Shown here: positions 1 through 64,000 of the stretch, piece after piece
How positions within the stretch are numbered: position 1 is the first letter of the stretch
Layout: each line of letters begins with the position of its first letter
Assembly: GCA_902524345.1 (NCBI GenBank)
Contig: CABZCX010000003.1
Location: 39,504 to 103,503 of the forward strand
Length of the DNA stretch: 64,000 nucleotides
Source of the DNA: an uncultured Pelagibacteraceae bacterium
Lineage (GTDB): Bacteria > Pseudomonadota > Alphaproteobacteria > Pelagibacterales > Pelagibacteraceae
Direction of reading: 5' to 3'
Program-made: the position numbers and the translations under genes
The notes under the pieces: generated by a model
What the model saw: only the letters and a program-made list of their open reading frames with translations
Database searches by the model: none
What the model was told of the DNA's origin: nothing

Positions 1-1035
1 CACACCTGCTTTTTCTCTAATCGCCATTTCTATTTCTGCAGCAACATTAGGGTTTTGTGCAAGATAAGTTTTTGCATTTTCTCTACCTTGACCTATCTTT
101 TCACCCTTATAAGCATACCATGCTCCTGATTTTTCAATAATGTCAGCTTTAGCACCTAGGTCAACTAACTCACCCATTTTGCTAATTCCTCTGCCATACA
201 TTAAGTCAAACTCAACAACTTTAAATGGTGGTGCAACTTTGTTCTTAACTACTTTTACTCTTGTAGTGTTACCAATAATTTCATCTTTATCTTTGATGGC
301 ACCAATTCTTCTAATATCCATTCTTACAGACGAGTAAAATTTAAGCGCATTTCCACCTGATGTTGTTTCTGGACTTCCAAACATAACTCCAATTTTCATT
401 CTAATTTGGTTAATGAAAATCATCATTGTGTTTGTGTTCGAAATTGAACCAGTTAATTTTCTTAAAGCCTGACTCATTAATCTTGATTGAAGACCAACAT
501 GATGATCTCCCATCTCTCCTTCAATTTCAGCTTTTGGAGTTAAAGCTGCAACAGAGTCAATTACGATAACTGAAATAGAGCCTGATTTTACTAGCGTATC
601 AGCGATTTCTAAAGCTTGCTCACCTGCATCTGGTTGAGAGATTAAAAGCTCTTCAGTATTTACACCTAATTTCTTTGCGTAAACTGGATCTAAAGCATGT
701 TCTGCATCAACGAATGCACAAATTCCACCTGCTTTTTGAGCTTCAGCAACAACTTGTAATGCTAATGTTGTTTTTCCAGAAGATTCTGGTCCGTAAACTT
801 CAATAATTCTGCCTTTAGGTAATCCTCCTATTCCTAAAGCTAAATCTAAACTTAAAGATCCAGTAGATACCGACTCGATATCCATAGCTCTTTTTTCACC
901 GAGCTTCATTACTGAACCTTTTCCAAAATTATCTGTGATTTGGCTGATTGCAGCTTCTAAAGCCTTATTTTTCTCTTTATTTTCCAATTCTTGATTTTTA
1001 GTAGATTTAACTACTTTTAAGTTATTTTTAGTCAT
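1..1035 (-). CDS. recA: Recombinase RecA (3' end runs off the window start)
   Basis: Not in ORF track. Manual translation from ATG at 1035: [10 protein letters not shown]...[23 protein letters not shown]...[34 protein letters not shown]...; open to position 1 (..[10 protein letters not shown]). Confidence 0.98.
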
Positions 1036-1084
1036 TTTTTGCCTTTTTTTTTACGTTTTTTAACACTCGAATCATAAAATAAAT

Positions 1085-1099
1085 GTACACATTTTGTTC
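1085..1099 (-). promoter_or_regulatory. Alphaproteobacterial-type LexA (SOS) box GAAC-N7-GTAC upstream of recA
   Basis: Minus strand reads GAACAAAATGTGTAC, 50-64 bp upstream of the recA ATG, inside a TTGCTA-N16-TACATT promoter-like element (1109-1082). Confidence 0.8.
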
Positions 1100-1141
1100 T
1101 CATTAGCAAGATTTATTTATTTTAGCCTAAAAAGCCTCTTT

Positions 1142-2440
1142 TTATCTTAATTTTAGATAATCACTATTCAGTAAACCTATAGATTTGAGCAAATTAAATT
1201 GTGAAAGAATAAAGTTTCTCTCAGAATCGGCTAAAGAAATTTGAGCATTCAATAAAAGGGAATTTGATTGAATAACTTCCAAAGTCGTTCTGCCAGAGGA
1301 ACCACTATTGTATTCTGCTGTGATACCCTCATTAGCAATTTCTGCTGCTCTTACTTGCAATTGAACAGAGTTAAGCAAACTTTTATTTGATTGAAAATTT
1401 GACCAGGCGCTTGCTACATTAGTTTGATTTTTTTTAATCTGGCTATCTAAAGTTAAACGTGATCTATTTTCTATATTCTTATTTTTATTTAAAGATGCGA
1501 GATTTTTTCCACCTGAATAAAATGGCCAAGTAACAGTTGCTTTTAAAGTTTCTTTATCTCTCTCATCGTAAGTAGCACTTAAGTCATCTGAGTAGGACTT
1601 TTCTAAAGATAATTTCGCAGTTGGCACTAATTCTGATCTCGCAATCGACGTATCCTCTTTCGATTGTTCATATTCCATTTCAGCAATAATTAAATCTGGA
1701 TTGCTTTTTTTAGATTGTTCTATGGCTGAATTTAAACTTCCTGGTATTTGGTAACTAATTATTGAACTTTTATCTAATGACTGAGCATTACCCAAAGGTC
1801 CAATAATATTTTCATAATTCAACTTACTGGTTAAAAGATCACTTTGAGCCTGAATGAAACTAGCTTCTGCACCGGCCAATGATGACTCTGATTGTGAGAC
1901 ATCTGACAAACTAATTTGACCTCTTTCAAGTCTAATTCTATCAGTTTCAACTTGTCTACTTAGAAGCTCAACGTTAGCTCTATTAATATCTAATTTTTCA
2001 TTCGCTGAAATTAATCCAGTATACGCTGCTACAGTTTTATATAAAATATCTTGCTCTTTTTTTAAAAGTTTTGCTTTGGCTAAATTGATACCAATTTTAC
2101 TTTTTGACAAATCAGCGCCTCTACCAAAATCAAATAATGTTTGAGTAACTGAAATAGATTTAGTTTCTGTATCTACATTAGTAATTGTGGCATTTGACCC
2201 ATTTCTATTTGTTAATTTGTCAGTCTCATCTTGGCTCTTTGATCCCTCTAGAGTAATTGTTGGAAAATAGGAACTCATTGAAATTTTAAGTTCTTGTTCC
2301 GAAATACTGATATTTTCTCTTTCAGCATTTAATTCAGAATTATTTTTATAAGCTTTTTTTAGAGCTGCAGTAAATGTTTCAGCACTTAAATTAGAAATTA
2401 TGAATAGATTGCTAAGAATGATAATTAAAAATTTTTTCAT
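1142..2440 (-). CDS. tolC: TolC family outer membrane efflux/type I secretion channel
   Basis: Signal peptide, two helical repeat halves, C-terminal 'TTLEVIQSNSLLLNAQ...FNLLKSIG' typical of TolC. Confidence 0.9.
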   Translation of the reverse strand: MKKFLIIILSNLFIISNLSAETFTAALKKAYKNNSELNAERENISISEQELKISMSSYFPTITLEGSKSQDETDKLTNRNGSNATITNVDTETKSISVTQTLFDFGRGADLSKSKIGINLAKAKLLKKEQDILYKTVAAYTGLISANEKLDINRANVELLSRQVETDRIRLERGQISLSDVSQSESSLAGAEASFIQAQSDLLTSKLNYENIIGPLGNAQSLDKSSIISYQIPGSLNSAIEQSKKSNPDLIIAEMEYEQSKEDTSIARSELVPTAKLSLEKSYSDDLSATYDERDKETLKATVTWPFYSGGKNLASLNKNKNIENRSRLTLDSQIKKNQTNVASAWSNFQSNKSLLNSVQLQVRAAEIANEGITAEYNSGSSGRTTLEVIQSNSLLLNAQISLADSERNFILSQFNLLKSIGLLNSDYLKLR

Positions 2441-3366
2441 TTGTTTCTATATAATGCAGATTTGATCTGATGGTTACTATTTAAATTGAATATAATTGAT
2501 GCATATTTAGGCATATTCTTGAACATATTTTGCGTAATTCTTTGATACGTTTGCATAAAATTAATTACATCACCTCTACTCATGATCTTTAAGTTGAATT
2601 TTGCTTTACTTTTTATCCAAAGTTTTCTTTCTTGTTTTAATCTCCATTTTTGTAGCAAGCTGAAATTTTTTGCTTTTAAATAAATTAAACAATTCAATTG
2701 GGAATATAATTTTTTATATTTCGATTTCAATTGGTCGTTTACATATTTTCTCCAGATCTGTTTTCGATCTTTGGCCTTCTCCATTGAATTGATTGTTTTT
2801 TTTAATGAGCTATTTTTTTCAGATTTCGCTCCTACACACCATCCTTCAAATATAATTACATCTGGTCTTTCTTTTAAATCGTACCAATATTTTTTATTAA
2901 ATCTATCATCTATAGCTTTATTAAATGTTGGTAGTTTTAGCCTTTTAAATTTATTGCTTTTTGCTTTTTTAAAGAAATTTAACATCATGTTAATGTCATG
3001 TGTTCCAGGTACACCTCTAGTTAAAAGCATAGGATGAACTCTTCTTGATAAATTTTTACGTTCTTTTCTTGTTTTATAAAAGTCATCTATTGAAATTCTA
3101 AAAACATTTAATTTAAAATATTTAGTTAAAATAATTCTGATTAGAGAACTAATTGTAGTTTTGCCGGTTCCTTGACCCCCTGCTAAACCCACAAAATAAG
3201 GTTTTTTCTTTTCGGCTTTTTTACTTATCCAAAAACATAATGGAATTAAGAATAATTTAATCATTCTTTCTTTATTCTTAAATTTGTCAGCTTTTGTCTC
3301 TTGAGATTTGATAAACTTTAAACAATCTTTTTTTACCTTACTAAAGCATAAGCTGAATTGTTGCAT
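2437..3366 (-). CDS. P-loop kinase, D-glycerate 3-kinase (GLYK)/uridine kinase-like
   Basis: GLAGGQGTGKTT Walker A, SIDDFY, RGVPGTHD, FEGWCVG and LQKWRLKQE motifs of the GLYK-like family. Confidence 0.75.
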   Translation of the reverse strand: MQQFSLCFSKVKKDCLKFIKSQETKADKFKNKERMIKLFLIPLCFWISKKAEKKKPYFVGLAGGQGTGKTTISSLIRIILTKYFKLNVFRISIDDFYKTRKERKNLSRRVHPMLLTRGVPGTHDINMMLNFFKKAKSNKFKRLKLPTFNKAIDDRFNKKYWYDLKERPDVIIFEGWCVGAKSEKNSSLKKTINSMEKAKDRKQIWRKYVNDQLKSKYKKLYSQLNCLIYLKAKNFSLLQKWRLKQERKLWIKSKAKFNLKIMSRGDVINFMQTYQRITQNMFKNMPKYASIIFNLNSNHQIKSALYRNK

Positions 3367-3371
3367 GAAAA

Positions 3372-3734
3372 TTATTTTTTATCCAATGGGTGATTTTGAC
3401 CATCATTTACTGGAACATCCTTCATTTCAAAAGTGTTTATTTCATCAACACACCCAACATTAAATCCTGTCATAGCTGGATTAATTCTTGGATTGTGATG
3501 AGTATAAATTCCACACTCAGAACAAAAATAATGTTTAGCAACTTTTGAATGAAATTGATAAAGTTTTAATTTATCTTGACCTTTAATAATTTTGAAATCT
3601 TCATTTTTTACCATCGACATAATTGCTCCTTTTCTTTTACAAATAGAACAATTACATTTTATTACTTTAGCTAAATCTCCATCTAAATTTATTTCTGCTT
3701 CAACAGCTCCACAATGACAAACAAGTTTTTTCAT
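3372..3734 (-). CDS. GFA/CENP-V family zinc protein
   Basis: CHCG, CNCSIC and HYFCSECG cysteine motifs. Confidence 0.9.
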   Translation of the reverse strand: MKKLVCHCGAVEAEINLDGDLAKVIKCNCSICKRKGAIMSMVKNEDFKIIKGQDKLKLYQFHSKVAKHYFCSECGIYTHHNPRINPAMTGFNVGCVDEINTFEMKDVPVNDGQNHPLDKK

Positions 3735-3851
3735 TTTAATATAAAATTAAACTATCCTTGGTTGAAGTTATCCACAAGCATACAAAATATAGTTTTGATG
3801 TTCACGTTTTGATTCACTTTTGATTCAATTACGGACTCAAAATACAACCTC

Positions 3852-3880
3852 TTGCGTGCATTGTATAAATGGGCTATAAA
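3852..3880 (+). promoter_or_regulatory. Sigma70-type promoter of umuDC
   Basis: TTGCGT (3852-3857), 17 bp spacer, TATAAA (3875-3880). Confidence 0.65.
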
Positions 3881-3883
3881 TTA

Positions 3884-3898
3884 GAACAAAACAAGAAC
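3884..3898 (+). promoter_or_regulatory. LexA (SOS) box GAAC-N7-GAAC immediately before umuD
   Basis: GAACAAAACAAGAAC abuts ATG at 3899; matches the alphaproteobacterial consensus. Confidence 0.85.
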
Positions 3899-4294
3899 AT
3901 GAAACTAACTATTCCCTATTATCTGCATAAAGCTGGTGCTGGTTTCCCATCACCTGCCACTGATTATATCGAAGAAGATATCGATCTAAACATGCATCTA
4001 ATCAAAAACGTTCCGGCTACTTTTATTATCAGAGTACAAGGAAAATCCATGGTGGATGTTGGGATCAATGATGGAGACTTATTAGTTGTCGATAAAAGTT
4101 TAAAACCAAAAAATTTTTCAACCGTTATTGCGAATGTTCATGATGAGCTTGTGGTTAAAACTTTAGTTCAAGAGAGAGACAAAAAATTTTTATCGTCTGG
4201 GTCTAAAAATTTTTCAGACAGAATTTTAATTAACGAAGAAGAAGATGTTTTTATTTGGGGGGTTGTGACGTATGTCATCCATTCAACGTACTAA
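3899..4294 (+). CDS. umuD: UmuD, S24 autoproteolytic subunit of DNA polymerase V
   Basis: AGAGFPSPATDY cleavage region, catalytic Ser (GKSM) and Lys (VVKT). Start moved from 3869 to 3899 because 3869 lies inside the promoter spacer. Confidence 0.92.
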   Translation: MKLTIPYYLHKAGAGFPSPATDYIEEDIDLNMHLIKNVPATFIIRVQGKSMVDVGINDGDLLVVDKSLKPKNFSTVIANVHDELVVKTLVQERDKKFLSSGSKNFSDRILINEEEDVFIWGVVTYVIHSTY

Positions 4295-5552
4295 AAAAAT
4301 AGGCTTAGTTGATTGTAATTCTTTCTATGTTTCATGTGAAAGATTATTTAATCCAAAAATAAGAAAAAAACCTGTGGTTGTTTTATCCAATAATGATGGT
4401 TGTATCATTTCTAGATCTAATGAAGCAAAAGCGTTGGGGATCAAGATGGGTGAACCTTATTTTAAAGCAAAAAATATTATTGTTAAAAATAAAGTTGAAG
4501 TTTTTTCATCAAATTATTCGTTATACGGAGATTTATCTAGAAGAGTAATGAGAACTCTTAAAAGGTTTAATACCGAAATAGAGGTTTATTCAATCGATGA
4601 GGCATTTATAGATTTATCTAATTTTCCAGACTCAGAAGTTGAAAAGGTTGGAAGGGAAATTAGACAAACAGTTCTGCAATGGACTGGAATTCCAACAAGT
4701 ATCGGTATCGCTAAAACCAAAACATTGAGTAAAGTTGCAAATCATATCGCAAAGAAAAAACAATCAGGAGTAACGAGTTTAATTGGTATAGAAAATTTGG
4801 ATCCAATTTTAGAAAAATTTGAAATTAATGATGTATGGGGTGTCGGTAGACAACTTACAAAATTTTATCAAAAGAATGGCATCTATAATGCCAAACAACT
4901 TAAAAATAAGTCTAATACTTGGATTAAAAAATGTTCTAATGTTTTGAGCTCAAGAACTGCAATGGAACTTAGAGGAGTTCCTTGTATTGACTTAGAGACT
5001 ACACAAACAAAAAGGAAAAGTTGTGTCGTTTCAAGATCATTTGGTAAAAGAATAGAAAGTTTTCAAGAATTAAAGGAAGCAGTTGCTAATTATTGTTTGA
5101 ACGCTTCTGAAAAAATTAGATCAGAGTCTTTAGTTGCAAAAGCGATTACAGTATTTGTTAGAACCAGTCCTTTTCAAAGAGATTATGGATATTATTCAAA
5201 TTCAAAAACTGTCGACTTTCCAATTGCAACTAACAATAGTCTTGAGACTGTTAAAACTGCAATCGCAATACTTGAGAGTATATTTAGGAACGGCTGTCGT
5301 TATCAAAAAGCAGGAGTTATGCTTACAGGATTACGAGATGATGATGGTAGGAAAAATTTATTCTCATCAGAAAAAGATGAAAAAATAAAAACTTTGATGC
5401 AATCAATTGATAATACTAATTATAGATATGGTAGATCAACCTTAAGTCTTGCAAGTGCTGGAGTTCATAAAAAATGGAATATGAGAAGACAATATTCTTC
5501 TAAAATAGATACCGCTGATTTTTATTGTTTGCCAACAATCAAAGCTATTTAA
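4272..5552 (+). CDS. umuC: UmuC, Y-family DNA polymerase V
   Basis: LVDCNSFYVSCER, VLSNNDGC, YSIDEAF motifs and C-terminal W-x-MRR tail; overlaps umuD. Confidence 0.95.
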   Translation: MSSIQRTKKIGLVDCNSFYVSCERLFNPKIRKKPVVVLSNNDGCIISRSNEAKALGIKMGEPYFKAKNIIVKNKVEVFSSNYSLYGDLSRRVMRTLKRFNTEIEVYSIDEAFIDLSNFPDSEVEKVGREIRQTVLQWTGIPTSIGIAKTKTLSKVANHIAKKKQSGVTSLIGIENLDPILEKFEINDVWGVGRQLTKFYQKNGIYNAKQLKNKSNTWIKKCSNVLSSRTAMELRGVPCIDLETTQTKRKSCVVSRSFGKRIESFQELKEAVANYCLNASEKIRSESLVAKAITVFVRTSPFQRDYGYYSNSKTVDFPIATNNSLETVKTAIAILESIFRNGCRYQKAGVMLTGLRDDDGRKNLFSSEKDEKIKTLMQSIDNTNYRYGRSTLSLASAGVHKKWNMRRQYSSKIDTADFYCLPTIKAI

Positions 5553-6735
5553 CAAAATGGCAATTTGGTTCAACAACTGTCCATGATGAAGTGCCAAATT
5601 TTCTTTTTGAAATATTTTCAAAATTCAAAACTATTTTAGCTTGGTAACTGTTAAGATTACTACTATCTGACGACCATTGCTGAAGTCTTTTGATATTTTC
5701 ATGATCTGGAAACCGAGTTGCATAAGCATAAAGCCAGCCCCAATTACTCCCTTGTCTTCCATCAAGATCTTGCATTTTATAATTTTTTGCAGGTCCAGGT
5801 GCTTTCATTTCTTTGGCGTATTTAAAAACTATTTCGTTATTTTCAGTAAAATCGATGAAAAACTTAACAATATTATGAAAGTTTTTGCCTTTATATTCAT
5901 AGTCCCAAATATTATAGCCCTGGTTTTCCACAATAATTGCAATGACTGTTAAAGCATTCATTGCTCTTGCTTGGTAAAACATTGCTCTACCACCTCTTCT
6001 AGTTTCAATAGGTAAACTACCATCTTTTCTTTGATACCGAATTGTGGCTTCATAATTTTTAAAAGCTTTTTTAAAAAGCTTATTATCATTTAGCAGGACA
6101 CCCAACTGCATATGACTTATTGCAGATGACAGTGCATGGTTATGAGCTCTTTTAGGAACGCCTCTTGCTTGAGTACCATCTTTGTAGGTCATGTCATACA
6201 TAAGATGTTTGTTTTTCTTTACTATCTTTTTAAACCAATCTTTAATTATCTTATCCTCATTAGTTGCGATATCTATCACTTGTTTTGCAAAAGAATAACC
6301 AGCCATCATGGGTGAAGCCACCCATAAATTTACGGTTAGAGTATCATTCCAATGTCTACCCTCATGATCTGATGGACCGGTTCTTTTTGCTGCATCTGCT
6401 TTAGCCCATTCCAAAATAATCTTTTTTACATTTTCACACGCTTCAACACTACCCCCACCACATGGACGTTTAAAATTTTCAAATCTTTGTAACGCTCTAT
6501 TAAACCTATTATCTAATCCATAACCTTTAGGAGCTTTAACTTCTGAAATAGGTGTAACTGGATTAGTCATGGGATTGGAATACATTTTCGTCATACATCT
6601 ATTTGGATTTTTTGAAACTGGAAAAATAATTTCAGGATTATTTATTTTTGCTTTTTTCTTAATTTCTTTAAAATTCGAAAAAGACGGTGTACAAAATAAC
6701 AAATAAACTAATGTTGCAGAAATTATCCTAAACAT
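5545..6735 (-). CDS. Secreted alginate-lyase-like protein (PL5/AlgL-like fold)
   Basis: Signal-peptide-like N-terminus; AHNHA (compare AlgL NNHSY) and QRKDGSLPIETRRGGRAMFYQ (compare AlgL G-x-LP-x-E-x-x-R-x-x-RA-x-x-YH). Confidence 0.7.
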   Translation of the reverse strand: MFRIISATLVYLLFCTPSFSNFKEIKKKAKINNPEIIFPVSKNPNRCMTKMYSNPMTNPVTPISEVKAPKGYGLDNRFNRALQRFENFKRPCGGGSVEACENVKKIILEWAKADAAKRTGPSDHEGRHWNDTLTVNLWVASPMMAGYSFAKQVIDIATNEDKIIKDWFKKIVKKNKHLMYDMTYKDGTQARGVPKRAHNHALSSAISHMQLGVLLNDNKLFKKAFKNYEATIRYQRKDGSLPIETRRGGRAMFYQARAMNALTVIAIIVENQGYNIWDYEYKGKNFHNIVKFFIDFTENNEIVFKYAKEMKAPGPAKNYKMQDLDGRQGSNWGWLYAYATRFPDHENIKRLQQWSSDSSNLNSYQAKIVLNFENISKRKFGTSSWTVVEPNCHFVK

Positions 6736-9422
6736 TATCCAGTATTTTTCATTGCTGCAGCAATTCCTGCTATTGAAGTCAACAAAGTATCATTCAAATA
6801 TTCTTTATCTTTTTTATTTTTAATAGTCTTAATTTTTTTTATCGCGATAGGCTGAACTATGTTCAAAACTTCAGAATAAATATTTCTTACACCTATTGAT
6901 GTTCTAAATTGTTTTCTTGCAGCAATTATTTCTTTAGGCGTAATTTTTTTATTTAATTTTTTTATAACATCAAATTGAAATCTAAGTTTTTTTCCAACTC
7001 TCTTTAAACTTTCATCTGCTAAATGTTCTTCGTAAATTTTTGATATTTCAGGATCTGCTTTAGTAATCACCATATCTAATATATCAAGCATTGAATTAAA
7101 AAACGGCCAGTTTCTCTCCATGTCAAATAAAGTTTTTCTAAATTGTTTTATATATGAATATCTTAAAGCTTCTGCACTTCCAAGCCATGCAGGCAGCATA
7201 AGTCTAACTTGTGTCCAAGCAAACACCCAAGGGATTGCTCTTAAACTTTTTATAGTATCAATGTTTTTTCTTTTTGAGGGCCTTGAACCTATTGAAAGTT
7301 TACCAAGAGCTTTATGGGGCGTAACAGTTTCAAAGTATTTTATAAAATCAGAACTTTGATTAATATTTTTTCTATAAGAATTTTTTGATATCTCTGACAT
7401 TTTTTCAATTAACGATCTCCAACTAGCTTTTGGAACAGGTGATGGTTTTAAGGTGGCTTCAGTCACTGCACCTATGTAACTACATAAATTATATTTTGCT
7501 AAAGGTTCATAACCATATTTTTGTTGAATTACTTCACCTTGGTCGGTTATTCTTATTTTTCCTCTAACAGAGTTTGGAGGTTGTGATCTCAAAGTTGATT
7601 GAATCGGGCCACCTCCTCGTCCAGGAGATCCACCTCTTCCATGAAAAAAAGTTACGTTAATATTATATTTTTTACTTAATTTAATTATTTCCTCTTGAGC
7701 TTTATACTGATGCCAACTTGCACAAATTTTGCCTGCGTCTTTACTTGAATCTGAATAACCAATCATGACCTCCTGCTCATTTTTGATAACTTTTCTGTAC
7801 CATGATTGAGAAAACAATTTCTCCATTATATCTTTAGCATTAATTAAATCATCTAAAGTCTCAAATAATGGGACTACTCTTAACTTGTTTTTAATATTGG
7901 CTTCTTTTTGTAAAAATATTACAGATAACAAATCTGAAGCTGAATTAGTCATTGATATTACATAAGCTCCGAGACATTCACTAGGTTCGTTGGCCAAAAT
8001 TTTAAAAGTTGACCAAACTTCTTTATTTTCTCTATTTGAAAATTGAAATTTGTTTAATTGATTTTTTTTAGAGAGTATTTGTTTCTTTAAAAATTCAATT
8101 TTTTCGATTTCACTAAATTTTAAATAATTTTTTTTATATTTCTTTTTAACATATTCACTAATTACCTGACTGTGTCTTGAGGACTCTTGTCTTATATCTA
8201 ATCTTGCAAGATTAATACCAAAACACTTTGCCCTTCGCATCAAGTCTAATAATTCGCCACTAGCAAGATTTTCATTTTGATTTTGTTCTAAAGATTCTCT
8301 TACAGCTCTTAAAGGCTTTAATATCTCCTCTCGAGAACTCAATAAATTATTGTGATCTAGAGCTTTTTTATTTACAAGGTGTTGTTCTATCGATCTATGT
8401 GTGATCCTCATTTTATCTCTTAGAGGCCTTAAAAAAACTCTATAAGGCTCAAAAGATGTCCCTACACTTTTAAGAATTTTTTTTGAACATTTTTCCATAG
8501 AATAAGATCTTATTATTTTGGTAAGTGCTTTCTCGTACAACTTTGCAGCTTCCCACCTTGATAGTAAAATTACTTTTCTGGTGACATCAGCTGTAACATT
8601 TGGGTTACCATCGCGATCCCCTCCCATCCAAGATCCAAATTCAATAGGATTAAAATTTTTTGGCAAACCTTTGTTCATGTTCTGCACAAAAATTGAATTT
8701 AATCTTCTATAAACTTTTGGAATTGTATCCCACAAACTATCTTCAATTATTGCAAGTCCCCATCTTGCTTCATCGAATGGAGATGGTTTAATTCTTTTTA
8801 AATCATCCGTATTCCAAATAATAGTTAGCTCATCAAAAAGTTTTTTTTCTAAAACTGCTAATTTTGATGGAAAATTTTTAAGCAAATCTCTTTGTTCAAG
8901 AATTTCAATAATATTATGATATTTTTGAATAAGGGTTCTTCTCTTTACCTCAGTTGGGTGTGCAGTTAACACAATTCCAATTTTTAGGTTTTTAGCGGTA
9001 TTGTATATTTTTGTTTCTGAAATTTTTTTATTTCTAAAGAGATCCTCAAATATTTCCTCTATAAATATGTTGTTGTTTGAAGTTTTCTTATTACTATTTT
9101 CATATTCATTAAGCTTTCTAGAAGCATCAATTAAATCAGCCAAATTTATAAAATTCATAAAATGTGTGAATGCTCTAGTTAATTTAAATGAATTTTTTGG
9201 GCTCAGTTTTTTAATTGCTTTAATTACTGTTTGATTAGTTTGATTATTTTTAGAATTTATTTTGTTAGCTTTTGATAATTTTCTAACTTTTTCAACTAAT
9301 TCAAAAAACTTTTGACCTTCTTGTTCTTTGATAACTCTACCTAAAATATTACCCAGATATTTAACATTTTCCCTGAAAAATCTAGTTGGTATACGCTCAT
9401 AATATAGATCTCTTTTTTTCAT
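6735..9422 (-). CDS. ppc: Phosphoenolpyruvate carboxylase
   Basis: LTAHPTE, SWMGGDRDGNP, MIGYSDSSKDAG, FHGRGGSPGRGGGP, SLRAIPWVF motifs. Confidence 0.98.
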   Translation of the reverse strand: MKKRDLYYERIPTRFFRENVKYLGNILGRVIKEQEGQKFFELVEKVRKLSKANKINSKNNQTNQTVIKAIKKLSPKNSFKLTRAFTHFMNFINLADLIDASRKLNEYENSNKKTSNNNIFIEEIFEDLFRNKKISETKIYNTAKNLKIGIVLTAHPTEVKRRTLIQKYHNIIEILEQRDLLKNFPSKLAVLEKKLFDELTIIWNTDDLKRIKPSPFDEARWGLAIIEDSLWDTIPKVYRRLNSIFVQNMNKGLPKNFNPIEFGSWMGGDRDGNPNVTADVTRKVILLSRWEAAKLYEKALTKIIRSYSMEKCSKKILKSVGTSFEPYRVFLRPLRDKMRITHRSIEQHLVNKKALDHNNLLSSREEILKPLRAVRESLEQNQNENLASGELLDLMRRAKCFGINLARLDIRQESSRHSQVISEYVKKKYKKNYLKFSEIEKIEFLKKQILSKKNQLNKFQFSNRENKEVWSTFKILANEPSECLGAYVISMTNSASDLLSVIFLQKEANIKNKLRVVPLFETLDDLINAKDIMEKLFSQSWYRKVIKNEQEVMIGYSDSSKDAGKICASWHQYKAQEEIIKLSKKYNINVTFFHGRGGSPGRGGGPIQSTLRSQPPNSVRGKIRITDQGEVIQQKYGYEPLAKYNLCSYIGAVTEATLKPSPVPKASWRSLIEKMSEISKNSYRKNINQSSDFIKYFETVTPHKALGKLSIGSRPSKRKNIDTIKSLRAIPWVFAWTQVRLMLPAWLGSAEALRYSYIKQFRKTLFDMERNWPFFNSMLDILDMVITKADPEISKIYEEHLADESLKRVGKKLRFQFDVIKKLNKKITPKEIIAARKQFRTSIGVRNIYSEVLNIVQPIAIKKIKTIKNKKDKEYLNDTLLTSIAGIAAAMKNTG

Positions 9423-10288
9423 TTAATATTATCTATGCTCTCTATTTGGCTTAAAGAATTTTTAAATTCATCCATATTTTCTCTCAATGCTAAATTTGAT
9501 ACAGCATAAACTGCTATTAATAAGAGTAGCAAAGGTAATGCCGTTATCACAGAGGCATTACTTTTAATAAGTAAAATATACAAAATTATAAACAATGCAG
9601 AACGTATTAAAAAAGTTTTTTTAAAAACACTGATGATAGATAAAGAATGTTTTACCAGATTCAAAAAACTCATTTTAGATGGTCCAAAATATCTAGTTCC
9701 TCTGATCGACGGTACTTTTATGAAATTTTTTTCTACTTTAGATAAAGAGCCAGAAAAACTATTCCAAGTGGCTTTTTCATTAATCATATTTTCGACTGTC
9801 TTTTTTGGTAAACAAGTAAAGTTTCCAAATTTTATTGATTTGCCAGTAAAAGTTAAAGTTACCAACTTATGTAACTGATAACAAATTTTAAATAATAAGC
9901 TCTCTGATCTTTTTACTCTCTCTCCGACAACCGTAACATTATCTGTATCTTTAATTTGATCTAAAAATTTTTTTATTTCCTCTGGTCTGTCTTCACCGTC
10001 TCCATCCATTGGTATTGCATAGTCAAATTCATCTTTATCCAAAATATATTTTAGTCCAGTCGCTATACATCTTGCATGTCCTTGGTTTTTTTTCATGTTT
10101 AAAATCTTTATAGATTGAATATTATCAAAATTGATTTCCTCATTTGATCGATCATGGTTTGAGGCATCGTTAACAACAATAATAGATATCTCAAAATTTT
10201 TATCTATTTTTAAATTATCAATTTCCTCAAAAAGTTTAAACACTGACTGCCAATCGTTATAAATAGGGATTATAATTTTTACTTTCAT
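9419..10288 (-). CDS. GT2 glycosyltransferase (GtrB/DPM-synthase-like) with C-terminal membrane helices
   Basis: IIIPIYND, VVNDAS, NQGHARCI, MDGDGEDRP motifs; hydrophobic C-terminus. Confidence 0.88.
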   Translation of the reverse strand: MKVKIIIPIYNDWQSVFKLFEEIDNLKIDKNFEISIIVVNDASNHDRSNEEINFDNIQSIKILNMKKNQGHARCIATGLKYILDKDEFDYAIPMDGDGEDRPEEIKKFLDQIKDTDNVTVVGERVKRSESLLFKICYQLHKLVTLTFTGKSIKFGNFTCLPKKTVENMINEKATWNSFSGSLSKVEKNFIKVPSIRGTRYFGPSKMSFLNLVKHSLSIISVFKKTFLIRSALFIILYILLIKSNASVITALPLLLLLIAVYAVSNLALRENMDEFKNSLSQIESIDNIK

Positions 10289-10294
10289 AGTTTT

Positions 10295-11614
10295 TTAATA
10301 TCTCCCTAAACAAATATCATCTAAACAAATAAATTGACTTGATTTATTTAAAATTTCTTTTTTAGTAAACCCTTCCCACCTTGGTCGTGATTTTAAGTGA
10401 TAAGATAAATTGCCTGCCTTCCACTCATCTCCTGTGACAAACTCAATTTCTTTTTCAAAATCCTGTTCCCAAGTAAATTGAACTTTAGCTGCTATCTCCT
10501 TGCCAGGATAATCAGTTCTTTTATCAGTTTTTGTTATAGAAATATATGCGTATAGGCTTGGGGATAAAAAAAACAAAAATAAAAACCCAACTAAAAAAGA
10601 ATTTATCTTTTTAAGATTAATTTGAGATCTAAATAAATAGACAGAAAATATTCCAAGAGGTAAATAAAAAGGTGTCATCCACATCGTTCTAATTTTAGAT
10701 CCTGTAACAACTGAAGTAATAAAAATTAAAAAAATAGGTAAAATACTTATAGATAATAAAAAAAGAAACTTCCTATCATTAAAATTAAATTTAATTTCAA
10801 TTTTTTTTATCAATAGCCACGTTAAAAAGAAAAATGGAATTAGTATTCCAAGTTGTTTAAATAAAAAGATAATTGGATATTTTACATGGTTGAGAATTTC
10901 TGTTTCCTCAAAGCCTGATCTTTTCAAGCCATATAAAACAGTTATAAAATCGTTATCAAGCAACCAAATTATATGTGGAACTAAGAGAACTAAAAAAATT
11001 TCAATTATTATCAAATATTTAAAATCAAAGTTTTTAAATTTTTTATAAATAACATAAATAAATAATAAACTAATTGACAATAATAAATAAACAAACAAAT
11101 ATTTAGAAAGAAAACCAATTGCAGCAAATAATCCAATTAGAAAACAATCATAAAACTGTATTTCTTTTGCATCATATATTTTCCAAGAGTAATAAATAAC
11201 CAATGACCAAAATGGTAACTGACAAACATTTACATTAAACTCTGGAGTTGTGAAATTGAAGAAATAAATAGCCTCTAACAATAAAACTGAAATTAAACTT
11301 AATTTAATATGTCCTAAAATTTCAGAAGCAAATTTGAATATAAAATAGAATGATATAACAACAAAAATTTGACTTAAAAGATAAAAAGCCCAATCTTGAG
11401 AACCAAATATATTATAAAATACCTCAGAAAAAAAAGCGCTCATTGGTGGGTGTTTGTTGAAACCCCAATCTAAATTGCTTCCCCAAGCTAGCGCCTCTAT
11501 TGTATCAAGAGGCAAATTTGAATTTGTCAATGAGGGAATCATTGTCCAAATTATTAAATGTGTAATAGCAAAAATAAAAAATATGTTATTAATATTCTTG
11601 TTTAAAACATTCAT
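10295..11614 (-). CDS. GT39/ArnT-PMT family membrane glycosyltransferase
   Basis: DTIEALAWG..LDWGFNKHPP, EFNVNV, FLSKY motifs, many TM segments; ATG at 11614 preferred over the track start 11680. Confidence 0.85.
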   Translation of the reverse strand: MNVLNKNINNIFFIFAITHLIIWTMIPSLTNSNLPLDTIEALAWGSNLDWGFNKHPPMSAFFSEVFYNIFGSQDWAFYLLSQIFVVISFYFIFKFASEILGHIKLSLISVLLLEAIYFFNFTTPEFNVNVCQLPFWSLVIYYSWKIYDAKEIQFYDCFLIGLFAAIGFLSKYLFVYLLLSISLLFIYVIYKKFKNFDFKYLIIIEIFLVLLVPHIIWLLDNDFITVLYGLKRSGFEETEILNHVKYPIIFLFKQLGILIPFFFLTWLLIKKIEIKFNFNDRKFLFLLSISILPIFLIFITSVVTGSKIRTMWMTPFYLPLGIFSVYLFRSQINLKKINSFLVGFLFLFFLSPSLYAYISITKTDKRTDYPGKEIAAKVQFTWEQDFEKEIEFVTGDEWKAGNLSYHLKSRPRWEGFTKKEILNKSSQFICLDDICLGRY

Positions 11615-11692
11615 AAGTAAATATTTACAATAATTAAGGTTACTTGACACCCATATTTTGCTGAATATACTCCCTCGCATTCAAATTTAGAC

Positions 11693-12217
11693 ATGCCAAA
11701 GATAGCTAAAGCAAAAAAAAAGGTTACTAAAACTAAAGCAAAGAATGTTTCTAAACCAAAAACAAAAGTAGTTATTAAAACAAAAGAAGTCAAAAAAGGA
11801 CCTATAAAAATATCAAAAACCTACATTCCTAAAGATACAGAAAAATACATGTGTGAAAAACACAAAGTTTTTTTCAGAATTAAATTGCAAGAATGGAAAA
11901 AAGAACTTGTAAAATCAAATAACGAAGCTCTCTATAACGGCTCTATGGATGATAATAGTATTTCTGCAGATATTGTCGATCAGGCAAGTTCATATACTGA
12001 TAAAAATGTAGAAATGAAAGCAATCAATAGACAAATAAAACTTATCTCAGAAATTGACAAAGCTTTAGCAAGAATAAGGGAAGATACTTATGGATATTGT
12101 CTTGATACTGCTGAACCGATTGGGCTAAAAAGACTAATGGCAAGACCAGTCGCAAAATATACAATTGCTGCACAAGAAAAACATGAGAAGGACGAAAAGG
12201 TTCACGCAGATGACTAA
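11693..12217 (+). CDS. dksA: RNA polymerase-binding protein DksA with Lys-rich N-terminal extension
   Basis: DIVDQA coiled-coil tip; YGYCLDTAEPIGLKRLMARP C-terminal domain. Confidence 0.95.
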   Translation: MPKIAKAKKKVTKTKAKNVSKPKTKVVIKTKEVKKGPIKISKTYIPKDTEKYMCEKHKVFFRIKLQEWKKELVKSNNEALYNGSMDDNSISADIVDQASSYTDKNVEMKAINRQIKLISEIDKALARIREDTYGYCLDTAEPIGLKRLMARPVAKYTIAAQEKHEKDEKVHADD

Positions 12218-12338
12218 AAGAAAGAAAAAAACAAAAAAAGTGCATAATCCAGTAACTTACAATTTTACTAAAAAATATATTTACTATTATTATGCTCTGT
12301 TCTGGATAATTTTAATATTTTTTGTCTTTAGTAGATGA
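12210..12338 (+). CDS. Small 42-aa membrane protein (below ORF-track cutoff)
   Basis: MTKRKKKTKKVHNPVTYNFTKKYIYYYYALFWIILIFFVFSR; ATG overlaps the dksA stop region; basic N-terminus plus C-terminal hydrophobic helix. Confidence 0.6.
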   Translation: MTKRKKKTKKVHNPVTYNFTKKYIYYYYALFWIILIFFVFSR

Positions 12339-12439
12339 ATCCAAAATTAATTTTAATTATATTAGTAATACTTGCAATAGAAGCATCAGGTCATGGCATT
12401 TTTGCTTCATTATTTAGATTTCTTAACTCGATAAATTAA
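12335..12439 (+). CDS. Small 34-aa membrane/secreted peptide (below ORF-track cutoff)
   Basis: MNPKLILIILVILAIEASGHGIFASLFRFLNSIN; ATGA overlap with the preceding small ORF; stop abuts the convergent GST stop. Confidence 0.6.
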   Translation: MNPKLILIILVILAIEASGHGIFASLFRFLNSIN

Positions 12440-13066
12440 TTATGGCTTGGGTGGTAATTCATTTTTATCCATAAAAGCAAAACCTTTTTTAACACCATCT
12501 CTTTCAGAGATATTCTCGTACCATCTAGTTAAATTTTTAAATTTTTTTAAACCAATGTCATGCCACTCATGTCTAGCAATCCAAGGAAATGTTCCAATAT
12601 CTGCGATTGTATAATTTTCTCCTGATAAATATTTTGATTTTGATAATCTTTCATCTAACTCTCTATATATTCTCTCAGAAATCTTAAAATATCTATCTTC
12701 ACCAAACTTACTTTTCCCCGGATTATAATGATGAAACTGATGATGTTGACCTAGCATTGGACCAACATTGCCCATTTGGGCCATAAGCCATTGATTAATT
12801 TCTAATCTTTCTTCAGAATTATAAAATTTTCCACTTAATTCAGCTAAGTAAATTAAAATTGCCCCAGATTCAAAAACTGTTTTTTTATTTTTATGATCAA
12901 TAATTACAGGAATTTTACTTAATGGACTAATCTTTTTAAAATCTTGTTTGAATTGTTCACCATTATCTAAATCAACTTTGGTTACTTTGTAGTCAAACTT
13001 GATCTCTTCGAGCATAATACTGATTTTTTTTCCATTAGGAGTATTAGCTGAAAAAAGCTCAATCAC
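12440..13066 (-). CDS. Glutathione S-transferase (YfcG/YghU-like)
   Basis: TPNGKK, SPLSKIP, FESGAILIYL, YTIADI motifs. Confidence 0.93.
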   Translation of the reverse strand: MIELFSANTPNGKKISIMLEEIKFDYKVTKVDLDNGEQFKQDFKKISPLSKIPVIIDHKNKKTVFESGAILIYLAELSGKFYNSEERLEINQWLMAQMGNVGPMLGQHHQFHHYNPGKSKFGEDRYFKISERIYRELDERLSKSKYLSGENYTIADIGTFPWIARHEWHDIGLKKFKNLTRWYENISERDGVKKGFAFMDKNELPPKP

Positions 13067-14079
13067 TCTTTTTTACCGAGTCTTTTTAACAAATTTGATG
13101 AAGTAGTCGTGAATTCAAATCGATATTTTTCATTGGGTCTTGCGAGTTTGAAACATGCTCTAGCAGCTAAAGCACCCTCATGGAAACCAGAGAGAATAAG
13201 TTTTAATTTACCAGGATAGTTACAAATGTCTCCAACAGCATAAATACCTTTTTGATTTGTCTCAAATTTCTCTGTATCAACCTCAATAGTTTTTTTATTC
13301 AAATTAAGACCCCAATCAGCAATTGGTCCTAATTGCATTATAAGGCCAAAAAAACCAAGCACATAATCAGACTTTAGGTTTTTAATTTCATTATTGTCGT
13401 GCTTTATATCTATACTTTCTAATTTTTGATCTCCGTGAGCATTTGCCATTTGATATTTAGTAAACAAGTTTATTTTTCCTGATTTTACAAGTTCCCGCAT
13501 TTTATCGACTGATGCTTGAGCTCCTCTAAATTCATCTCGTCTATGTATTAAATTAACTTTACAATCTTTTGATAACTCAATAGCCCAATCTAATGCGCTA
13601 TCTCCACCTCCAAAAATTGATACTGTTTTACCTTTAAATATATCTTTATCTTTTACCGAATAAAATAATGATTTATTTTCAAATTGTTCACATTCCTTTG
13701 GTGCAAATTTTCGAGGTTCAAATGAACCAACTCCCCCAGCAATAATAACATTTGGTGTTAAAAAAGTATTACCACTACTAGTTTTTACTAACCAGTTAGC
13801 ATCTTCTTTCTTAACCTCTTCAACTCTTTCACTTAAATGAAATTTAATGTCAAAAGGCTTTAATTGACTAATTAAATTATTTGTTAATTCCTCTCCTGTA
13901 CACTCAGGTACCGCAGGAATATCATAAATTGGTTTATCAGGATAAAGTTCTATACATTGTCCACCTATTTTATCTAAATTATCAACTATTTCACAATCGA
14001 GCCCAATTAGTTTTAATTGGTGTGCCGTAAATAATCCTGTGGGTCCTGCTCCAATAATTAGTGCATCGGTTTTATTCAT
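13063..14079 (-). CDS. Ferredoxin-NADP+ reductase, thioredoxin-reductase-like type
   Basis: IIGAGPTG, GGQCIELYPDKPIYDIP, GGGDSALDW, GIYAVGD; adjacent to ferredoxin. Confidence 0.9.
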   Translation of the reverse strand: MNKTDALIIGAGPTGLFTAHQLKLIGLDCEIVDNLDKIGGQCIELYPDKPIYDIPAVPECTGEELTNNLISQLKPFDIKFHLSERVEEVKKEDANWLVKTSSGNTFLTPNVIIAGGVGSFEPRKFAPKECEQFENKSLFYSVKDKDIFKGKTVSIFGGGDSALDWAIELSKDCKVNLIHRRDEFRGAQASVDKMRELVKSGKINLFTKYQMANAHGDQKLESIDIKHDNNEIKNLKSDYVLGFFGLIMQLGPIADWGLNLNKKTIEVDTEKFETNQKGIYAVGDICNYPGKLKLILSGFHEGALAARACFKLARPNEKYRFEFTTTSSNLLKRLGKKE

Positions 14080-14400
14080 TTAAGCCTGTTTAGACGGTAT
14101 GTTTACTTCGAGACCATTTATTTCATCTGAAACAATAATTTGGCAACTCAGTCTGCTATTTGTTTTTGGTTCAAATGCCATATCAAGCATATCGTCTTCT
14201 CCGTCTTCTTTTTTTGGTAACTTATTAAACCAGTCTTCTTTGACATAAACATGGCAAGTTGCACATGCCATTCCACCACCACAATCTGCATCTATTCCAG
14301 GTATGTCATTTTGAACTGCACCCTCCATAACTGTTAAGCCATTTTGAACTTCGATTGTATGCTTTTCATTCTCGTGAGTGATGTAAGTGATTTTAGCCAT
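14080..14400 (-). CDS. fdx: 2Fe-2S ferredoxin (adrenodoxin type)
   Basis: [11 protein letters not shown] and SRLSCQ. Confidence 0.95.
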
Positions 14401-14418
14401 TGATATGAATATAGGTGT

Positions 14419-14459
14419 AAAAAAAAATAGGGCAAGTATGTTAAAACATACTCGCCCTA
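14419..14459 (-). terminator. Rho-independent terminator after proteorhodopsin
   Basis: Minus strand TAGGGCGAGTATGTTTTAACATACTTGCCCTA hairpin followed by a T-run (A-run 14419-14427 on +). Confidence 0.85.
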
Positions 14460-14482
14460 TAAATTATAAGTTTAAAGCGTAA

Positions 14483-15259
14483 TTATCTTGCTCTTGCGCC
14501 AGCTCCAGAACTCATTGCTGCAGCCCAGATTACTAGACCAAATGCAATTTTGTTAATGAAGTCAGCTAAGTTGTAAACTACGTTTAATGTGTCAGCATCC
14601 ACTCCACCAGTTAGGTAACCAAATACATAACCTAATGGATAAATTGCCCAACCTACAGTTACAATCATTCTCATTGCACCGAACGCAGTTACAAGAGCTT
14701 TGTTTCCGCTCTTAGCAGCAGCTTTACCTGCTTCACCTGAGAATACTTCATAAAGAATGTATACCCAACCTGCCATACCGATAATGAAACCAAGCGTAGC
14801 GTTGATGTATCCAGCTTCTCCTAAGTATCCACCGATTAACATTACTAATGAACCGATTAACAATCTCCAGAACATTCCAGAGTTTGCTTTTCTTACAGCT
14901 ACTAGAATTAAATAAAATTCTACCATCTGTAATGGCACAGTAATTAACCAGTCAATATATCTATATACTGTTGGTGAGTCACCTGTAGCAACCCATACTT
15001 CTCTCATGTACATGTAGTGAATGAAAGCAATACCAGTTACTAGACCAGCAACAGTTACTGATGTTTTCCACGCAGGGTTAACAGTACCTCTCTCCATGAA
15101 GAAGAAAGCTGTAGCCGCTAACATACCCATTGAAATAATCCAAAAAGATATTCCAACGAAGTCATCCTGAGCTAACATCGTAGCGCTTGCTGCATTAGCA
15201 ATTCCTGTTAAACCTGTTAAGGCAACAGCTGCTAGAGCAAACAGTTTAAGTTTTTTCAT
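14483..15259 (-). CDS. Proteorhodopsin, blue-absorbing DTE proton pump
   Basis: YRYIDWLITVPLQMVE (D97, T101, Q105, E108), H75 in FIHY, Schiff-base Lys in DFINKIAFG. Confidence 0.98.
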   Translation of the reverse strand: MKKLKLFALAAVALTGLTGIANAASATMLAQDDFVGISFWIISMGMLAATAFFFMERGTVNPAWKTSVTVAGLVTGIAFIHYMYMREVWVATGDSPTVYRYIDWLITVPLQMVEFYLILVAVRKANSGMFWRLLIGSLVMLIGGYLGEAGYINATLGFIIGMAGWVYILYEVFSGEAGKAAAKSGNKALVTAFGAMRMIVTVGWAIYPLGYVFGYLTGGVDADTLNVVYNLADFINKIAFGLVIWAAAMSSGAGARAR

Positions 15260-15290
15260 AAAAAACTCCCTCTTTAGTTAGTTTTTACTT

Positions 15291-15326
15291 TTAGTTTATA
15301 TAAACTAAGCTTAGGCTTCCCTAAGC
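15291..15326 (-). promoter_or_regulatory. Two adjacent inverted repeats upstream of proteorhodopsin
   Basis: Perfect 18-bp palindrome TTAGTTTATATAAACTAA (15291-15308) directly followed by GCTTAGG-CTTC-CCTAAGC (15309-15326). Confidence 0.55.
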
Positions 15327-15472
15327 AAAGATTGGGGTTAAATAGCAAATAAAAACAGTTTATTGAAGACTAAAGTGTCATTTATTTACGTTGATTTTAC
15401 TGACTTTTTGAAATTAAATACAATTTATAATTTAATAATCTAAAAAAAAGGCACTATCGAATCAAAAATCAA

Positions 15473-17365
15473 ATGTCCAAGAAATTCAATGAAATATACC
15501 AAGAATCAATAAATAATCCTGAAAGCTTTTGGAGAGATGCATCAGAAAACATCTTCTGGTTTAAAAAACCAAGCAAAATTTTAAACAAATCTAATCCCCC
15601 TTTCTATAAGTGGTACGAAGATGGTGTCACTAACACGTGTTATAATGCTTTGGATTTTCACATTGATCAAGGAAAAGGAGGTAAAACCGCATTAATTTAC
15701 GATAGTCCTATCACCGGAGACAAAAACAAGTTCAGTTATGAAGAATTAAGATCAAAAGTATCTAAATTTGCAGGAGCACTTAAAAATCAAGGGGTCAATA
15801 AAGGTGATCGAGTGATAATTTATATGCCCATGATACCTGAGGCTGTTATAGCAATGCTTGCTTGTGCAAGAATTGGAGCTATTCACTCGGTTGTTTTTGG
15901 TGGATTTGCCTCAAACGAACTTGCAAGCAGAATTGACGACAGTAAAGCAAAACTTTTGGTAACCGCTTCGTGTGGTTTTGAGCCTGGAAGGACTGTTGAA
16001 TACAAGCCTCTAGTAGATGATGCAATAAAACTAGCTAATCACAAGATCAGTAAAATGATTTTGTTTCAAAGGAAAGGTCATGAGGTCAAATTAAATGCTC
16101 CTGTAGAGATCAGCTGGGATGAAGCCCATGCTAACGCTAAGGACACAGATTGTGTAGAAATGAATTCAAACGAATTTGCTTATATTCTTTACACATCAGG
16201 AACAACCGGAACTCCAAAGGGTATCGTTAGAGATATTGGAGGTCACATCGTTGCTTTAAAATGGACTATGAAAAATATTTATAACATTGATGAGAATGAT
16301 ATTTGGTGGTCAGCCAGTGATATTGGTTGGATAGTCGGTCACTCATATATTGTCTACGCTCCGTTATTTAAAGGATGCACAACTGTGCTTTTTGAGGGTA
16401 AGCCTGTCGGTACACCTGATGCCGGAGCTTTTTGGAAAATTATTTCAGACTATAAAGTTAAATCATTATTCACAGCGCCAACAGCTTTTAGAGCAATTAA
16501 AAAAGAAGATCCTGAGGGTAAATTCTTCTCTAAATATGACTTAAGCAAATTTGAGAGTCTTTTTTTAGCTGGTGAGCGTGCTGATCCTGATACAATTAAG
16601 TGGGCTGAAAATTTATTAAAAATTCCAGTAATAGATCATTGGTGGCAAACAGAAACGAGTTGGGCTATTAGTTCAAATTGTACTGGGATTGAAATGATGA
16701 AAACTAAGTACGGTTCAGCTTGTAAAGCAGTACCTGGCTATGATGTGAAAATTATTAAATCAGATCAAACTTTAGCTAAACCAAATGAAATGGGAGATAT
16801 AGTTGTAAAACTTCCATTGCCCCCAGGTACATTTCCAACTCTTTGGAATGCTGATCAAAGATATAAAGAAAACTATATGTCAAACTATGATGGTTATTAT
16901 CAAACTTATGATGCAGGTCATATTGATGAAGATGGATATATATGGATTATGTCTAGAACAGATGACATAATTAATGTTGCAGGTCACAGATTATCAACAG
17001 GTGCAATAGAGGAAGTTTTATCTGAACATCAATCAGTAGCTGAGTGTGCTGTTCTTGGAATTGCCGACAAACTTAAAGGACAATTGCCTATTGGCTTAGT
17101 TGTTTTAAAAGCAGGTGTTGATAAAAGTCACGAAGATATCTCAAAAGAGTGCATACAAATGGTCAGAGAAAAAATTGGTCCAGTTGCTGCATTTAAAATT
17201 GCTATAGTTATCAAAAGATTACCCAAAACTAGATCAGGTAAAATTTTAAGGGGAACAATTAGAAAGATTGCTGATAAAGAAGAATATAAAATGCCTCCAA
17301 CCATTGATGATCCAGCAATTTTAGATGAGATAAAAGCTGATCTGAAAAATAATAATATTCTTTAA
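15473..17365 (+). CDS. prpE: Propionyl-CoA synthetase / acetyl-CoA synthetase family
   Basis: YILYTSGTTGTPKG AMP-binding loop, DHWWQTE, GHRLSTG, LPKTRSGKILR. Confidence 0.85.
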   Translation: MSKKFNEIYQESINNPESFWRDASENIFWFKKPSKILNKSNPPFYKWYEDGVTNTCYNALDFHIDQGKGGKTALIYDSPITGDKNKFSYEELRSKVSKFAGALKNQGVNKGDRVIIYMPMIPEAVIAMLACARIGAIHSVVFGGFASNELASRIDDSKAKLLVTASCGFEPGRTVEYKPLVDDAIKLANHKISKMILFQRKGHEVKLNAPVEISWDEAHANAKDTDCVEMNSNEFAYILYTSGTTGTPKGIVRDIGGHIVALKWTMKNIYNIDENDIWWSASDIGWIVGHSYIVYAPLFKGCTTVLFEGKPVGTPDAGAFWKIISDYKVKSLFTAPTAFRAIKKEDPEGKFFSKYDLSKFESLFLAGERADPDTIKWAENLLKIPVIDHWWQTETSWAISSNCTGIEMMKTKYGSACKAVPGYDVKIIKSDQTLAKPNEMGDIVVKLPLPPGTFPTLWNADQRYKENYMSNYDGYYQTYDAGHIDEDGYIWIMSRTDDIINVAGHRLSTGAIEEVLSEHQSVAECAVLGIADKLKGQLPIGLVVLKAGVDKSHEDISKECIQMVREKIGPVAAFKIAIVIKRLPKTRSGKILRGTIRKIADKEEYKMPPTIDDPAILDEIKADLKNNNIL

Positions 17366-17367
17366 TA

Positions 17368-17700
17368 GTGTTAAAAACATATTTATTCCTAATTGGAGCA
17401 ATTTTTTGTGAGGTTGCTGGTACAATGTTATTGCCAGTATCACAAAATTTTACAAAGTTTTTACCCACTTTTGCCCTAGCTGCATTTTATTTAACTGCAT
17501 TTTATCTTCTAACTTTTGTTGTGAACAAATTACCAATTGCAATTGTTTATGCTACCTGGAGTGGCCTTGGCATATTTACTATTGCAATACTAGGCTACAT
17601 TTTTTTCAAACAAACCTTAGCTTGGCAGGCAATTGTAGGGTTATTCTTAATTGTGATTGGCGTTATATTAGTAAATAGTTTTACTGGAAAGATTAGCTAA
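17368..17700 (+). CDS. SMR family small multidrug transporter
   Basis: AIFCEVAGT (conserved Glu), YATWSGLG, four TM helices; GTG start. Confidence 0.9.
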   Translation: MLKTYLFLIGAIFCEVAGTMLLPVSQNFTKFLPTFALAAFYLTAFYLLTFVVNKLPIAIVYATWSGLGIFTIAILGYIFFKQTLAWQAIVGLFLIVIGVILVNSFTGKIS

Positions 17701-19000
17701 ACACTAAAGGATTTCCCTCGGGTTCACCTAAAATTTTACCATCTTTCATTTTTATTTTTCCGGCTATAATAGTTGCCATTGGAGTACCCTTAAACTCAAA
17801 TCCATTGAAAGGTGACCACCCACATTTACTCTCTATATTTTCGTTTTTAATTTGAATTGTTCTGTTCATATCCACCACAGTAAAATCAGCATCATAACCT
17901 TCTTTAATAAATCCTTTATTCTTTATTCCAAAAATTTTAACTGGATTTTCACAAACAAGATTAATTAATTGAGTAAGAGACAACTTGCCGTCATTTACAT
18001 GATTTAACATAACAGGCATCAAAGTTTGAACACCGGGCATTCCTGAGGGTGAATTGGGATATTCTTTATCTTTATTAACTTTTAGATGTGGGGCGTGATC
18101 TGATCCAATTGTGTCGTTTAAATTATTTTTAACTGCGTACCAAAATCTATCATAATGAGATTTATCTCTTATAGGGGGGTTCATTTGAGCATATGTCCCA
18201 AGCTTGTCATAACAGTCTGGAGCATAAATAGTTAAATGTTGGGGTGTAATTTCAAAAGTAATGTTTCCTTTATGTTGAGATAAAAAATCTATTTCTTGTT
18301 TTGTTGATATATGAAGTACGTGAGCTTTTTTGTTATATTTTTTTGCAATTCTTACAATTCTTCTTGTTGATGACATGGCACATTCTTCACTCCTCCAAAC
18401 TGGATGAGAATGAACATCTCCATTTTTAATTAATTTCTTATTTACCTCTAAAATTGCCTCATCTTCTGAATGAACTGCTACAACTTTTGAGCTATTTTGA
18501 AAAACTTTATCAATATCTTTTTCATCAGCTACTAAAAGATTTCCAGTCGATGAACCAGCAAATAGTTTTATGCCACAGCACCCTTCTAAATTTTTTAATT
18601 CTGCTAGTTGGCTGACATTGTCAGCGGTTGCTCCAAAATAAAAAGCGTAATTGCAGTACATTCTATTTTTTGCAAGATCTAACTTTCTTTGAAATTCTTT
18701 TATGTTTGATGTTGGAGGGTTGGTATTGGGCATTTCAAATACAGCTGTTATACCGCCTGCAACCGCAGCCCTACTTCCGGAATTAAGATCTTCAGTATCA
18801 GTCGAACCTGGTTCTCTAAAATGAGTTTGGGTATCTATGCAACCAGGTAAAACAGTTTGACCTTTTGCATCATATGTTTCTTTTGCGTCTTCAGAAATAT
18901 CACCAATCTTTAAAATTTTACCCTCTTTTACAGCAATATCCTTATTTTCTAATTGTCCATTGATATAACATTGCCCATTTTTGATTATTAGATCTAACAT
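17693..19000 (-). CDS. pyrC: Dihydroorotase
   Basis: PGCIDTQTHFREPG, FEMPNT, HSED, QMNPPIR, GSDHAPH. Confidence 0.93.
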   Translation of the reverse strand: MLDLIIKNGQCYINGQLENKDIAVKEGKILKIGDISEDAKETYDAKGQTVLPGCIDTQTHFREPGSTDTEDLNSGSRAAVAGGITAVFEMPNTNPPTSNIKEFQRKLDLAKNRMYCNYAFYFGATADNVSQLAELKNLEGCCGIKLFAGSSTGNLLVADEKDIDKVFQNSSKVVAVHSEDEAILEVNKKLIKNGDVHSHPVWRSEECAMSSTRRIVRIAKKYNKKAHVLHISTKQEIDFLSQHKGNITFEITPQHLTIYAPDCYDKLGTYAQMNPPIRDKSHYDRFWYAVKNNLNDTIGSDHAPHLKVNKDKEYPNSPSGMPGVQTLMPVMLNHVNDGKLSLTQLINLVCENPVKIFGIKNKGFIKEGYDADFTVVDMNRTIQIKNENIESKCGWSPFNGFEFKGTPMATIIAGKIKMKDGKILGEPEGNPLVFS

Positions 19001-19043
19001 TTATAAAAAAAGTTATTATATTAAAAATAGCTATCAATCAAAC

Positions 19044-19937
19044 ATGAATAACAGCGTTTATATATTAAAAGACAGATCCATACTCTACGTTAATGGACCA
19101 GATGCTAAAAATTTTCTTCAAAATTTAATTAGTAATGACATCAATAAAGTAAATGATAGTTCTAGTTGTTTTGCCTCTTTATTAACACCTCAGGGCAAAT
19201 TTCTTTATGAATTTATAATTGTAAAACATAAATTAGGTTTTTTTATTGATTGTGAAAAATTACAATCAGAAGCGATATTTAAACAGTTGAACATGTATAA
19301 ACTTAGATCAAAAGTTGAAATATTAGATTTGAGTAATGAATTTGTTGTAGCAAGTTTTAGTTACGAAAAATATTTGTCAATTGAAGGGTCAAAAGACATA
19401 TTGGGTTTTACTTTTAAATATAGGGAAGATCCTATCATTCTAGATCCTCGGAATAAAAATTTAGGTGCACGCTTAATAATCAACTTGGAAAAACTTTACT
19501 TATCATTAAAAAAACTTGATTTAAAAGATGATAACATCGAAAAATACTACGCTCAAAGTCACAAATTAGGAGTTGTTCCGAAATATTTGAATAAGCTACA
19601 AAATAAATTATTTGGTATTGAATGTAATTATGCTGAACTAAATGGAATTGATTTTAAAAAAGGATGTTTTGTAGGTCAGGAAAATACAGCAAGAATAAAT
19701 TTAAAAAACAAACTATCAAAAAGATTATTGCCTATTGAAATAATTGAGGGAAATTTATCAGAAGATGAAAAAGTTTTTAATAATGATGTAGAGATTGGTA
19801 AAGTATTAATTAATGACAATTACCCTTTTGCCCTAATAAAGTTTTTAGATAAAAATTTTGACAAAAATCAAGTATTTAAAAGTAAAAATGGAACTTTTAA
19901 AATTTTGGTGCCTGAGTGGCTAAATATTAATAATTAA
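19044..19937 (+). CDS. ygfZ: Folate-binding protein YgfZ
   Basis: KGCFVGQE signature, LLTPQGK; ATG at 19044 preferred over track start 18981. Confidence 0.92.
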   Translation: MNNSVYILKDRSILYVNGPDAKNFLQNLISNDINKVNDSSSCFASLLTPQGKFLYEFIIVKHKLGFFIDCEKLQSEAIFKQLNMYKLRSKVEILDLSNEFVVASFSYEKYLSIEGSKDILGFTFKYREDPIILDPRNKNLGARLIINLEKLYLSLKKLDLKDDNIEKYYAQSHKLGVVPKYLNKLQNKLFGIECNYAELNGIDFKKGCFVGQENTARINLKNKLSKRLLPIEIIEGNLSEDEKVFNNDVEIGKVLINDNYPFALIKFLDKNFDKNQVFKSKNGTFKILVPEWLNINN

Positions 19938-22054
19938 TTTTTATTTGATAGTTTAATAAATAATCCATAATCAGGATCTTTATTGAAGAGTTCATAGTGA
20001 CTATCTAAATTAATTTGAAAATTATCTAATTCTTTATTGTGAGATAGTTTCGCTAAAGAGTCTTGAAATGTCATTGAGTAAAGTGATCTTTGTGAATTTT
20101 TATAATCAAGCGCTATCACAAAATTATCATTTTTACTGTCTTTAGCCTGATCCCTAGTATATTTTGTCATTAAAGTTAAACCGTTATTAGAAATTAAATC
20201 AAATCCAATTCCACCAATTATATTATGTGTAGCATTATTTATATTTTTAAAAGTATAAGCACTACCATCTGACTCGTATGAAAATTTTTGCTGAGATGAC
20301 GGACTCATATCAGCATAATATTCAAAATCAAAATATGGTATCAAACTTCCAACTTTTAATTCATAAGTATTGTCCAAACTTGCACCTATTGAGGAAGTAA
20401 AATTTCCAATATATTGATCTTCAAATTTTAAATTCAATCCAGCTGCTCCTGTTTCTGTATATTCACCAAAATGTGTTATCCCATAATTTATTTTTATTTT
20501 TGGAGTAAAATTCAATTTATTTTTTGAAAAAGTATCTCTTAAACTTAAGGATCCATATAATTGCTCACCATATCTTTCGCCGTCAGTTGATGTTGAACCG
20601 CTATTATTTAATAAGTCAGAATTTATAAAACTCAAACCTAATAAGTGATCAGTAAATCGATCTCCTCCTTTTGGTTTACTTTCATAAAAAGTCAAACTAA
20701 ATGAACTCATATCAAGCGCACTTCCAAGATCTCCCACATCAACATCGTCACTACCAAATCTTATTGCAATCCCACGCATAATATTATCTTCACTTCTTTT
20801 ATCAGCTCCAAAAGTGATTGCTGAAGTATTAATATCTTTTGAGGAAGAATTAGAAGTATCTCCAATTTTACCAATACTAATTGTACCTTCGCTCCAAAAA
20901 GACCAGCTAGAATTTTGATTTAAATCGGAGGAATTATTATTAGAAAAATAAAGAGGAATTAATTCCTCTGTGAGAGAATTTAAAATTTCATTATTAAATT
21001 GGAACTTAATATTCTGGTTTGTTAAATTTAATCTATTGCTGTTACGTCTTAACCATTCCATACGATTTAATACTGGAAAGGTTGTATGTTGAATTAACTT
21101 TTTTGCTGCCTCTGATTGGGATTCTGCCGATGCAACATCATCTTTATTTGCTGTTGGATCAATACATTTAACTACCCCGAAACCACATGATAGATTATAT
21201 TCGTGTACATCAGATGATTTATCTGTGTCATAATCCATAATAAACATTTTGGATCCATCAGTGTTAAACGTTATACCCCATACCTGAGTAAGTTCTTCAG
21301 ACGTATTATATGAACCTACATAAGTAACGGTACCAGCTAAATTAAACGGAGTAGATAAAGAATACTCATTTATTGTATCTCCTTCACCAGTTGTTATATA
21401 CATTTTGGATCCATCAGAACTAAATTTTATACCCCGAACATCACCACCATTAGCAATTAAACCACCACCACTTGGTGAAAAATTTTTTACTAAAGTTTCG
21501 TTAGATAAATCATACGGGCTTGAAAGTGAATATTGAAAGACATGCCCATTACTTGCTCTATCAAGGAGATAGATATTTTTACCGTCATTACTAAAAGTTA
21601 TTGCTCTTAAATTTGGAGAGCTATCTAAAGTGAAACTTTTGTTACCTTGGCTTACACAAGTTGAAATATCATAAGCAGTTGTTAATGAGTATATTTCTAC
21701 ATCATCGTCTCCCATGTCAGTTAAAAAAAATTTTGTTCCATCAGAGTTAAATTCGATATTAGTGCCATCTAATGCCTCACCTCCGATATTACAAAAGGAG
21801 TTAGTTAAAAAAGTTGCTTCTGAAATATCAAAAGGAGTACTTAATGTATATTGGATCACTCTATTAGCAGAAAAACCGGCAATGAACATTCTGGTACCAT
21901 CCGGGTTAAAAGTTATACCTGAGGGTGAGTTCTGGCCTTTGTCACTATTTTTTGGAACATCGATATCGTCAACAAATGACGAAACTGCTCCAAAAGCTTT
22001 AAAGCTCGTGAGAAAAAAGATTAATAATAAACTTATAAATTTTAGCAATTTCAC
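19934..22054 (-). CDS. Autotransporter with repetitive beta-propeller-like passenger
   Basis: Signal peptide; five repeats of (G/A)I-x-F-x-x-DG-x-(K/R)-(M/I/F) ... Y-x-L-x-x-(P/A)(F/Y)D; C-terminal barrel (WSFWSEGTISIG...). Confidence 0.8.
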   Translation of the reverse strand: MKLLKFISLLLIFFLTSFKAFGAVSSFVDDIDVPKNSDKGQNSPSGITFNPDGTRMFIAGFSANRVIQYTLSTPFDISEATFLTNSFCNIGGEALDGTNIEFNSDGTKFFLTDMGDDDVEIYSLTTAYDISTCVSQGNKSFTLDSSPNLRAITFSNDGKNIYLLDRASNGHVFQYSLSSPYDLSNETLVKNFSPSGGGLIANGGDVRGIKFSSDGSKMYITTGEGDTINEYSLSTPFNLAGTVTYVGSYNTSEELTQVWGITFNTDGSKMFIMDYDTDKSSDVHEYNLSCGFGVVKCIDPTANKDDVASAESQSEAAKKLIQHTTFPVLNRMEWLRRNSNRLNLTNQNIKFQFNNEILNSLTEELIPLYFSNNNSSDLNQNSSWSFWSEGTISIGKIGDTSNSSSKDINTSAITFGADKRSEDNIMRGIAIRFGSDDVDVGDLGSALDMSSFSLTFYESKPKGGDRFTDHLLGLSFINSDLLNNSGSTSTDGERYGEQLYGSLSLRDTFSKNKLNFTPKIKINYGITHFGEYTETGAAGLNLKFEDQYIGNFTSSIGASLDNTYELKVGSLIPYFDFEYYADMSPSSQQKFSYESDGSAYTFKNINNATHNIIGGIGFDLISNNGLTLMTKYTRDQAKDSKNDNFVIALDYKNSQRSLYSMTFQDSLAKLSHNKELDNFQINLDSHYELFNKDPDYGLFIKLSNKN

Positions 22055-22127
22055 GAGCTATTTTTAAACCAAAAAAATATTTTATGCATCCGAGAATATA
22101 GATGATTGATGTTGAAAAAGTTACATT

Positions 22128-22213
22128 TGGTGCGGCCAGAGAGACTCGAACTCTCATGGACTAGGTCCACACGGCCCTCAACCGTGCCTGTCTACCAATT
22201 TCAGCATGGCCGC
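22128..22213 (-). tRNA. tRNA-Leu(GAG)
   Basis: GCGGCCATG...CACGG-TTGAGGG-CCGTG anticodon arm, long variable arm, GTTCGAGTC, encoded CCA. Confidence 0.97.
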
Positions 22214-22270
22214 AAATATGACCCACATTAAATCAATGACAAGCAGGTTTCAAATTGATAAATTTTTATT

Positions 22271-23260
22271 ATGGAATTTAACCAAGAAGTAAAGCAAGCA
22301 ACTGACCCTATTTACAAAAAAATATCTAAGGTAATGCCTGAAATTGAATGGTCTGTGCACGCGCCTTATATTCACAAAATTAATAAACTTAAAAAAGAAA
22401 AAAATGCAGTTATTCTTGCTCATAACTATCAAACTCCAGAAATTTACCACGGCATAGCAGATTTTTCAGCTGACTCTCTGGCGTTAGCTGTCGAGGCATC
22501 AAAAACTTCTGCAGATATAATTGTAATGGCGGGTGTTCACTTTATGGCTGAAACTGCAAAGTTAATGAGTCCAAATAAAAAAGTTTTGTTACCAGACATG
22601 AAAGCAGGATGCTCATTATCTTCTTCAATTACTGGTAAAGATGTAAGATTACTCAAAGAAAATTATCCAGGTGTACCTGTTGTTTCATACGTAAATACAT
22701 CTGCAGATGTTAAAGCTGAAACAGATGTATGTTGCACATCTGCCAATGCAGTTAAAATTGTAAAATCACTAGGTGTTAAAAAAGTTATTTTTCTTCCTGA
22801 TGATTATTTGGCAAAATATGTTGCTTCACAAACAGACGTTGAAATAATTTCTTGGAAAGGAATTTGTATTGTGCATGATCAGTTTAATGAGAAGGAAATT
22901 ATCAACATTCGAAAAAATAATCCAGGGATAAAAATTATTGCACACCCAGAATGTCCTCCTGAAGTAATTAAAGCAAGTGATTTTGCAGGATCAACATCTG
23001 GCATGATTAATTATGTGAAAGATAACCAGCCTAAAAAAGTAATGATGGTTACTGAATGTTCTATGAGTGATAATATTCAAGTCGAGAATCCAAATGTAGA
23101 GTTTATAAGACCATGCAACATGTGTCCTCATATGAAAAAAATAACTCTACCAAAAATACTTGACTGCTTAGAAAATGAAACTGGTGAAATTATTATGGAT
23201 CAAGAGACAATCGATAAGGCTAGATTGTCTGTAGAAAAAATGGTTGCTATCGGTAGATAA
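22271..23260 (+). CDS. nadA: Quinolinate synthase
   Basis: ILAHNYQ, GVHFMAE, AGCSLS, AHPEC, CNMCPHMK. Confidence 0.97.
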   Translation: MEFNQEVKQATDPIYKKISKVMPEIEWSVHAPYIHKINKLKKEKNAVILAHNYQTPEIYHGIADFSADSLALAVEASKTSADIIVMAGVHFMAETAKLMSPNKKVLLPDMKAGCSLSSSITGKDVRLLKENYPGVPVVSYVNTSADVKAETDVCCTSANAVKIVKSLGVKKVIFLPDDYLAKYVASQTDVEIISWKGICIVHDQFNEKEIINIRKNNPGIKIIAHPECPPEVIKASDFAGSTSGMINYVKDNQPKKVMMVTECSMSDNIQVENPNVEFIRPCNMCPHMKKITLPKILDCLENETGEIIMDQETIDKARLSVEKMVAIGR

Positions 23261-23266
23261 CTTTTT

Positions 23267-24100
23267 GTGTCTCAAATAAAACTAAGTGAAAATTTTATTA
23301 AAAACACTGTCAAGCTCGCACTAAACGAAGATTTATATCCCTCAGGAGATATTACTTCAAGTCTTGTTAAAAATAACAAAATAATCAGAGTAAAATTAAT
23401 AGCTAATGAAGATGCAATAATTGGGGGATTGTTATTTGCAAAAAGTGCATTTTCTCTTATTGATAAAAAAATAAAATTTATTGTAAAAAAAAAAGACGGA
23501 TCTTTTGTAAAAAAAAAGTCACTCGTTGCAATAATTCAAGGTAATGCTCAAAACATATTAATAGCAGAGAGAGTTGCTTTAAATTTTCTATCTCATATTT
23601 CGGGTATTGCAACAAAAACTAATAAGTTTGTGAAACTAGCTGGAAAAAAGTGTAAAATATGTTGTACAAGAAAAACTATTCCAAATTTAAGAGTTATTCA
23701 AAAATATGCTGTCAAATTAGGTGGTGGAACCAATCACAGATTTAATCTTAGTGATGAGTTTCTTATTAAAGATAATCATGTTGCAAGTTCAAATATAAGA
23801 GAATTAGTTTCTTCAGCTATTAAAGATAAAAAAGGAAGAAAAATTACTGTCGAAGTAGATAATCTCAATCAGCTTAAACAAATTATTGGTTTAAAATTTA
23901 ATAGGGTTTTATTTGACAATATGAGTAATAAAAACTTAAAACTTGGAGTGAAACTCACAAAAAAAAATTATGAAACTGAAGCCTCTGGAAACATTAGCCT
24001 TAAAACAATTAGATCTGTTGCGAAAACCGGGGTCAACAGGGTTTCTGTTGGTAGTATAACACACAGCGCTCCAGCTATAGATTTTAAACTTGAATTTTAA
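23267..24100 (+). CDS. nadC: Nicotinate-nucleotide diphosphorylase (carboxylating)
   Basis: GDITS, ERVALNF, TRKT, HRFNLSD..LIKDNH, EASG. Confidence 0.96.
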   Translation: MSQIKLSENFIKNTVKLALNEDLYPSGDITSSLVKNNKIIRVKLIANEDAIIGGLLFAKSAFSLIDKKIKFIVKKKDGSFVKKKSLVAIIQGNAQNILIAERVALNFLSHISGIATKTNKFVKLAGKKCKICCTRKTIPNLRVIQKYAVKLGGGTNHRFNLSDEFLIKDNHVASSNIRELVSSAIKDKKGRKITVEVDNLNQLKQIIGLKFNRVLFDNMSNKNLKLGVKLTKKNYETEASGNISLKTIRSVAKTGVNRVSVGSITHSAPAIDFKLEF

Positions 24101-24468
24101 TTGATAAATTTTTTCAGATTTGGCTTAAAATAATTTGGCCCTTTCATTACTTTGCCATGCTCATTATAAATTGGTTTTCCATTATTATCTAATTTACTCA
24201 TATTTGAGTTTTGAACCTCTTCAAAACACTTATCTAAATTAATACCAAATGCATGACCCGCGCCGTAAGTGACGTAAAGTATATCTGTTAGTGCATCTGC
24301 AACCTCTAATAAATCTTTATTATTCATTGCCTCCGTGAGTTCGTTCAATTCTTCTTTTATTAGGTCCATTCTTAATTTGTTGATTTTATCTGTGCTAAAT
24401 GAGGGTTTATCTTTAACTTCTTGTCCAAAAGTTTTCATGAAAACTCCAACCTTACTAAAATTTGACAT
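24097..24468 (-). CDS. MazG-like nucleoside triphosphate pyrophosphohydrolase (PRA-PH/DR2231 type)
   Basis: EELNEL...EVADALTDILYV, SNMSK, GKVMKGPNY. Confidence 0.85.
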   Translation of the reverse strand: MSNFSKVGVFMKTFGQEVKDKPSFSTDKINKLRMDLIKEELNELTEAMNNKDLLEVADALTDILYVTYGAGHAFGINLDKCFEEVQNSNMSKLDNNGKPIYNEHGKVMKGPNYFKPNLKKFIN

Positions 24469-24534
24469 AATGCTCCTGTAAGTTTTTTAAAAATAATGTA
24501 TATTCATAATAATTTATTAATTACTAATTAATCA

Positions 24535-25923
24535 ATGAAATTAAGAAAAGAATTTGACAGTATAGGATCTATTAATGTTCCTAATGATAAATATTGGGGC
24601 GCATCAACTCAGAGGTCAAAAAAATATTTTGATATTGGTGAATTTTTAGTAAGACCAACACTAATAAAATCGATAGCTATTATAAAGAAAGCAGCTGCAA
24701 TAGTACACGCAAAAGAAAAACAAATTTCACCAAATATTTCAAAAGCAATTATAAAGGCATCAAATGAAATAATTTCAGGAAAATTAGATGATCATTTTCC
24801 ACTAAAAGTTTGGCAAACAGGTTCTGGTACTCAAACAAACATGAATGTAAATGAAGTCATCGCAAACAGAGCTATTGAAATTTTAGGGGGAAAAAAAGGT
24901 TCAAAAAAACCTGTTCACCCTAATGATCATGTTAATAAATCTCAGTCAACTAATGACGTATTTCCAACAGCAATGCACATAGCTATAGCTGTTGAAACGA
25001 GAAAAAAATTATTACCAGCATTAGAACTATTGAATAAAGATTTAAAAAAAAAAGCCTCTAAATTTAGGAAAATAATTAAAGTAGGAAGAACTCACTTACA
25101 AGACGCAACTCCTTTATCATTAGGACAAGAATTTTCTGGCTATCAGTCACAACTACAAGACTGTATCTCAAGAATAAAAAATGCATTAAATGAAATTTAC
25201 TTTTTAGCGCAAGGTGGAACTGCTGTTGGAACAGGTATTAACAGTAAAAAAGGATTTGATAAAAAAATAATCAATCAAATAAAAAAAATTACAAAAATTC
25301 CTTTTAAACCAACGAAAAATAAGTTTGCGGCACTAGCTGCTCATGACGAAATAGTAAATTTTTCAGGAACACTAAACACTACTGCAGTATGTTTAATGAA
25401 GATTGCTAATGATATTAGATTTTTAGGTTCAGGACCAAGAGCAGGGTATGGCGAATTAATTTTACCAACAAATGAACCTGGTTCATCAATAATGCCAGGA
25501 AAAGTAAATCCTACTCAATCAGAAGCAGTAACCATGGTTTGTGTCAAAGTAATTGGCAATCACAATGGTATTACTATGGCTGGATCGCATGGTCACTTTG
25601 AATTAAATGTGTTTAAACCATTAATTGCCCACAATATTTTACAATCAATTGATTTGTTATCTGATAGTTCAAAAAATTTTGCGTTATATTGTGTTAAGGG
25701 CATTAAAGCCGATAAAGTTAAAATAAAAAATTATCTTGAGAATTCTCTAATGCTAGTAACTGCACTTGCCCCAAAAATTGGATATGATAGAGCTGCTAAA
25801 ATTGCTAAATCGGCACTAAAAAACGGAACTACATTAAAGTTCGAAACTTTAAAATCAGGTTTAATAAACGAAAAAGAATACGATAAAATTGTTGATCCAA
25901 AAAAAATGATTTATCCAGCATAA
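24535..25923 (+). CDS. fumC: Class II fumarate hydratase
   Basis: GSSIMPGKVNP signature, WQTGSGTQTNMN, GRTHLQDATP. Confidence 0.98.
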   Translation: MKLRKEFDSIGSINVPNDKYWGASTQRSKKYFDIGEFLVRPTLIKSIAIIKKAAAIVHAKEKQISPNISKAIIKASNEIISGKLDDHFPLKVWQTGSGTQTNMNVNEVIANRAIEILGGKKGSKKPVHPNDHVNKSQSTNDVFPTAMHIAIAVETRKKLLPALELLNKDLKKKASKFRKIIKVGRTHLQDATPLSLGQEFSGYQSQLQDCISRIKNALNEIYFLAQGGTAVGTGINSKKGFDKKIINQIKKITKIPFKPTKNKFAALAAHDEIVNFSGTLNTTAVCLMKIANDIRFLGSGPRAGYGELILPTNEPGSSIMPGKVNPTQSEAVTMVCVKVIGNHNGITMAGSHGHFELNVFKPLIAHNILQSIDLLSDSSKNFALYCVKGIKADKVKIKNYLENSLMLVTALAPKIGYDRAAKIAKSALKNGTTLKFETLKSGLINEKEYDKIVDPKKMIYPA

Positions 25924-27398
25924 CTGCTGAAGAAATTGTTTACGAAATTTTTAAAGGAAATCTTATTAATAAATTTTTTATCAGCTGAATTGAAATTATC
26001 AATAAATTGATTTAATTTTGCATCAGATGTACTATTTATCTTTACATTATCAAAACTAAATTTATTTTTGTAAAAATTATAAACAAAGTCAAATTCTAAT
26101 TTATCTATTTTTTTTCGGTGAATTTTTTTAATTTGAAATGATTTATAAAAATTTTCGATATTTTTTGCATTTATAACAAGTTTACCAATCAAAAGAATTT
26201 CATTTTGATCATAGTTTAATAACCCCTCTTTAAGATTGATCTCAAGGTCATCTTTCCACATTACTCTAGATTTTGAAAAAGTTATGTTTCCCTGATCTAA
26301 ATTTAGCTTTAATTTCAAATCCTTTAAATAATCTATATTGGTAATATTATTTACATTTAAATTAATATTCACATTTAAATTTTCGTTGTTTAAGATTTCT
26401 GATTTAAATATTTCTATAAGAATTGAGTCATTTTTCAAAATATCTTTCGCACTTATTCCATCATAATTGAAAGACGCCTCAAGATAAAAAGGTTTAAAAT
26501 CAAAATATCCATTAAATTTTTTTTTATCAATTGATGAAAAATTTAAGGAATTTTTGTTAATTTCATAAAAAAGAGACTCATCTCTATTAACGAATAACAA
26601 ATCTATTCTACCTTTTTTAATTAAATCCTCATAATTTGTATTACTTTCAATGTTCAATCTTATCTTTTTTGAGTTAAATTTTATGGTAAAATTTTTTTGA
26701 AATTTATTATTTTTAATATCAATTGTATAAGGGATATTAAAAATTTCATTTTTTGAATTTAAAACATTTTCTAAATTATAAGAATCAAAATAAAATTTAC
26801 TATTATTTATTTTGTTTAGGAATAATAACTCTTCATCTAAATTTTTAAAAAAGATATTGCTTTTTTTTAAAATTATCTTGTTATCATTGGGTTCCATTTG
26901 TAATAATCTTTTAAAAAAGAACAGATCATTTTTATTTAAATTAAAATCTGTTTTGTTTAAAACTAAATCGTTAATCTCCAATTTATCTATTAAAAAAAAG
27001 TTTCCGAAATCAATAAATGCCTTAAAATTTTGAACTATAGCTATTTCTCTTTCATTGTTTATAATTGACAAATTTTTACTTGTAAAATGAGGTTTTGGAA
27101 GAAGACCATACCTAATTTTTTCGTTAAATTTTATTTCAATATTGTATTTTTTTAAAATTTGATTCTTTATTTCAACTTGAGCTATATCTTTGTTATATAT
27201 AGTTGGTAGTAAAAAATAACTCAGTGTCAATATAAGCCCTGCTGACAAGATAAAAAAGACTTTATTATTAGTAAGTATATTGTTTTTTTTAGAATAGTTT
27301 TTTAAGAAATTTAACTTGTTAAAATAGTTTTCTAATAAATTGTTTATTGATACAAATCTTTGCTTAAGTTTTTTTGAAATTAAATTTATTTTATTCAT
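25911..27398 (-). CDS. AsmA-family-like envelope protein
   Basis: Single N-terminal TM helix then beta-rich periplasmic region (YGLLPKPHF); family call is loose. ATG at 27398 preferred over TTG at 27413. Confidence 0.55.
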   Translation of the reverse strand: MNKINLISKKLKQRFVSINNLLENYFNKLNFLKNYSKKNNILTNNKVFFILSAGLILTLSYFLLPTIYNKDIAQVEIKNQILKKYNIEIKFNEKIRYGLLPKPHFTSKNLSIINNEREIAIVQNFKAFIDFGNFFLIDKLEINDLVLNKTDFNLNKNDLFFFKRLLQMEPNDNKIILKKSNIFFKNLDEELLFLNKINNSKFYFDSYNLENVLNSKNEIFNIPYTIDIKNNKFQKNFTIKFNSKKIRLNIESNTNYEDLIKKGRIDLLFVNRDESLFYEINKNSLNFSSIDKKKFNGYFDFKPFYLEASFNYDGISAKDILKNDSILIEIFKSEILNNENLNVNINLNVNNITNIDYLKDLKLKLNLDQGNITFSKSRVMWKDDLEINLKEGLLNYDQNEILLIGKLVINAKNIENFYKSFQIKKIHRKKIDKLEFDFVYNFYKNKFSFDNVKINSTSDAKLNQFIDNFNSADKKFINKISFKNFVNNFFSSYAG

Positions 27399-27433
27399 TA
27401 TTTTTCTGATCAACTTATAATAAATTATATTAA

Positions 27434-29473
27434 ATGGTAAACTCTGATTATTTAAAAAATCTAAATAAAGCTCAAAAAGAAGCAGTTACACATCTTGATG
27501 GACCCTTGTTAATTGTTGCTGGCGCTGGATCAGGTAAAACTAAGGTGCTCACAACAAGAATTGCAAATATAATTAGAGAAAAAAAAGCTTTTGCAAATCA
27601 AATCTTAGCAGTTACTTTCACTAACAAAGCAGCCAAAGAAATGCAAATTAGAGTGAGTCAAATTTTAGGCTCCACTGCAGTTGGATTATCTTGGTTAGGT
27701 ACTTTCCATTCAATCTGTGCAAAATTATTAAGAAAACATGCTGCTGCAGCTAATCTAAACTCAAACTTCACAATTATTGATACGGATGACCAGGCCAGAT
27801 TAATCAAAAATATTTGTAAGGCCGAAAATGTGGATGTAAAAAAATTATCACCTAAATATATTTTAGCAATTATTGATAGATGGAAAAATAGAGGATTTTA
27901 TCCCAATGAAGTAATTATTAATAAAAAAGATATCTATGAGAAAACAATTTTACCAATCTATAAAATTTATCAAAAAAAACTTACTGATCTGAATTCTTGT
28001 GATTTTGGTGATTTGATTTTACATTCACTAAAAATTTTAGAAAAAAATCATGATATCAGAGAGTTATATAGAAAAAATTTTAAATATATTTTAGTAGATG
28101 AGTATCAAGATACAAATTTTGTTCAAAGTAAATGGCTTAACCTTCTGGTGGGAAATAATCAAAATATTTGTTGTGTCGGCGATGATGATCAGTCTATTTA
28201 TAGCTGGAGAGGTGCAGAAATCAAAAACTTTTTAGAATTTGATAAAATTTATAAAAACACAAAGGTTATTAGGCTTGAGCAAAATTATAGATCTACGCAA
28301 AATATTTTATCAGTAGCTTCAGATTTAATTTCAAATAATGAAAATCGTGTTGGAAAAACTCTTGAAACAACTATGGAAGATGGCGACCTGGTAAAGTTAA
28401 ATTGTTTTAAAAGTGGTAAGGATGAAGCCACAAATATTTCAGATGAAATAGAAAAAGTAAAAAAAAATTTTTCATTAAATAATATAGCCATACTGGTAAG
28501 AGCAATTTTTCAAACAAGAGAATTTGAGGAAAGATTTTTAAAAATAGGAATGCCCTATAGAATATTAGGTGGAATAAAATTTTATGAAAGAGCTGAAATA
28601 AAAGACTGCGTAGCGTATCTTCGTTTAATTTATCAGGAAAGAGATGATCTTGCTTTTGAGAGAATTGTTAATAATCCAAAAAGATCAGTTGGTGAAACTA
28701 CTCTTAAAGATATACACAGTTTTTCAAAAAAAAATTCTATTTGTTTGGAGATAGCCTCAAAAAAAATGATTGAACAAAATTTAATAAAACCTAAGGCAAA
28801 AATTGGTTTAACAATTTTTTTAGAATTAATAGACAAATGGAGAAATGATCTAAAATTAAAAAAGATTAATCATGTCAAATTACTTCAACTAGTACTAGAT
28901 GAATCAGGTTATTCTGGAATGCTTAAGAATAAAAAGGATTTAGAAAATGAAAATAGACTTGAAAATATCAAAGAACTTTTAAGTGCTATGAAAGAATTTG
29001 ATAATTTAGAAAGTTTTTTAGAACATGTTTCGTTAGCAACCTCAATCGACCAAAATTGGGATGGTGAAAAAGTAAATATGATGACAATGCATGCCGCTAA
29101 GGGTTTAGAGTTTGATGTTGTTTTTTTACCTGGATGGGAAGAGGGTCTTTTTCCCCATCAAAAATCTATTGAGGAAAAAGGACAAAATGGTTTAGAAGAG
29201 GAAAGAAGATTAGCTTATGTTGGTATAACTAGAGCGAAAAAAAAATTAATCATATCGTTTTCAACTAATAGATTTTATCAAGGTGACTGGATTGATAGTA
29301 TGGCATCAAGATTTGTTAATGAACTCCCTGAAAAATTTTTAGAAAAAAACTCTTTTTATGATCAAGATAAAAATGAAATAGAAGATTTTGAATTTAACCA
29401 AGATATAGATTTTGAGGACAATGATAATATAAGAAGTCCTGGTTGGATTAGATATCAAAAAAAACTTAAATGA
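27434..29473 (+). CDS. uvrD: UvrD/PcrA helicase
   Basis: AGAGSGKT, VDEYQDTN, VGDDDQSIY, MTMHAAKGLEF, EEERRLAYVGITRA. Confidence 0.96.
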   Translation: MVNSDYLKNLNKAQKEAVTHLDGPLLIVAGAGSGKTKVLTTRIANIIREKKAFANQILAVTFTNKAAKEMQIRVSQILGSTAVGLSWLGTFHSICAKLLRKHAAAANLNSNFTIIDTDDQARLIKNICKAENVDVKKLSPKYILAIIDRWKNRGFYPNEVIINKKDIYEKTILPIYKIYQKKLTDLNSCDFGDLILHSLKILEKNHDIRELYRKNFKYILVDEYQDTNFVQSKWLNLLVGNNQNICCVGDDDQSIYSWRGAEIKNFLEFDKIYKNTKVIRLEQNYRSTQNILSVASDLISNNENRVGKTLETTMEDGDLVKLNCFKSGKDEATNISDEIEKVKKNFSLNNIAILVRAIFQTREFEERFLKIGMPYRILGGIKFYERAEIKDCVAYLRLIYQERDDLAFERIVNNPKRSVGETTLKDIHSFSKKNSICLEIASKKMIEQNLIKPKAKIGLTIFLELIDKWRNDLKLKKINHVKLLQLVLDESGYSGMLKNKKDLENENRLENIKELLSAMKEFDNLESFLEHVSLATSIDQNWDGEKVNMMTMHAAKGLEFDVVFLPGWEEGLFPHQKSIEEKGQNGLEEERRLAYVGITRAKKKLIISFSTNRFYQGDWIDSMASRFVNELPEKFLEKNSFYDQDKNEIEDFEFNQDIDFEDNDNIRSPGWIRYQKKLK

Positions 29474-31167
29474 TAAAAAAAAGGTTAGGAATATTAAAAA
29501 AAAATTTTAATGCACTTGGCATAGATGGCTATGTAGTACCTAAAAATGACGAATTTTTCTCAGAATATTCAATAAAAGACAGGCTTAAAACAATTTCAAA
29601 TTTTAGTGGTTCAGCGGGATATGCTGTAATTTTGAAAAAAAAAAATTATCTATTTGTAGACGGTAGATATTCTTTACAAGCTAAAATCCAAGCAGGAAGC
29701 AACTTTACTATTAAATATATTAACGAAATTTTCAATTGTAATTTATTTAATAACATTACACTAGGTATAGATCCTAATATATTTACAAGTAACGAAGTGA
29801 ATAAATTTTTTTTAAAATATAATAAGATTAAAATTATTAAGGAAAATTTGGTTGATAAAATTTACAATATATATCCAAAAAAAATTAAACCATTTTATTC
29901 TTTGAAAGAAAATATAACTGGAGAAAGTCACAAAAAAAGGATTTATAAAATTTCAAATATATTAAAAAAAGAAAAAGTAGATTATTTATTTATTAGTTCA
30001 CCAGAAAATGTTGCATGGTTATTGAATATTAGAGGTCATGATAGTCCCAATAGTCCGATACCTAATTGTCGTCTACTTTTAGCAAAAAATAAAAAGTTTT
30101 TTATAATTTGTGAAAAAAATAAATTGATAAAATTAATTAATGAAAAAAAAATTACTAATAAACAAATAATAGACCCTAAAAAATTAAGCGATTTTTTTAA
30201 AAAGATAAAAAGTGGTAAATTCATAATTGATGACAAAACATGCTCATTACTTTACAGAAATTCTATAATTACCAACCATCAAATTATTAAAAAAAATGAT
30301 CCTATATACCTTTTAAAATCAATTAAAAATGAAAATGAAATTAAAAATACTATAAATACTCATATCTATGATGGGGTGGCTTTAACAAAATTTCTATATT
30401 GGATTAAAGTATTAAATAAAAAAGAAATTACTGAAGTCGATGCACAAAATAAACTTGAGAAATTTAGAAAGATAAATAAAAAATATTTATTTCCGAGTTT
30501 TGATACTATTGCAGGTTCAGGAAAAAATGGAGCGATAATTCACTTTAGAGCAACAAACAAAAACACGAAAAAGATACATAAAAGTGATTTATTTTTATGT
30601 GACTCTGGTGGACAATATAAATACGGTACTACTGATGTAACAAGAACTATATGTTTCTCTGACCCTCCCAAATCTATCAAAAATATATTCACTAAAGTTT
30701 TGAAAGGACACATTGCTGTCGTTACATCAAATCTTAAGACTCATTATAACGGTAAATTGATTGATAAAAGAGCTAGAGCATATCTGAAAAGAAGTGGTCT
30801 TGATTATGATCATGGTACGGGCCATGGTGTTGGTTTCTTTTCAAATGTTCACGAAGGACCTCAAGCTATTTCAAAGTATAATTCAATTAAATTACAAGAA
30901 GGTATGATTTTAAGTAATGAGCCGGGCTATTACAAAAAAGGAAAATTTGGTATAAGAATTGAAAATCTTATATATATAAAGAAAAGTAAAAAAAAATTAT
31001 CATTTGTTAATCTTACTCTAGCACCGATTGATAAAGATTTAATTAATTTTCGTCTTCTTAATAAAGATGAAAAAAATTACCTTTTTAATTATCACTTAAA
31101 TATATATTTAAATTTGTCTAAATATCTTAATAAACAAGAAAAAAAATGGTTAGCTAGTCTTATTTAA
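29470..31167 (+). CDS. Xaa-Pro aminopeptidase (M24B)
   Basis: DSGGQYKYGTTDVTRT, HGTGHGVG, HEGP, EPGYY, GIRIEN. Confidence 0.93.
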   Translation: MIKKRLGILKKNFNALGIDGYVVPKNDEFFSEYSIKDRLKTISNFSGSAGYAVILKKKNYLFVDGRYSLQAKIQAGSNFTIKYINEIFNCNLFNNITLGIDPNIFTSNEVNKFFLKYNKIKIIKENLVDKIYNIYPKKIKPFYSLKENITGESHKKRIYKISNILKKEKVDYLFISSPENVAWLLNIRGHDSPNSPIPNCRLLLAKNKKFFIICEKNKLIKLINEKKITNKQIIDPKKLSDFFKKIKSGKFIIDDKTCSLLYRNSIITNHQIIKKNDPIYLLKSIKNENEIKNTINTHIYDGVALTKFLYWIKVLNKKEITEVDAQNKLEKFRKINKKYLFPSFDTIAGSGKNGAIIHFRATNKNTKKIHKSDLFLCDSGGQYKYGTTDVTRTICFSDPPKSIKNIFTKVLKGHIAVVTSNLKTHYNGKLIDKRARAYLKRSGLDYDHGTGHGVGFFSNVHEGPQAISKYNSIKLQEGMILSNEPGYYKKGKFGIRIENLIYIKKSKKKLSFVNLTLAPIDKDLINFRLLNKDEKNYLFNYHLNIYLNLSKYLNKQEKKWLASLI

Positions 31168-33189
31168 CATATTTAACCATTCTGTTTGTGACAATATTTT
31201 TATATTTAAATCTTTAGCTGCATCTATTTTTCTTTTTGTTGGCTTTTCACCTATTATTAAATAATCTAATTTTTTTGAAACATTGCTTATTATTGATCCA
31301 GAATTTTCCTCAATTAAAGATTTCGCCTCCGCTCTACTAATACCATCAAGTTTGCCTGTTAACATAAAAGTTTTGTTAATAAATATACCGTTACTCTTTG
31401 CTAAAATAGCATTTTTTACTTTTATCAACCCACATAGATCCTTTAACACTCTTAAATTCGTGCTATTGGAAAAAAAACTTTTTATTGAATTAATTTGCGT
31501 TTCTCCAATTCCATCTATATTTATTAAATCATTAAATCTTTTTGTTTCAGATAATAAAAGAAAATTTTTTATTGATGACAGATTTTTTGAAATTAATTTT
31601 GCATTCTCTAAACCTATATGCCTTATTCCCAAAGCAAAAATAAATCTCTCAAAAGAAATTGTTTTTTTTGTATCTATTGAATATTTTAAATTATTAACAG
31701 ATTGTTTCCCCCACCCATCTAAATTTTCTATTGCAGAATAATCTAATCTAAAAATATCTTGAGGAAGTCGGATCAGATTTAATTTCCAAAAGTTTTCAAC
31801 AATCTTTTTACCAAACCCCTCTATATTAAATGCTTCTTTAGACACGAAATGCTTAATTTTTTCTATGGCAATTTTCTCACATTCAAAACCTTCACTGGTG
31901 CATCGTCTTACTGCGTCCTCTTTTTTTGTCATGATATTGTATTCTTTAACTGTTTTTGATCCACAAGAGGGGCAATTCAATGGAAACATAAATTTTTTTG
32001 ATTCATTGTCTCTAAGCTTTAAGTCTACTGAAATCACATGTGGTATTACATCTCCTGCTCGTTCAATCAAAACAGTATCACCAACTCTTATATCTTTTCG
32101 AATTATTTCTTCTTCATTATGCAATGTTGCATTAGAAACAACCACTCCTCCAATATTAATTGGTTTAATCTTAGCAACTGGAGTTAACGCTCCTGTTCTG
32201 CCAATTTGAATTTCGATGTTTTCAATTTTTGAAATACCGTTATTAGCAGAAAATTTATGTGCAACAGCCCATCTAGGTGCATTTGCAATATTGCCAAGTC
32301 TTCTCTGCAGGTTTAAATCGTTAATTTTATAAACTATGCCATCAATATCAAAATCTAAACTTCCTCTTTTATTTTCTATATCTTTATAATTTTTCATTAA
32401 ATTTTTTATACCTTTAATAGTTTTGTTTAAAGGATTTGTTTTAAAACCCCATTCTTTAAGTTTTTTTAAAAATTCGCTTTGCTTTTTAATATTAAGCCCT
32501 TTTTCATAACCAAAAGTATAAGCAATAAATTTTAATGGAATTTTTTTTGTTTCAAGAGGATTTTTGTGTCTAAGAGAACCAGAGGCAGCATTTCTAGGAT
32601 TTGCAAACTTACCAGCTAATTTTTTAAAATCATAATTCTGAATAAATATTTCTCCTCTTATATCTATTTCACTAGGGAAATCTTTTGATAAAATCGTTTG
32701 TGGTATATCATTTATAGTTTTTAGATTTTCTGTTATATCCTCTCCTTCCTTTCCATCTCCTCTAGATAAACCATTGATAAACTTTCCGTTTTTAAATGAT
32801 AATGAGGCCGAAATTCCATCAATTTTAGGTTCGGCACTATACTCAATTTCTGAATAATCTTTTTGATTTAGATAATTCATAATTTTTTTTTCGAAGTTGT
32901 TCAAATCATCTTGATCAAAAGCGTTAGCAAGTGAAAGCATAGGAACCCTGTGAGAGATTTTTTTAAAATTTTTAGAAGGTTTAAATCCTACGATTTTAGA
33001 GGGTGAGTTTTTGCTTTTAAGATAAGAATGTTTGCTCTCTAGTTTTAAAATATCATTTTTGAGAGTATCATATTCTCTATCATCAACTATTGGACTGTTT
33101 TTTTCATAATAAAATTTGTTTAACTTAATTAATTTTTGAATCTTTTTTTTATACTCTTTTTCAATTTCTTTTTTTTTCATCTTACTCAA
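31150..33189 (-). CDS. ligA: NAD-dependent DNA ligase
   Basis: EPKIDG, RGDG, zinc finger CPSCG, C-terminal BRCT. Confidence 0.98.
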   Translation of the reverse strand: MSKMKKKEIEKEYKKKIQKLIKLNKFYYEKNSPIVDDREYDTLKNDILKLESKHSYLKSKNSPSKIVGFKPSKNFKKISHRVPMLSLANAFDQDDLNNFEKKIMNYLNQKDYSEIEYSAEPKIDGISASLSFKNGKFINGLSRGDGKEGEDITENLKTINDIPQTILSKDFPSEIDIRGEIFIQNYDFKKLAGKFANPRNAASGSLRHKNPLETKKIPLKFIAYTFGYEKGLNIKKQSEFLKKLKEWGFKTNPLNKTIKGIKNLMKNYKDIENKRGSLDFDIDGIVYKINDLNLQRRLGNIANAPRWAVAHKFSANNGISKIENIEIQIGRTGALTPVAKIKPINIGGVVVSNATLHNEEEIIRKDIRVGDTVLIERAGDVIPHVISVDLKLRDNESKKFMFPLNCPSCGSKTVKEYNIMTKKEDAVRRCTSEGFECEKIAIEKIKHFVSKEAFNIEGFGKKIVENFWKLNLIRLPQDIFRLDYSAIENLDGWGKQSVNNLKYSIDTKKTISFERFIFALGIRHIGLENAKLISKNLSSIKNFLLLSETKRFNDLINIDGIGETQINSIKSFFSNSTNLRVLKDLCGLIKVKNAILAKSNGIFINKTFMLTGKLDGISRAEAKSLIEENSGSIISNVSKKLDYLIIGEKPTKRKIDAAKDLNIKILSQTEWLNMLNKTS

Positions 33190-34030
33190 AAAGAGCTTTA
33201 AACTTCTCTATCATTTTTTTGTTCTTTTTTTTTATATCTTTAAATCTATTTTTTTTTCTAATTTTATAATTTTTATCAAATAAACTATATGTATTTTGAT
33301 ACCATTCAGATGAGCCATAATTATATCCAAGAAGCTGCGCATATTTTTCTGCCTCATCAATTAGACCAATCGTGTAATGAACTTCCACCAGCCTGTGAAG
33401 GGCCTCAGCAGTATAGATTGTCGTATCATAATCATCTATTATAGTTCTAAAACGATTGATTGCTGATATCCATTTTTTTTTTTCAAAGTAATATCTGCCA
33501 ATATACATTTCTTTAGAGGCTAAAATATCATCAATCAAAGTTATTTTGAATTCTGCATCTAATGCATACTCTGTATTAGGAAATTCTCTTAAAACAAAAT
33601 CAAATTTTACCTTAGCATTTTTAATTGATTGTAAATCTTTTTTTTCATCTACTATTTGCTCAAAATAACATATCCCTATTAAATAATGGGCATATGAAAT
33701 ATCTTTATAGTAAGGGTAAACTTTTATAAATCTTTCTAATTCAGCGATAGAGTCACTGTAATAATCTTGGATATAATATGAATAAGCTGCCATTAATGCG
33801 GATCTTGGAGCTAAATCAGATTGTGGGAATAGTGTTTCAACTTCATTAAATTTTTTAGCTGCATACAAAACATCACCACTTTCTAGTGCATCTTTCCCAA
33901 TATCATAAGCCTCTAAAACTTGAAGTTCTAAACTTTTTTCTTTAATTACAGAATCTTTAAGATCTTTTTTAGAACAAGAAACAAGAATCAAAAGAAAAAA
34001 TAGTAAGTATAAAGCTCTAAAAAATAACAT
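33182..34030 (-). CDS. bamD: Outer membrane assembly lipoprotein BamD
   Basis: Lipobox LVSC, TPR helices, AINRF, ALHRLVE. Confidence 0.93.
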   Translation of the reverse strand: MLFFRALYLLFFLLILVSCSKKDLKDSVIKEKSLELQVLEAYDIGKDALESGDVLYAAKKFNEVETLFPQSDLAPRSALMAAYSYYIQDYYSDSIAELERFIKVYPYYKDISYAHYLIGICYFEQIVDEKKDLQSIKNAKVKFDFVLREFPNTEYALDAEFKITLIDDILASKEMYIGRYYFEKKKWISAINRFRTIIDDYDTTIYTAEALHRLVEVHYTIGLIDEAEKYAQLLGYNYGSSEWYQNTYSLFDKNYKIRKKNRFKDIKKKNKKMIEKFKALFE

Positions 34031-34076
34031 TCAATTTTTATATAATTTAAAGTAAAAATTTAAAAGAACAATATAT

Positions 34077-34997
34077 TTAAGCTATAGATCTTAATAGTCT
34101 TTTGTTTATTAATGAATGTGGAAGGCTTCTCTCTTGAATCTCAATTATTGAAAAATTATCTTTATTTTCAAACACTTTTCTTAAAAGTTGATTAGTCATA
34201 AAATGTCCACCCTGAGAACACTTTATGCTAGCTATCATTCTATAACCTGAAGTATATAAATCTCCTACACAATCAAGAATTTTATGGTTAACAAATTCCA
34301 AAGAATTTCTTAGGCCTTCTTTATTTAAAACTTTATCATTGTCAACAACAATAGCATTATCTAAGCTACCTCCTTTTGCGAGGCCGTTTTCCCTAATTTT
34401 TCTTATATCCTCATATAAACAAAAAGTTCTTGAATTGAAAATATTAGTTAAGTCATCTTCATAGATATTAATTCTATTTCTTTGATTACCTATAATAGAA
34501 TTTTTATATTTTAACTCAAAATCAATATCTAAACTTAATTTTGATGGCTCAATCGATACGAACTTTTCATTGTTTCGATGGACTACTTTTTTATTTATTT
34601 TGATGATCTTAATAGGTGCTTCACTTTTTGTTAAACCTGTGCTCGATATTTTTTCTATAAATTCTTTTGCTGAACCATCCAAAATTGGTACTTCTTCACT
34701 GTCAATCTCAATTAAAACATTATCTACACCCAGTCCAAATAAGGCTCCCATTAAATGTTCTATAGTACAAACTTTAACACCATATTCATTAGAAACTGTT
34801 GTATTAAGAGTGGTATTGTTAACATTAGAAAAATTTGGAAAAACTATATTGTTTGTTTTTAAGTCAATTCTTTTGAAGATTATTCCTGAATTTGGTTCAG
34901 ACGGTTTCAAACACATATTTGATACTTTTCCACTGTGTAAACCTATGCCGCTAAAAATTACAGGGTTTTTTACTGTTTTTTGATTTAATAATGACAT
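34077..34997 (-). CDS. lpxC: UDP-3-O-acyl-GlcNAc deacetylase
   Basis: GIGLHSG, TIEHLMGAL, HKILDCVGD, GGH. Confidence 0.97.
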   Translation of the reverse strand: MSLLNQKTVKNPVIFSGIGLHSGKVSNMCLKPSEPNSGIIFKRIDLKTNNIVFPNFSNVNNTTLNTTVSNEYGVKVCTIEHLMGALFGLGVDNVLIEIDSEEVPILDGSAKEFIEKISSTGLTKSEAPIKIIKINKKVVHRNNEKFVSIEPSKLSLDIDFELKYKNSIIGNQRNRINIYEDDLTNIFNSRTFCLYEDIRKIRENGLAKGGSLDNAIVVDNDKVLNKEGLRNSLEFVNHKILDCVGDLYTSGYRMIASIKCSQGGHFMTNQLLRKVFENKDNFSIIEIQERSLPHSLINKRLLRSIA

Positions 34998-35059
34998 GAG
35001 AAACTCTTATTACTGTAATTGATCCAATTAAATACAATAAATGTTACTGTAAAATACAA

Positions 35060-35764
35060 TTAATTGAATAAATCAAAAAATTTTTCAAAAAAACCTTTAT
35101 TTTTCGATATTTTATTAATTATCTTCACCTCATTTTTATTGTGTCCATCGATAATTTCACTGGTCATCTTAAAAAAATTAATATCTCCATCTTTCGTAAA
35201 TTTATAAATATAGCTCGCGCTCAATATTCGGTTTACTGAGATTTGAAATTTTTTTAGACTTTTTTCAATTTTGTTTATTAATTCATCAGGTAGACAGATA
35301 AAGCTTATATCTAAAGAAAAATTCTTACATTTTTGATTAAGTGGTAACTCTTTAAAATGAACATCATCAATAAGATAGCTGTCAATTAAAATGTGAATAA
35401 TCCTCATATTTTGAATTGTTTTTTCACACTGACTCTTTGCACTTTTTATTAAGTATAAAATTATACTGGAGTTAATAATTTCATTATAATCATGTTTTTT
35501 CATAGAAATTTGTAAATCTAAAAAATCTCTTGTTTCTAATATTATGTTTATTTTTTCTATAAAATTTCCTAAGATTTTTTCAACCTTAAATACGTTTTCA
35601 TTGAGAAAAAAATTCAATTTATCAAAGTTTAAATGAGTAACATTATCATCAAAAACAATTTCATCCCTAAATATTAATTTGAAGTCAGTTTTACGATTAA
35701 CAGATAATGTTATTTTTTTTTGACTGAAAAATAAAAAAACTTCAAAGTTTATATCATTTTCCAT
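35060..35764 (-). CDS. ftsA: Truncated FtsA-like protein (234 aa)
   Basis: Position after ftsQ; 1C-like segment (IIHILIDSYLID..FSLDISFICLP), C-terminal amphipathic GFFEKFFDLF; no recognisable actin ATPase motifs. Confidence 0.65.
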   Translation of the reverse strand: MENDINFEVFLFFSQKKITLSVNRKTDFKLIFRDEIVFDDNVTHLNFDKLNFFLNENVFKVEKILGNFIEKINIILETRDFLDLQISMKKHDYNEIINSSIILYLIKSAKSQCEKTIQNMRIIHILIDSYLIDDVHFKELPLNQKCKNFSLDISFICLPDELINKIEKSLKKFQISVNRILSASYIYKFTKDGDINFFKMTSEIIDGHNKNEVKIINKISKNKGFFEKFFDLFN

Positions 35765-36428
35765 TTATTATAACCTGGTTATCTTGGCGAAGATCTAAAA
35801 TTTCGATATTCTTGAATTCTTTATTATGTAATACGCTCAGAGATAGATTTAATGAGTCTTCTAAATTTTCTTTCGGAAGTTTAATAATAATATTTTGGTC
35901 AGTTTCAATATCCCACCTACCTGATTTAAAAAAATACAAATTTCTTACTCTAGATAATTCAAACTTTGATTTTTTTATAGATTTTAAGAGATTAAAAAAA
36001 GAAACATTATCATAATCTCCAAAGATATTAGGTAGATTATTATCTTTATTAACTGACTGAATTAATTTACCATTTGAACCCAAAACAAAAGTTTTTCCGT
36101 CTTTAAAAATGTTAGCTAAAAATTTTGTTTTAGTTACTCTAATTTCTATTGATGAAGGATACTTTTTAAATACAGAGTAATTTTCAATTAATTTGTTAGC
36201 CTCTAATTTTTTTACTAACTGAAATTTATTTAAAAAGAAAATATTTTTTAAATTAAGTAATTCAAGATTAGTTAATAAATCTTGCGTTTCTCTATCATTT
36301 AATCCTACTATCGTAATTTGATCTATAGTTTTTAACTCAATATTTGAGAAATACTTATTATTAAAAGTACTTAAAGAAATAATTAATAGAATATAAAATA
36401 AAATTTTTCTATTTAATCTTAATTGCAT
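35754..36428 (-). CDS. ftsQ: Cell division protein FtsQ/DivIB
   Basis: N-terminal TM, POTRA-like region (KKYPSSIEI), RWDI and C-terminal ILDLR motifs; synteny. Confidence 0.88.
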   Translation of the reverse strand: MQLRLNRKILFYILLIISLSTFNNKYFSNIELKTIDQITIVGLNDRETQDLLTNLELLNLKNIFFLNKFQLVKKLEANKLIENYSVFKKYPSSIEIRVTKTKFLANIFKDGKTFVLGSNGKLIQSVNKDNNLPNIFGDYDNVSFFNLLKSIKKSKFELSRVRNLYFFKSGRWDIETDQNIIIKLPKENLEDSLNLSLSVLHNKEFKNIEILDLRQDNQVIINGK

Positions 36429-37323
36429 CTTTTAAAAGTAATTCAATTAATCTAATAAAACTAATCTTTTTAAATGCGGCTATTTCAGGTACTAAAGAAA
36501 GTTTTGTCATACCAGGCTGGGTATTAATTTCCAAAAGGTAAAATCTATTTCTATAAAATTTAAAATCTGACCGAGTAACGCCTCTGCATTTTAAAATTTT
36601 GTGAGCTTTTAAGGCTATGTCCATTAATTTATTATATTCTTTCTTGGTCAAATCTACAGGAATTAAGTGTTTAGTTTTCGCTTTTGGATTATACTTAGCT
36701 TGATAATCATAAAATTTTCTTTTTGGTTTTAATTCAATAGCTCCAAGTTTGTTCGATCCAATTATTGCTGCTTGAATTTCACGTCCTGATATAAACTCCT
36801 CAATAATAATTTTTCTATATTCTTTTAATAACTTTAATTTTCTAAAAATATTTGATTTGTTACATATAAAAACATTGACACTTGATCCCTCATTTATTGG
36901 TTTGATAACAACTGGAAATTTAGTTTCTTTCTCGATTTTCTTAATCAAATTATTTTTTGATAAATTGAAAGAATAACAAAAATATTTTGGAGTCAATATA
37001 TTATTTTTTATAAAAATTTTTTTTGATATCTCTTTATCCATAGCTAAAGCGGACGCAATAACACCTGAGTGGGTATAGGGAATTCTGGTACTTTCTAAAA
37101 TTGTCTGTATGTAGCCATCCTCACCAAACTGACCATGCAATGCATTAAAAATAACTTTTGGTTTGAAGGATTTTATTTTGCGAAAGAATTTGTAATTAGG
37201 TTCGGTAATCTTTACTTCATAACCATTTTTTTTCAACTCTTTTGCTACTTGTCTTCCAGTATCAAGACTGATTGATCTTTCTTTTGAAATTCCACCTGAA
37301 ATTATTAATATTTTTTTTTTCAA
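36409..37323 (-). CDS. ddl: D-Ala-D-Ala ligase
   Basis: GGISKERSIS, ALHGQFGEDG, EGSS, LEINTQPGMT. Confidence 0.97.
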   Translation of the reverse strand: MKKKILIISGGISKERSISLDTGRQVAKELKKNGYEVKITEPNYKFFRKIKSFKPKVIFNALHGQFGEDGYIQTILESTRIPYTHSGVIASALAMDKEISKKIFIKNNILTPKYFCYSFNLSKNNLIKKIEKETKFPVVIKPINEGSSVNVFICNKSNIFRKLKLLKEYRKIIIEEFISGREIQAAIIGSNKLGAIELKPKRKFYDYQAKYNPKAKTKHLIPVDLTKKEYNKLMDIALKAHKILKCRGVTRSDFKFYRNRFYLLEINTQPGMTKLSLVPEIAAFKKISFIRLIELLLKDAIKIK

Positions 37324-37324
37324 A

Positions 37325-38233
37325 TTATTCCAATATCTTAATTTCTTTTTCTAAACTAATTCCAGTTTTTTTTAAAACTTTTTTAGAAACGTAATCTATC
37401 AATTTTTTCATATCCTGAAACTTCGCATTACCTTTATTTACAAAAAAATTGAAATGTTTTTCTGAAATACAAGCATCTCCAAATGATTGATCAGGAGGAA
37501 CGGAGTCTCTTATAAGCTCCCAAACTTTTTTATTACTTTGAGCTATTGGGTTTTTAAATGTACTACCACTTGTTTTAATTCTTGTGGGTTGATTTTTCTC
37601 CTTTTTAGATTTTAATTTACTCATGGTAGTCTCTATTTCTTTTTTATTTGACTTCAAACCTTTAAAAGAAGCACTTAGAAAAATATAATCTTCAGGTATA
37701 TTACTTTTTCTATACTCAAATTTAATCTCTTTTGATGGTATTGTTATTACTCTTCCGAATTTGTCAACAGCCTGTACAGAGACTAATATATCTTTAAATT
37801 CTTTATCAAAACAACCAGCATTCATTGTAATACCACCTCCAACTGTACCTGGTATACATGATAGAAACTCAAATCCACTTAAACTATTTTTAAGAGCAAA
37901 ATTAGATAAACTTTTATCCAATACAGCACTACCAGCGATTATGATATCTTCGCCATGTAATGTAATATTATTAAAATTTTTTCCTAGTTTGATAACCACT
38001 CCGTCAAATAAATCATCAGTTATTAGAACATTTGAACCGGCACCAAGTACAAATATTCTTTCTTGATTATTAAGAATTTTAAGAAAACTAATCAATTGGT
38101 CTAGATGGTCTGCTTTAAAAAATACTTTCGATTTACCACCTATATTAAACCAATTTTTTCTTTTCAAATCATATTGGAAGTGTAAATTTTCACCAAAATT
38201 ATGAAGTAATTTTTTAATTTCATTTATTTTCAT
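37325..38233 (-). CDS. murB: UDP-N-acetylmuramate dehydrogenase
   Basis: GAGSN, IPGTVGGGITMNAG, GSTFKNP; ATG at 38233 preferred. Confidence 0.96.
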   Translation of the reverse strand: MKINEIKKLLHNFGENLHFQYDLKRKNWFNIGGKSKVFFKADHLDQLISFLKILNNQERIFVLGAGSNVLITDDLFDGVVIKLGKNFNNITLHGEDIIIAGSAVLDKSLSNFALKNSLSGFEFLSCIPGTVGGGITMNAGCFDKEFKDILVSVQAVDKFGRVITIPSKEIKFEYRKSNIPEDYIFLSASFKGLKSNKKEIETTMSKLKSKKEKNQPTRIKTSGSTFKNPIAQSNKKVWELIRDSVPPDQSFGDACISEKHFNFFVNKGNAKFQDMKKLIDYVSKKVLKKTGISLEKEIKILE

Positions 38234-39627
38234 CTCATCAGCTCTGGGAGTTTTCTCATCCAATTTGAAATAGTACCGGCACCCATACCTATTACTATTT
38301 TTTTTCCATAAATATTCTTTTTTATAAATTTCGCTAATTGGAAATTATCTTTTACTAAAAAAAGTTTAACTTTAGAATTTTTAATAATTTCTTTTGCAAA
38401 TTTTAAATAGCTGAAGTCTAATTTCATTTTTTCTCCTGCTGCATAAACTGGACATAATATAACTATATCTGCATTATGGAATGAAAATGAAAATTCTTTA
38501 CGAAGATCTATCAACCTTGAAATTCGGTGAGGTTGAAATATACAAACTTTTTCATAACCTTTAAAAACTTTTTTAACACCGTCTAAAACCATCTTAATTT
38601 CAGTTGGATGGTGAGCATAATCATCGTAAAAAGTCACATTATTAAATTTAAAAATCTTATTAAACCTTCTTTGAACACCCTTAAACTTTAATAAACCATC
38701 TTTGATATCTTTTATAGTAATACCAATTGTTAGAGCTACAGCGGCAGCTGCTACAGAGTTTCTTATATTATGTATACCAATAAGTGGAATTTTAATCTTT
38801 TTAATTATTTGTTTTTTTTGATTAGGAAGATTTACCACTAAATCAAATTGTGTTAATTCTTCTTTATGACATATATTTTTTATTAAAAAATTTGATTTTA
38901 AATTCTTACCATAAGTATAAAAATTTTTATTTTTGATATCTTTAATGAGCTCTCTATTAATTCTATCATCAATACAGATGAAAGATTTTCCAAATGAAGG
39001 GACTTTCTTAATAAATTCATTAAAAGATTTTTTTAAATCATCTATATTTTTGTAAAAGTCCATGTGTTCTCTGTCAATATTAGTGATAATTGAATAGGTG
39101 GAAGGAATATTAACAAAACTGCCATCCGACTCATCTGCTTCTAAAATTGACCAATCACTTTTTCCTAATTTTGCAGAACTTTTTAAAGAGTTGATGACAC
39201 CACCATTAATTATTGTTGGATCTAAATTAGTTTTTTGAAAAATCGAGGCTACCAGTGAAGTAGTAGTAGTTTTACCATGAGATCCAGCCACAACTATATT
39301 TTTTGTTAAAGAAACAATGTGTGCCAACATTTTTCCTCTTTTTATTACAGGTAAATTTTTTCTTTTTGCCTCTATCAATTCTGGATTATTTTTTTTAATA
39401 GCTGATGAAACTACTATGATTGTTGCATTTTTTATATGTTGCTTTTTATGACCTATAAATATTTTTATTTTTTCTTTTTTTAATCTCTCTATATTTTTAT
39501 TGAAAATTATGTCACTTCCTTGAACTTTAAATTCTTTTCTTCTCATTATGAGAGATAGGCCACTCATTCCTATTCCACCTATTCCAATAAAGTGAATAAC
39601 TTCGTTTTTTGCAAGTTCAATTTTCAT
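38230..39627 (-). CDS. murC: UDP-N-acetylmuramate-L-alanine ligase
   Basis: IGIGGIGMSG, GSHGKTTT, EADESD, DDYAHHPTE. Confidence 0.98.
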   Translation of the reverse strand: MKIELAKNEVIHFIGIGGIGMSGLSLIMRRKEFKVQGSDIIFNKNIERLKKEKIKIFIGHKKQHIKNATIIVVSSAIKKNNPELIEAKRKNLPVIKRGKMLAHIVSLTKNIVVAGSHGKTTTTSLVASIFQKTNLDPTIINGGVINSLKSSAKLGKSDWSILEADESDGSFVNIPSTYSIITNIDREHMDFYKNIDDLKKSFNEFIKKVPSFGKSFICIDDRINRELIKDIKNKNFYTYGKNLKSNFLIKNICHKEELTQFDLVVNLPNQKKQIIKKIKIPLIGIHNIRNSVAAAAVALTIGITIKDIKDGLLKFKGVQRRFNKIFKFNNVTFYDDYAHHPTEIKMVLDGVKKVFKGYEKVCIFQPHRISRLIDLRKEFSFSFHNADIVILCPVYAAGEKMKLDFSYLKFAKEIIKNSKVKLFLVKDNFQLAKFIKKNIYGKKIVIGMGAGTISNWMRKLPELMR

Positions 39628-40678
39628 CTAAATTTTTTAATATTTTTTGATTAACATTTATCCATGTGTTTTGATAATTTAAATTAAGTAAATTTTCCTT
39701 TTTTTTATCAAAATCTGATTTATTTTGTATAATTCTAATTATTAATTGCTCAATTCTTTCATCAAAAAAATTTTGCTCTAAGATCCAGCAACAATCATTT
39801 TTCAAATAAAAATTTGCATTTTCAAATTGATGATTATCTTTAGAATTCGGTAATGGTACTGCTATAAAAGGGATATTAAGAATTGACAATTCTGCTAATG
39901 TTGATGCTCCTGCTCTTGTTATACAAAGATCAGCATTAGCAATTTTTTTAATAAAATTTTCTTCATAATTAAATATTTCATTCTCAATATTGTTTGAAGT
40001 ATAAAATTCTTTTAATGAAAAAATATTTTTTGGATGTGTTTGCTGAATAATCTTTATAGAAAATTTTTTTGAAATATTCAGGATTGAATTCTTTAGATTT
40101 TTATCAAAGATACTTGCCCCTTGGCTACCTCCAACAATCAATAAACAAAATTTACCATTATTAATTTTAGATTTTTTTATCTTATAAAATTCATCCCTAA
40201 CCAGTGGGTGTATTATTACTCTTTTATATTTAAATTTAAAAGGAAAATTTTTTATTTGATCTGTGTAGCAAAAAATTTTTTCACATGAACTTAAAAAAAA
40301 TTTGTTAGCTCTTCCTAAAACAAGATTTGGTTCAAATAGGTAAATTTTTAAATTCAAAAATTTTCCTGCTAAAATTAAAGGCAGTGACATGTACCCCCCA
40401 GTTGAAATTAATTGATTTATTTTCTCTTTCTTAAGAAAAAAAAAAGTCTTTATGGACAAAAATAAAATTTTAAAAAAATTTAGCGGTAATGATAATAACT
40501 TCAATTTGGGAGTATCAATAATTAAAATTTTATGAATATCTTTATTCAAATACCTATATCCTCTATTATCTGTTGAAATAAAAACATCTTTTTTTTTTAA
40601 AAGATGACTATATAAAATAGTTGCTGGTATTACATGACCTCCCGAACCTCCTGTAGAAATTAAAATCTTCTTTTTCAT
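39617..40678 (-). CDS. murG: Undecaprenyl-PP-MurNAc-pentapeptide GlcNAc transferase
   Basis: TGGSGGHV, GGSQGA, RAGAST, HQ..NA. Confidence 0.96.
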   Translation of the reverse strand: MKKKILISTGGSGGHVIPATILYSHLLKKKDVFISTDNRGYRYLNKDIHKILIIDTPKLKLLSLPLNFFKILFLSIKTFFFLKKEKINQLISTGGYMSLPLILAGKFLNLKIYLFEPNLVLGRANKFFLSSCEKIFCYTDQIKNFPFKFKYKRVIIHPLVRDEFYKIKKSKINNGKFCLLIVGGSQGASIFDKNLKNSILNISKKFSIKIIQQTHPKNIFSLKEFYTSNNIENEIFNYEENFIKKIANADLCITRAGASTLAELSILNIPFIAVPLPNSKDNHQFENANFYLKNDCCWILEQNFFDERIEQLIIRIIQNKSDFDKKKENLLNLNYQNTWINVNQKILKNLDEN

Positions 40679-40679
40679 T

Positions 40680-41804
40680 TTAACCTATTTTTCTTTTTGT
40701 CAAATTTAGAATTATTCCTGAAATGATTGACATACCTACAATAGATGAACCTCCATAACTTATGAAGGGAAGAGTCATTCCCGTTGTGGGAAATAATCTT
40801 ATGTTTACCCCAACATGTATCATTACTTGCATTAAAATCAAACTTATACAACCTACCAAAATTAGTTTTGACTTATTGTCATTTTCTAAATTCACTTTTC
40901 TAAAAACTGTATGAATAAAAACCAAAAACAAAAATAAAATCAAAATTATAGCAATAATCCCAAATTCTTCTGATATGACAGAAATTATATAGTCTGTATG
41001 TGCTTCAGGGACCCTATTCTTTAGTGTTCCCTCTCCAATACCTTTACCAAAAAAACCTCCACTGATAATTGATTCAATTGCCTTATCAGATTGAAAATTG
41101 TGTGACCCAGTCTCAGTATCAAAAAATGAAAGTATTCTACTTTTAATATAACTGAATTTAGGGATAAATAAAATTAAGTAAGTGAATGATAAAAATAAAA
41201 CAAAGAAAAGACTGATTAAAAAGATAAAACTTATTCCAGAAATAAAAATTAACACTGACCATGAAAAGAAAATTAATAGAGTTTGACCAATATCGGGTTG
41301 TAAAGCTAGTAAGAATACAACACCCAACGTTACTAAAAAAGAAACTAAATATTTTAAGTGAACATTGACATATTTTTCACTGCTCAAAATAATGCTTAAG
41401 AATACTATCAAAAAAGGTTTGACTAGCTCTATTGGCTGGAACCTTGGCAGTAAATAAAGATCAATCCATCTCCTAGACCCTTTAACTTCAATACCAATCA
41501 AAGGGACAAGTATTAAAAGAACTATCGATAAAATAAAAAAGAAAATAGAAGTCTTAAAAAGATTTTCTTGACCCATTGATGAAAAAATAAAAATAAAGAA
41601 TGCCCCAATACACAAAAAAATTAAATGCTTAAAAAAAAAGAGATAATCATTAGTGTTTAACTTATCAGATGCAATCAATGATGTAGATACAAGTGAAAAA
41701 AATAAACCTATTAAGAATAATAAAATTATTAATGTAAGTATAAATTTATCAATATTTTTCCACCATTCATAATATATTTTTTGGAAAGATACTAATTTAT
41801 CCAT
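40680..41804 (-). CDS. ftsW: SEDS protein FtsW
   Basis: GSRRWI, FQPIE, QPDIG, PEAHTD, GMTLPFISYGGSS. Confidence 0.96.
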   Translation of the reverse strand: MDKLVSFQKIYYEWWKNIDKFILTLIILLFLIGLFFSLVSTSLIASDKLNTNDYLFFFKHLIFLCIGAFFIFIFSSMGQENLFKTSIFFFILSIVLLILVPLIGIEVKGSRRWIDLYLLPRFQPIELVKPFLIVFLSIILSSEKYVNVHLKYLVSFLVTLGVVFLLALQPDIGQTLLIFFSWSVLIFISGISFIFLISLFFVLFLSFTYLILFIPKFSYIKSRILSFFDTETGSHNFQSDKAIESIISGGFFGKGIGEGTLKNRVPEAHTDYIISVISEEFGIIAIILILFLFLVFIHTVFRKVNLENDNKSKLILVGCISLILMQVMIHVGVNIRLFPTTGMTLPFISYGGSSIVGMSIISGIILNLTKRKIG

Positions 41805-43077
41805 TTAAATGTTTTTTTACAAGTTTATTAAAATACTGTCCTCTATGCTCAAAATTTCTAAAACTATCAAATGAAGCTGCAGATGGACTAAAAATTATTG
41901 TGTTTTTTAAAAGATCTTTTTTATTAACGATTGTAAATACTCTTTTTAAAGCATCGCCTAAGTTATTAAAATTACTATATTGAATTTTGCCTTTTAATTG
42001 ACTGATAAAAAACTTTTTATTCTTTCCATATATGAAAGCTCTGATATTGGAATGATATTTTTTATGTAGATCAAACCTATCGCCTTTTTTAGGCATTCCA
42101 CCTAATAACCAATAGATATTTAATTTTTTTTTTAAAATAGAAACTGATGATGAAAAAGTAGTAGATTTTGAATCATTAATTATAGTAAGGAACTTATTTT
42201 TATATATCGTTTGTTGACGATATTTTAATCCTTTAAATCTTTTTAAAGTTTCAAAAACTATTTTTTTTTTTAATTTTAATTTATTTGAAATAGCTATTAT
42301 AAATGATAAATTTTCTTTATTTGCTTCGTCCAAAAAATATTCGTTATCAATTTTTTTTTGAACATGACCCAATGACCTAGAGTTGACCTTTAATATTTTT
42401 TTTTTTATTTTTCTCTTTGATAATTCTTTAATGGTTAGTAAATCTTTTTCATTTATAAAACCTAAAGAATTTTTTAAATCATTATTTAGAATTTTAAACT
42501 TAGCTCTTACATAATTATTAATTGTTTTATGCCTTTCAAGATGATCTGGTGATATATTTAATATAGCAGCGTACTTTGATCTAAAAATTTTACTATATTC
42601 CAACTGGTAAGATGAAGCTTCAACAACAAAGATAGTTTTAGATTTAACATCTTTTACTGATAATATTGGTCTTCCAATATTTCCAACTAATTTCACATCG
42701 TAATTATGTTTCAGTAATATTTCATATAAAAGCTGACAAGTTGTGGATTTTCCGTTTGTTCCAGTAATCGAAATACAATCATTTCTATAAAATGAATAAA
42801 AAACATCTAAATCTGTATAAATTTTATGTAAATTTTTTTTTAGAAACCAAGATAATTTACATTTATTTATATCTATACCAGGACTAATTATAATAAAATC
42901 AAATTGATTTTTAATTATAAATCTACGAGTGGTCAATTTTGTTGAATTTCTTTTAAAGTCATCATGCAAAAAAACTTCACTTTTATTTTTCAAAAAATTT
43001 AAAGTTGATAACCCACTTTTGCCTGAACCATAAATTAATATTTTTTTATTTAGAAAAATACTCAATAAACTCTCCAC
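41797..43077 (-). CDS. murD: UDP-MurNAc-Ala-D-Glu ligase
   Basis: SPGI, ITGTNGKSTT, EASSYQLE, NDSKST, SPSAASFD; GTG at 43077 overlapping the mraY TAG is the likely start. Confidence 0.95.
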   Translation of the reverse strand: MESLLSIFLNKKILIYGSGKSGLSTLNFLKNKSEVFLHDDFKRNSTKLTTRRFIIKNQFDFIIISPGIDINKCKLSWFLKKNLHKIYTDLDVFYSFYRNDCISITGTNGKSTTCQLLYEILLKHNYDVKLVGNIGRPILSVKDVKSKTIFVVEASSYQLEYSKIFRSKYAAILNISPDHLERHKTINNYVRAKFKILNNDLKNSLGFINEKDLLTIKELSKRKIKKKILKVNSRSLGHVQKKIDNEYFLDEANKENLSFIIAISNKLKLKKKIVFETLKRFKGLKYRQQTIYKNKFLTIINDSKSTTFSSSVSILKKKLNIYWLLGGMPKKGDRFDLHKKYHSNIRAFIYGKNKKFFISQLKGKIQYSNFNNLGDALKRVFTIVNKKDLLKNTIIFSPSAASFDSFRNFEHRGQYFNKLVKKHLNG

Positions 43078-44165
43078 TATCTTAATTTGAGTGTTGCCAA
43101 ACCGATCATTGCGAGAATGATTGAAATAATCCAAAATCTAATTACAACCGTTGATTCCGGCCATCCCTTTTTCTCAAAATGATGGTGAATAGGTGCCATC
43201 TTGAAAATTCTTTTACCTGTCAGTTTGAAGGAAATCACCTGAACCATTACTGATACAGCCTCCAAAACAAAAAGGCCTCCTGTTATTGCCAATACAATCT
43301 CGTGTTTAGTAATTATTCCTATGGCACCTAATGATCCTCCTAAAGATAATGATCCAGTATCTCCCATAAAAATTTTTGCTGGAGGAGCGTTAAACCATAA
43401 AAACCCAAGACACGAGCCAATAATTGCTCCACAAAAAATTGAAATTTCTCCTGTACCTTCTATGTAAGGTATTTGTAAATAATCTGAGAAAACTATATTA
43501 CCAGTTACATAACTAATAAAAGCAAAACACGCTGCCACTAATATTACAGGCACTGTAGCCAAACCATCTAGGCCATCAGTGAGATTTACCGCGTTAGATG
43601 ATCCTATAATCACAAAAACAGAAAAAGGAATAAAAAACCATCCAAGATCTATTATAAGATTTTTAAAAAATGGAAAATATAAATTTGTTATATCTTGGTA
43701 ATCAACATAATAAACAAATAAGCTAACTCCAATAGCAGCTAGTAAAATTTGTAAAATTATTTTAAATTTTGAAGAAATTCCAGAAGAGTTGCTATATTTA
43801 ATTTTTTTGAAATCGTCAAATGCTCCAAGTAAACCAAAAGAAATGGCAATATATATACAAAATAAAATGTTTAGGTTGGATAAATCTGCCCAAAGTAACA
43901 CCGAAACCAATAAACCTAGTAAGATAATTACTCCACCCATTGTTGGAGTCCCAATTTTTTTTACAATATGATCTTCCGGACCATCATCTCTAATAGGGTT
44001 TAAAATTTTTTGATTAGAGAAAAATCTTATGAAAGGACCCCCAATAATTAAAACAATAACTAATGATGTGAATACAGATAGACCAGTTCTAAATGTGAGA
44101 TACTTAAAAACATTTAAGAAGCCGAACGTATCGACAAAATTTAACAAAAATTGATAAAGCATCAA
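43077..44165 (-). CDS. mraY: Phospho-MurNAc-pentapeptide transferase
   Basis: GTPTMGG, NAVNLTDGLDG, FMGDTG, MAPIHHHFE. Confidence 0.98.
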   Translation of the reverse strand: MMLYQFLLNFVDTFGFLNVFKYLTFRTGLSVFTSLVIVLIIGGPFIRFFSNQKILNPIRDDGPEDHIVKKIGTPTMGGVIILLGLLVSVLLWADLSNLNILFCIYIAISFGLLGAFDDFKKIKYSNSSGISSKFKIILQILLAAIGVSLFVYYVDYQDITNLYFPFFKNLIIDLGWFFIPFSVFVIIGSSNAVNLTDGLDGLATVPVILVAACFAFISYVTGNIVFSDYLQIPYIEGTGEISIFCGAIIGSCLGFLWFNAPPAKIFMGDTGSLSLGGSLGAIGIITKHEIVLAITGGLFVLEAVSVMVQVISFKLTGKRIFKMAPIHHHFEKKGWPESTVVIRFWIISIILAMIGLATLKLR

Positions 44166-46999
44166 ACCATTCCTTTTATTTTTTTTATTATTTTATTGAA
44201 ACCCGTTGCATTTGAGGCCTTAACCATAAGACTATCATTATTATTTAAATCGTTTTTAATCAAATCAATAATTTGAGATTTGTTAGATAAAACTTGGCCC
44301 TTTTTAGAGTTTGAGAGTTTTATAAACATATATTTCATGTAATGACCTTTTACAAAAACTTTGTCAATCTTTGTTCTGTTTATTATGGCTGCTATTGACT
44401 GATGAAGTTTTTTTGAATGTTTACCTAACTCCAACATGTCTCCAAGCAAAAGATAATTTTTATATTTTTTTGAGATAATTTTGTCATAATTCAAGATAGC
44501 AGATTTTAATGATAAGGGATTCGAATTATAACTTTCATCAATTAAATTAACATTCTTTTTAAAAACTCTAATTTTTGATATGTCTCCTCTACCTTGAGGT
44601 ATCTTAAATTTAAGAAAGATATCTTTATCTAAACGAAAAATATCAATATAAATACTCATAATTGCTAAAGCAGCTAAAATATTATAAATATTATTTTGAA
44701 AATTGTTTGAAATTAAAAAATATTTTTTCAATCTATTAAATTGAATACAAAGTTGAAAATGGTTGCCCCTTTTTTTAATATTTAAAAATTTTACATTTGA
44801 GTTTTTATTTTTTATTCCAAAAGAAACTAAATTAAGTTTATTTTGAATAGCTATTTTTTTATGCAGACTAAAAAAATCATCATCAGCATTTAACACTACG
44901 AAACCACCCGATCTAGTATTTTGAAGGATTTCAGATTTTGCAATAGCAATTTGCTTAATATTTTTAAAATTTTTAGCATGTGCAAAATTAATATTTGTTA
45001 TTACACTTACATCTGGTCGAATTATTTTGGATAAATAATCTATTTCGCCTTTTTTATCCATACCAACCTCTAAAATACCAAAATCATCATTTTCTTTTAA
45101 ATTTAATATGCTTATAGGAACACCATATTTATTATTATAAGATTTTGGTGAAATACTTACTTTGGAGACTTTTCTTAATGTATTTCCAAGTAATTCCTTA
45201 AGAGTTGTTTTTCCACAACTTCCAGTTATGGCTACTATATTTGTGTTTATATTTTCTCTAAAAATTTTTGAGACATTTGTTAAAAATTTTAATGTATTTT
45301 TAACTTTGATTTGCCTATTAGTTTGAGATTTTTTTTGAACATGGTTTACTACAGCAATAGAGGCTTTATTTTTAAATGCTTGATTTACAAATTTATTACC
45401 ATCATTTTTCCTTCCTTTAATTGCAAAAAAAGCGTCATTTTTTTTTACATCGCGAGAATTAATTCTTGCAAGGTTTAAAGATAATTTTGAGGGTAATTTT
45501 TTATAACCTGACAATTCTTTCAAAATGTTTAGCTTTATATTATTAGATAAATTTAAATTTTTTTTTTTGATTGAATTTAAAATTATCTGTTTATCTGAAA
45601 AATAAATTTTTCTTTTTCCTAGATCTTGTATTTTTTCATGACCCTTTCCAGCAATAAGTAAGATTTCGCCTGAATTTAGATTTTCGATTGCTACAGATAT
45701 CGCTTTAGCTCTATTGGATATTTCAATAACTTTTTTATTATTTATACCTTTTTTTATATCTCTTCGAATTTTTTTTGGATTTTCAAATCTTGGGTTATCG
45801 TCAGTAAGATAAATTCTGTCAGAATAATCAGAGGCAATTTTACCCATTTTAGATCTTTTATTATGGTCTCTATTACCACCACATCCAAACACTAAAGAAA
45901 TTTTTCTATCTTTAAATTGTTCTCTTAAATTCAATATACAACTCTTTAAAGCATCAGGCGTGTGCGCATAATCAAGTATTACTTTTGAATTATTTTTTAT
46001 TTTACCAATTTTCTCAAATCTTCCCTCTACCGGTAAAATTTTTGGTAAAACTTTGATAATTTTGTCTAGATTTAAATTACTTTTTTTTGCTGCAATAATT
46101 GCCATTAATATATTTTTTAGTTGAATTTTTCCGATTAGATTAAGTTTAATAATTCTAATAGATTTTTTATACTCTATTTTTATTAATTGAGATTCTCCTT
46201 GATAGGAATGTGATAGAATTTTAAATAAACCATTATTATTAATTGTATGAAGTTTAAGATTTTTATTTATTGAAATTTTTTTGATCTTTTTAAATTCTGC
46301 TAATTTTTCATCTGTTATTATACCACCGCTACTTTTAATGAGATTTTTAAATAAATAGAGTTTTGCTTTTAAATAATTATCTAAATTTTTATGGTAATCT
46401 AGATGGTCCTGTGAAAAATTAGTGAATATTCCTAAAGTGAATAAAAGACCATCAAGTCTGTTTTGTTCAAGACCATGGCTTGAGGCTTCCATAATTACAT
46501 TTTGAACACCTTTTTTCTTAAGTTTATTTAATATCTTTCCTAAATTAATTGGATCAATTGTAGTGTGAGATAGATCAAGATTAACACTATCTGATTTAAC
46601 TCCTAATGTTCCAATAGAGGCAACTTTTATGTTATTTAATTTTAATATCTGACGATAAAAATCGCAAACAGATGATTTTCCATTTGTTCCTGTAACCGCA
46701 ATTAAATTTTTTGGACGATTTTTATAAATTTTGGATGAAACTTCTGCTAATAATTTTCTGACATTTTTTGTATGAATTTGTATTCCATTAATTTTTTTTT
46801 TTATTTTTTGCTCTGAAACAATAATTCTACAACCTTTTTTTTCTACAATTGGTATAAACTTATTGCCATCGAAATTATTTCCTTTAATAGCAAAAAAAAT
46901 ATCATTTTTCTTTACTTTTGTGCTATCAAAAGTGATGCCAGAAAAAAAAAATTGAGAGGTTTTTTTTTTTATACCGTGAATATAATCTTTAAGCAGCAT
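44162..46999 (-). CDS. murE/murF: Bifunctional MurE-MurF fusion ligase (945 aa)
   Basis: First half VTGTNGKSS, MEASSH, DYAHTPDAL, GKGHE (MurE); second half ITGSCGKTT, SYNNKYG, DESYNSNP, GDMLELG, KASNA (MurF); no internal stop. Confidence 0.95.
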   Translation of the reverse strand: MLLKDYIHGIKKKTSQFFFSGITFDSTKVKKNDIFFAIKGNNFDGNKFIPIVEKKGCRIIVSEQKIKKKINGIQIHTKNVRKLLAEVSSKIYKNRPKNLIAVTGTNGKSSVCDFYRQILKLNNIKVASIGTLGVKSDSVNLDLSHTTIDPINLGKILNKLKKKGVQNVIMEASSHGLEQNRLDGLLFTLGIFTNFSQDHLDYHKNLDNYLKAKLYLFKNLIKSSGGIITDEKLAEFKKIKKISINKNLKLHTINNNGLFKILSHSYQGESQLIKIEYKKSIRIIKLNLIGKIQLKNILMAIIAAKKSNLNLDKIIKVLPKILPVEGRFEKIGKIKNNSKVILDYAHTPDALKSCILNLREQFKDRKISLVFGCGGNRDHNKRSKMGKIASDYSDRIYLTDDNPRFENPKKIRRDIKKGINNKKVIEISNRAKAISVAIENLNSGEILLIAGKGHEKIQDLGKRKIYFSDKQIILNSIKKKNLNLSNNIKLNILKELSGYKKLPSKLSLNLARINSRDVKKNDAFFAIKGRKNDGNKFVNQAFKNKASIAVVNHVQKKSQTNRQIKVKNTLKFLTNVSKIFRENINTNIVAITGSCGKTTLKELLGNTLRKVSKVSISPKSYNNKYGVPISILNLKENDDFGILEVGMDKKGEIDYLSKIIRPDVSVITNINFAHAKNFKNIKQIAIAKSEILQNTRSGGFVVLNADDDFFSLHKKIAIQNKLNLVSFGIKNKNSNVKFLNIKKRGNHFQLCIQFNRLKKYFLISNNFQNNIYNILAALAIMSIYIDIFRLDKDIFLKFKIPQGRGDISKIRVFKKNVNLIDESYNSNPLSLKSAILNYDKIISKKYKNYLLLGDMLELGKHSKKLHQSIAAIINRTKIDKVFVKGHYMKYMFIKLSNSKKGQVLSNKSQIIDLIKNDLNNNDSLMVKASNATGFNKIIKKIKGMV

Positions 47000-47002
47000 A
47001 AG

Positions 47003-48694
47003 CTAATTAACCTCACTATATTTTGTGGCTAAAATAGGCCCAATTTTTTCTACAATGTGACCTGCCACTTCTACACTATTCCAGCCAGCGGTATTTCTTG
47101 GGCTTCCTTTCAATTTAAAATTTGATCCATCTCTATAATTATAAATGTAATTTTTGTTTATTTTAGGTGCATCTAACATAATTGCTAAAATAAACTTTGG
47201 TTTTGTGGTTGGAAAAACAGAGACAAAAGTATTGATTTTTTCTTTCGAATAAACACCTTTAGAACTTTTATTTGCAGTTCCTGTTTTGCCACCAATTTCG
47301 TATCCATCAATATCTGCTAGCTTAGCAGTACCCTCTTTAGTAGATACGATCTTTCTTAAAATCGGTAAAATTTTTATAGAAATATTTTCATTTAAAACTC
47401 TTTCTGCTTTTATTTTTTTACTACTTTTTAAAAGTGTTGGTTTTACATAGTAACCACCATTAACAATAATTGAGTATGCTTTAACAACTTGAAGTAAAGT
47501 GGTTGTAATACCATGGCCAAAAGAAGCTGTAGCTAATGGACATTTTCCCCAAGTAAAATTAATTGGCCTACCTACTTCTTCAATATCAAAATCAATTTTT
47601 TCTAATATGCCGAGTTTTGATAAAAATAATTTAAATTTTTCTTGTCCAACTTTTTGACCAATCCTTACTGATCCTATATTTCCTGACCTTATTAAAATTT
47701 GTTCAGCTGTGAGATCTGTCGGAATTTCGTTATCGTACTCTCTAATTGGAAATCCAGAGCAAGTTAAAGATTTTGGTAAATTAATAAATCTGGTTTCTGG
47801 CTCAATAACTTTTTCATCTAAAGCTGCTGCTAAAGTAAATGTTTTAAATACCGAACCAAATTCATAAATCCCTTTTGTTGCTCTATTAATATAATTTACA
47901 TCAGAAATTTTTTCTCTTTTATTCGGATTAAAATCTGGCAAAGAAACTAAGGATAAAATTTCACCATTATTAACGTCCATCAAAATTACTGCGCTCCCTT
48001 TAGTATTAAAAATTTTATTAAATTTAATTAGTTCATTTCTTATTAAATATTGAATATCTGTATCTAAACTTAATTTTATTGGTTCATTTGAAATTTTTAG
48101 TTTTTCATCAAAAGATTTTTCTAAACCCGATATACCTTTATTGTTGTCATCTATTTGACCTATAATATGACTAAACAGATTTTTTTCAGGATACACTCTT
48201 ATTAATCTATCTTCAGATTGAATTGATTTATCACCAAGCTTCATTACCTTGTCATATTTTTCTTGAGATATTTTCTTCTCAAAATAAAAAAAATTTTTTT
48301 TTTCTAAGTTTCTTTTAACTTGAACATAGTCTTTATTTGGAAAAATATATCTTAAATTTAAAATTAACCTCTCTTTATTGATAACTTTTTTTGAGCTTAT
48401 TCCAATATCTATTGAATTTACAGTTTTAACCAAATATTTGCCATTTCTATCAACTATATCTGCTCGATAGAGTCTATGGTTAGAACTTTTCAAATTTGGT
48501 TTAATTATTCTATCGTCTTTCCTTGAGCCTAGATGAGTTAAATGAATAGAATATATGATTGAAATTATAAAAAAAATAAAGAATATAAAACTTATTCTAT
48601 TAAACGAGATATTTATATCTGATTTACTTTTTTTATAAAAAAATTCATTTTTTTTTTGATCCTCTAAAGTAATATTTGAATAATTCTTACTCAT
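47003..48694 (-). CDS. ftsI: Penicillin-binding protein 3 (septal transpeptidase)
   Basis: SVFK (SxxK), RSGN, KTGT motifs; N-terminal TM. Confidence 0.94.
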   Translation of the reverse strand: MSKNYSNITLEDQKKNEFFYKKSKSDINISFNRISFIFFIFFIISIIYSIHLTHLGSRKDDRIIKPNLKSSNHRLYRADIVDRNGKYLVKTVNSIDIGISSKKVINKERLILNLRYIFPNKDYVQVKRNLEKKNFFYFEKKISQEKYDKVMKLGDKSIQSEDRLIRVYPEKNLFSHIIGQIDDNNKGISGLEKSFDEKLKISNEPIKLSLDTDIQYLIRNELIKFNKIFNTKGSAVILMDVNNGEILSLVSLPDFNPNKREKISDVNYINRATKGIYEFGSVFKTFTLAAALDEKVIEPETRFINLPKSLTCSGFPIREYDNEIPTDLTAEQILIRSGNIGSVRIGQKVGQEKFKLFLSKLGILEKIDFDIEEVGRPINFTWGKCPLATASFGHGITTTLLQVVKAYSIIVNGGYYVKPTLLKSSKKIKAERVLNENISIKILPILRKIVSTKEGTAKLADIDGYEIGGKTGTANKSSKGVYSKEKINTFVSVFPTTKPKFILAIMLDAPKINKNYIYNYRDGSNFKLKGSPRNTAGWNSVEVAGHIVEKIGPILATKYSEVN

Positions 48695-48998
48695 TTATTT
48701 CAAAAATATTAAAGTTACCAATTAATAAAATATTAGATTTTTTAGTTAAAGTTTTTATAGTTTTTATGTCTTTTTGAATAAGTTCTTTTTCAAAAAAACG
48801 GTTTTGATATTCTAGTAATTTTTCAGTTGAACTTAAGTAATCATATTCCAATCTGGTATCACCTAATTCTTTTTCAAAATCTTTAAGTCTCTCTTTTGTT
48901 ACAAAGATTTCATCTTCAATTTTTTTTGTAGAGTTTTTAATAATCGCAGTAGAAAATATTAGTAAAAATATAAAAATAATCACTGCTAGTTTTTTCAT
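48687..48998 (-). CDS. ftsL: Cell division protein FtsL
   Basis: TM helix plus coiled coil ending LEYDYLSS; position between rsmH and ftsI. Confidence 0.8.
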
Positions 48999-50005
48999 AA
49001 TTTATAACTGATATTTTCAACTTCAATTAAAGATTTAAATTTTTCAAAAACATCAGTTTCAAAATCATAAAAATCTTTTTTTTTTATAACAAATCTTAAT
49101 TTTGCAGATCTAGATGATATATTTTGACTTAACTCCTGTTTGCTTGGAATAATAGATTTTTTCTGCTTCATATAGAATAAAGGTTCTGATTGAATAATAA
49201 TTGGCTGATACCGAGAGATACTCTTATTTTCAGACAAACTTCTAAAAAAATATTTTACAATCTTATCCTCTAGTGAGTGAAAACTTACTACTGCTAATAT
49301 TCCACCCTTTTTCAAAACTCTGGTTGCATTTATCAATCCATAAATTAATTCACTGATTTCCTTGTTTACAAATATTCTAATTGCCTGAAAAACTTTTGTA
49401 GAATTATGTATTTTATAATTTTTCCTTCTTTTTACTGTGTCAATGATATTTACCAAATCTTGAGTATCAATTTCATGATTAATCCTCTCATAAACTATTT
49501 TATTTGCAATCTTTTTTGCATCTTTTTCTTCTCCAAAATATCTGAAAATTTTTTGTAGGTCATTAGAATCAAGTTTATTGATCATCTCTTTTGCTGAAAA
49601 ATCATTTAAACCTAATTTCATATTTAGTTTGCCTTTAGAGCTAAATGATAATCCTTTTTTGTTATCTTTTATTTGATTTAAAGAATATCCTAAATCAAAA
49701 ACCACCCCTTTAACATTTTCATTTTTCAATTTTAAATTTTTTAGTTGACTAAATTTTATGTTTTTAAATAAAAACCTATCTTCAAAAGTTTTTTCAATTT
49801 CATTTGCAATTTTTTTGGTCTCAATATCTCTATCAATTGCGATTACTTTAGTGTTTGAAAATTTTAAAATTTCTTTTGTATATCCGCCTTGACCAAAAGT
49901 GCAGTCAATAAATGTGCCACCATTTTGAGGGGAAATAATGCTAATAATTTCTTTTAGCAATACCGGATAGTGTTCTGATCTGTCCGATACTATGGTGGCT
50001 TTCAT
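48995..50005 (-). CDS. rsmH: 16S rRNA m4C1402 methyltransferase
   Basis: [37 protein letters not shown]. Confidence 0.97.
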
Positions 50006-50023
50006 TTATTTTCTTGAAGACCA

Positions 50024-51499
50024 TTAATTTTTTTGTCTTCTTAAAAATGCAGGTATTTCGAGATCATCTTCCTCTTTCTCATCCTCTGTTGAATTCAAAA
50101 ATTCATTTGTATCTAAATTAGCATTTTCAGAGCTAAATAAATCTGGCTCATCAGTGTCAACTCCAAATTCTCTTAGATCATTTTGACTATGCTGTTCTAT
50201 TTCTGAAGTCTCTAAATTTTTTTCATTAAAAGATGTTTCATTACTCTCAGAAATAATTTCTTTCGTTTCCCCAATTTCTTGGTTTTTCAAAAGTTCCTCA
50301 TGATATTGATTATTCACATCATTGACTGATTGATTTTTTGATTGACTTTGTAAATTATCAGAATCTATTTCATTCTCAAGTTTGAGAGCATTTGCACCAT
50401 GTGAAACTGGATTTGAGTTTACTCCACCAAATGAAAAAGGTTGGGTTAAACCGTTGGCTGCAAAGTCAGAATAACCTGGATTTCTATTTTGTATTCTATG
50501 AACCATATTAATTACTGATTTGGTCTCAGGCTGTTGTCCGTCCAAAGATGTTGCAACAATTGAAACTCTCATTTTTCCATCAAGTTCCGGGTCAGTAATA
50601 GCGCCAATGATTAATTCTGCTTCAGGATCTACTTCAGCTCTCACTTTGTTAACTGCTTCATCAACTTCAAAGAGTTTAAGATCTTTTCCTCCAGTTATGT
50701 TAACTAATAAACCCTTTGCACCTTTTAAAGTATAATCATCAATAAGTGGATTACTGATTGCCATTTCGGCCGCTTTCATTGCTCTACCTTCGCCTTCAGC
50801 TTCGCCAGTTCCCATCATGGCTTTACCCATTGAAGCCATTACAGACTCAACATCAGCAAAATCAAGATTTATTAATCCAGGTCTGACCATTAAATCAGTT
50901 ATACTCTGAACTCCATGCATAAGAACATTATTAGATAAATTGAAAGACTCCTCAAAAGTAGTTTGCTCATTTGCAATTTTAAATAAATTTTGATTTGGAA
51001 TGACTATAATAGTATCAACATGTCTTCTTAATTCTTCAAGACCCTGTTGTGCTCGTCTCATCCGTGAAGGTCCTTCATATAAAAAAGGAAGTGTTACTAC
51101 TCCAACTGTAAGAATATTTAATTCTTTAGCAGCTCTAGCAATTACATGCGCTGCACCCGTACCGGTTCCACCACCCATTCCTGCAGCAATAAATACCATG
51201 TTAGCACCTTGAAGAATATTGACAATATCATTTAACGACTCGTCTGCAGCTGCTTGACCTATATCAAGTTTTGCTCCAGCTCCTAAACCCTTTGTTAAAT
51301 TCAAACCAATTTGAATTTTTGACTTTGCTTTACTGTGTTTTAAATCTTGTGCATCTGTATTTACTGCGATGAATTCAACTCCTTGCATTCCATTATCAAT
51401 CATCTCATTGATAGCATTTCCACCTGCGCCTCCTATTCCCATTACCAAAAGTCTTGGTTGTAACTCTTTTATTTCTGGTACTTTAAAATTGATTGTCAT
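50024..51499 (-). CDS. ftsZ: Cell division protein FtsZ
   Basis: GMGGGTGTG tubulin motif, NLDFAD, long acidic linker, C-terminal [10 protein letters not shown]. Confidence 0.99.
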
Positions 51500-51513
51500 T
51501 ATATCATCCCCCG

Positions 51514-51969
51514 TTATTTGTTAAGTTGGTTCTCCCATTTAAGACTAGCTCTATATAAATTAGCTTTTTTCTTAGCGTTAGTTTTAAATTTTTCAAAAAA
51601 TGTTGGTTCCCAAATTTGGAATGTCTTACCTTGACCAACAAAAATCATATTTTTTTTTATTTTTGCATGTTTTAATAACTTGGACGTTAAAGTAATTCTA
51701 CCTTCACTATCAAATTGTAAATTAACGCTTTCTGATAAAATGGAGGTTGCGAAAAAATCTCTTTTTTCTTCAAACGGATTTAATGAATCAATTGAACTGG
51801 AAATTTTTTCCATTCTATCTTGTGACCAAGCCTCGATTGATTGATTATTGAAAGACGGATAACAAATTACACCATTATATCCTAAATTAGATAAATATGA
51901 TCTAAAACTCGCAGGCACGGACACCCTTCCTTTTTTGTCTAGTTTGTTTTCGTAGGTTGATAAAAACAT
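51514..51969 (-). CDS. mraZ: Transcriptional regulator MraZ
   Basis: DKKGRVSVP and DSEGRITL repeats, FVGQG...IW. Confidence 0.96.
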
Positions 51970-51985
51970 AAAACATAAATCTCTT

Positions 51986-52021
51986 AATTCCCAATAATGG
52001 GAATTTATGGGATATTATGGG
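51986..52021. promoter_or_regulatory. Probable MraZ operator
   Basis: Three ATGGG direct repeats with 10-bp period (51997, 52007, 52017) plus inverted repeat AATTCCCA-ATAA-TGGGAATT, 17-52 bp upstream of mraZ. Confidence 0.75.
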
Positions 52022-52126
52022 TTTTTAAATAAAGTGTCAATAGTAGGTTTTTAATGAAAAATAGGAAATTTCAGCTAACTAAAAAGAAAATTAATACAGG
52101 ATGTTTATTGATAACTGTCTTGAAAA

Positions 52127-52481
52127 AGCCAGATGAACTGTAAGCCGGGTTCTGTCATTTAAATTTACCATTTATCTAGGCTCAAAATCACTCTTGAGCT
52201 CAAGCGACTAACCCTGATGACTAGCCAAGAATTGCTTTTTGTTTTTTAACGTTGTCATCTCTACTTAGTCTTGCTCTCAGTGGGGTTTTCCAGCGTTCAT
52301 TGTTACCAATAGAACCGGTGTGCTCTTACCACACCTTTTCACCCTTGCCATGTTATGGCGGTTTATTTTCTGTGGCACTATCCCTAGGGTTGCCCCCGCC
52401 AGGAATTACCTGGCACTGTATTCTTGTAGAGTCCGGACTTTCCTCTTTAAAAAATTAAAGCGATAAATCGTTCATCTGGCT
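52127..52481 (-). ncRNA. rnpB: RNase P RNA (type A)
   Basis: GAGGAAAGTCCGG and ACAGAACCCGGCTTA conserved elements; terminal AGCCAGATGAAC/GTTCATCTGGCT pairing (P1). Confidence 0.97.
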
Positions 52482-52523
52482 GGTATAATCTATAATTTAA
52501 TCGCAAAATTTCAAGTTTAATTT

Positions 52524-53255
52524 CTAATGAGAGATGAGATTTTTACTTATAGTTAAACATTCCTTATCTATTTTACCATCCACCAAATCCCTCCTAAATC
52601 TCCTTTGAAAAGCCTTAGTAAGATACTCCATATTTTTATTAAATTTATAACCTTTTATCTTTTTGTATCCAATTTTATAAAGATTTGAAATAAATATGTT
52701 TTCTTCAAATTTGGAAGAGAGTTTAGTTTTTCTAAACTTTTTAATTTTTTTTGAGTCAAGATTATGAAACCAAACTAAACCTTTTTTAGCTAGTTTTTCC
52801 CAAGGAAATTTTTCGCCTGGATCTTTTTTTCGATCTGGAGATATATCTGAATGACCAAGAATATTTTTTTTTTTGATTTTGAATTTTTTAATTAAATGCT
52901 TTAATAATCTTTCTAGAGAATAAACTTGTTTCTTAGAAAAATCCTTATATCCATATTGATGTCCTGGATTAGCAATTTCAATACCAATTGAATTTCTATT
53001 CAAATACTTATAATTTTTCCAATTTGATATGCCGGCATGCCAAGCTTCATAAAATTCAGGTACTAAAATTAAAATATCTCCATTTTGTTTTACTAAATAA
53101 TGTGAACTAACTTTAAAGTCAGGGTCCTGCAATCTTTTTATTGCATCTGATTCTTTTTTCATACCCGTATAATGGATTATTATAAACTTTATTATTTTCT
53201 TTGCTCTTTTTCGTAAGCTAAAATTTGGTGAATAATCGTTAATTATATTCATCAT
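52524..53255 (-). CDS. N-acetylmuramoyl-L-alanine amidase (AmpD/AmiD family)
   Basis: IIIHYTG, VSSHY, AWHAG, SIGIEI, GHSDI..RKKDPG, FQRRF. Confidence 0.93.
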   Translation of the reverse strand: MMNIINDYSPNFSLRKRAKKIIKFIIIHYTGMKKESDAIKRLQDPDFKVSSHYLVKQNGDILILVPEFYEAWHAGISNWKNYKYLNRNSIGIEIANPGHQYGYKDFSKKQVYSLERLLKHLIKKFKIKKKNILGHSDISPDRKKDPGEKFPWEKLAKKGLVWFHNLDSKKIKKFRKTKLSSKFEENIFISNLYKIGYKKIKGYKFNKNMEYLTKAFQRRFRRDLVDGKIDKECLTISKNLISH

Positions 53256-53358
53256 TAATATTAGTATAATTTTTGGCTATTTATAAACATTTTATGGACA
53301 TTTTTTATTATTAAATGTTAATTTACAACATCAATAATAATATATAAAATGTTTAAAT

Positions 53359-54153
53359 ATGTTGAAGAAATTATCAATAATTTTAATTTCAGTTTTTTTA
53401 TTAACATTCAATGCTAATGCTGGATCTGATGGAGAATTAAAGTTAGAAAAACAATCAAAAAAAGTTAAGGATTGCTTCGAAAATTTAAACAGGGCAACTT
53501 TTGCTTTTAATCAAAGCCTAGATAAGGCTATAATTAAACCACTTGCTGAAAATTATAGAAAATTACCTGATCCTGTTCAAAAAGGTACTCACAACTTTGT
53601 TACAAATTTATCAAATTTAGTCACAATACCAAATAATGTCTTACAGGGTGATATTAAATTAGCCATCATTAATACGGCTAGGCTTGCAGTAAATTCAACT
53701 GTTGGAATATTGGGAACTATTGATGTTGCAAATAAAATTGGTTTTCCAAAATATGAGAAAGAAGACTACGGTCAAACTTTAGCTACTTGGGGAGTCGGTC
53801 CAGGTTGTTATGTGGTTTTGCCAGTGTTAGGACCCTCAACTTTAAGAGACACAACTGGTTCTTTCATGAATGTATTGGGTGGTGATCCTTATTATAACGC
53901 CTCTATGCATGGTAATAATGAATTTTTAAATGAGAGTTTTTATATGGCAACAAAAGCTGTGGAAGGTATTGATTTCAGATCAAATAATATTGAGTCATTT
54001 GATAATTTAGAAATTAATTCTATTGACTTTTACGCTTCGGTAAAAAGTTTATATTTGCAAGACAGAGAAAATAAAATTAGCAATATAAGAAAAGGCAATA
54101 TTGAGATTTTTTATAAAAATGAAGAAGATTGGGAAGAAATAGATAATAATTAA
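53359..54153 (+). CDS. mlaA: MlaA/VacJ outer membrane lipid asymmetry protein
   Basis: FENLNRATFAFN, EDYGQTLATWGVGPG.YVVLPVLGPST.RD. Confidence 0.93.
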   Translation: MLKKLSIILISVFLLTFNANAGSDGELKLEKQSKKVKDCFENLNRATFAFNQSLDKAIIKPLAENYRKLPDPVQKGTHNFVTNLSNLVTIPNNVLQGDIKLAIINTARLAVNSTVGILGTIDVANKIGFPKYEKEDYGQTLATWGVGPGCYVVLPVLGPSTLRDTTGSFMNVLGGDPYYNASMHGNNEFLNESFYMATKAVEGIDFRSNNIESFDNLEINSIDFYASVKSLYLQDRENKISNIRKGNIEIFYKNEEDWEEIDNN

Positions 54154-54174
54154 AATTAAGTAAATATCTTGAAA

Positions 54175-54759
54175 ATGAAAAAAATTTTTTTTGTTTTATT
54201 GGTTTTAAATCTAAGTTTACTAAAAGCTTTTGCGGTTGAGCCTGATGTCTTTGTGCAATCTACAGTTAACAGAGCATCAGAAATATTGGCTAAAAATATT
54301 TCACAAGAGGAAAAAATCAATAATTTGAAATTAATAGCTAAAGAGACAGTTGATATTAAAGGTGTTGGTTTTTATTCACTAGGCTCAGCAAGAAAAAACT
54401 TAAACGACCAACAAAAAATTCAGTATTTTAAACTATTTGAAGATTATTTTTTAAAAAGCTTTTCTAGTAGATTATCAGAGTATACTAACCCAGAAATTGA
54501 TGTTTTATCAAAAAAAGTTTTGAGTGAAAATTATACTATTGTAAATAGTATATTAAGAGGCACAACTGAAAGACCTGAGATAAAAATCGACTGGAGAATT
54601 TACACAAAAAATAAAGACAACCCATTAATTAGAGATCTAATCATAGAAGGTTTGAGTTTAGCGAGGACCCAAAAGGAGGAGTTTGCCTCAATATTAAACT
54701 CTAATGACGGTGATATAAACGCCTTATTTAAAACTTTAGAGGAATTTACAAAAGAGTAA
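54175..54759 (+). CDS. mlaC: MlaC/Ttg2D periplasmic phospholipid shuttle
   Basis: Signal peptide, KIDWR, IRDLIIEGLSL...EF; follows mlaA. Confidence 0.9.
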   Translation: MKKIFFVLLVLNLSLLKAFAVEPDVFVQSTVNRASEILAKNISQEEKINNLKLIAKETVDIKGVGFYSLGSARKNLNDQQKIQYFKLFEDYFLKSFSSRLSEYTNPEIDVLSKKVLSENYTIVNSILRGTTERPEIKIDWRIYTKNKDNPLIRDLIIEGLSLARTQKEEFASILNSNDGDINALFKTLEEFTKE

Positions 54760-54789
54760 AATTTTATAATTTTTTTGATTTAAAATTAA

Positions 54790-55896
54790 ATGTCATCAGG
54801 CAAAAATGGTAAATTTTATACTGACCATTTGTATGGTCTTAGGGCAATTTGTGCTCTTACAGTAGCTTTGTATCACTTCAAAACTGTATCTACATCACCA
54901 ATTACAAACAATTTATTTATCGAGAATGGCTACAGATTTGTCGATATTTTTTTTTGTCTAAGTGGATCTATATTATATTTAAAGTACTCTGAAATAAAAA
55001 AAGAATTTAGAAGTATATATATTTTTTTAAAAAAAAGATTTTTTAGATTATTTCCGCTTCATCTATTACTCTTATTTTTATTTTTTTTGATTGAAATTGC
55101 TAAATTTTTAGTTGAAAAAAAATTTAATTTGTACGGTAATACTCACGCGTTTGAAATTCTAAATATTGAGAGTTTTTTTTTAAAGTTATTGATGCTGGAG
55201 GGTTTTTGGGGTGACGTTAATGCAACATTAGCTCTAAATCCAGTATCCTGGTCAATTTCTGTAGAATTTTTTTGCTATATTCTTTTTATCTCCATATTAG
55301 TTTTAAGTAGTAGGTCATTTAGCATTTTCATATTTATTTTTTTAGTTTTATCAAGCTTGTCTATTCTTGCTTATAATAGAAGTTTTTTTGAAATTGGAAA
55401 TTTAATGTGTTTAATGAGAACTATTTATAGTTTTTTTCTTCCAATAATAATTTTTATTTTATTAAAAAAAGTAGATTTTAAAACTAATAATTTTTTTATA
55501 TATATAGTTTTTTCTCTTCTAATATATTTAATTACTTTAAATACAATTTTATCTTATATTTTATGTCCAATACTAGTAAGTCTGTTCATAAATTTAACTC
55601 TAAATAAAAAAAAAAATAATTATTTGATATCTATATTAAGTTCTAATTTTCTTAAATTTTTAGGTAAGATTAGTTATGGTATTTATATGTTTCATGTCTT
55701 GGTTTGGTGGGTTACATCACAATTTTTGAGATTTATACTAAAATACCAAACTAAATTTATTCCCTCTAAAGAAATAACAATTTTAGATTTAAGTGTGCTG
55801 GAGAGTAATTTAGTTTTAATATTGGGAATTACTGTAACAATAATTATTTCAAGTTTAAGTTACCATTTTTTTGAAAACAGATTTTATAAAAAATGA
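54790..55896 (+). CDS. Acyltransferase family 3 (OafA-like membrane O-acyltransferase)
   Basis: LYGLRAI..L.V.LYH, VDIFFCLSG, RFFRLFPLH, WSISVEF, LGKISYGIYMFH, SYHFFE. Confidence 0.9.
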   Translation: MSSGKNGKFYTDHLYGLRAICALTVALYHFKTVSTSPITNNLFIENGYRFVDIFFCLSGSILYLKYSEIKKEFRSIYIFLKKRFFRLFPLHLLLLFLFFLIEIAKFLVEKKFNLYGNTHAFEILNIESFFLKLLMLEGFWGDVNATLALNPVSWSISVEFFCYILFISILVLSSRSFSIFIFIFLVLSSLSILAYNRSFFEIGNLMCLMRTIYSFFLPIIIFILLKKVDFKTNNFFIYIVFSLLIYLITLNTILSYILCPILVSLFINLTLNKKKNNYLISILSSNFLKFLGKISYGIYMFHVLVWWVTSQFLRFILKYQTKFIPSKEITILDLSVLESNLVLILGITVTIIISSLSYHFFENRFYKK

Positions 55897-55925
55897 CGAT
55901 TTGAAGTATTCTAATTAATATAATT

Positions 55926-56002
55926 TGGTGGGCCCGCCAGGACTCGAACCTGGGACCAATACATTATGAGTGTACTGCTCTAACCAACTGAGCTACAGGC
56001 CC
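55926..56002 (-). tRNA. tRNA-Ile2(CAU), lysidine type
   Basis: GGGCCTGTAGCTCAGTTGG..., anticodon loop CTCATAA, C4/C5 acceptor-stem bases typical of TilS substrates, encoded CCA. Confidence 0.93.
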
Positions 56003-56105
56003 TTGAAATTAATTAGGTATTACACCAATTTTAAAATTCATACAAGTTAACTTTACAAACAATAGATTGTATTTTTCTAAAATTTTAGACACAAACTTTG
56101 CATTC

Positions 56106-56126
56106 GTTGGTAAATCCGTTGGTAAA
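56106..56126 (+). repeat. Tandem GTTGGTAAA repeat pair (left end of cassette)
   Basis: Copies at 56106-56114 and 56118-56126. Confidence 0.9.
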
Positions 56127-56132
56127 AATTTT

Positions 56133-58220
56133 TTATAAATTTTTAAAGGTTTTTTCAGAAATTCCATTTATTCTTAATTTCTTATATTTTAAAATTTCTT
56201 TAGCAACCTTTAAGAAAGATGTATTTTTTAATTCTTCAGCTTTTTTGAAGTCATAACCATAAATCCAGATATCTTTTAATTTATTTAATTTTTTGAATAT
56301 ATTAAAATCAGTATAACCATTCGCTAAACGAGTTATAACACCACCTTCTTGATTATTCTTAGTAAAGTAATTGTAATATCTTAATTTTTCAAAAGTTTTG
56401 ATTTTTTCGAAATTTGGAAAATCATCTACCTGTAAAATTCTATGCATAAAATATAAATCATCATAACTTCCTGCATATCCTTTATGATTAATAAATTCGT
56501 CTGTAGGTTTGTCATCCTTTACTTCTTTAGGAATAACAATTTCAAAGTCCTTTAATTTTTTGGGATAAAGATTTTTTGGAAAACCAACACTTGGTGGAGA
56601 TCTTAAGTAACTATCAGCATTTAAAGTAAATCTTTCTAGATTCGGCAACTTATATAAGTTTTTGAAAAAAGACGTAGCTGTTTTCCAATCAATGATACAG
56701 GTATCCAAATGTAAATGTTTTAGTTTCTTTAGTTTTGATAGTGGTGTCCAATCTTTAATATACTTAATATTGGCTAACACTAATTGTTCAATATCTTTAA
56801 GTTTTTCGATTTCTTTCAAACTTTTTGTGTCTCTTAGATCTATTTTATCAATCTGAGCGTATTTAAGCTTTTTATCAACCGCATTTCTTAAATATGGACT
56901 TTCCTTATTTATTTTGTTTGCTATTAATTTTCCTTTTTCATTTTTGTTTAAATAGCAACCTTTAATACCTTCAACCACGATTTTGACATATGCATTTTCA
57001 TAACCATCTGAATCTTTAGTATCATAACAATGTAAATATACCGGGTAAGAACCCTTTTTCATTGGCAAAATGATTTTGGTTAAAGAAAAATCAATATCAT
57101 TTTTAAATTTATAACCATCGAACAGCTCTGATACTCCTGCTGATATTAAATCAGTTGATATTTCCAACTTCTTGTCACTTATTTCTCTCTTTTTTGATTT
57201 TTTTCCAAATGTTGGTAGATCTAATTCTTGGGGCTCAATATCTTTAATTATGCCAATAATGAAATCTTCGAATTGCTTTTTTCTAATTTCAAAACCTTCT
57301 TTAAAATTTTCTTTGAATAAAATTTTTGACTGTTTTTTTAGTATTTGAATAGCTTTTGGTAGTCGACTAGATATATATTTTCCGGAAAGTTTTACATTCT
57401 CTTTTATTTTTAAATTAGTCTCCCATCTTTTATAATGTTCACTTTCATCTTTATTTGCTAGATAATCCTCAAAAATATATTTAGTTGGATAACAATTTTC
57501 ATCTAATTGATTGTTAAATAATTCAGTATAAGAATAATTAATTGGCTCCTGATGAGGTTTTAACTCTTTATGTATAACCGATGAACTAAAACTAGATGAT
57601 TCAGGTTTATTTATAAGACCATATGAAAATTTAACACTAAATATTGGTGAAGAGTTTTGAAAAATTCCGTCTTTTTTAAAATGATCTAATTTAATAATTT
57701 CATTTAAATCCCCATCTTCATCTAACGTATCATTGTTAACACCTAATAAAGATCGTAATGGTCCACCAAAATCACCGACAGCTATTAAACCTGATTTAGT
57801 ATTTAGATCAAATAACTTAATTCTATTTTCTTTTAATTTACCAAAAAATTGATCATTAAAATCTTCTTTATCCCACCACCAGGATAAATAACTTTGCCTA
57901 TCTTTAGGATGTTGAACATATTCGGCAACTTGTGCATCAGCAAATATTTTTCTTATTCTATTTTTAGCATCTACACCAATGTAAACAGAATAGCCGCCAT
58001 CTGCTGAAGTTCCAAAAGATATAGAGTTATATTTTGATGCATCTTTTTTTTTGAACTCATCAACCAGCTCTTTTACAGGACCACCTGTTCCCCATCCAGT
58101 TTCAAAATCATTTGTTAATCGCTCACATAAATCTCCAACTGTAACCGTTGCAGCATCAACAGCATTCATTTCCAACAAATAAACATCTGTTATTGGAAAT
58201 GGATCTCTGAGTTTTTTCAT
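56133..58220 (-). CDS. 695-aa hypothetical protein: DUF4241-like motifs at the N-terminus, LRR-like C-terminus
   Basis: AVDAATVTVGD, FGTSADGGYSVYIGVD, LFDLNTKSGLIAVGD, KKGSYPVYL; LxxLxLxx repeats (LKDIEQLVLAN, LKKLKHLHLDT, LPNLERFTLN). ORF is solid, domain calls are by eye. Confidence 0.6.
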   Translation of the reverse strand: MKKLRDPFPITDVYLLEMNAVDAATVTVGDLCERLTNDFETGWGTGGPVKELVDEFKKKDASKYNSISFGTSADGGYSVYIGVDAKNRIRKIFADAQVAEYVQHPKDRQSYLSWWWDKEDFNDQFFGKLKENRIKLFDLNTKSGLIAVGDFGGPLRSLLGVNNDTLDEDGDLNEIIKLDHFKKDGIFQNSSPIFSVKFSYGLINKPESSSFSSSVIHKELKPHQEPINYSYTELFNNQLDENCYPTKYIFEDYLANKDESEHYKRWETNLKIKENVKLSGKYISSRLPKAIQILKKQSKILFKENFKEGFEIRKKQFEDFIIGIIKDIEPQELDLPTFGKKSKKREISDKKLEISTDLISAGVSELFDGYKFKNDIDFSLTKIILPMKKGSYPVYLHCYDTKDSDGYENAYVKIVVEGIKGCYLNKNEKGKLIANKINKESPYLRNAVDKKLKYAQIDKIDLRDTKSLKEIEKLKDIEQLVLANIKYIKDWTPLSKLKKLKHLHLDTCIIDWKTATSFFKNLYKLPNLERFTLNADSYLRSPPSVGFPKNLYPKKLKDFEIVIPKEVKDDKPTDEFINHKGYAGSYDDLYFMHRILQVDDFPNFEKIKTFEKLRYYNYFTKNNQEGGVITRLANGYTDFNIFKKLNKLKDIWIYGYDFKKAEELKNTSFLKVAKEILKYKKLRINGISEKTFKNL

Positions 58221-58267
58221 ATTTTATATTAAAATAAAATTTAATCTTTGTCTGAAGGATATCATTT

Positions 58268-58288
58268 GTTGGTAAATAGTTGGTAAAT
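58268..58288 (+). repeat. Tandem GTTGGTAAAT repeat pair (right end of cassette)
   Basis: Copies at 58268-58277 and 58279-58288. Confidence 0.9.
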
Positions 58289-58361
58289 TTTTATTGAAAA
58301 AAAAGGCCTCTAATGGAGGTTAGTTTTAAACACTTATTTAAGATTTTTTTTTGAGTCGTAA

Positions 58362-58401
58362 ATTATGAGTGTACTGCTCTAACCAACTGAGCTACAGGCC
58401 C
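58362..58401 (-). pseudogene. 5' half of tRNA-Ile(CAU) (nt 1-40), att-site remnant
   Basis: Exact copy of the tRNA 5' end through the anticodon loop; diverges immediately after CTCATAAT. Confidence 0.92.
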
Positions 58402-58552
58402 AAAGAAAGTAATATTGTTCTACATCTTTTTAAAATTTTTGCTATTTAAAAATAAATAAAAACGTAATTTGTCCTTTTATAACGTCATGTTCAATAAATA
58501 TTTAATGATAAATTGAAGTGCGGTATTTCAATACTAATATGCTTATATTACT

Positions 58553-59257
58553 TTAGCAAATTTTTTTAAATCTTTTTACATTCATCGTTGAGTTTAGTGG
58601 GAGACTGTTTTTTTTAATCTTTAAAACCTTTTTTTTAATTTTTTTATTATCTTTTTTAGCAAAATTATAAACGGACTGCACTGGGCCTCCTATATTAATG
58701 ATACCTTTCTTGTTTAGTAATTTGAAGAAAACTTTTACAAGATCCTCATGAAACATAAAATTTGTTTTTAAGTTTGTATATGCATAATTGTATGCAAAAG
58801 GTTTCTCAATCATACAAATTCTTAATATAAGAGAATTTTTCAACATTTGAACTGCACATTCACCTCCTAGTTTAGACCAGGCATAATTATTAATTGGGAG
58901 CAATGGGTGATATTCTTTGTAATTCCCTTTTTTAGAGGGGTAAACGTAATTTGTTGAAAAATAGATGAGCTTAATCTTATATTTTTGACAAAGGGTTACT
59001 ATATTTGCTGTACCAATAATATTTGTATTAATGCTTACATCAATTTTTTTTTCATGAAAAACCATTGGTCTTGAAATTGCTGCAGTGTGAATAATAATTT
59101 TTGGTTTTATTTTTTTAATATATTTCTCCATTTTGTTAAAATTCGTAACATCGAACACTTTAGATGATGGATAGCTAATATTTTTTTTATTTAAATAAAA
59201 TTTTTTAAACACTTTACCAAACCTTCCACTACCACCAGTAAAGATTATTTTTTTCAT
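58553..59257 (-). CDS. rmlD: RmlD-like dTDP-sugar reductase (short, 234 aa)
   Basis: TGGSGRFG, IHTAA, FSTNYVY, YAWSK (YxxxK); last gene of the rml cluster. Confidence 0.75.
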   Translation of the reverse strand: MKKIIFTGGSGRFGKVFKKFYLNKKNISYPSSKVFDVTNFNKMEKYIKKIKPKIIIHTAAISRPMVFHEKKIDVSINTNIIGTANIVTLCQKYKIKLIYFSTNYVYPSKKGNYKEYHPLLPINNYAWSKLGGECAVQMLKNSLILRICMIEKPFAYNYAYTNLKTNFMFHEDLVKVFFKLLNKKGIINIGGPVQSVYNFAKKDNKKIKKKVLKIKKNSLPLNSTMNVKRFKKIC

Positions 59258-59784
59258 CTTTTATTTTTTTTGAAATCTTTAAAAGAGATAGCAGATTTAT
59301 CTCTTTTGGAGATGATTGGTTTTTTTAAACCCCAATTAATTTTTAAATCAACATCATTCCATTTTATAGATACCTCACTTTTTGGATCTCTATAATCCGA
59401 ACAAGTGTAGTGAACAATATTTTCTCTATCTAATGCAAGAAATCCATGGGCAAAGCCTTTAGGAATAAAAAAAGATTTAGAGTTTTTCTCACTTATTATT
59501 GTTTTGTAATGTTTTCCGTAAGTTTTAGAATTTTTTCTTAAATCAACAGCTACGTCTAAAATTTTACCTTTTAAACATGTAATTATTTTATCTTGAGATC
59601 TTTTTGTTTGTAAATGTAAACCTCTCAAGACATTTTTTTTTGATTTTGAAGTTATTGAAAGAGTCATATTTTTATTTAAATTACTTTTTTTAAAAGTTTC
59701 TTTTAACCATCCTCTTTGATCAGTAAATTTTCTACCTTGTAAAATAAAAAGGTCTTTTATATTAGTTTTTTTTTTTTTCATCAC
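59254..59784 (-). CDS. rmlC: dTDP-4-dehydrorhamnose 3,5-epimerase
   Basis: DQRGWLKE, LRGLHLQ, DVAVDLR, GFAHGF, SKRD. Confidence 0.96.
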   Translation of the reverse strand: MMKKKKTNIKDLFILQGRKFTDQRGWLKETFKKSNLNKNMTLSITSKSKKNVLRGLHLQTKRSQDKIITCLKGKILDVAVDLRKNSKTYGKHYKTIISEKNSKSFFIPKGFAHGFLALDRENIVHYTCSDYRDPKSEVSIKWNDVDLKINWGLKKPIISKRDKSAISFKDFKKNKR

Positions 59785-60651
59785 TCAAATTAACTTTTTT
59801 AAGTAATTCGCGTAGTTACAATTTCCATAAAATTGAATTGCATTTAAAATCTCTTTTTTTCCAATCCATTTATTGTTAAAAGCAATTTCTTCTGGACAAC
59901 CAATTTTAAAACCTTGTCTATTTTCTATTGCTGATACGAAAGCGCTTGTTTTATAAAAATCTTCTATAGAACCACTATCTAACCATGCGCTTCCACGACC
60001 AAGAATTTCTGATGTCAATTTTTTTTTTCTTAAATAAATTTTTAATAAATCTACGATCTCCAACTCTTTTCTTGATGAAGGTTTTAGTTGTTTTGAATAT
60101 TTAACGACTTTTTTATCAAAAAAATAAAGTCCTGTTACTGCTAAATTAGAAATATATTTTTTAGGTTTTTCAATAATATTCAAAATTTTATTATTTTTAT
60201 TTACTTTGGCGACACCAAATAATTCTGGATTTAAAACTCTATGTAAAATAATTCTAGCTCCAGATTTTAATTTTTTATATTTATTTAAATTTTCAGATAA
60301 ACCTTGACCATAAAAAAAATTATCTCCTAAAATCATTGCAACACTTTTATTATCAATAAATTTTTCTCCTAAAATAAATGCATCTGGTAAGCCTCTTGGT
60401 TTGCTTTGCTCTTGATAACTGACTTTAATTCCAAGATTTTTTCCATTTTGTATTAATTTTCTATATTGATTAATTTGACCCTTGTTAACAATAATCAGGA
60501 TATCTCTAATCTTTGATAACATTAAAATTGAAAGAGGATAAAAAATAAGCGGTTTATCGTAAATGGGTAACAGCTGTTTATTTACAGCTTTTGTAAGCGG
60601 ACTCATTCTTGTTCCAGTTCCGCCCGCAAGTATAATTCCTTTATTAATCAT
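59785..60651 (-). CDS. rmlA: Glucose-1-phosphate thymidylyltransferase
   Basis: GIILAGGTGTRM, KQLLPIYDKP, LGDN, EKP, WLDSG. Confidence 0.97.
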   Translation of the reverse strand: MINKGIILAGGTGTRMSPLTKAVNKQLLPIYDKPLIFYPLSILMLSKIRDILIIVNKGQINQYRKLIQNGKNLGIKVSYQEQSKPRGLPDAFILGEKFIDNKSVAMILGDNFFYGQGLSENLNKYKKLKSGARIILHRVLNPELFGVAKVNKNNKILNIIEKPKKYISNLAVTGLYFFDKKVVKYSKQLKPSSRKELEIVDLLKIYLRKKKLTSEILGRGSAWLDSGSIEDFYKTSAFVSAIENRQGFKIGCPEEIAFNNKWIGKKEILNAIQFYGNCNYANYLKKLI

Positions 60652-61663
60652 TTTTACCCAATCTCCGAAGAATATCTTTTTTTGTTAAGAATTTATAGTA
60701 TGATTTATTTTTATTATACCAGTTGAAAGTATTCTTTAACCCAATTGTAAAATTTGTTTTTGGACGGAACTTTAACTCCCGTTTTATCTTTTTGCTATCT
60801 AAAGCATAGCGAAAATCATGACCCGGTCTATCTTTAACAAAATTTATTTTTACTTTATTGCCAATCTTTATCAATTTTTTTGAAATATTTAAAAGACTTT
60901 TACATACCTCAAGATTTGAAAGATTTTTATTTGAACCTATATTATAAAATTCTCCAATCTTCCCATTTTTGAAAATTTTTAATAAAGCTTCGCAATGATC
61001 TTTGACATAAATCCACTCTCTCGAATTAATACCTTTACCGTAGATTGGTAAATTTCTATTATTCAAAATATTATAAATCAACTTCGGTATTAATTTTTCA
61101 GGGTGTTGTTTTGGTCCATAATTATTTGAACAATTGGTAACAATTGCGGGAATCTTGTATGTTCTAATGTAAGAAAAAACTAAGTGGTCTGAAGCAGCTT
61201 TACTAGCGGCATATGGAGAACTTGGTCTATATGAGTTTTTTTCTGATGCTCTTCCTTTTAAAATATCACCAAAAACTTCATCAGTCGATATGTGAATTAA
61301 TCTTGATTTGTATTTTTTTGAAAATGATTTGAAATATTCTAAAAGATTATAGACACTTATTATATTGCTATTAATAAAATTTTTTGGATTATCTATGGAT
61401 CTATCCACATGAGTTTCGGCAGCTAAATTAAAAATACATACTGGTTTGTATCTAAAAAGAATATTTCTCATTTTAGTATTCCCAATATCACATCTTATAA
61501 ACTTATAGTTTTTTGAAGCTTTAAAATTTTTTACATTATAGAAATTTGAAGAGTAAGTTACTTTGTCTATATTCAATACTTTATATTTTTTTTCCAATAA
61601 TAACTCTATCAGATTGCTGCCAATAAAGCCTAATCCACCAGTAACAATTATATTTTTTGACAT
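60644..61663 (-). CDS. rmlB: dTDP-glucose 4,6-dehydratase
   Basis: TGGLGFIG, AAETHVDRS, ISTDEV, YAASK, DRPGHD. Confidence 0.97.
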   Translation of the reverse strand: MSKNIIVTGGLGFIGSNLIELLLEKKYKVLNIDKVTYSSNFYNVKNFKASKNYKFIRCDIGNTKMRNILFRYKPVCIFNLAAETHVDRSIDNPKNFINSNIISVYNLLEYFKSFSKKYKSRLIHISTDEVFGDILKGRASEKNSYRPSSPYAASKAASDHLVFSYIRTYKIPAIVTNCSNNYGPKQHPEKLIPKLIYNILNNRNLPIYGKGINSREWIYVKDHCEALLKIFKNGKIGEFYNIGSNKNLSNLEVCKSLLNISKKLIKIGNKVKINFVKDRPGHDFRYALDSKKIKRELKFRPKTNFTIGLKNTFNWYNKNKSYYKFLTKKDILRRLGKND

Positions 61664-61721
61664 TAATATTTTTATTTCATTGCAAAGAATTTATAAGATT
61701 AATGTTTAATTTACAAATTAA

Positions 61722-61796
61722 TGGTGGGCCGTGTTGGTTACGCTCCAACTACCCCTGCAATGTCAATGCAGTACTCTACTATTGAGCTAACGGCCC
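61722..61796 (-). tRNA. tRNA-Val(GAC) with non-canonical T-loop
   Basis: Complete cloverleaf: GGGCCGT/ACGGCCC acceptor stem, CTGCA-TTGACAT-TGCAG, GTTGG-AGCGTAA-CCAAC, A73 and CCA. Confidence 0.9.
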
Positions 61797-61801
61797 GGAA
61801 A

Positions 61802-63625
61802 TTAACTTTCTAAGAAACTTTTAAGCTGTTTTGATCTGCTTGGGTGTTTTAACTTTCTTAAAGCTTTAGCCTCAATTTGTCTAATACGTTCTCTTGTTAC
61901 GGAAAATTGCAAACCTACTTCTTCTAATGTATGGTCAGTGTTCATTCCAACCCCAAATCGCATTCTTAAAACTCTCTCTTCTCTAGGAGTAAGGGTGGAT
62001 AATATCTTTGTGGTTGCTTCTCCTAAGTTTGATTTTATTGCTTGCTCTAAAGGTGCAAGAGCTTTTGTATCTTCTATAAAATCTCCAAGGCTACTATCTT
62101 CCTCATCGCCAACTGGTTTTTCAAGGGATACAGGTTCTTTTGAAATTTTTAAAACCTTTCTTACTTTATCTAGTGGCATTCTCAGTTTTTTTGCTAATTC
62201 TTCAGGGGTTGCCTCTCTTCCAAATTCACTAAGTATTAGCCTTTGAGTTCTGACAATTTTATTTATAGTTTCAATCATATGGACAGGAATTCTAATTGTT
62301 CTTGCTTGATCTGCTATTGATCTTGTAATTGCTTGTCGAATCCACCAAGTAGCGTATGTAGAGAATTTATACCCTCTTCTATATTCAAATTTATCAACAG
62401 CTTTCATTAGTCCAATATTACCCTCTTGAATTAGATCTAAAAACTGTAAACCTCGATTTGTATATTTTTTTGCGATAGAAATAACTAATCTCAAATTTGC
62501 TTCAACCATTTCTTTTTTAGCAATTCTAGACTCTTTCTCTCCTTTTTGAATTCTGCTGACTAATTTTTTATAGTCGGTCACAGATATACCTAATTTATGG
62601 CTAATCTCTACTAATCTATCTCTAATATTTTTGAATTCACTTTTGTTTTTTGAAAAAAATTGTTTCCATAAAGTATTTGTGTCTAAAAATTTTTTTAAAT
62701 TTGGATTAATCTCATTACCTATATAAAATTTAATAAATTCATTTCTAGAAATTTTGTGATCCAAAGCTAATCTTAACAGATTACCTTCTAATGAGACTAT
62801 TTTTTTATTTTCTACATAATGTTTTTGTACTAACTCCTCCAGAACAGAAGGAGATAATTGAAGGGACTTAATATTTTCTAATATATCATTTACAATTTTG
62901 TCATGACCTTTTTCTTTAGCAGGCGAGAATGTTTTGGAGTTTAATACGCAATCTAATTTTTCTTTTTGATACTTGATCAATTTATTATATTCTTTGGTTA
63001 ATATGCTAACAGTTTTAAGAACTTTTGGTTTAATTTCACTTTCCATTGCTGCAAGAGTAGGATTAAAGTCATCGTCCTCCTCGCTAGACCCCTCCTCTTT
63101 TTCCATTTCACCAGAATTTTTTTGCTTTGCACTTGGCCCTGTTGTTTCATCTTCCATATAATTGGTATCAATATCAATAATTTCTCTCACTAAAATTTCA
63201 TCTTTTTGAAGTTTTTCGTTCCATTCAAAAAATTGTTGAGCTGTTATTGGGCTTTGGGATAACGCGATCAACATTACATCTTTTCCTGCTTCAATTCTTT
63301 TTGCTATAGCTATCTCCCCTTCTCTGGATAATAATTCCACACCACCCATTTCCCTGAGATACATTCTGATTGGATCATCGCTCTTCTCGATTGTTTTGCC
63401 CTCTTCTTTTGATGAACTATCTTTTTTTCTTAAAACTTTAAAATCTGATTTTTTTTCTACTAGAGTTACTTTTTCATCGAGAATATGTATAAAAGCTTGA
63501 GCAAGATTCTCGTCTGATAAATTTCGTTTTCCAAGTGATTTACTTAGTTCCTCGTAAGTTATGAAACCTCTATGGGTTCCACGACCCATTAATCTAGCAA
63601 ATGATTTTGTTATAATTCTTTCCAC
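61802..63625 (-). CDS. rpoD: Primary sigma factor RpoD
   Basis: [50 protein letters not shown]; GTG start. Confidence 0.99.
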
Positions 63626-63691
63626 AGCTTTAAGTTTGAAGAGTCTTATATAATCTTAAATTTATAAAAATCCATTAATAAATAACCTAAA

Positions 63692-64000
63692 TTAATTGAT
63701 ATTTTGCTTTTTTTTAAGCTCTTTTAGCTCGTTGAATGTCGTCTCGCTCAAATCTTTTGAAAACTTAGATTCTAATTCTTGGATTCTGAGTTCTAAATTA
63801 TAACTATTCAAATCTCTATTAATGTCATCTAATAATCCAATTATCTCATGATCGTTTTTATTTTTTTTATTTAAGATATATTTAATTGGAGCAAACTTAT
63901 CAATTTTTTCAATTAATTGTTTATCAATTTCTAAATCTTTAAGAGCAAGTTTTTTATCAAGTTTGAGATTTGAAATAATTTTTGAAAAAATTTGTTTATT
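63692..64000 (-). CDS. dnaG: DNA primase, C-terminal part (5' end outside window)
   Basis: Open frame ending ...LRIQELESKFSKDLSETTFNELKELKKKQNIN* directly upstream of rpoD; the call rests mainly on dnaG-rpoD synteny. Confidence 0.8.
   Translation of the reverse strand, partial: NKQIFSKIISNLKLDKKLALKDLEIDKQLIEKIDKFAPIKYILNKKNKNDHEIIGLLDDINRDLNSYNLELRIQELESKFSKDLSETTFNELKELKKKQNIN

What the first reader, a model, noticed from the sequence alone, without database searches (positions are those of the whole stretch)
56133..58220. Cargo protein: apparently permuted DUF4241-like domain fused to leucine-rich repeats
Seen: motifs I associate with the second half of DUF4241 (VDA...D; G..DG.Y.VY.G.D) come first, and first-half motifs (L.L.SG.I.VGD; .G.YPV) follow, the latter split by a long insert; the C-terminal ~240 aa has LRR-like LxxLxLxx units; there is no signal peptide or TM. 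Inference: a cytoplasmic sensor/immunity-type protein; as sole cargo of a mobile tRNA cassette it is a candidate anti-phage or toxin-immunity factor. Domain identity is from memory of the motifs and needs confirmation.
Basis: inference. Interest (0 to 1): 0.7.

Follow-up and report, generated by a model that had tools for sequence, protein, structure and literature searches.

The report
Rearranged DUF4241 domain plus LRR protein
A rare, horizontally moving gene of the ocean bacterium Pelagibacter (SAR11) encodes a cytoplasmic protein that joins a circularly rearranged copy of an uncharacterised domain (DUF4241) to a leucine-rich-repeat binding module, and its genomic company suggests, but does not prove, a role in defence against phages.

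Summary
ORF 56133-58220 (minus strand, 695 aa) is intact. It has no membrane segment, signal peptide or P-loop.

- **LRR:** residues ~437-695 form a leucine-rich-repeat solenoid. This rests on the AlphaFold model, on Foldseek hits that are all LRR proteins, and on Pfam LRR hits in 25 of 27 relatives.
- **Permuted domain:** the N-terminal region carries the four DUF4241 motif blocks in the order 3-4-1-2. In native order, profile comparison gives two separate weak hits. After de-permutation it gives one alignment over nearly the whole domain (probability 96%, E 4.7e-9; shuffled controls score at most 23 against 62). A tandem-doubled DUF4241 profile is crossed at its junction (87-92%).
- **Insert:** the ~214-aa insert (166-379) is missing from distant relatives, so it is lineage-specific.
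- **Distribution:** the gene is accessory, found in 7 of 401 family genomes.
- **Cassette:** here it is the only gene between a tRNA(CAU) and a 43-nt copy of that tRNA's 5' half. Sister cassettes at this site carry restriction-modification systems or an integrase.
- **Company elsewhere:** homologues sit in tight operons with nucleases, helicases and methylases.
- **Alleles:** they are mosaic, and the LRR end varies most.

Function is inferred only. A defence or conflict sensor is most likely (~0.5). The scan's other notes on this stretch concern the cassette, not the protein.

The parts
56133..58220 (-). Complete ORF, 695 aa plus stop (P0001); the pDUF4241-insert-LRR protein
   Evidence: It is full length relative to 117 homologues of 684-722 aa.
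57921..58199 (-). Residues 8-100: the part equivalent to the C-terminal half of DUF4241 (VDAAxxxxxD block, then xDGGYxVYxGVDxxNxxxKIF block)
   Evidence: Pfam DUF4241 profile 154-186 matches residues 60-91. hhalign aligns residues ~64-98 to DUF4241 191-226 (E 1.1e-4) and includes them in the 166-column de-permuted alignment.
57726..57869 (-). Residues 118-165: equivalent of the DUF4241 N-terminal block (R.KLFDL..SGLIAVGD)
   Evidence: hhalign aligns the family profile to DUF4241 28-48.
57084..57725 (-). Residues 166-379: lineage-specific insert with the invariant YPTKYIF motif and a 49-residue helix (280-328)
   Evidence: It is absent from ten distant relatives. Its core has high model confidence, pLDDT 93-97 for residues 230-330. 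No Pfam, PDB or BFVD match was found.
56913..57083 (-). Residues 380-436: equivalent of the second DUF4241 block (FPxxxGSYPVYLH ... VKIVVEGIxGCYL)
   Evidence: hhalign aligns it to DUF4241 ~55-100. It is conserved in all relatives.
56136..56912 (-). Residues 437-695: leucine-rich-repeat solenoid with about 8 strands. The first repeats are 23-28 aa and the later ones are irregular (33-54 aa). It is basic (pI 9.5) and is the most variable part between alleles.
   Evidence: Pfam LRR_14/LRR_4; PDB profile hits to Anp32, internalin B and YopM; Foldseek hits to LRRC8A, LIC12759 and InlB; repeat spacing; variability.
55926..56002 (-). Intact tRNA with CAU anticodon (ARAGORN calls it Met), 130 nt downstream of the gene
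   Evidence: The same gene-then-tRNA arrangement is seen in RS40 and G242.
58359..58401 (-). 43-nt direct repeat of the tRNA 5' half (42/43 identical), 138 nt upstream of the gene; the other boundary of the 2.4-kb cassette
   Evidence: (0 matches expected by chance).
58268..58287 (-). Two TTTACCAAC copies 11 nt apart, just inside the upstream cassette end
   Evidence: 5 in the window against 0.76 expected. The same motif lies near the cassette ends in G368, G516 and G641.
56106..56126 (-). Two TTTACCAAC copies 12 nt apart, just after the stop codon and inside the downstream cassette end

Best explanation
The gene encodes a soluble cytoplasmic protein of three parts.

1. A conserved N-terminal beta-rich domain is a circular permutant of DUF4241. 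Its sequence order is blocks 3-4-1-2.
2. A ~214-residue helical insert, including a 49-residue helix, was acquired in the SAR11 lineage. It lies between blocks 1 and 2.
3. A C-terminal leucine-rich-repeat solenoid is the fastest-changing part and is exchanged between alleles by recombination.

Shown:
- the architecture and the permutation;
- the accessory and mobile status of the gene;
- its position as sole cargo of an integrase-less, tRNA-half-flanked cassette;
- sister cassettes at the same site that carry restriction-modification systems.

Inferred: it is a conflict (most likely anti-phage or anti-mobile-element defence) protein.
- The LRR would bind a foreign or infection-altered ligand.
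- The constant permuted-DUF4241 module would transmit or execute the response. It could do so alone, as here, or with the PD-(D/E)XK nuclease or nuclease-helicase genes that accompany it in most other genomes.

The biochemical activity of the DUF4241-like module is unknown. The confidence figure below is for the defence reading. Confidence in the architecture and permutation is about 0.85-0.9.
For: Architecture:
- hhalign de-permuted alignment: probability 96%, E 4.7e-9, against shuffles with a maximum score of 23.3.
- Doubled-template test: 87-92% probability.
- Recurrent Pfam DUF4241 hits at the N-terminus.
- LRR fold.
- No TM segment and no P-loop.

Accessory and mobile status:
- The gene is in 2 of 41 and 7 of 401 genomes searched.
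- The tRNA-half repeat flanks it.
- Of the 81 genomes of the genus searched, 72 hold one copy of the tRNA 5' half, 2 hold none, and 6 hold two same-strand copies 2.4-11.3 kb apart.
- Of the four occupied sites without this gene, three carry R-M cassettes and one carries a tyrosine integrase.
- In SAR11, podovirus pelagiphages integrate at tRNA genes and supply a partial 5' tRNA end (bioRxiv 10.1101/410191).

Company in other genomes:
- two C5 methylases plus an HNH nuclease;
- a Cas4-like nuclease fused to an SF1 helicase;
- PDDEXK_1 nucleases, a Type ISP R-M enzyme, RmuC, an exonuclease and an SNF2 helicase;
- a PD-(D/E)XK-type nuclease lies within three genes, on the same strand, in 6 of 8 distinct contexts.

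Modularity:
- P0004 is 97% identical in the N-domain but 63% in the distal LRR. P0023 is 82% in the N-domain and 92-97% in the LRR.
- Relatives attach the same core to extra LRRs, DUF4116 repeats, WGR or OST-HTH domains. That is a constant module with variable binding modules.

Selection and expression:
- Strong conservation over the full length in a streamlined genome argues for a selected function.
- Near-identical copies occur in 20 marine and estuary runs from 12 studies.
- Patches are present in metatranscriptomes.
Against: - No match to any PADLOC defence model or PHROG.
- No homologue in phage collections.
- The N-domain model has no Foldseek match in PDB or BFVD (E > 0.28), so no activity can be assigned.
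- The conserved residues shared with DUF4241 are mostly Gly, Pro and Asp, which may be structural rather than catalytic.
- Partner genes vary and are absent here, so no fixed multi-gene system is defined.
- Canonical DUF4241 neighbourhoods were uninformative.
- Guilt by association in islands is weak evidence.
- The RNA evidence cannot exclude DNA carry-over.
Confidence: 0.5

Rival explanations
1. It is an immunity or inhibitor protein. The LRR and/or the acidic DUF4241-like module would bind and neutralise a toxin or nuclease. The target could be an incoming polymorphic toxin (the Imm-LRR type) or the co-encoded PD-(D/E)XK nuclease or nuclease-helicase. The copy here would then be an orphan immunity gene kept after loss of, or as protection from, the nuclease.
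For: - Imm-LRR proteins are a recognised class in heterogeneous polyimmunity loci (PMC3482391).
- The N-domain is acidic (pI 5.2).
- A nuclease gene lies within three genes in 6 of 8 contexts.
- Earlier scan notes, unverified, place DUF4241 genes next to nuclease toxins and in immunity arrays.
- Mosaic, variable LRR alleles also fit immunity proteins.
Against: - No toxin gene, secretion system or other Imm family was seen in any of the 8 contexts.
- The neighbours are R-M, methylase and helicase genes instead.
- From general knowledge, SAR11 cells are dilute, free-living plankton in which contact-dependent toxin exchange is not expected.
- The gene occurs here and in G242 without any nuclease partner.
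- The polymorphic-toxin survey does not mention DUF4241 in the text held.
- At 695 aa with a conserved 214-aa insert, it is large for an immunity protein.
Confidence: 0.2
2. It serves the mobile island itself, for example in maintenance, regulation, partner recruitment or mobilisation by a helper phage or integrase. This would explain why it is always the gene next to the tRNA attachment site.
For: - In all three islands at this tRNA (window, RS40, G242) it is the last gene, read towards the tRNA, 130-140 nt from it.
- That is the position an integrase often occupies. These three islands lack an integrase.
- It travels with conserved small ORFs of 89, 94 and 115-152 aa.
Against: - In G013, L015, L025 and L027 it lies away from any tRNA, in different loci.
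- Cassettes with the same ends carry R-M genes and no homologue of it, so the ends do not need it.
- There is no recombinase, DNA-binding or replication signature.
- The integrase of the family member in G439 is an ordinary tyrosine recombinase.
Confidence: 0.12
3. The DUF4241 resemblance is convergent (short Gly/Asp beta-turn motifs). The N-terminal region would then be an unrelated new fold attached to an LRR.
For: - Every Pfam DUF4241 hit is below the gathering score: 11.5-18.5 bits against 27.
- The VDAG block alone is not significant in the doubled-template test (probability about 1%).
- The protein-atlas search returns DUF4241 clusters even for the insert region, so that lead is not discriminating.
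- No structural comparison with a DUF4241 model could be made, because none is in the PDB.
Against: - Four blocks match with exact internal spacing.
- One continuous 166-column profile alignment has E 4.7e-9. Its score of 62.5 is far above 60 shuffles (maximum 23.3) and the reversed profile (12.4).
- Only the orders that restore DUF4241 colinearity score high: BCA 96% and CAB 90%, against 56-64% for the others.
- The doubled-template test, which uses no chosen segments, agrees for five different master sequences.
Confidence: 0.12

Closest known systems
DUF4241 (Pfam PF14025), bacterial and phage proteins of ~190-250 aa with unknown function
   Same: All four conserved blocks are present with identical internal spacing: SG....D, G.YPV, VDxG....D and GDG.Y...G.D. 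Profile-profile homology covers ~200 of 233 positions after de-permutation.
   Different: - The block order is circularly permuted (3-4-1-2).
- A 214-aa helical insert splits blocks 1 and 2 in the SAR11 clade.
- The domain is fused to an LRR.
- The Pfam gathering score is never reached.
- DUF4241 itself has no known function or solved structure.
Imm-LRR immunity proteins of polymorphic toxin / polyimmunity loci (Zhang et al. 2012, PMC3482391)
   Same: Both are cytoplasmic bacterial LRR proteins encoded in variable, horizontally exchanged loci, and both show diversifying alleles.
   Different: - No toxin, secretion or other immunity genes lie nearby.
- The neighbours are R-M, nuclease and helicase genes.
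- The protein carries a large extra N-terminal domain.
Bacterial NLR-like / STAND antiviral proteins (Avs, bNACHT): effector + NTPase + repeat sensor
   Same: A variable C-terminal repeat module is joined to a conserved N-terminal module. The gene lies in defence-type islands. Relatives swap the repeat module (LRR, DUF4116).
   Different: - There is no NTPase: no Walker A motif and no NACHT or NB-ARC hit.
- No PADLOC model matches.
- The N-terminal module is not a known effector.
Cysteine-containing (FBXL / ribonuclease-inhibitor-like) and internalin/Anp32-type LRR domains
   Same: The fold and the ~23-28-residue repeats with an LxxLxLxxC/N core are shared. Best sequence and fold matches are Anp32, InlB, LRRC8, Leptospira LIC proteins and SKP2.
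   Different: The later repeats are irregular (33-54 aa). Sequence identity is 10-19%. All hits are below Pfam thresholds for this protein.
tRNA-targeting integrative elements of SAR11 (HTVC019P-type pelagiphages, bioRxiv 10.1101/410191)
   Same: Integration is within a tRNA gene, with the element supplying a replacement 5' part. This leaves a 5'-half tRNA repeat.
   Different: The 2.4-kb cassette has no integrase and no phage genes. It carries one cargo gene and paired TTTACCAAC repeats. No integrase homologue was found in this 90%-complete genome.

Membership tests
DUF4241 (PF14025) | Score at or above the Pfam gathering threshold (27 bits) | tested here: not met
   P0001 scores 11.5 bits, E 0.33. 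The best among relatives is 18.5 bits.
DUF4241 (PF14025) | Presence of the four conserved motif blocks with family-typical spacing | tested here: met
   Blocks are at residues 21-30, 73-95, 136-150 and 390-394. Spacings of 8, 21, 6 and 3 residues equal those in the DUF4241 alignment A2.
DUF4241 (PF14025) | Colinear order of the blocks (1-2-3-4) | tested here: not met
   The order here is 3-4-1-2. In native order, hhalign gives two separate hits to DUF4241 28-75 and 191-226.
DUF4241 (PF14025) | Profile-level homology over the whole domain | tested here: met
   De-permuted profile: 166 columns, probability 96%, E 4.7e-9. Doubled template: 87-92% probability, E 6e-7 to 4e-6.
DUF4241 (PF14025) | Same three-dimensional fold | not testable with these tools
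   No DUF4241 chain is in the PDB. No model-to-model or permutation-aware superposition tool was available. Foldseek of the N-domain found nothing.
Leucine-rich repeat superfamily | Repeated LxxLxLxx(N/C) units forming a strand-turn-helix solenoid | tested here: met
   The AlphaFold2 model (pLDDT 84-97 in 440-695) has 8 regularly spaced strands. Foldseek matches LRR proteins with probability 0.97-1.0. LRR_14 hits 25 of 27 relatives, best E 6e-7. This protein alone stays below Pfam thresholds (17.4 bits against 40).
STAND / NLR-like antiviral proteins (Avs, bNACHT) | Central P-loop NTPase (NACHT / NB-ARC / STAND) domain | tested here: not met
   No Walker A motif. No NTPase family in Pfam or NCBIfam. 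No PADLOC hit.
Known anti-phage defence families (PADLOC-DB 2.0) | Match to a model of a known or candidate defence protein | tested here: not met
   0 families at E <= 0.01.
Polyimmunity-locus immunity proteins (Imm-LRR) | Adjacency to a polymorphic toxin gene or to arrays of other immunity genes | tested here: not met
   None in 8 distinct neighbourhoods. The neighbours are R-M, methylase, nuclease and helicase genes.
tRNA-integrated mobile cassette (cargo status) | Direct repeats of part of the tRNA flanking the segment; the site lacking the repeat in relatives; variable cargo | tested here: met
   A 43-nt repeat, 42/43 identical. Of the 81 genomes searched, 72 hold one copy of the tRNA 5' half, 2 hold none, and 6 hold two same-strand copies 2.4-11.3 kb apart. 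Cargo differs between them: R-M systems, an integrase, or this gene.

The most novel reading that the evidence does not exclude
The permuted-DUF4241/LRR protein is a new, NTPase-free, single-chain immune receptor of SAR11.

- Its recombining LRR would recognise a pelagiphage component.
- The permuted DUF4241 module, with its helical insert as an oligomerisation or lever element, would be a previously unknown effector or signalling domain. It could act alone or arm adjacent PD-(D/E)XK nuclease-helicases.
- The gene would spread as plug-in cargo of integrase-less tRNA cassettes, mobilised in trans by pelagiphage-type integrases.

If true, this would give DUF4241 its first function. It would also add a defence family to the most abundant marine bacterium, which is thought to be poor in defences.
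Probability: 0.3. Interest if true: 0.8.

Novelty: new variant of a known kind. Interest (0 to 1): 0.55.

Why it matters
[quoted passage not shown] A conserved 2-kb accessory gene that moves between strains is therefore likely to matter for survival. This one sits where sister cassettes carry restriction-modification systems.

The work gives three things:
- A firm sequence-level case of circular permutation plus domain insertion in DUF4241, a widespread domain of unknown function.
- A small, purely marine family in which this core is coupled to interchangeable binding modules: LRR, DUF4116, WGR and OST-HTH. The family comprises about 90 clusters at 50% identity among 1.8 billion proteins.
- A concrete candidate for a new defence or conflict gene that can be tested against cultured pelagiphages.

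It also ties the protein to a hot spot of small, tRNA-flanked cassettes. That hot spot is a simple model for how SAR11 exchanges such genes.

Tried and rejected
- **Foldseek, full model against PDB.** It sees only the LRR. A separate model of residues 1-436 found nothing in PDB or BFVD (best E 0.28-0.36), so no fold assignment is possible for the N-domain.
- **Profile against PDB sequences.** Only weak LRR hits. The DUF4241 profile has no solved relative.
- **NCBIfam, PADLOC and PHROGs.** No hit for the protein.
- **Phage genomes (tblastn) and IMG/VR.** No relative. A phage origin for the gene is not supported.
- **First hhalign with shallow alignments** (27 against 9 sequences). It gave the right positions but only 9-23% probability. 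It needed the deeper profiles.
- **Protein atlas.** DUF4241 clusters came up for the N-region at score 0.70, but also for the insert at 0.65. I discount it as evidence.
- **Full-text search for 'DUF4241'.** 0 papers. The SAR11 'unknome' paper and the 'Pelagibacter, resolved' preprint do not mention LRR or DUF4241.
- **Canonical DUF4241 neighbourhoods** (3 look-ups). The genes around them are unrelated and gave no functional clue.
- **A fixed operon partner.** The ORF immediately upstream is not homologous across all contexts. Only subsets share the 89-aa, 94-aa and 115-152-aa ORFs and the nuclease-helicase.
- **Trans-acting genes in this genome.** No helicase-nuclease homologue and no homologue of the G439 integrase. 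The genome is 90% complete.
- **Internal duplication in the 1431-aa variants.** The extra half only shows more LRR-like sequence.
- **Metatranscriptome mapping.** Patchy, low-depth coverage. DNA carry-over is not excluded, so transcription is not shown.
Full report
**What is there.** The window is low-GC DNA (about 25-30% around the gene) from a Pelagibacter (SAR11) genome. The best named relative of the protein is a hypothetical protein of Candidatus Pelagibacter sp. RS40, at 70% identity. The ORF at 56133-58220 on the minus strand is open for 695 codons. It is full length compared with 117 homologues of 40-94% identity, which align over their whole length. The protein has no hydrophobic segment (maximum 19-residue Kyte-Doolittle mean 1.03), no signal-like N-terminus and no Walker A motif.

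**The LRR half.**
- Pfam gives only sub-threshold LRR hits for this protein (LRR_14 E 0.0019, residues 468-541). LRR_14 is hit in 25 of 27 family members, best E 6e-7.
- A family profile finds Anp32, internalin B and YopM-type chains in the PDB, weakly (E 0.07-0.4).
- An AlphaFold2 model built on the 27-sequence alignment has mean pLDDT 80.4 and pTM 0.79, with pLDDT 84-97 in residues 440-695.
- Its Foldseek matches in the PDB are almost all LRR proteins: LRRC8A, Leptospira LIC12759 and LIC12234, InlB, SDS22 and SKP2, with probability up to 1.0.
- The model has eight evenly oriented strands. They start 23-28 residues apart for the first repeats and 33-54 residues apart for the later, irregular ones.

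**The permuted DUF4241-like half: motifs.** I built a reference alignment of nine DUF4241 proteins taken from genomes that pass the Pfam cut-off. Canonical DUF4241 has four conserved blocks in this order:
1. G..L.lpSG.lvacDP
2. PG.YPV
3. gypVDaG...fmD
4. sGwGDG.Yp.fwG.D...p....DF

In this protein the same blocks lie at residues 136-150, 390-394, 21-30 and 73-95 respectively. Within-block spacings are identical (6, 3, 8 and 21 residues). Along the sequence the order is therefore 3-4-1-2.

**The permuted half: statistics.**
- Pfam's own model touches only block 4 (residues 60-91 to profile 154-186 of 189, E 0.33). That hit recurs in 23 of 27 family members and in distant relatives (P0123, P0131, P0140 and P0184 at E 0.002-0.009).
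- For a proper test I searched 1.84 billion representative proteins with a profile of residues 1-436. This gave 90 hits.
- I added 17 distant relatives to the family profile, making 44 sequences. I then built a 72-sequence non-redundant DUF4241 profile.
- In native order, hhalign gives two separate local hits: blocks 1+2 to DUF4241 28-75 (E 6.6e-5) and block 4 to 191-226 (E 1.1e-4).
- With the segments re-joined in the DUF4241 order, a single alignment of 166 columns covers DUF4241 28-224 of 233. It has probability 96%, E 4.7e-9 and score 62.5.
- The other four segment orders do not improve on native order, except C-A-B. That order also restores blocks 2-3-4 and reaches 90%.
- Sixty column-shuffled controls scored 12.9 ± 2.6 (maximum 23.3). 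The reversed profile scored 12.4.

Because I chose those segments myself, I repeated the test the standard way, with no choices. The native-order profile was run against a tandem-doubled DUF4241 profile. For five different insert-less master sequences, the best alignment runs across the junction of the two template copies. For P0117, query 62-209 aligns to template 172-267 of 2×211, with probability 92% and E 6.4e-7, against a score of 37 with the single template. Block 3 alone is not significant in that test. The claim rests on blocks 4, 1 and 2 plus the overall colinear alignment. I put homology with circular permutation at about 0.85-0.9.

**The insert.** In ten distant relatives, block 1 is followed by block 2 after only ~40-60 residues. 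The stretch that corresponds to residues ~166-379 here is simply absent. The insert is thus specific to the SAR11-type clade and to P0123 and P0126. It is among the most confidently modelled and best-conserved parts: pLDDT is 93-97 for residues 230-330, the YPTKYIF motif is invariant, and there is a 49-residue helix at 280-328. It matches nothing in Pfam, PDB or BFVD.

**No fold assignment for the N-domain.** A separate model of residues 1-436 (pLDDT 76, pTM 0.79) has no Foldseek match in PDB or BFVD better than E 0.28. No DUF4241 structure exists in the PDB. The structural side of the permutation could therefore not be tested here.

**Genomic setting in the window.** Reading along the minus strand, the order is:
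1. rmlB, rmlA, rmlC and a short rmlD;
2. a 43-nt copy (42/43 identical) of the 5' half of a tRNA (58401-58359);
3. 138 nt of spacer;
4. the gene;
5. 130 nt of spacer;
6. the intact tRNA(CAU) (56002-55926);
7. on the other strand, acyltransferase, mlaC and mlaA.

The gene is the only ORF of 60 aa or more between the repeats, apart from a 64-aa antisense ORF inside it. Two TTTACCAAC copies lie just inside each end of the cassette. There are five copies in the window against 0.76 expected.

**The cassette is an insertion with variable cargo.** I searched 81 near-complete genomes of the genus for the tRNA 5' half.
- 72 have one copy of the tRNA 5' half.
- 2 have none.
- One, G424, has two copies far apart on opposite strands.
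- Six, counting this genome, have two same-strand copies 2.4-11.3 kb apart.

Among the occupied sites:
- G368 and G516 carry two C5 DNA methylases plus a restriction nuclease.
- G641 carries a helicase-type restriction enzyme plus two methylases.
- G439 carries a 234-aa protein plus a tyrosine integrase, which matches PDB 5c6k integrase at E 5.6e-12.
- RS40 (11.3 kb) and G242 (9.2 kb) carry a homologue of this gene as the last, tRNA-proximal gene, together with other genes.

The TTTACCAAC pairs recur at the cassette ends in G368, G516 and G641. Known SAR11 podoviruses integrate inside tRNA genes and supply a replacement 5' part (bioRxiv 10.1101/410191). That matches the 5'-half repeat seen here. 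This genome (90% complete) has no detectable homologue of the G439 integrase. 'Sole cargo of a mobile tRNA cassette' is thus supported. Whether the cassette can still move is unknown.

**Distribution.** With this protein as query, a homologue was found in 2 of 41 relatives. It was found in 7 of 401 species-level genomes of the family (4 of 174 high-quality ones; 3 of 19 genera). Yet near-identical DNA is present in 20 marine and estuary runs from 12 studies, and the protein clusters hold up to 115 member sequences. It is a rare but widely dispersed flexible-genome gene, not a housekeeping gene. All relatives found come from marine or aquatic metagenomes.

**Company elsewhere.** In eight distinct neighbourhoods the gene sits in tightly packed, co-directional gene strings, with gaps from -4 to +30 nt.
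- **RS40:** two C5 methylases, an HNH_2 nuclease, ORFs of 89 and 94 aa, a 1128-aa protein, and ORFs of 118, 115 and 195 aa, then the gene. The 1128-aa protein has a Cas4-like nuclease N-terminus and an SF1 helicase C-terminus that resembles MkoA.
- **G242:** a HATPase_c_3 protein and a 708-aa protein.
- **L015:** the same nuclease-helicase and small ORFs as RS40.
- **G013:** a PD-(D/E)XK nuclease, RmuC, an exonuclease, DUF2130 and an SNF2 helicase.
- **L025:** a PD-(D/E)XK nuclease, and a DNA methylase overlapping the gene's stop codon.
- **L027:** the nuclease-helicase immediately upstream and a Type ISP restriction enzyme downstream.
- **L029:** methylases and a PD-(D/E)XK nuclease, at the same rpoD-mlaC hot spot.

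A PD-(D/E)XK-type nuclease lies within three genes in 6 of 8 contexts. No single partner is universal, and the ORF immediately upstream is not always homologous. The picture is a mosaic defence-type island rather than a fixed operon.

**Allele structure and relatives.**
- Between close alleles, the distal LRR (536-695) is the most divergent region. Mean pairwise identity there is 62%, against 75% for the N-domain.
- The two halves have different histories. P0004 is 97% identical to this protein in residues 1-165 but 63% in the distal LRR. P0023 is 82% in the N-domain and 92-97% in the LRR. This points to recombination that reassorts recognition modules.
- Further relatives attach the same permuted core to other modules: additional LRR blocks (1226-1431-aa forms), ten DUF4116 repeats, an N-terminal WGR domain or an OST-HTH domain. 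The core also occurs alone.
- A constant module joined to interchangeable binding modules is the usual design of conflict proteins.

**Expression.** Contigs from four marine metatranscriptome runs cover patches of the gene at 92-100% identity and low depth, while the adjacent acyltransferase segment is empty. This is compatible with transcription, but DNA carry-over is not excluded.

**Interpretation.** Shown: the architecture, the permutation, the lineage-specific insert, the LRR fold, the cytoplasmic location, the accessory and cassette status, and the defence-type neighbours.

Inferred: the function. I commit to a defence or conflict role at about 0.5. In this model the LRR binds a foreign or infection-altered ligand, and the constant permuted-DUF4241 module relays or executes the response, alone or with neighbouring nucleases. 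The rivals are:
- an immunity or nuclease-inhibitor role (0.2);
- a role for the island itself (0.12);
- a convergent, non-homologous N-domain. This concerns the architecture only (0.12).

Against the defence reading: no PADLOC or PHROG match, no assignable activity, and variable partners.

**Novelty.** No paper in the searchable library mentions DUF4241. Two recent SAR11 pangenome and 'unknome' papers do not mention this family. The polymorphic-toxin survey lists Imm-LRR but not DUF4241. The protein is best described as a new variant of a known, functionally blank domain family: circularly permuted, insert-bearing and LRR-fused. It sits in a setting that makes it a testable candidate defence gene of SAR11.

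Earlier notes of this scan on the same stretch concern the cassette and its repeats. My checks agree with them. Notes from other genomes that link DUF4241 to nucleases and immunity arrays were used only as leads.

Noticed in passing
window 55926-58401, and loci L035-L038 (G439, G368, G641, G516): The same tRNA(CAU) site is a cassette hot spot. In the 81 genomes searched, 72 hold a single copy of the tRNA 5' half, 2 hold none, and 6 hold two same-strand copies 2.4-11.3 kb apart. Their cargo is restriction-modification systems, a tyrosine integrase plus a 234-aa protein, or the LRR gene.
   Followed up: partly
window 56106-56126 and 58268-58287; L036 200-219 and 4120; L038 209-228 and 4169; L037 4929-4948: Paired TTTACCAAC repeats lie ~75-140 nt inside the cassette ends, in cassettes with unrelated cargo. 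This fits integrase arm-type sites.
   Followed up: partly
L023 (RS40) 2487-7681; L015 4733-12171; L024 3013-3640 and 8774-9040; L027 479-3835: A recurrent accessory module travels with the LRR gene in other genomes: ORFs of ~89, ~94, 115-152 and ~195 aa, plus a 1118-1145-aa Cas4-like nuclease / SF1 helicase with MkoA-like C-terminal similarity. It may be an undescribed multi-gene defence system.
   Followed up: partly
window 58553-59257 (-): The rmlD ORF is only 234 aa and matches RmlD_sub_bind over profile positions 2-151 of 287 only. It may be truncated or divergent. It ends 152 nt from the half-tRNA.
   Followed up: no
window 58402-61800: rmlBACD and tRNA-Val lie between the half-tRNA and rpoD here. 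In RS40 and G242 the half-tRNA lies within a few hundred bases of rpoD. The rhamnose cluster therefore occupies a second variable slot.
   Followed up: no
window 54790-55896 (+) compared with L013 8574-10379 and L014 8887-9910: The segment between the tRNA and mlaC also differs between genomes. It holds an acyltransferase_3 here, 320-aa and 151-aa ORFs in RS40, and a 151-aa ORF plus CIA30 in G242. This is a third variable slot at the same locus.
   Followed up: no
L024 4019-6145 and L025 15937-18058: Island-borne 708-821-aa proteins carry RNA_pol_A_CTD and sigma-70 region-4 similarity, and they cluster with RpoD by BLAST. They sit next to HATPase_c_3 or DUF6339 genes. Their function is unknown.
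   Followed up: no
window 55926-56002: ARAGORN calls the CAU tRNA 'Met'. Its acceptor stem has C4-G69 and C5-G68, and another first-stage note reads it as tRNA-Ile(CAU). Its identity was not resolved here.
   Followed up: no
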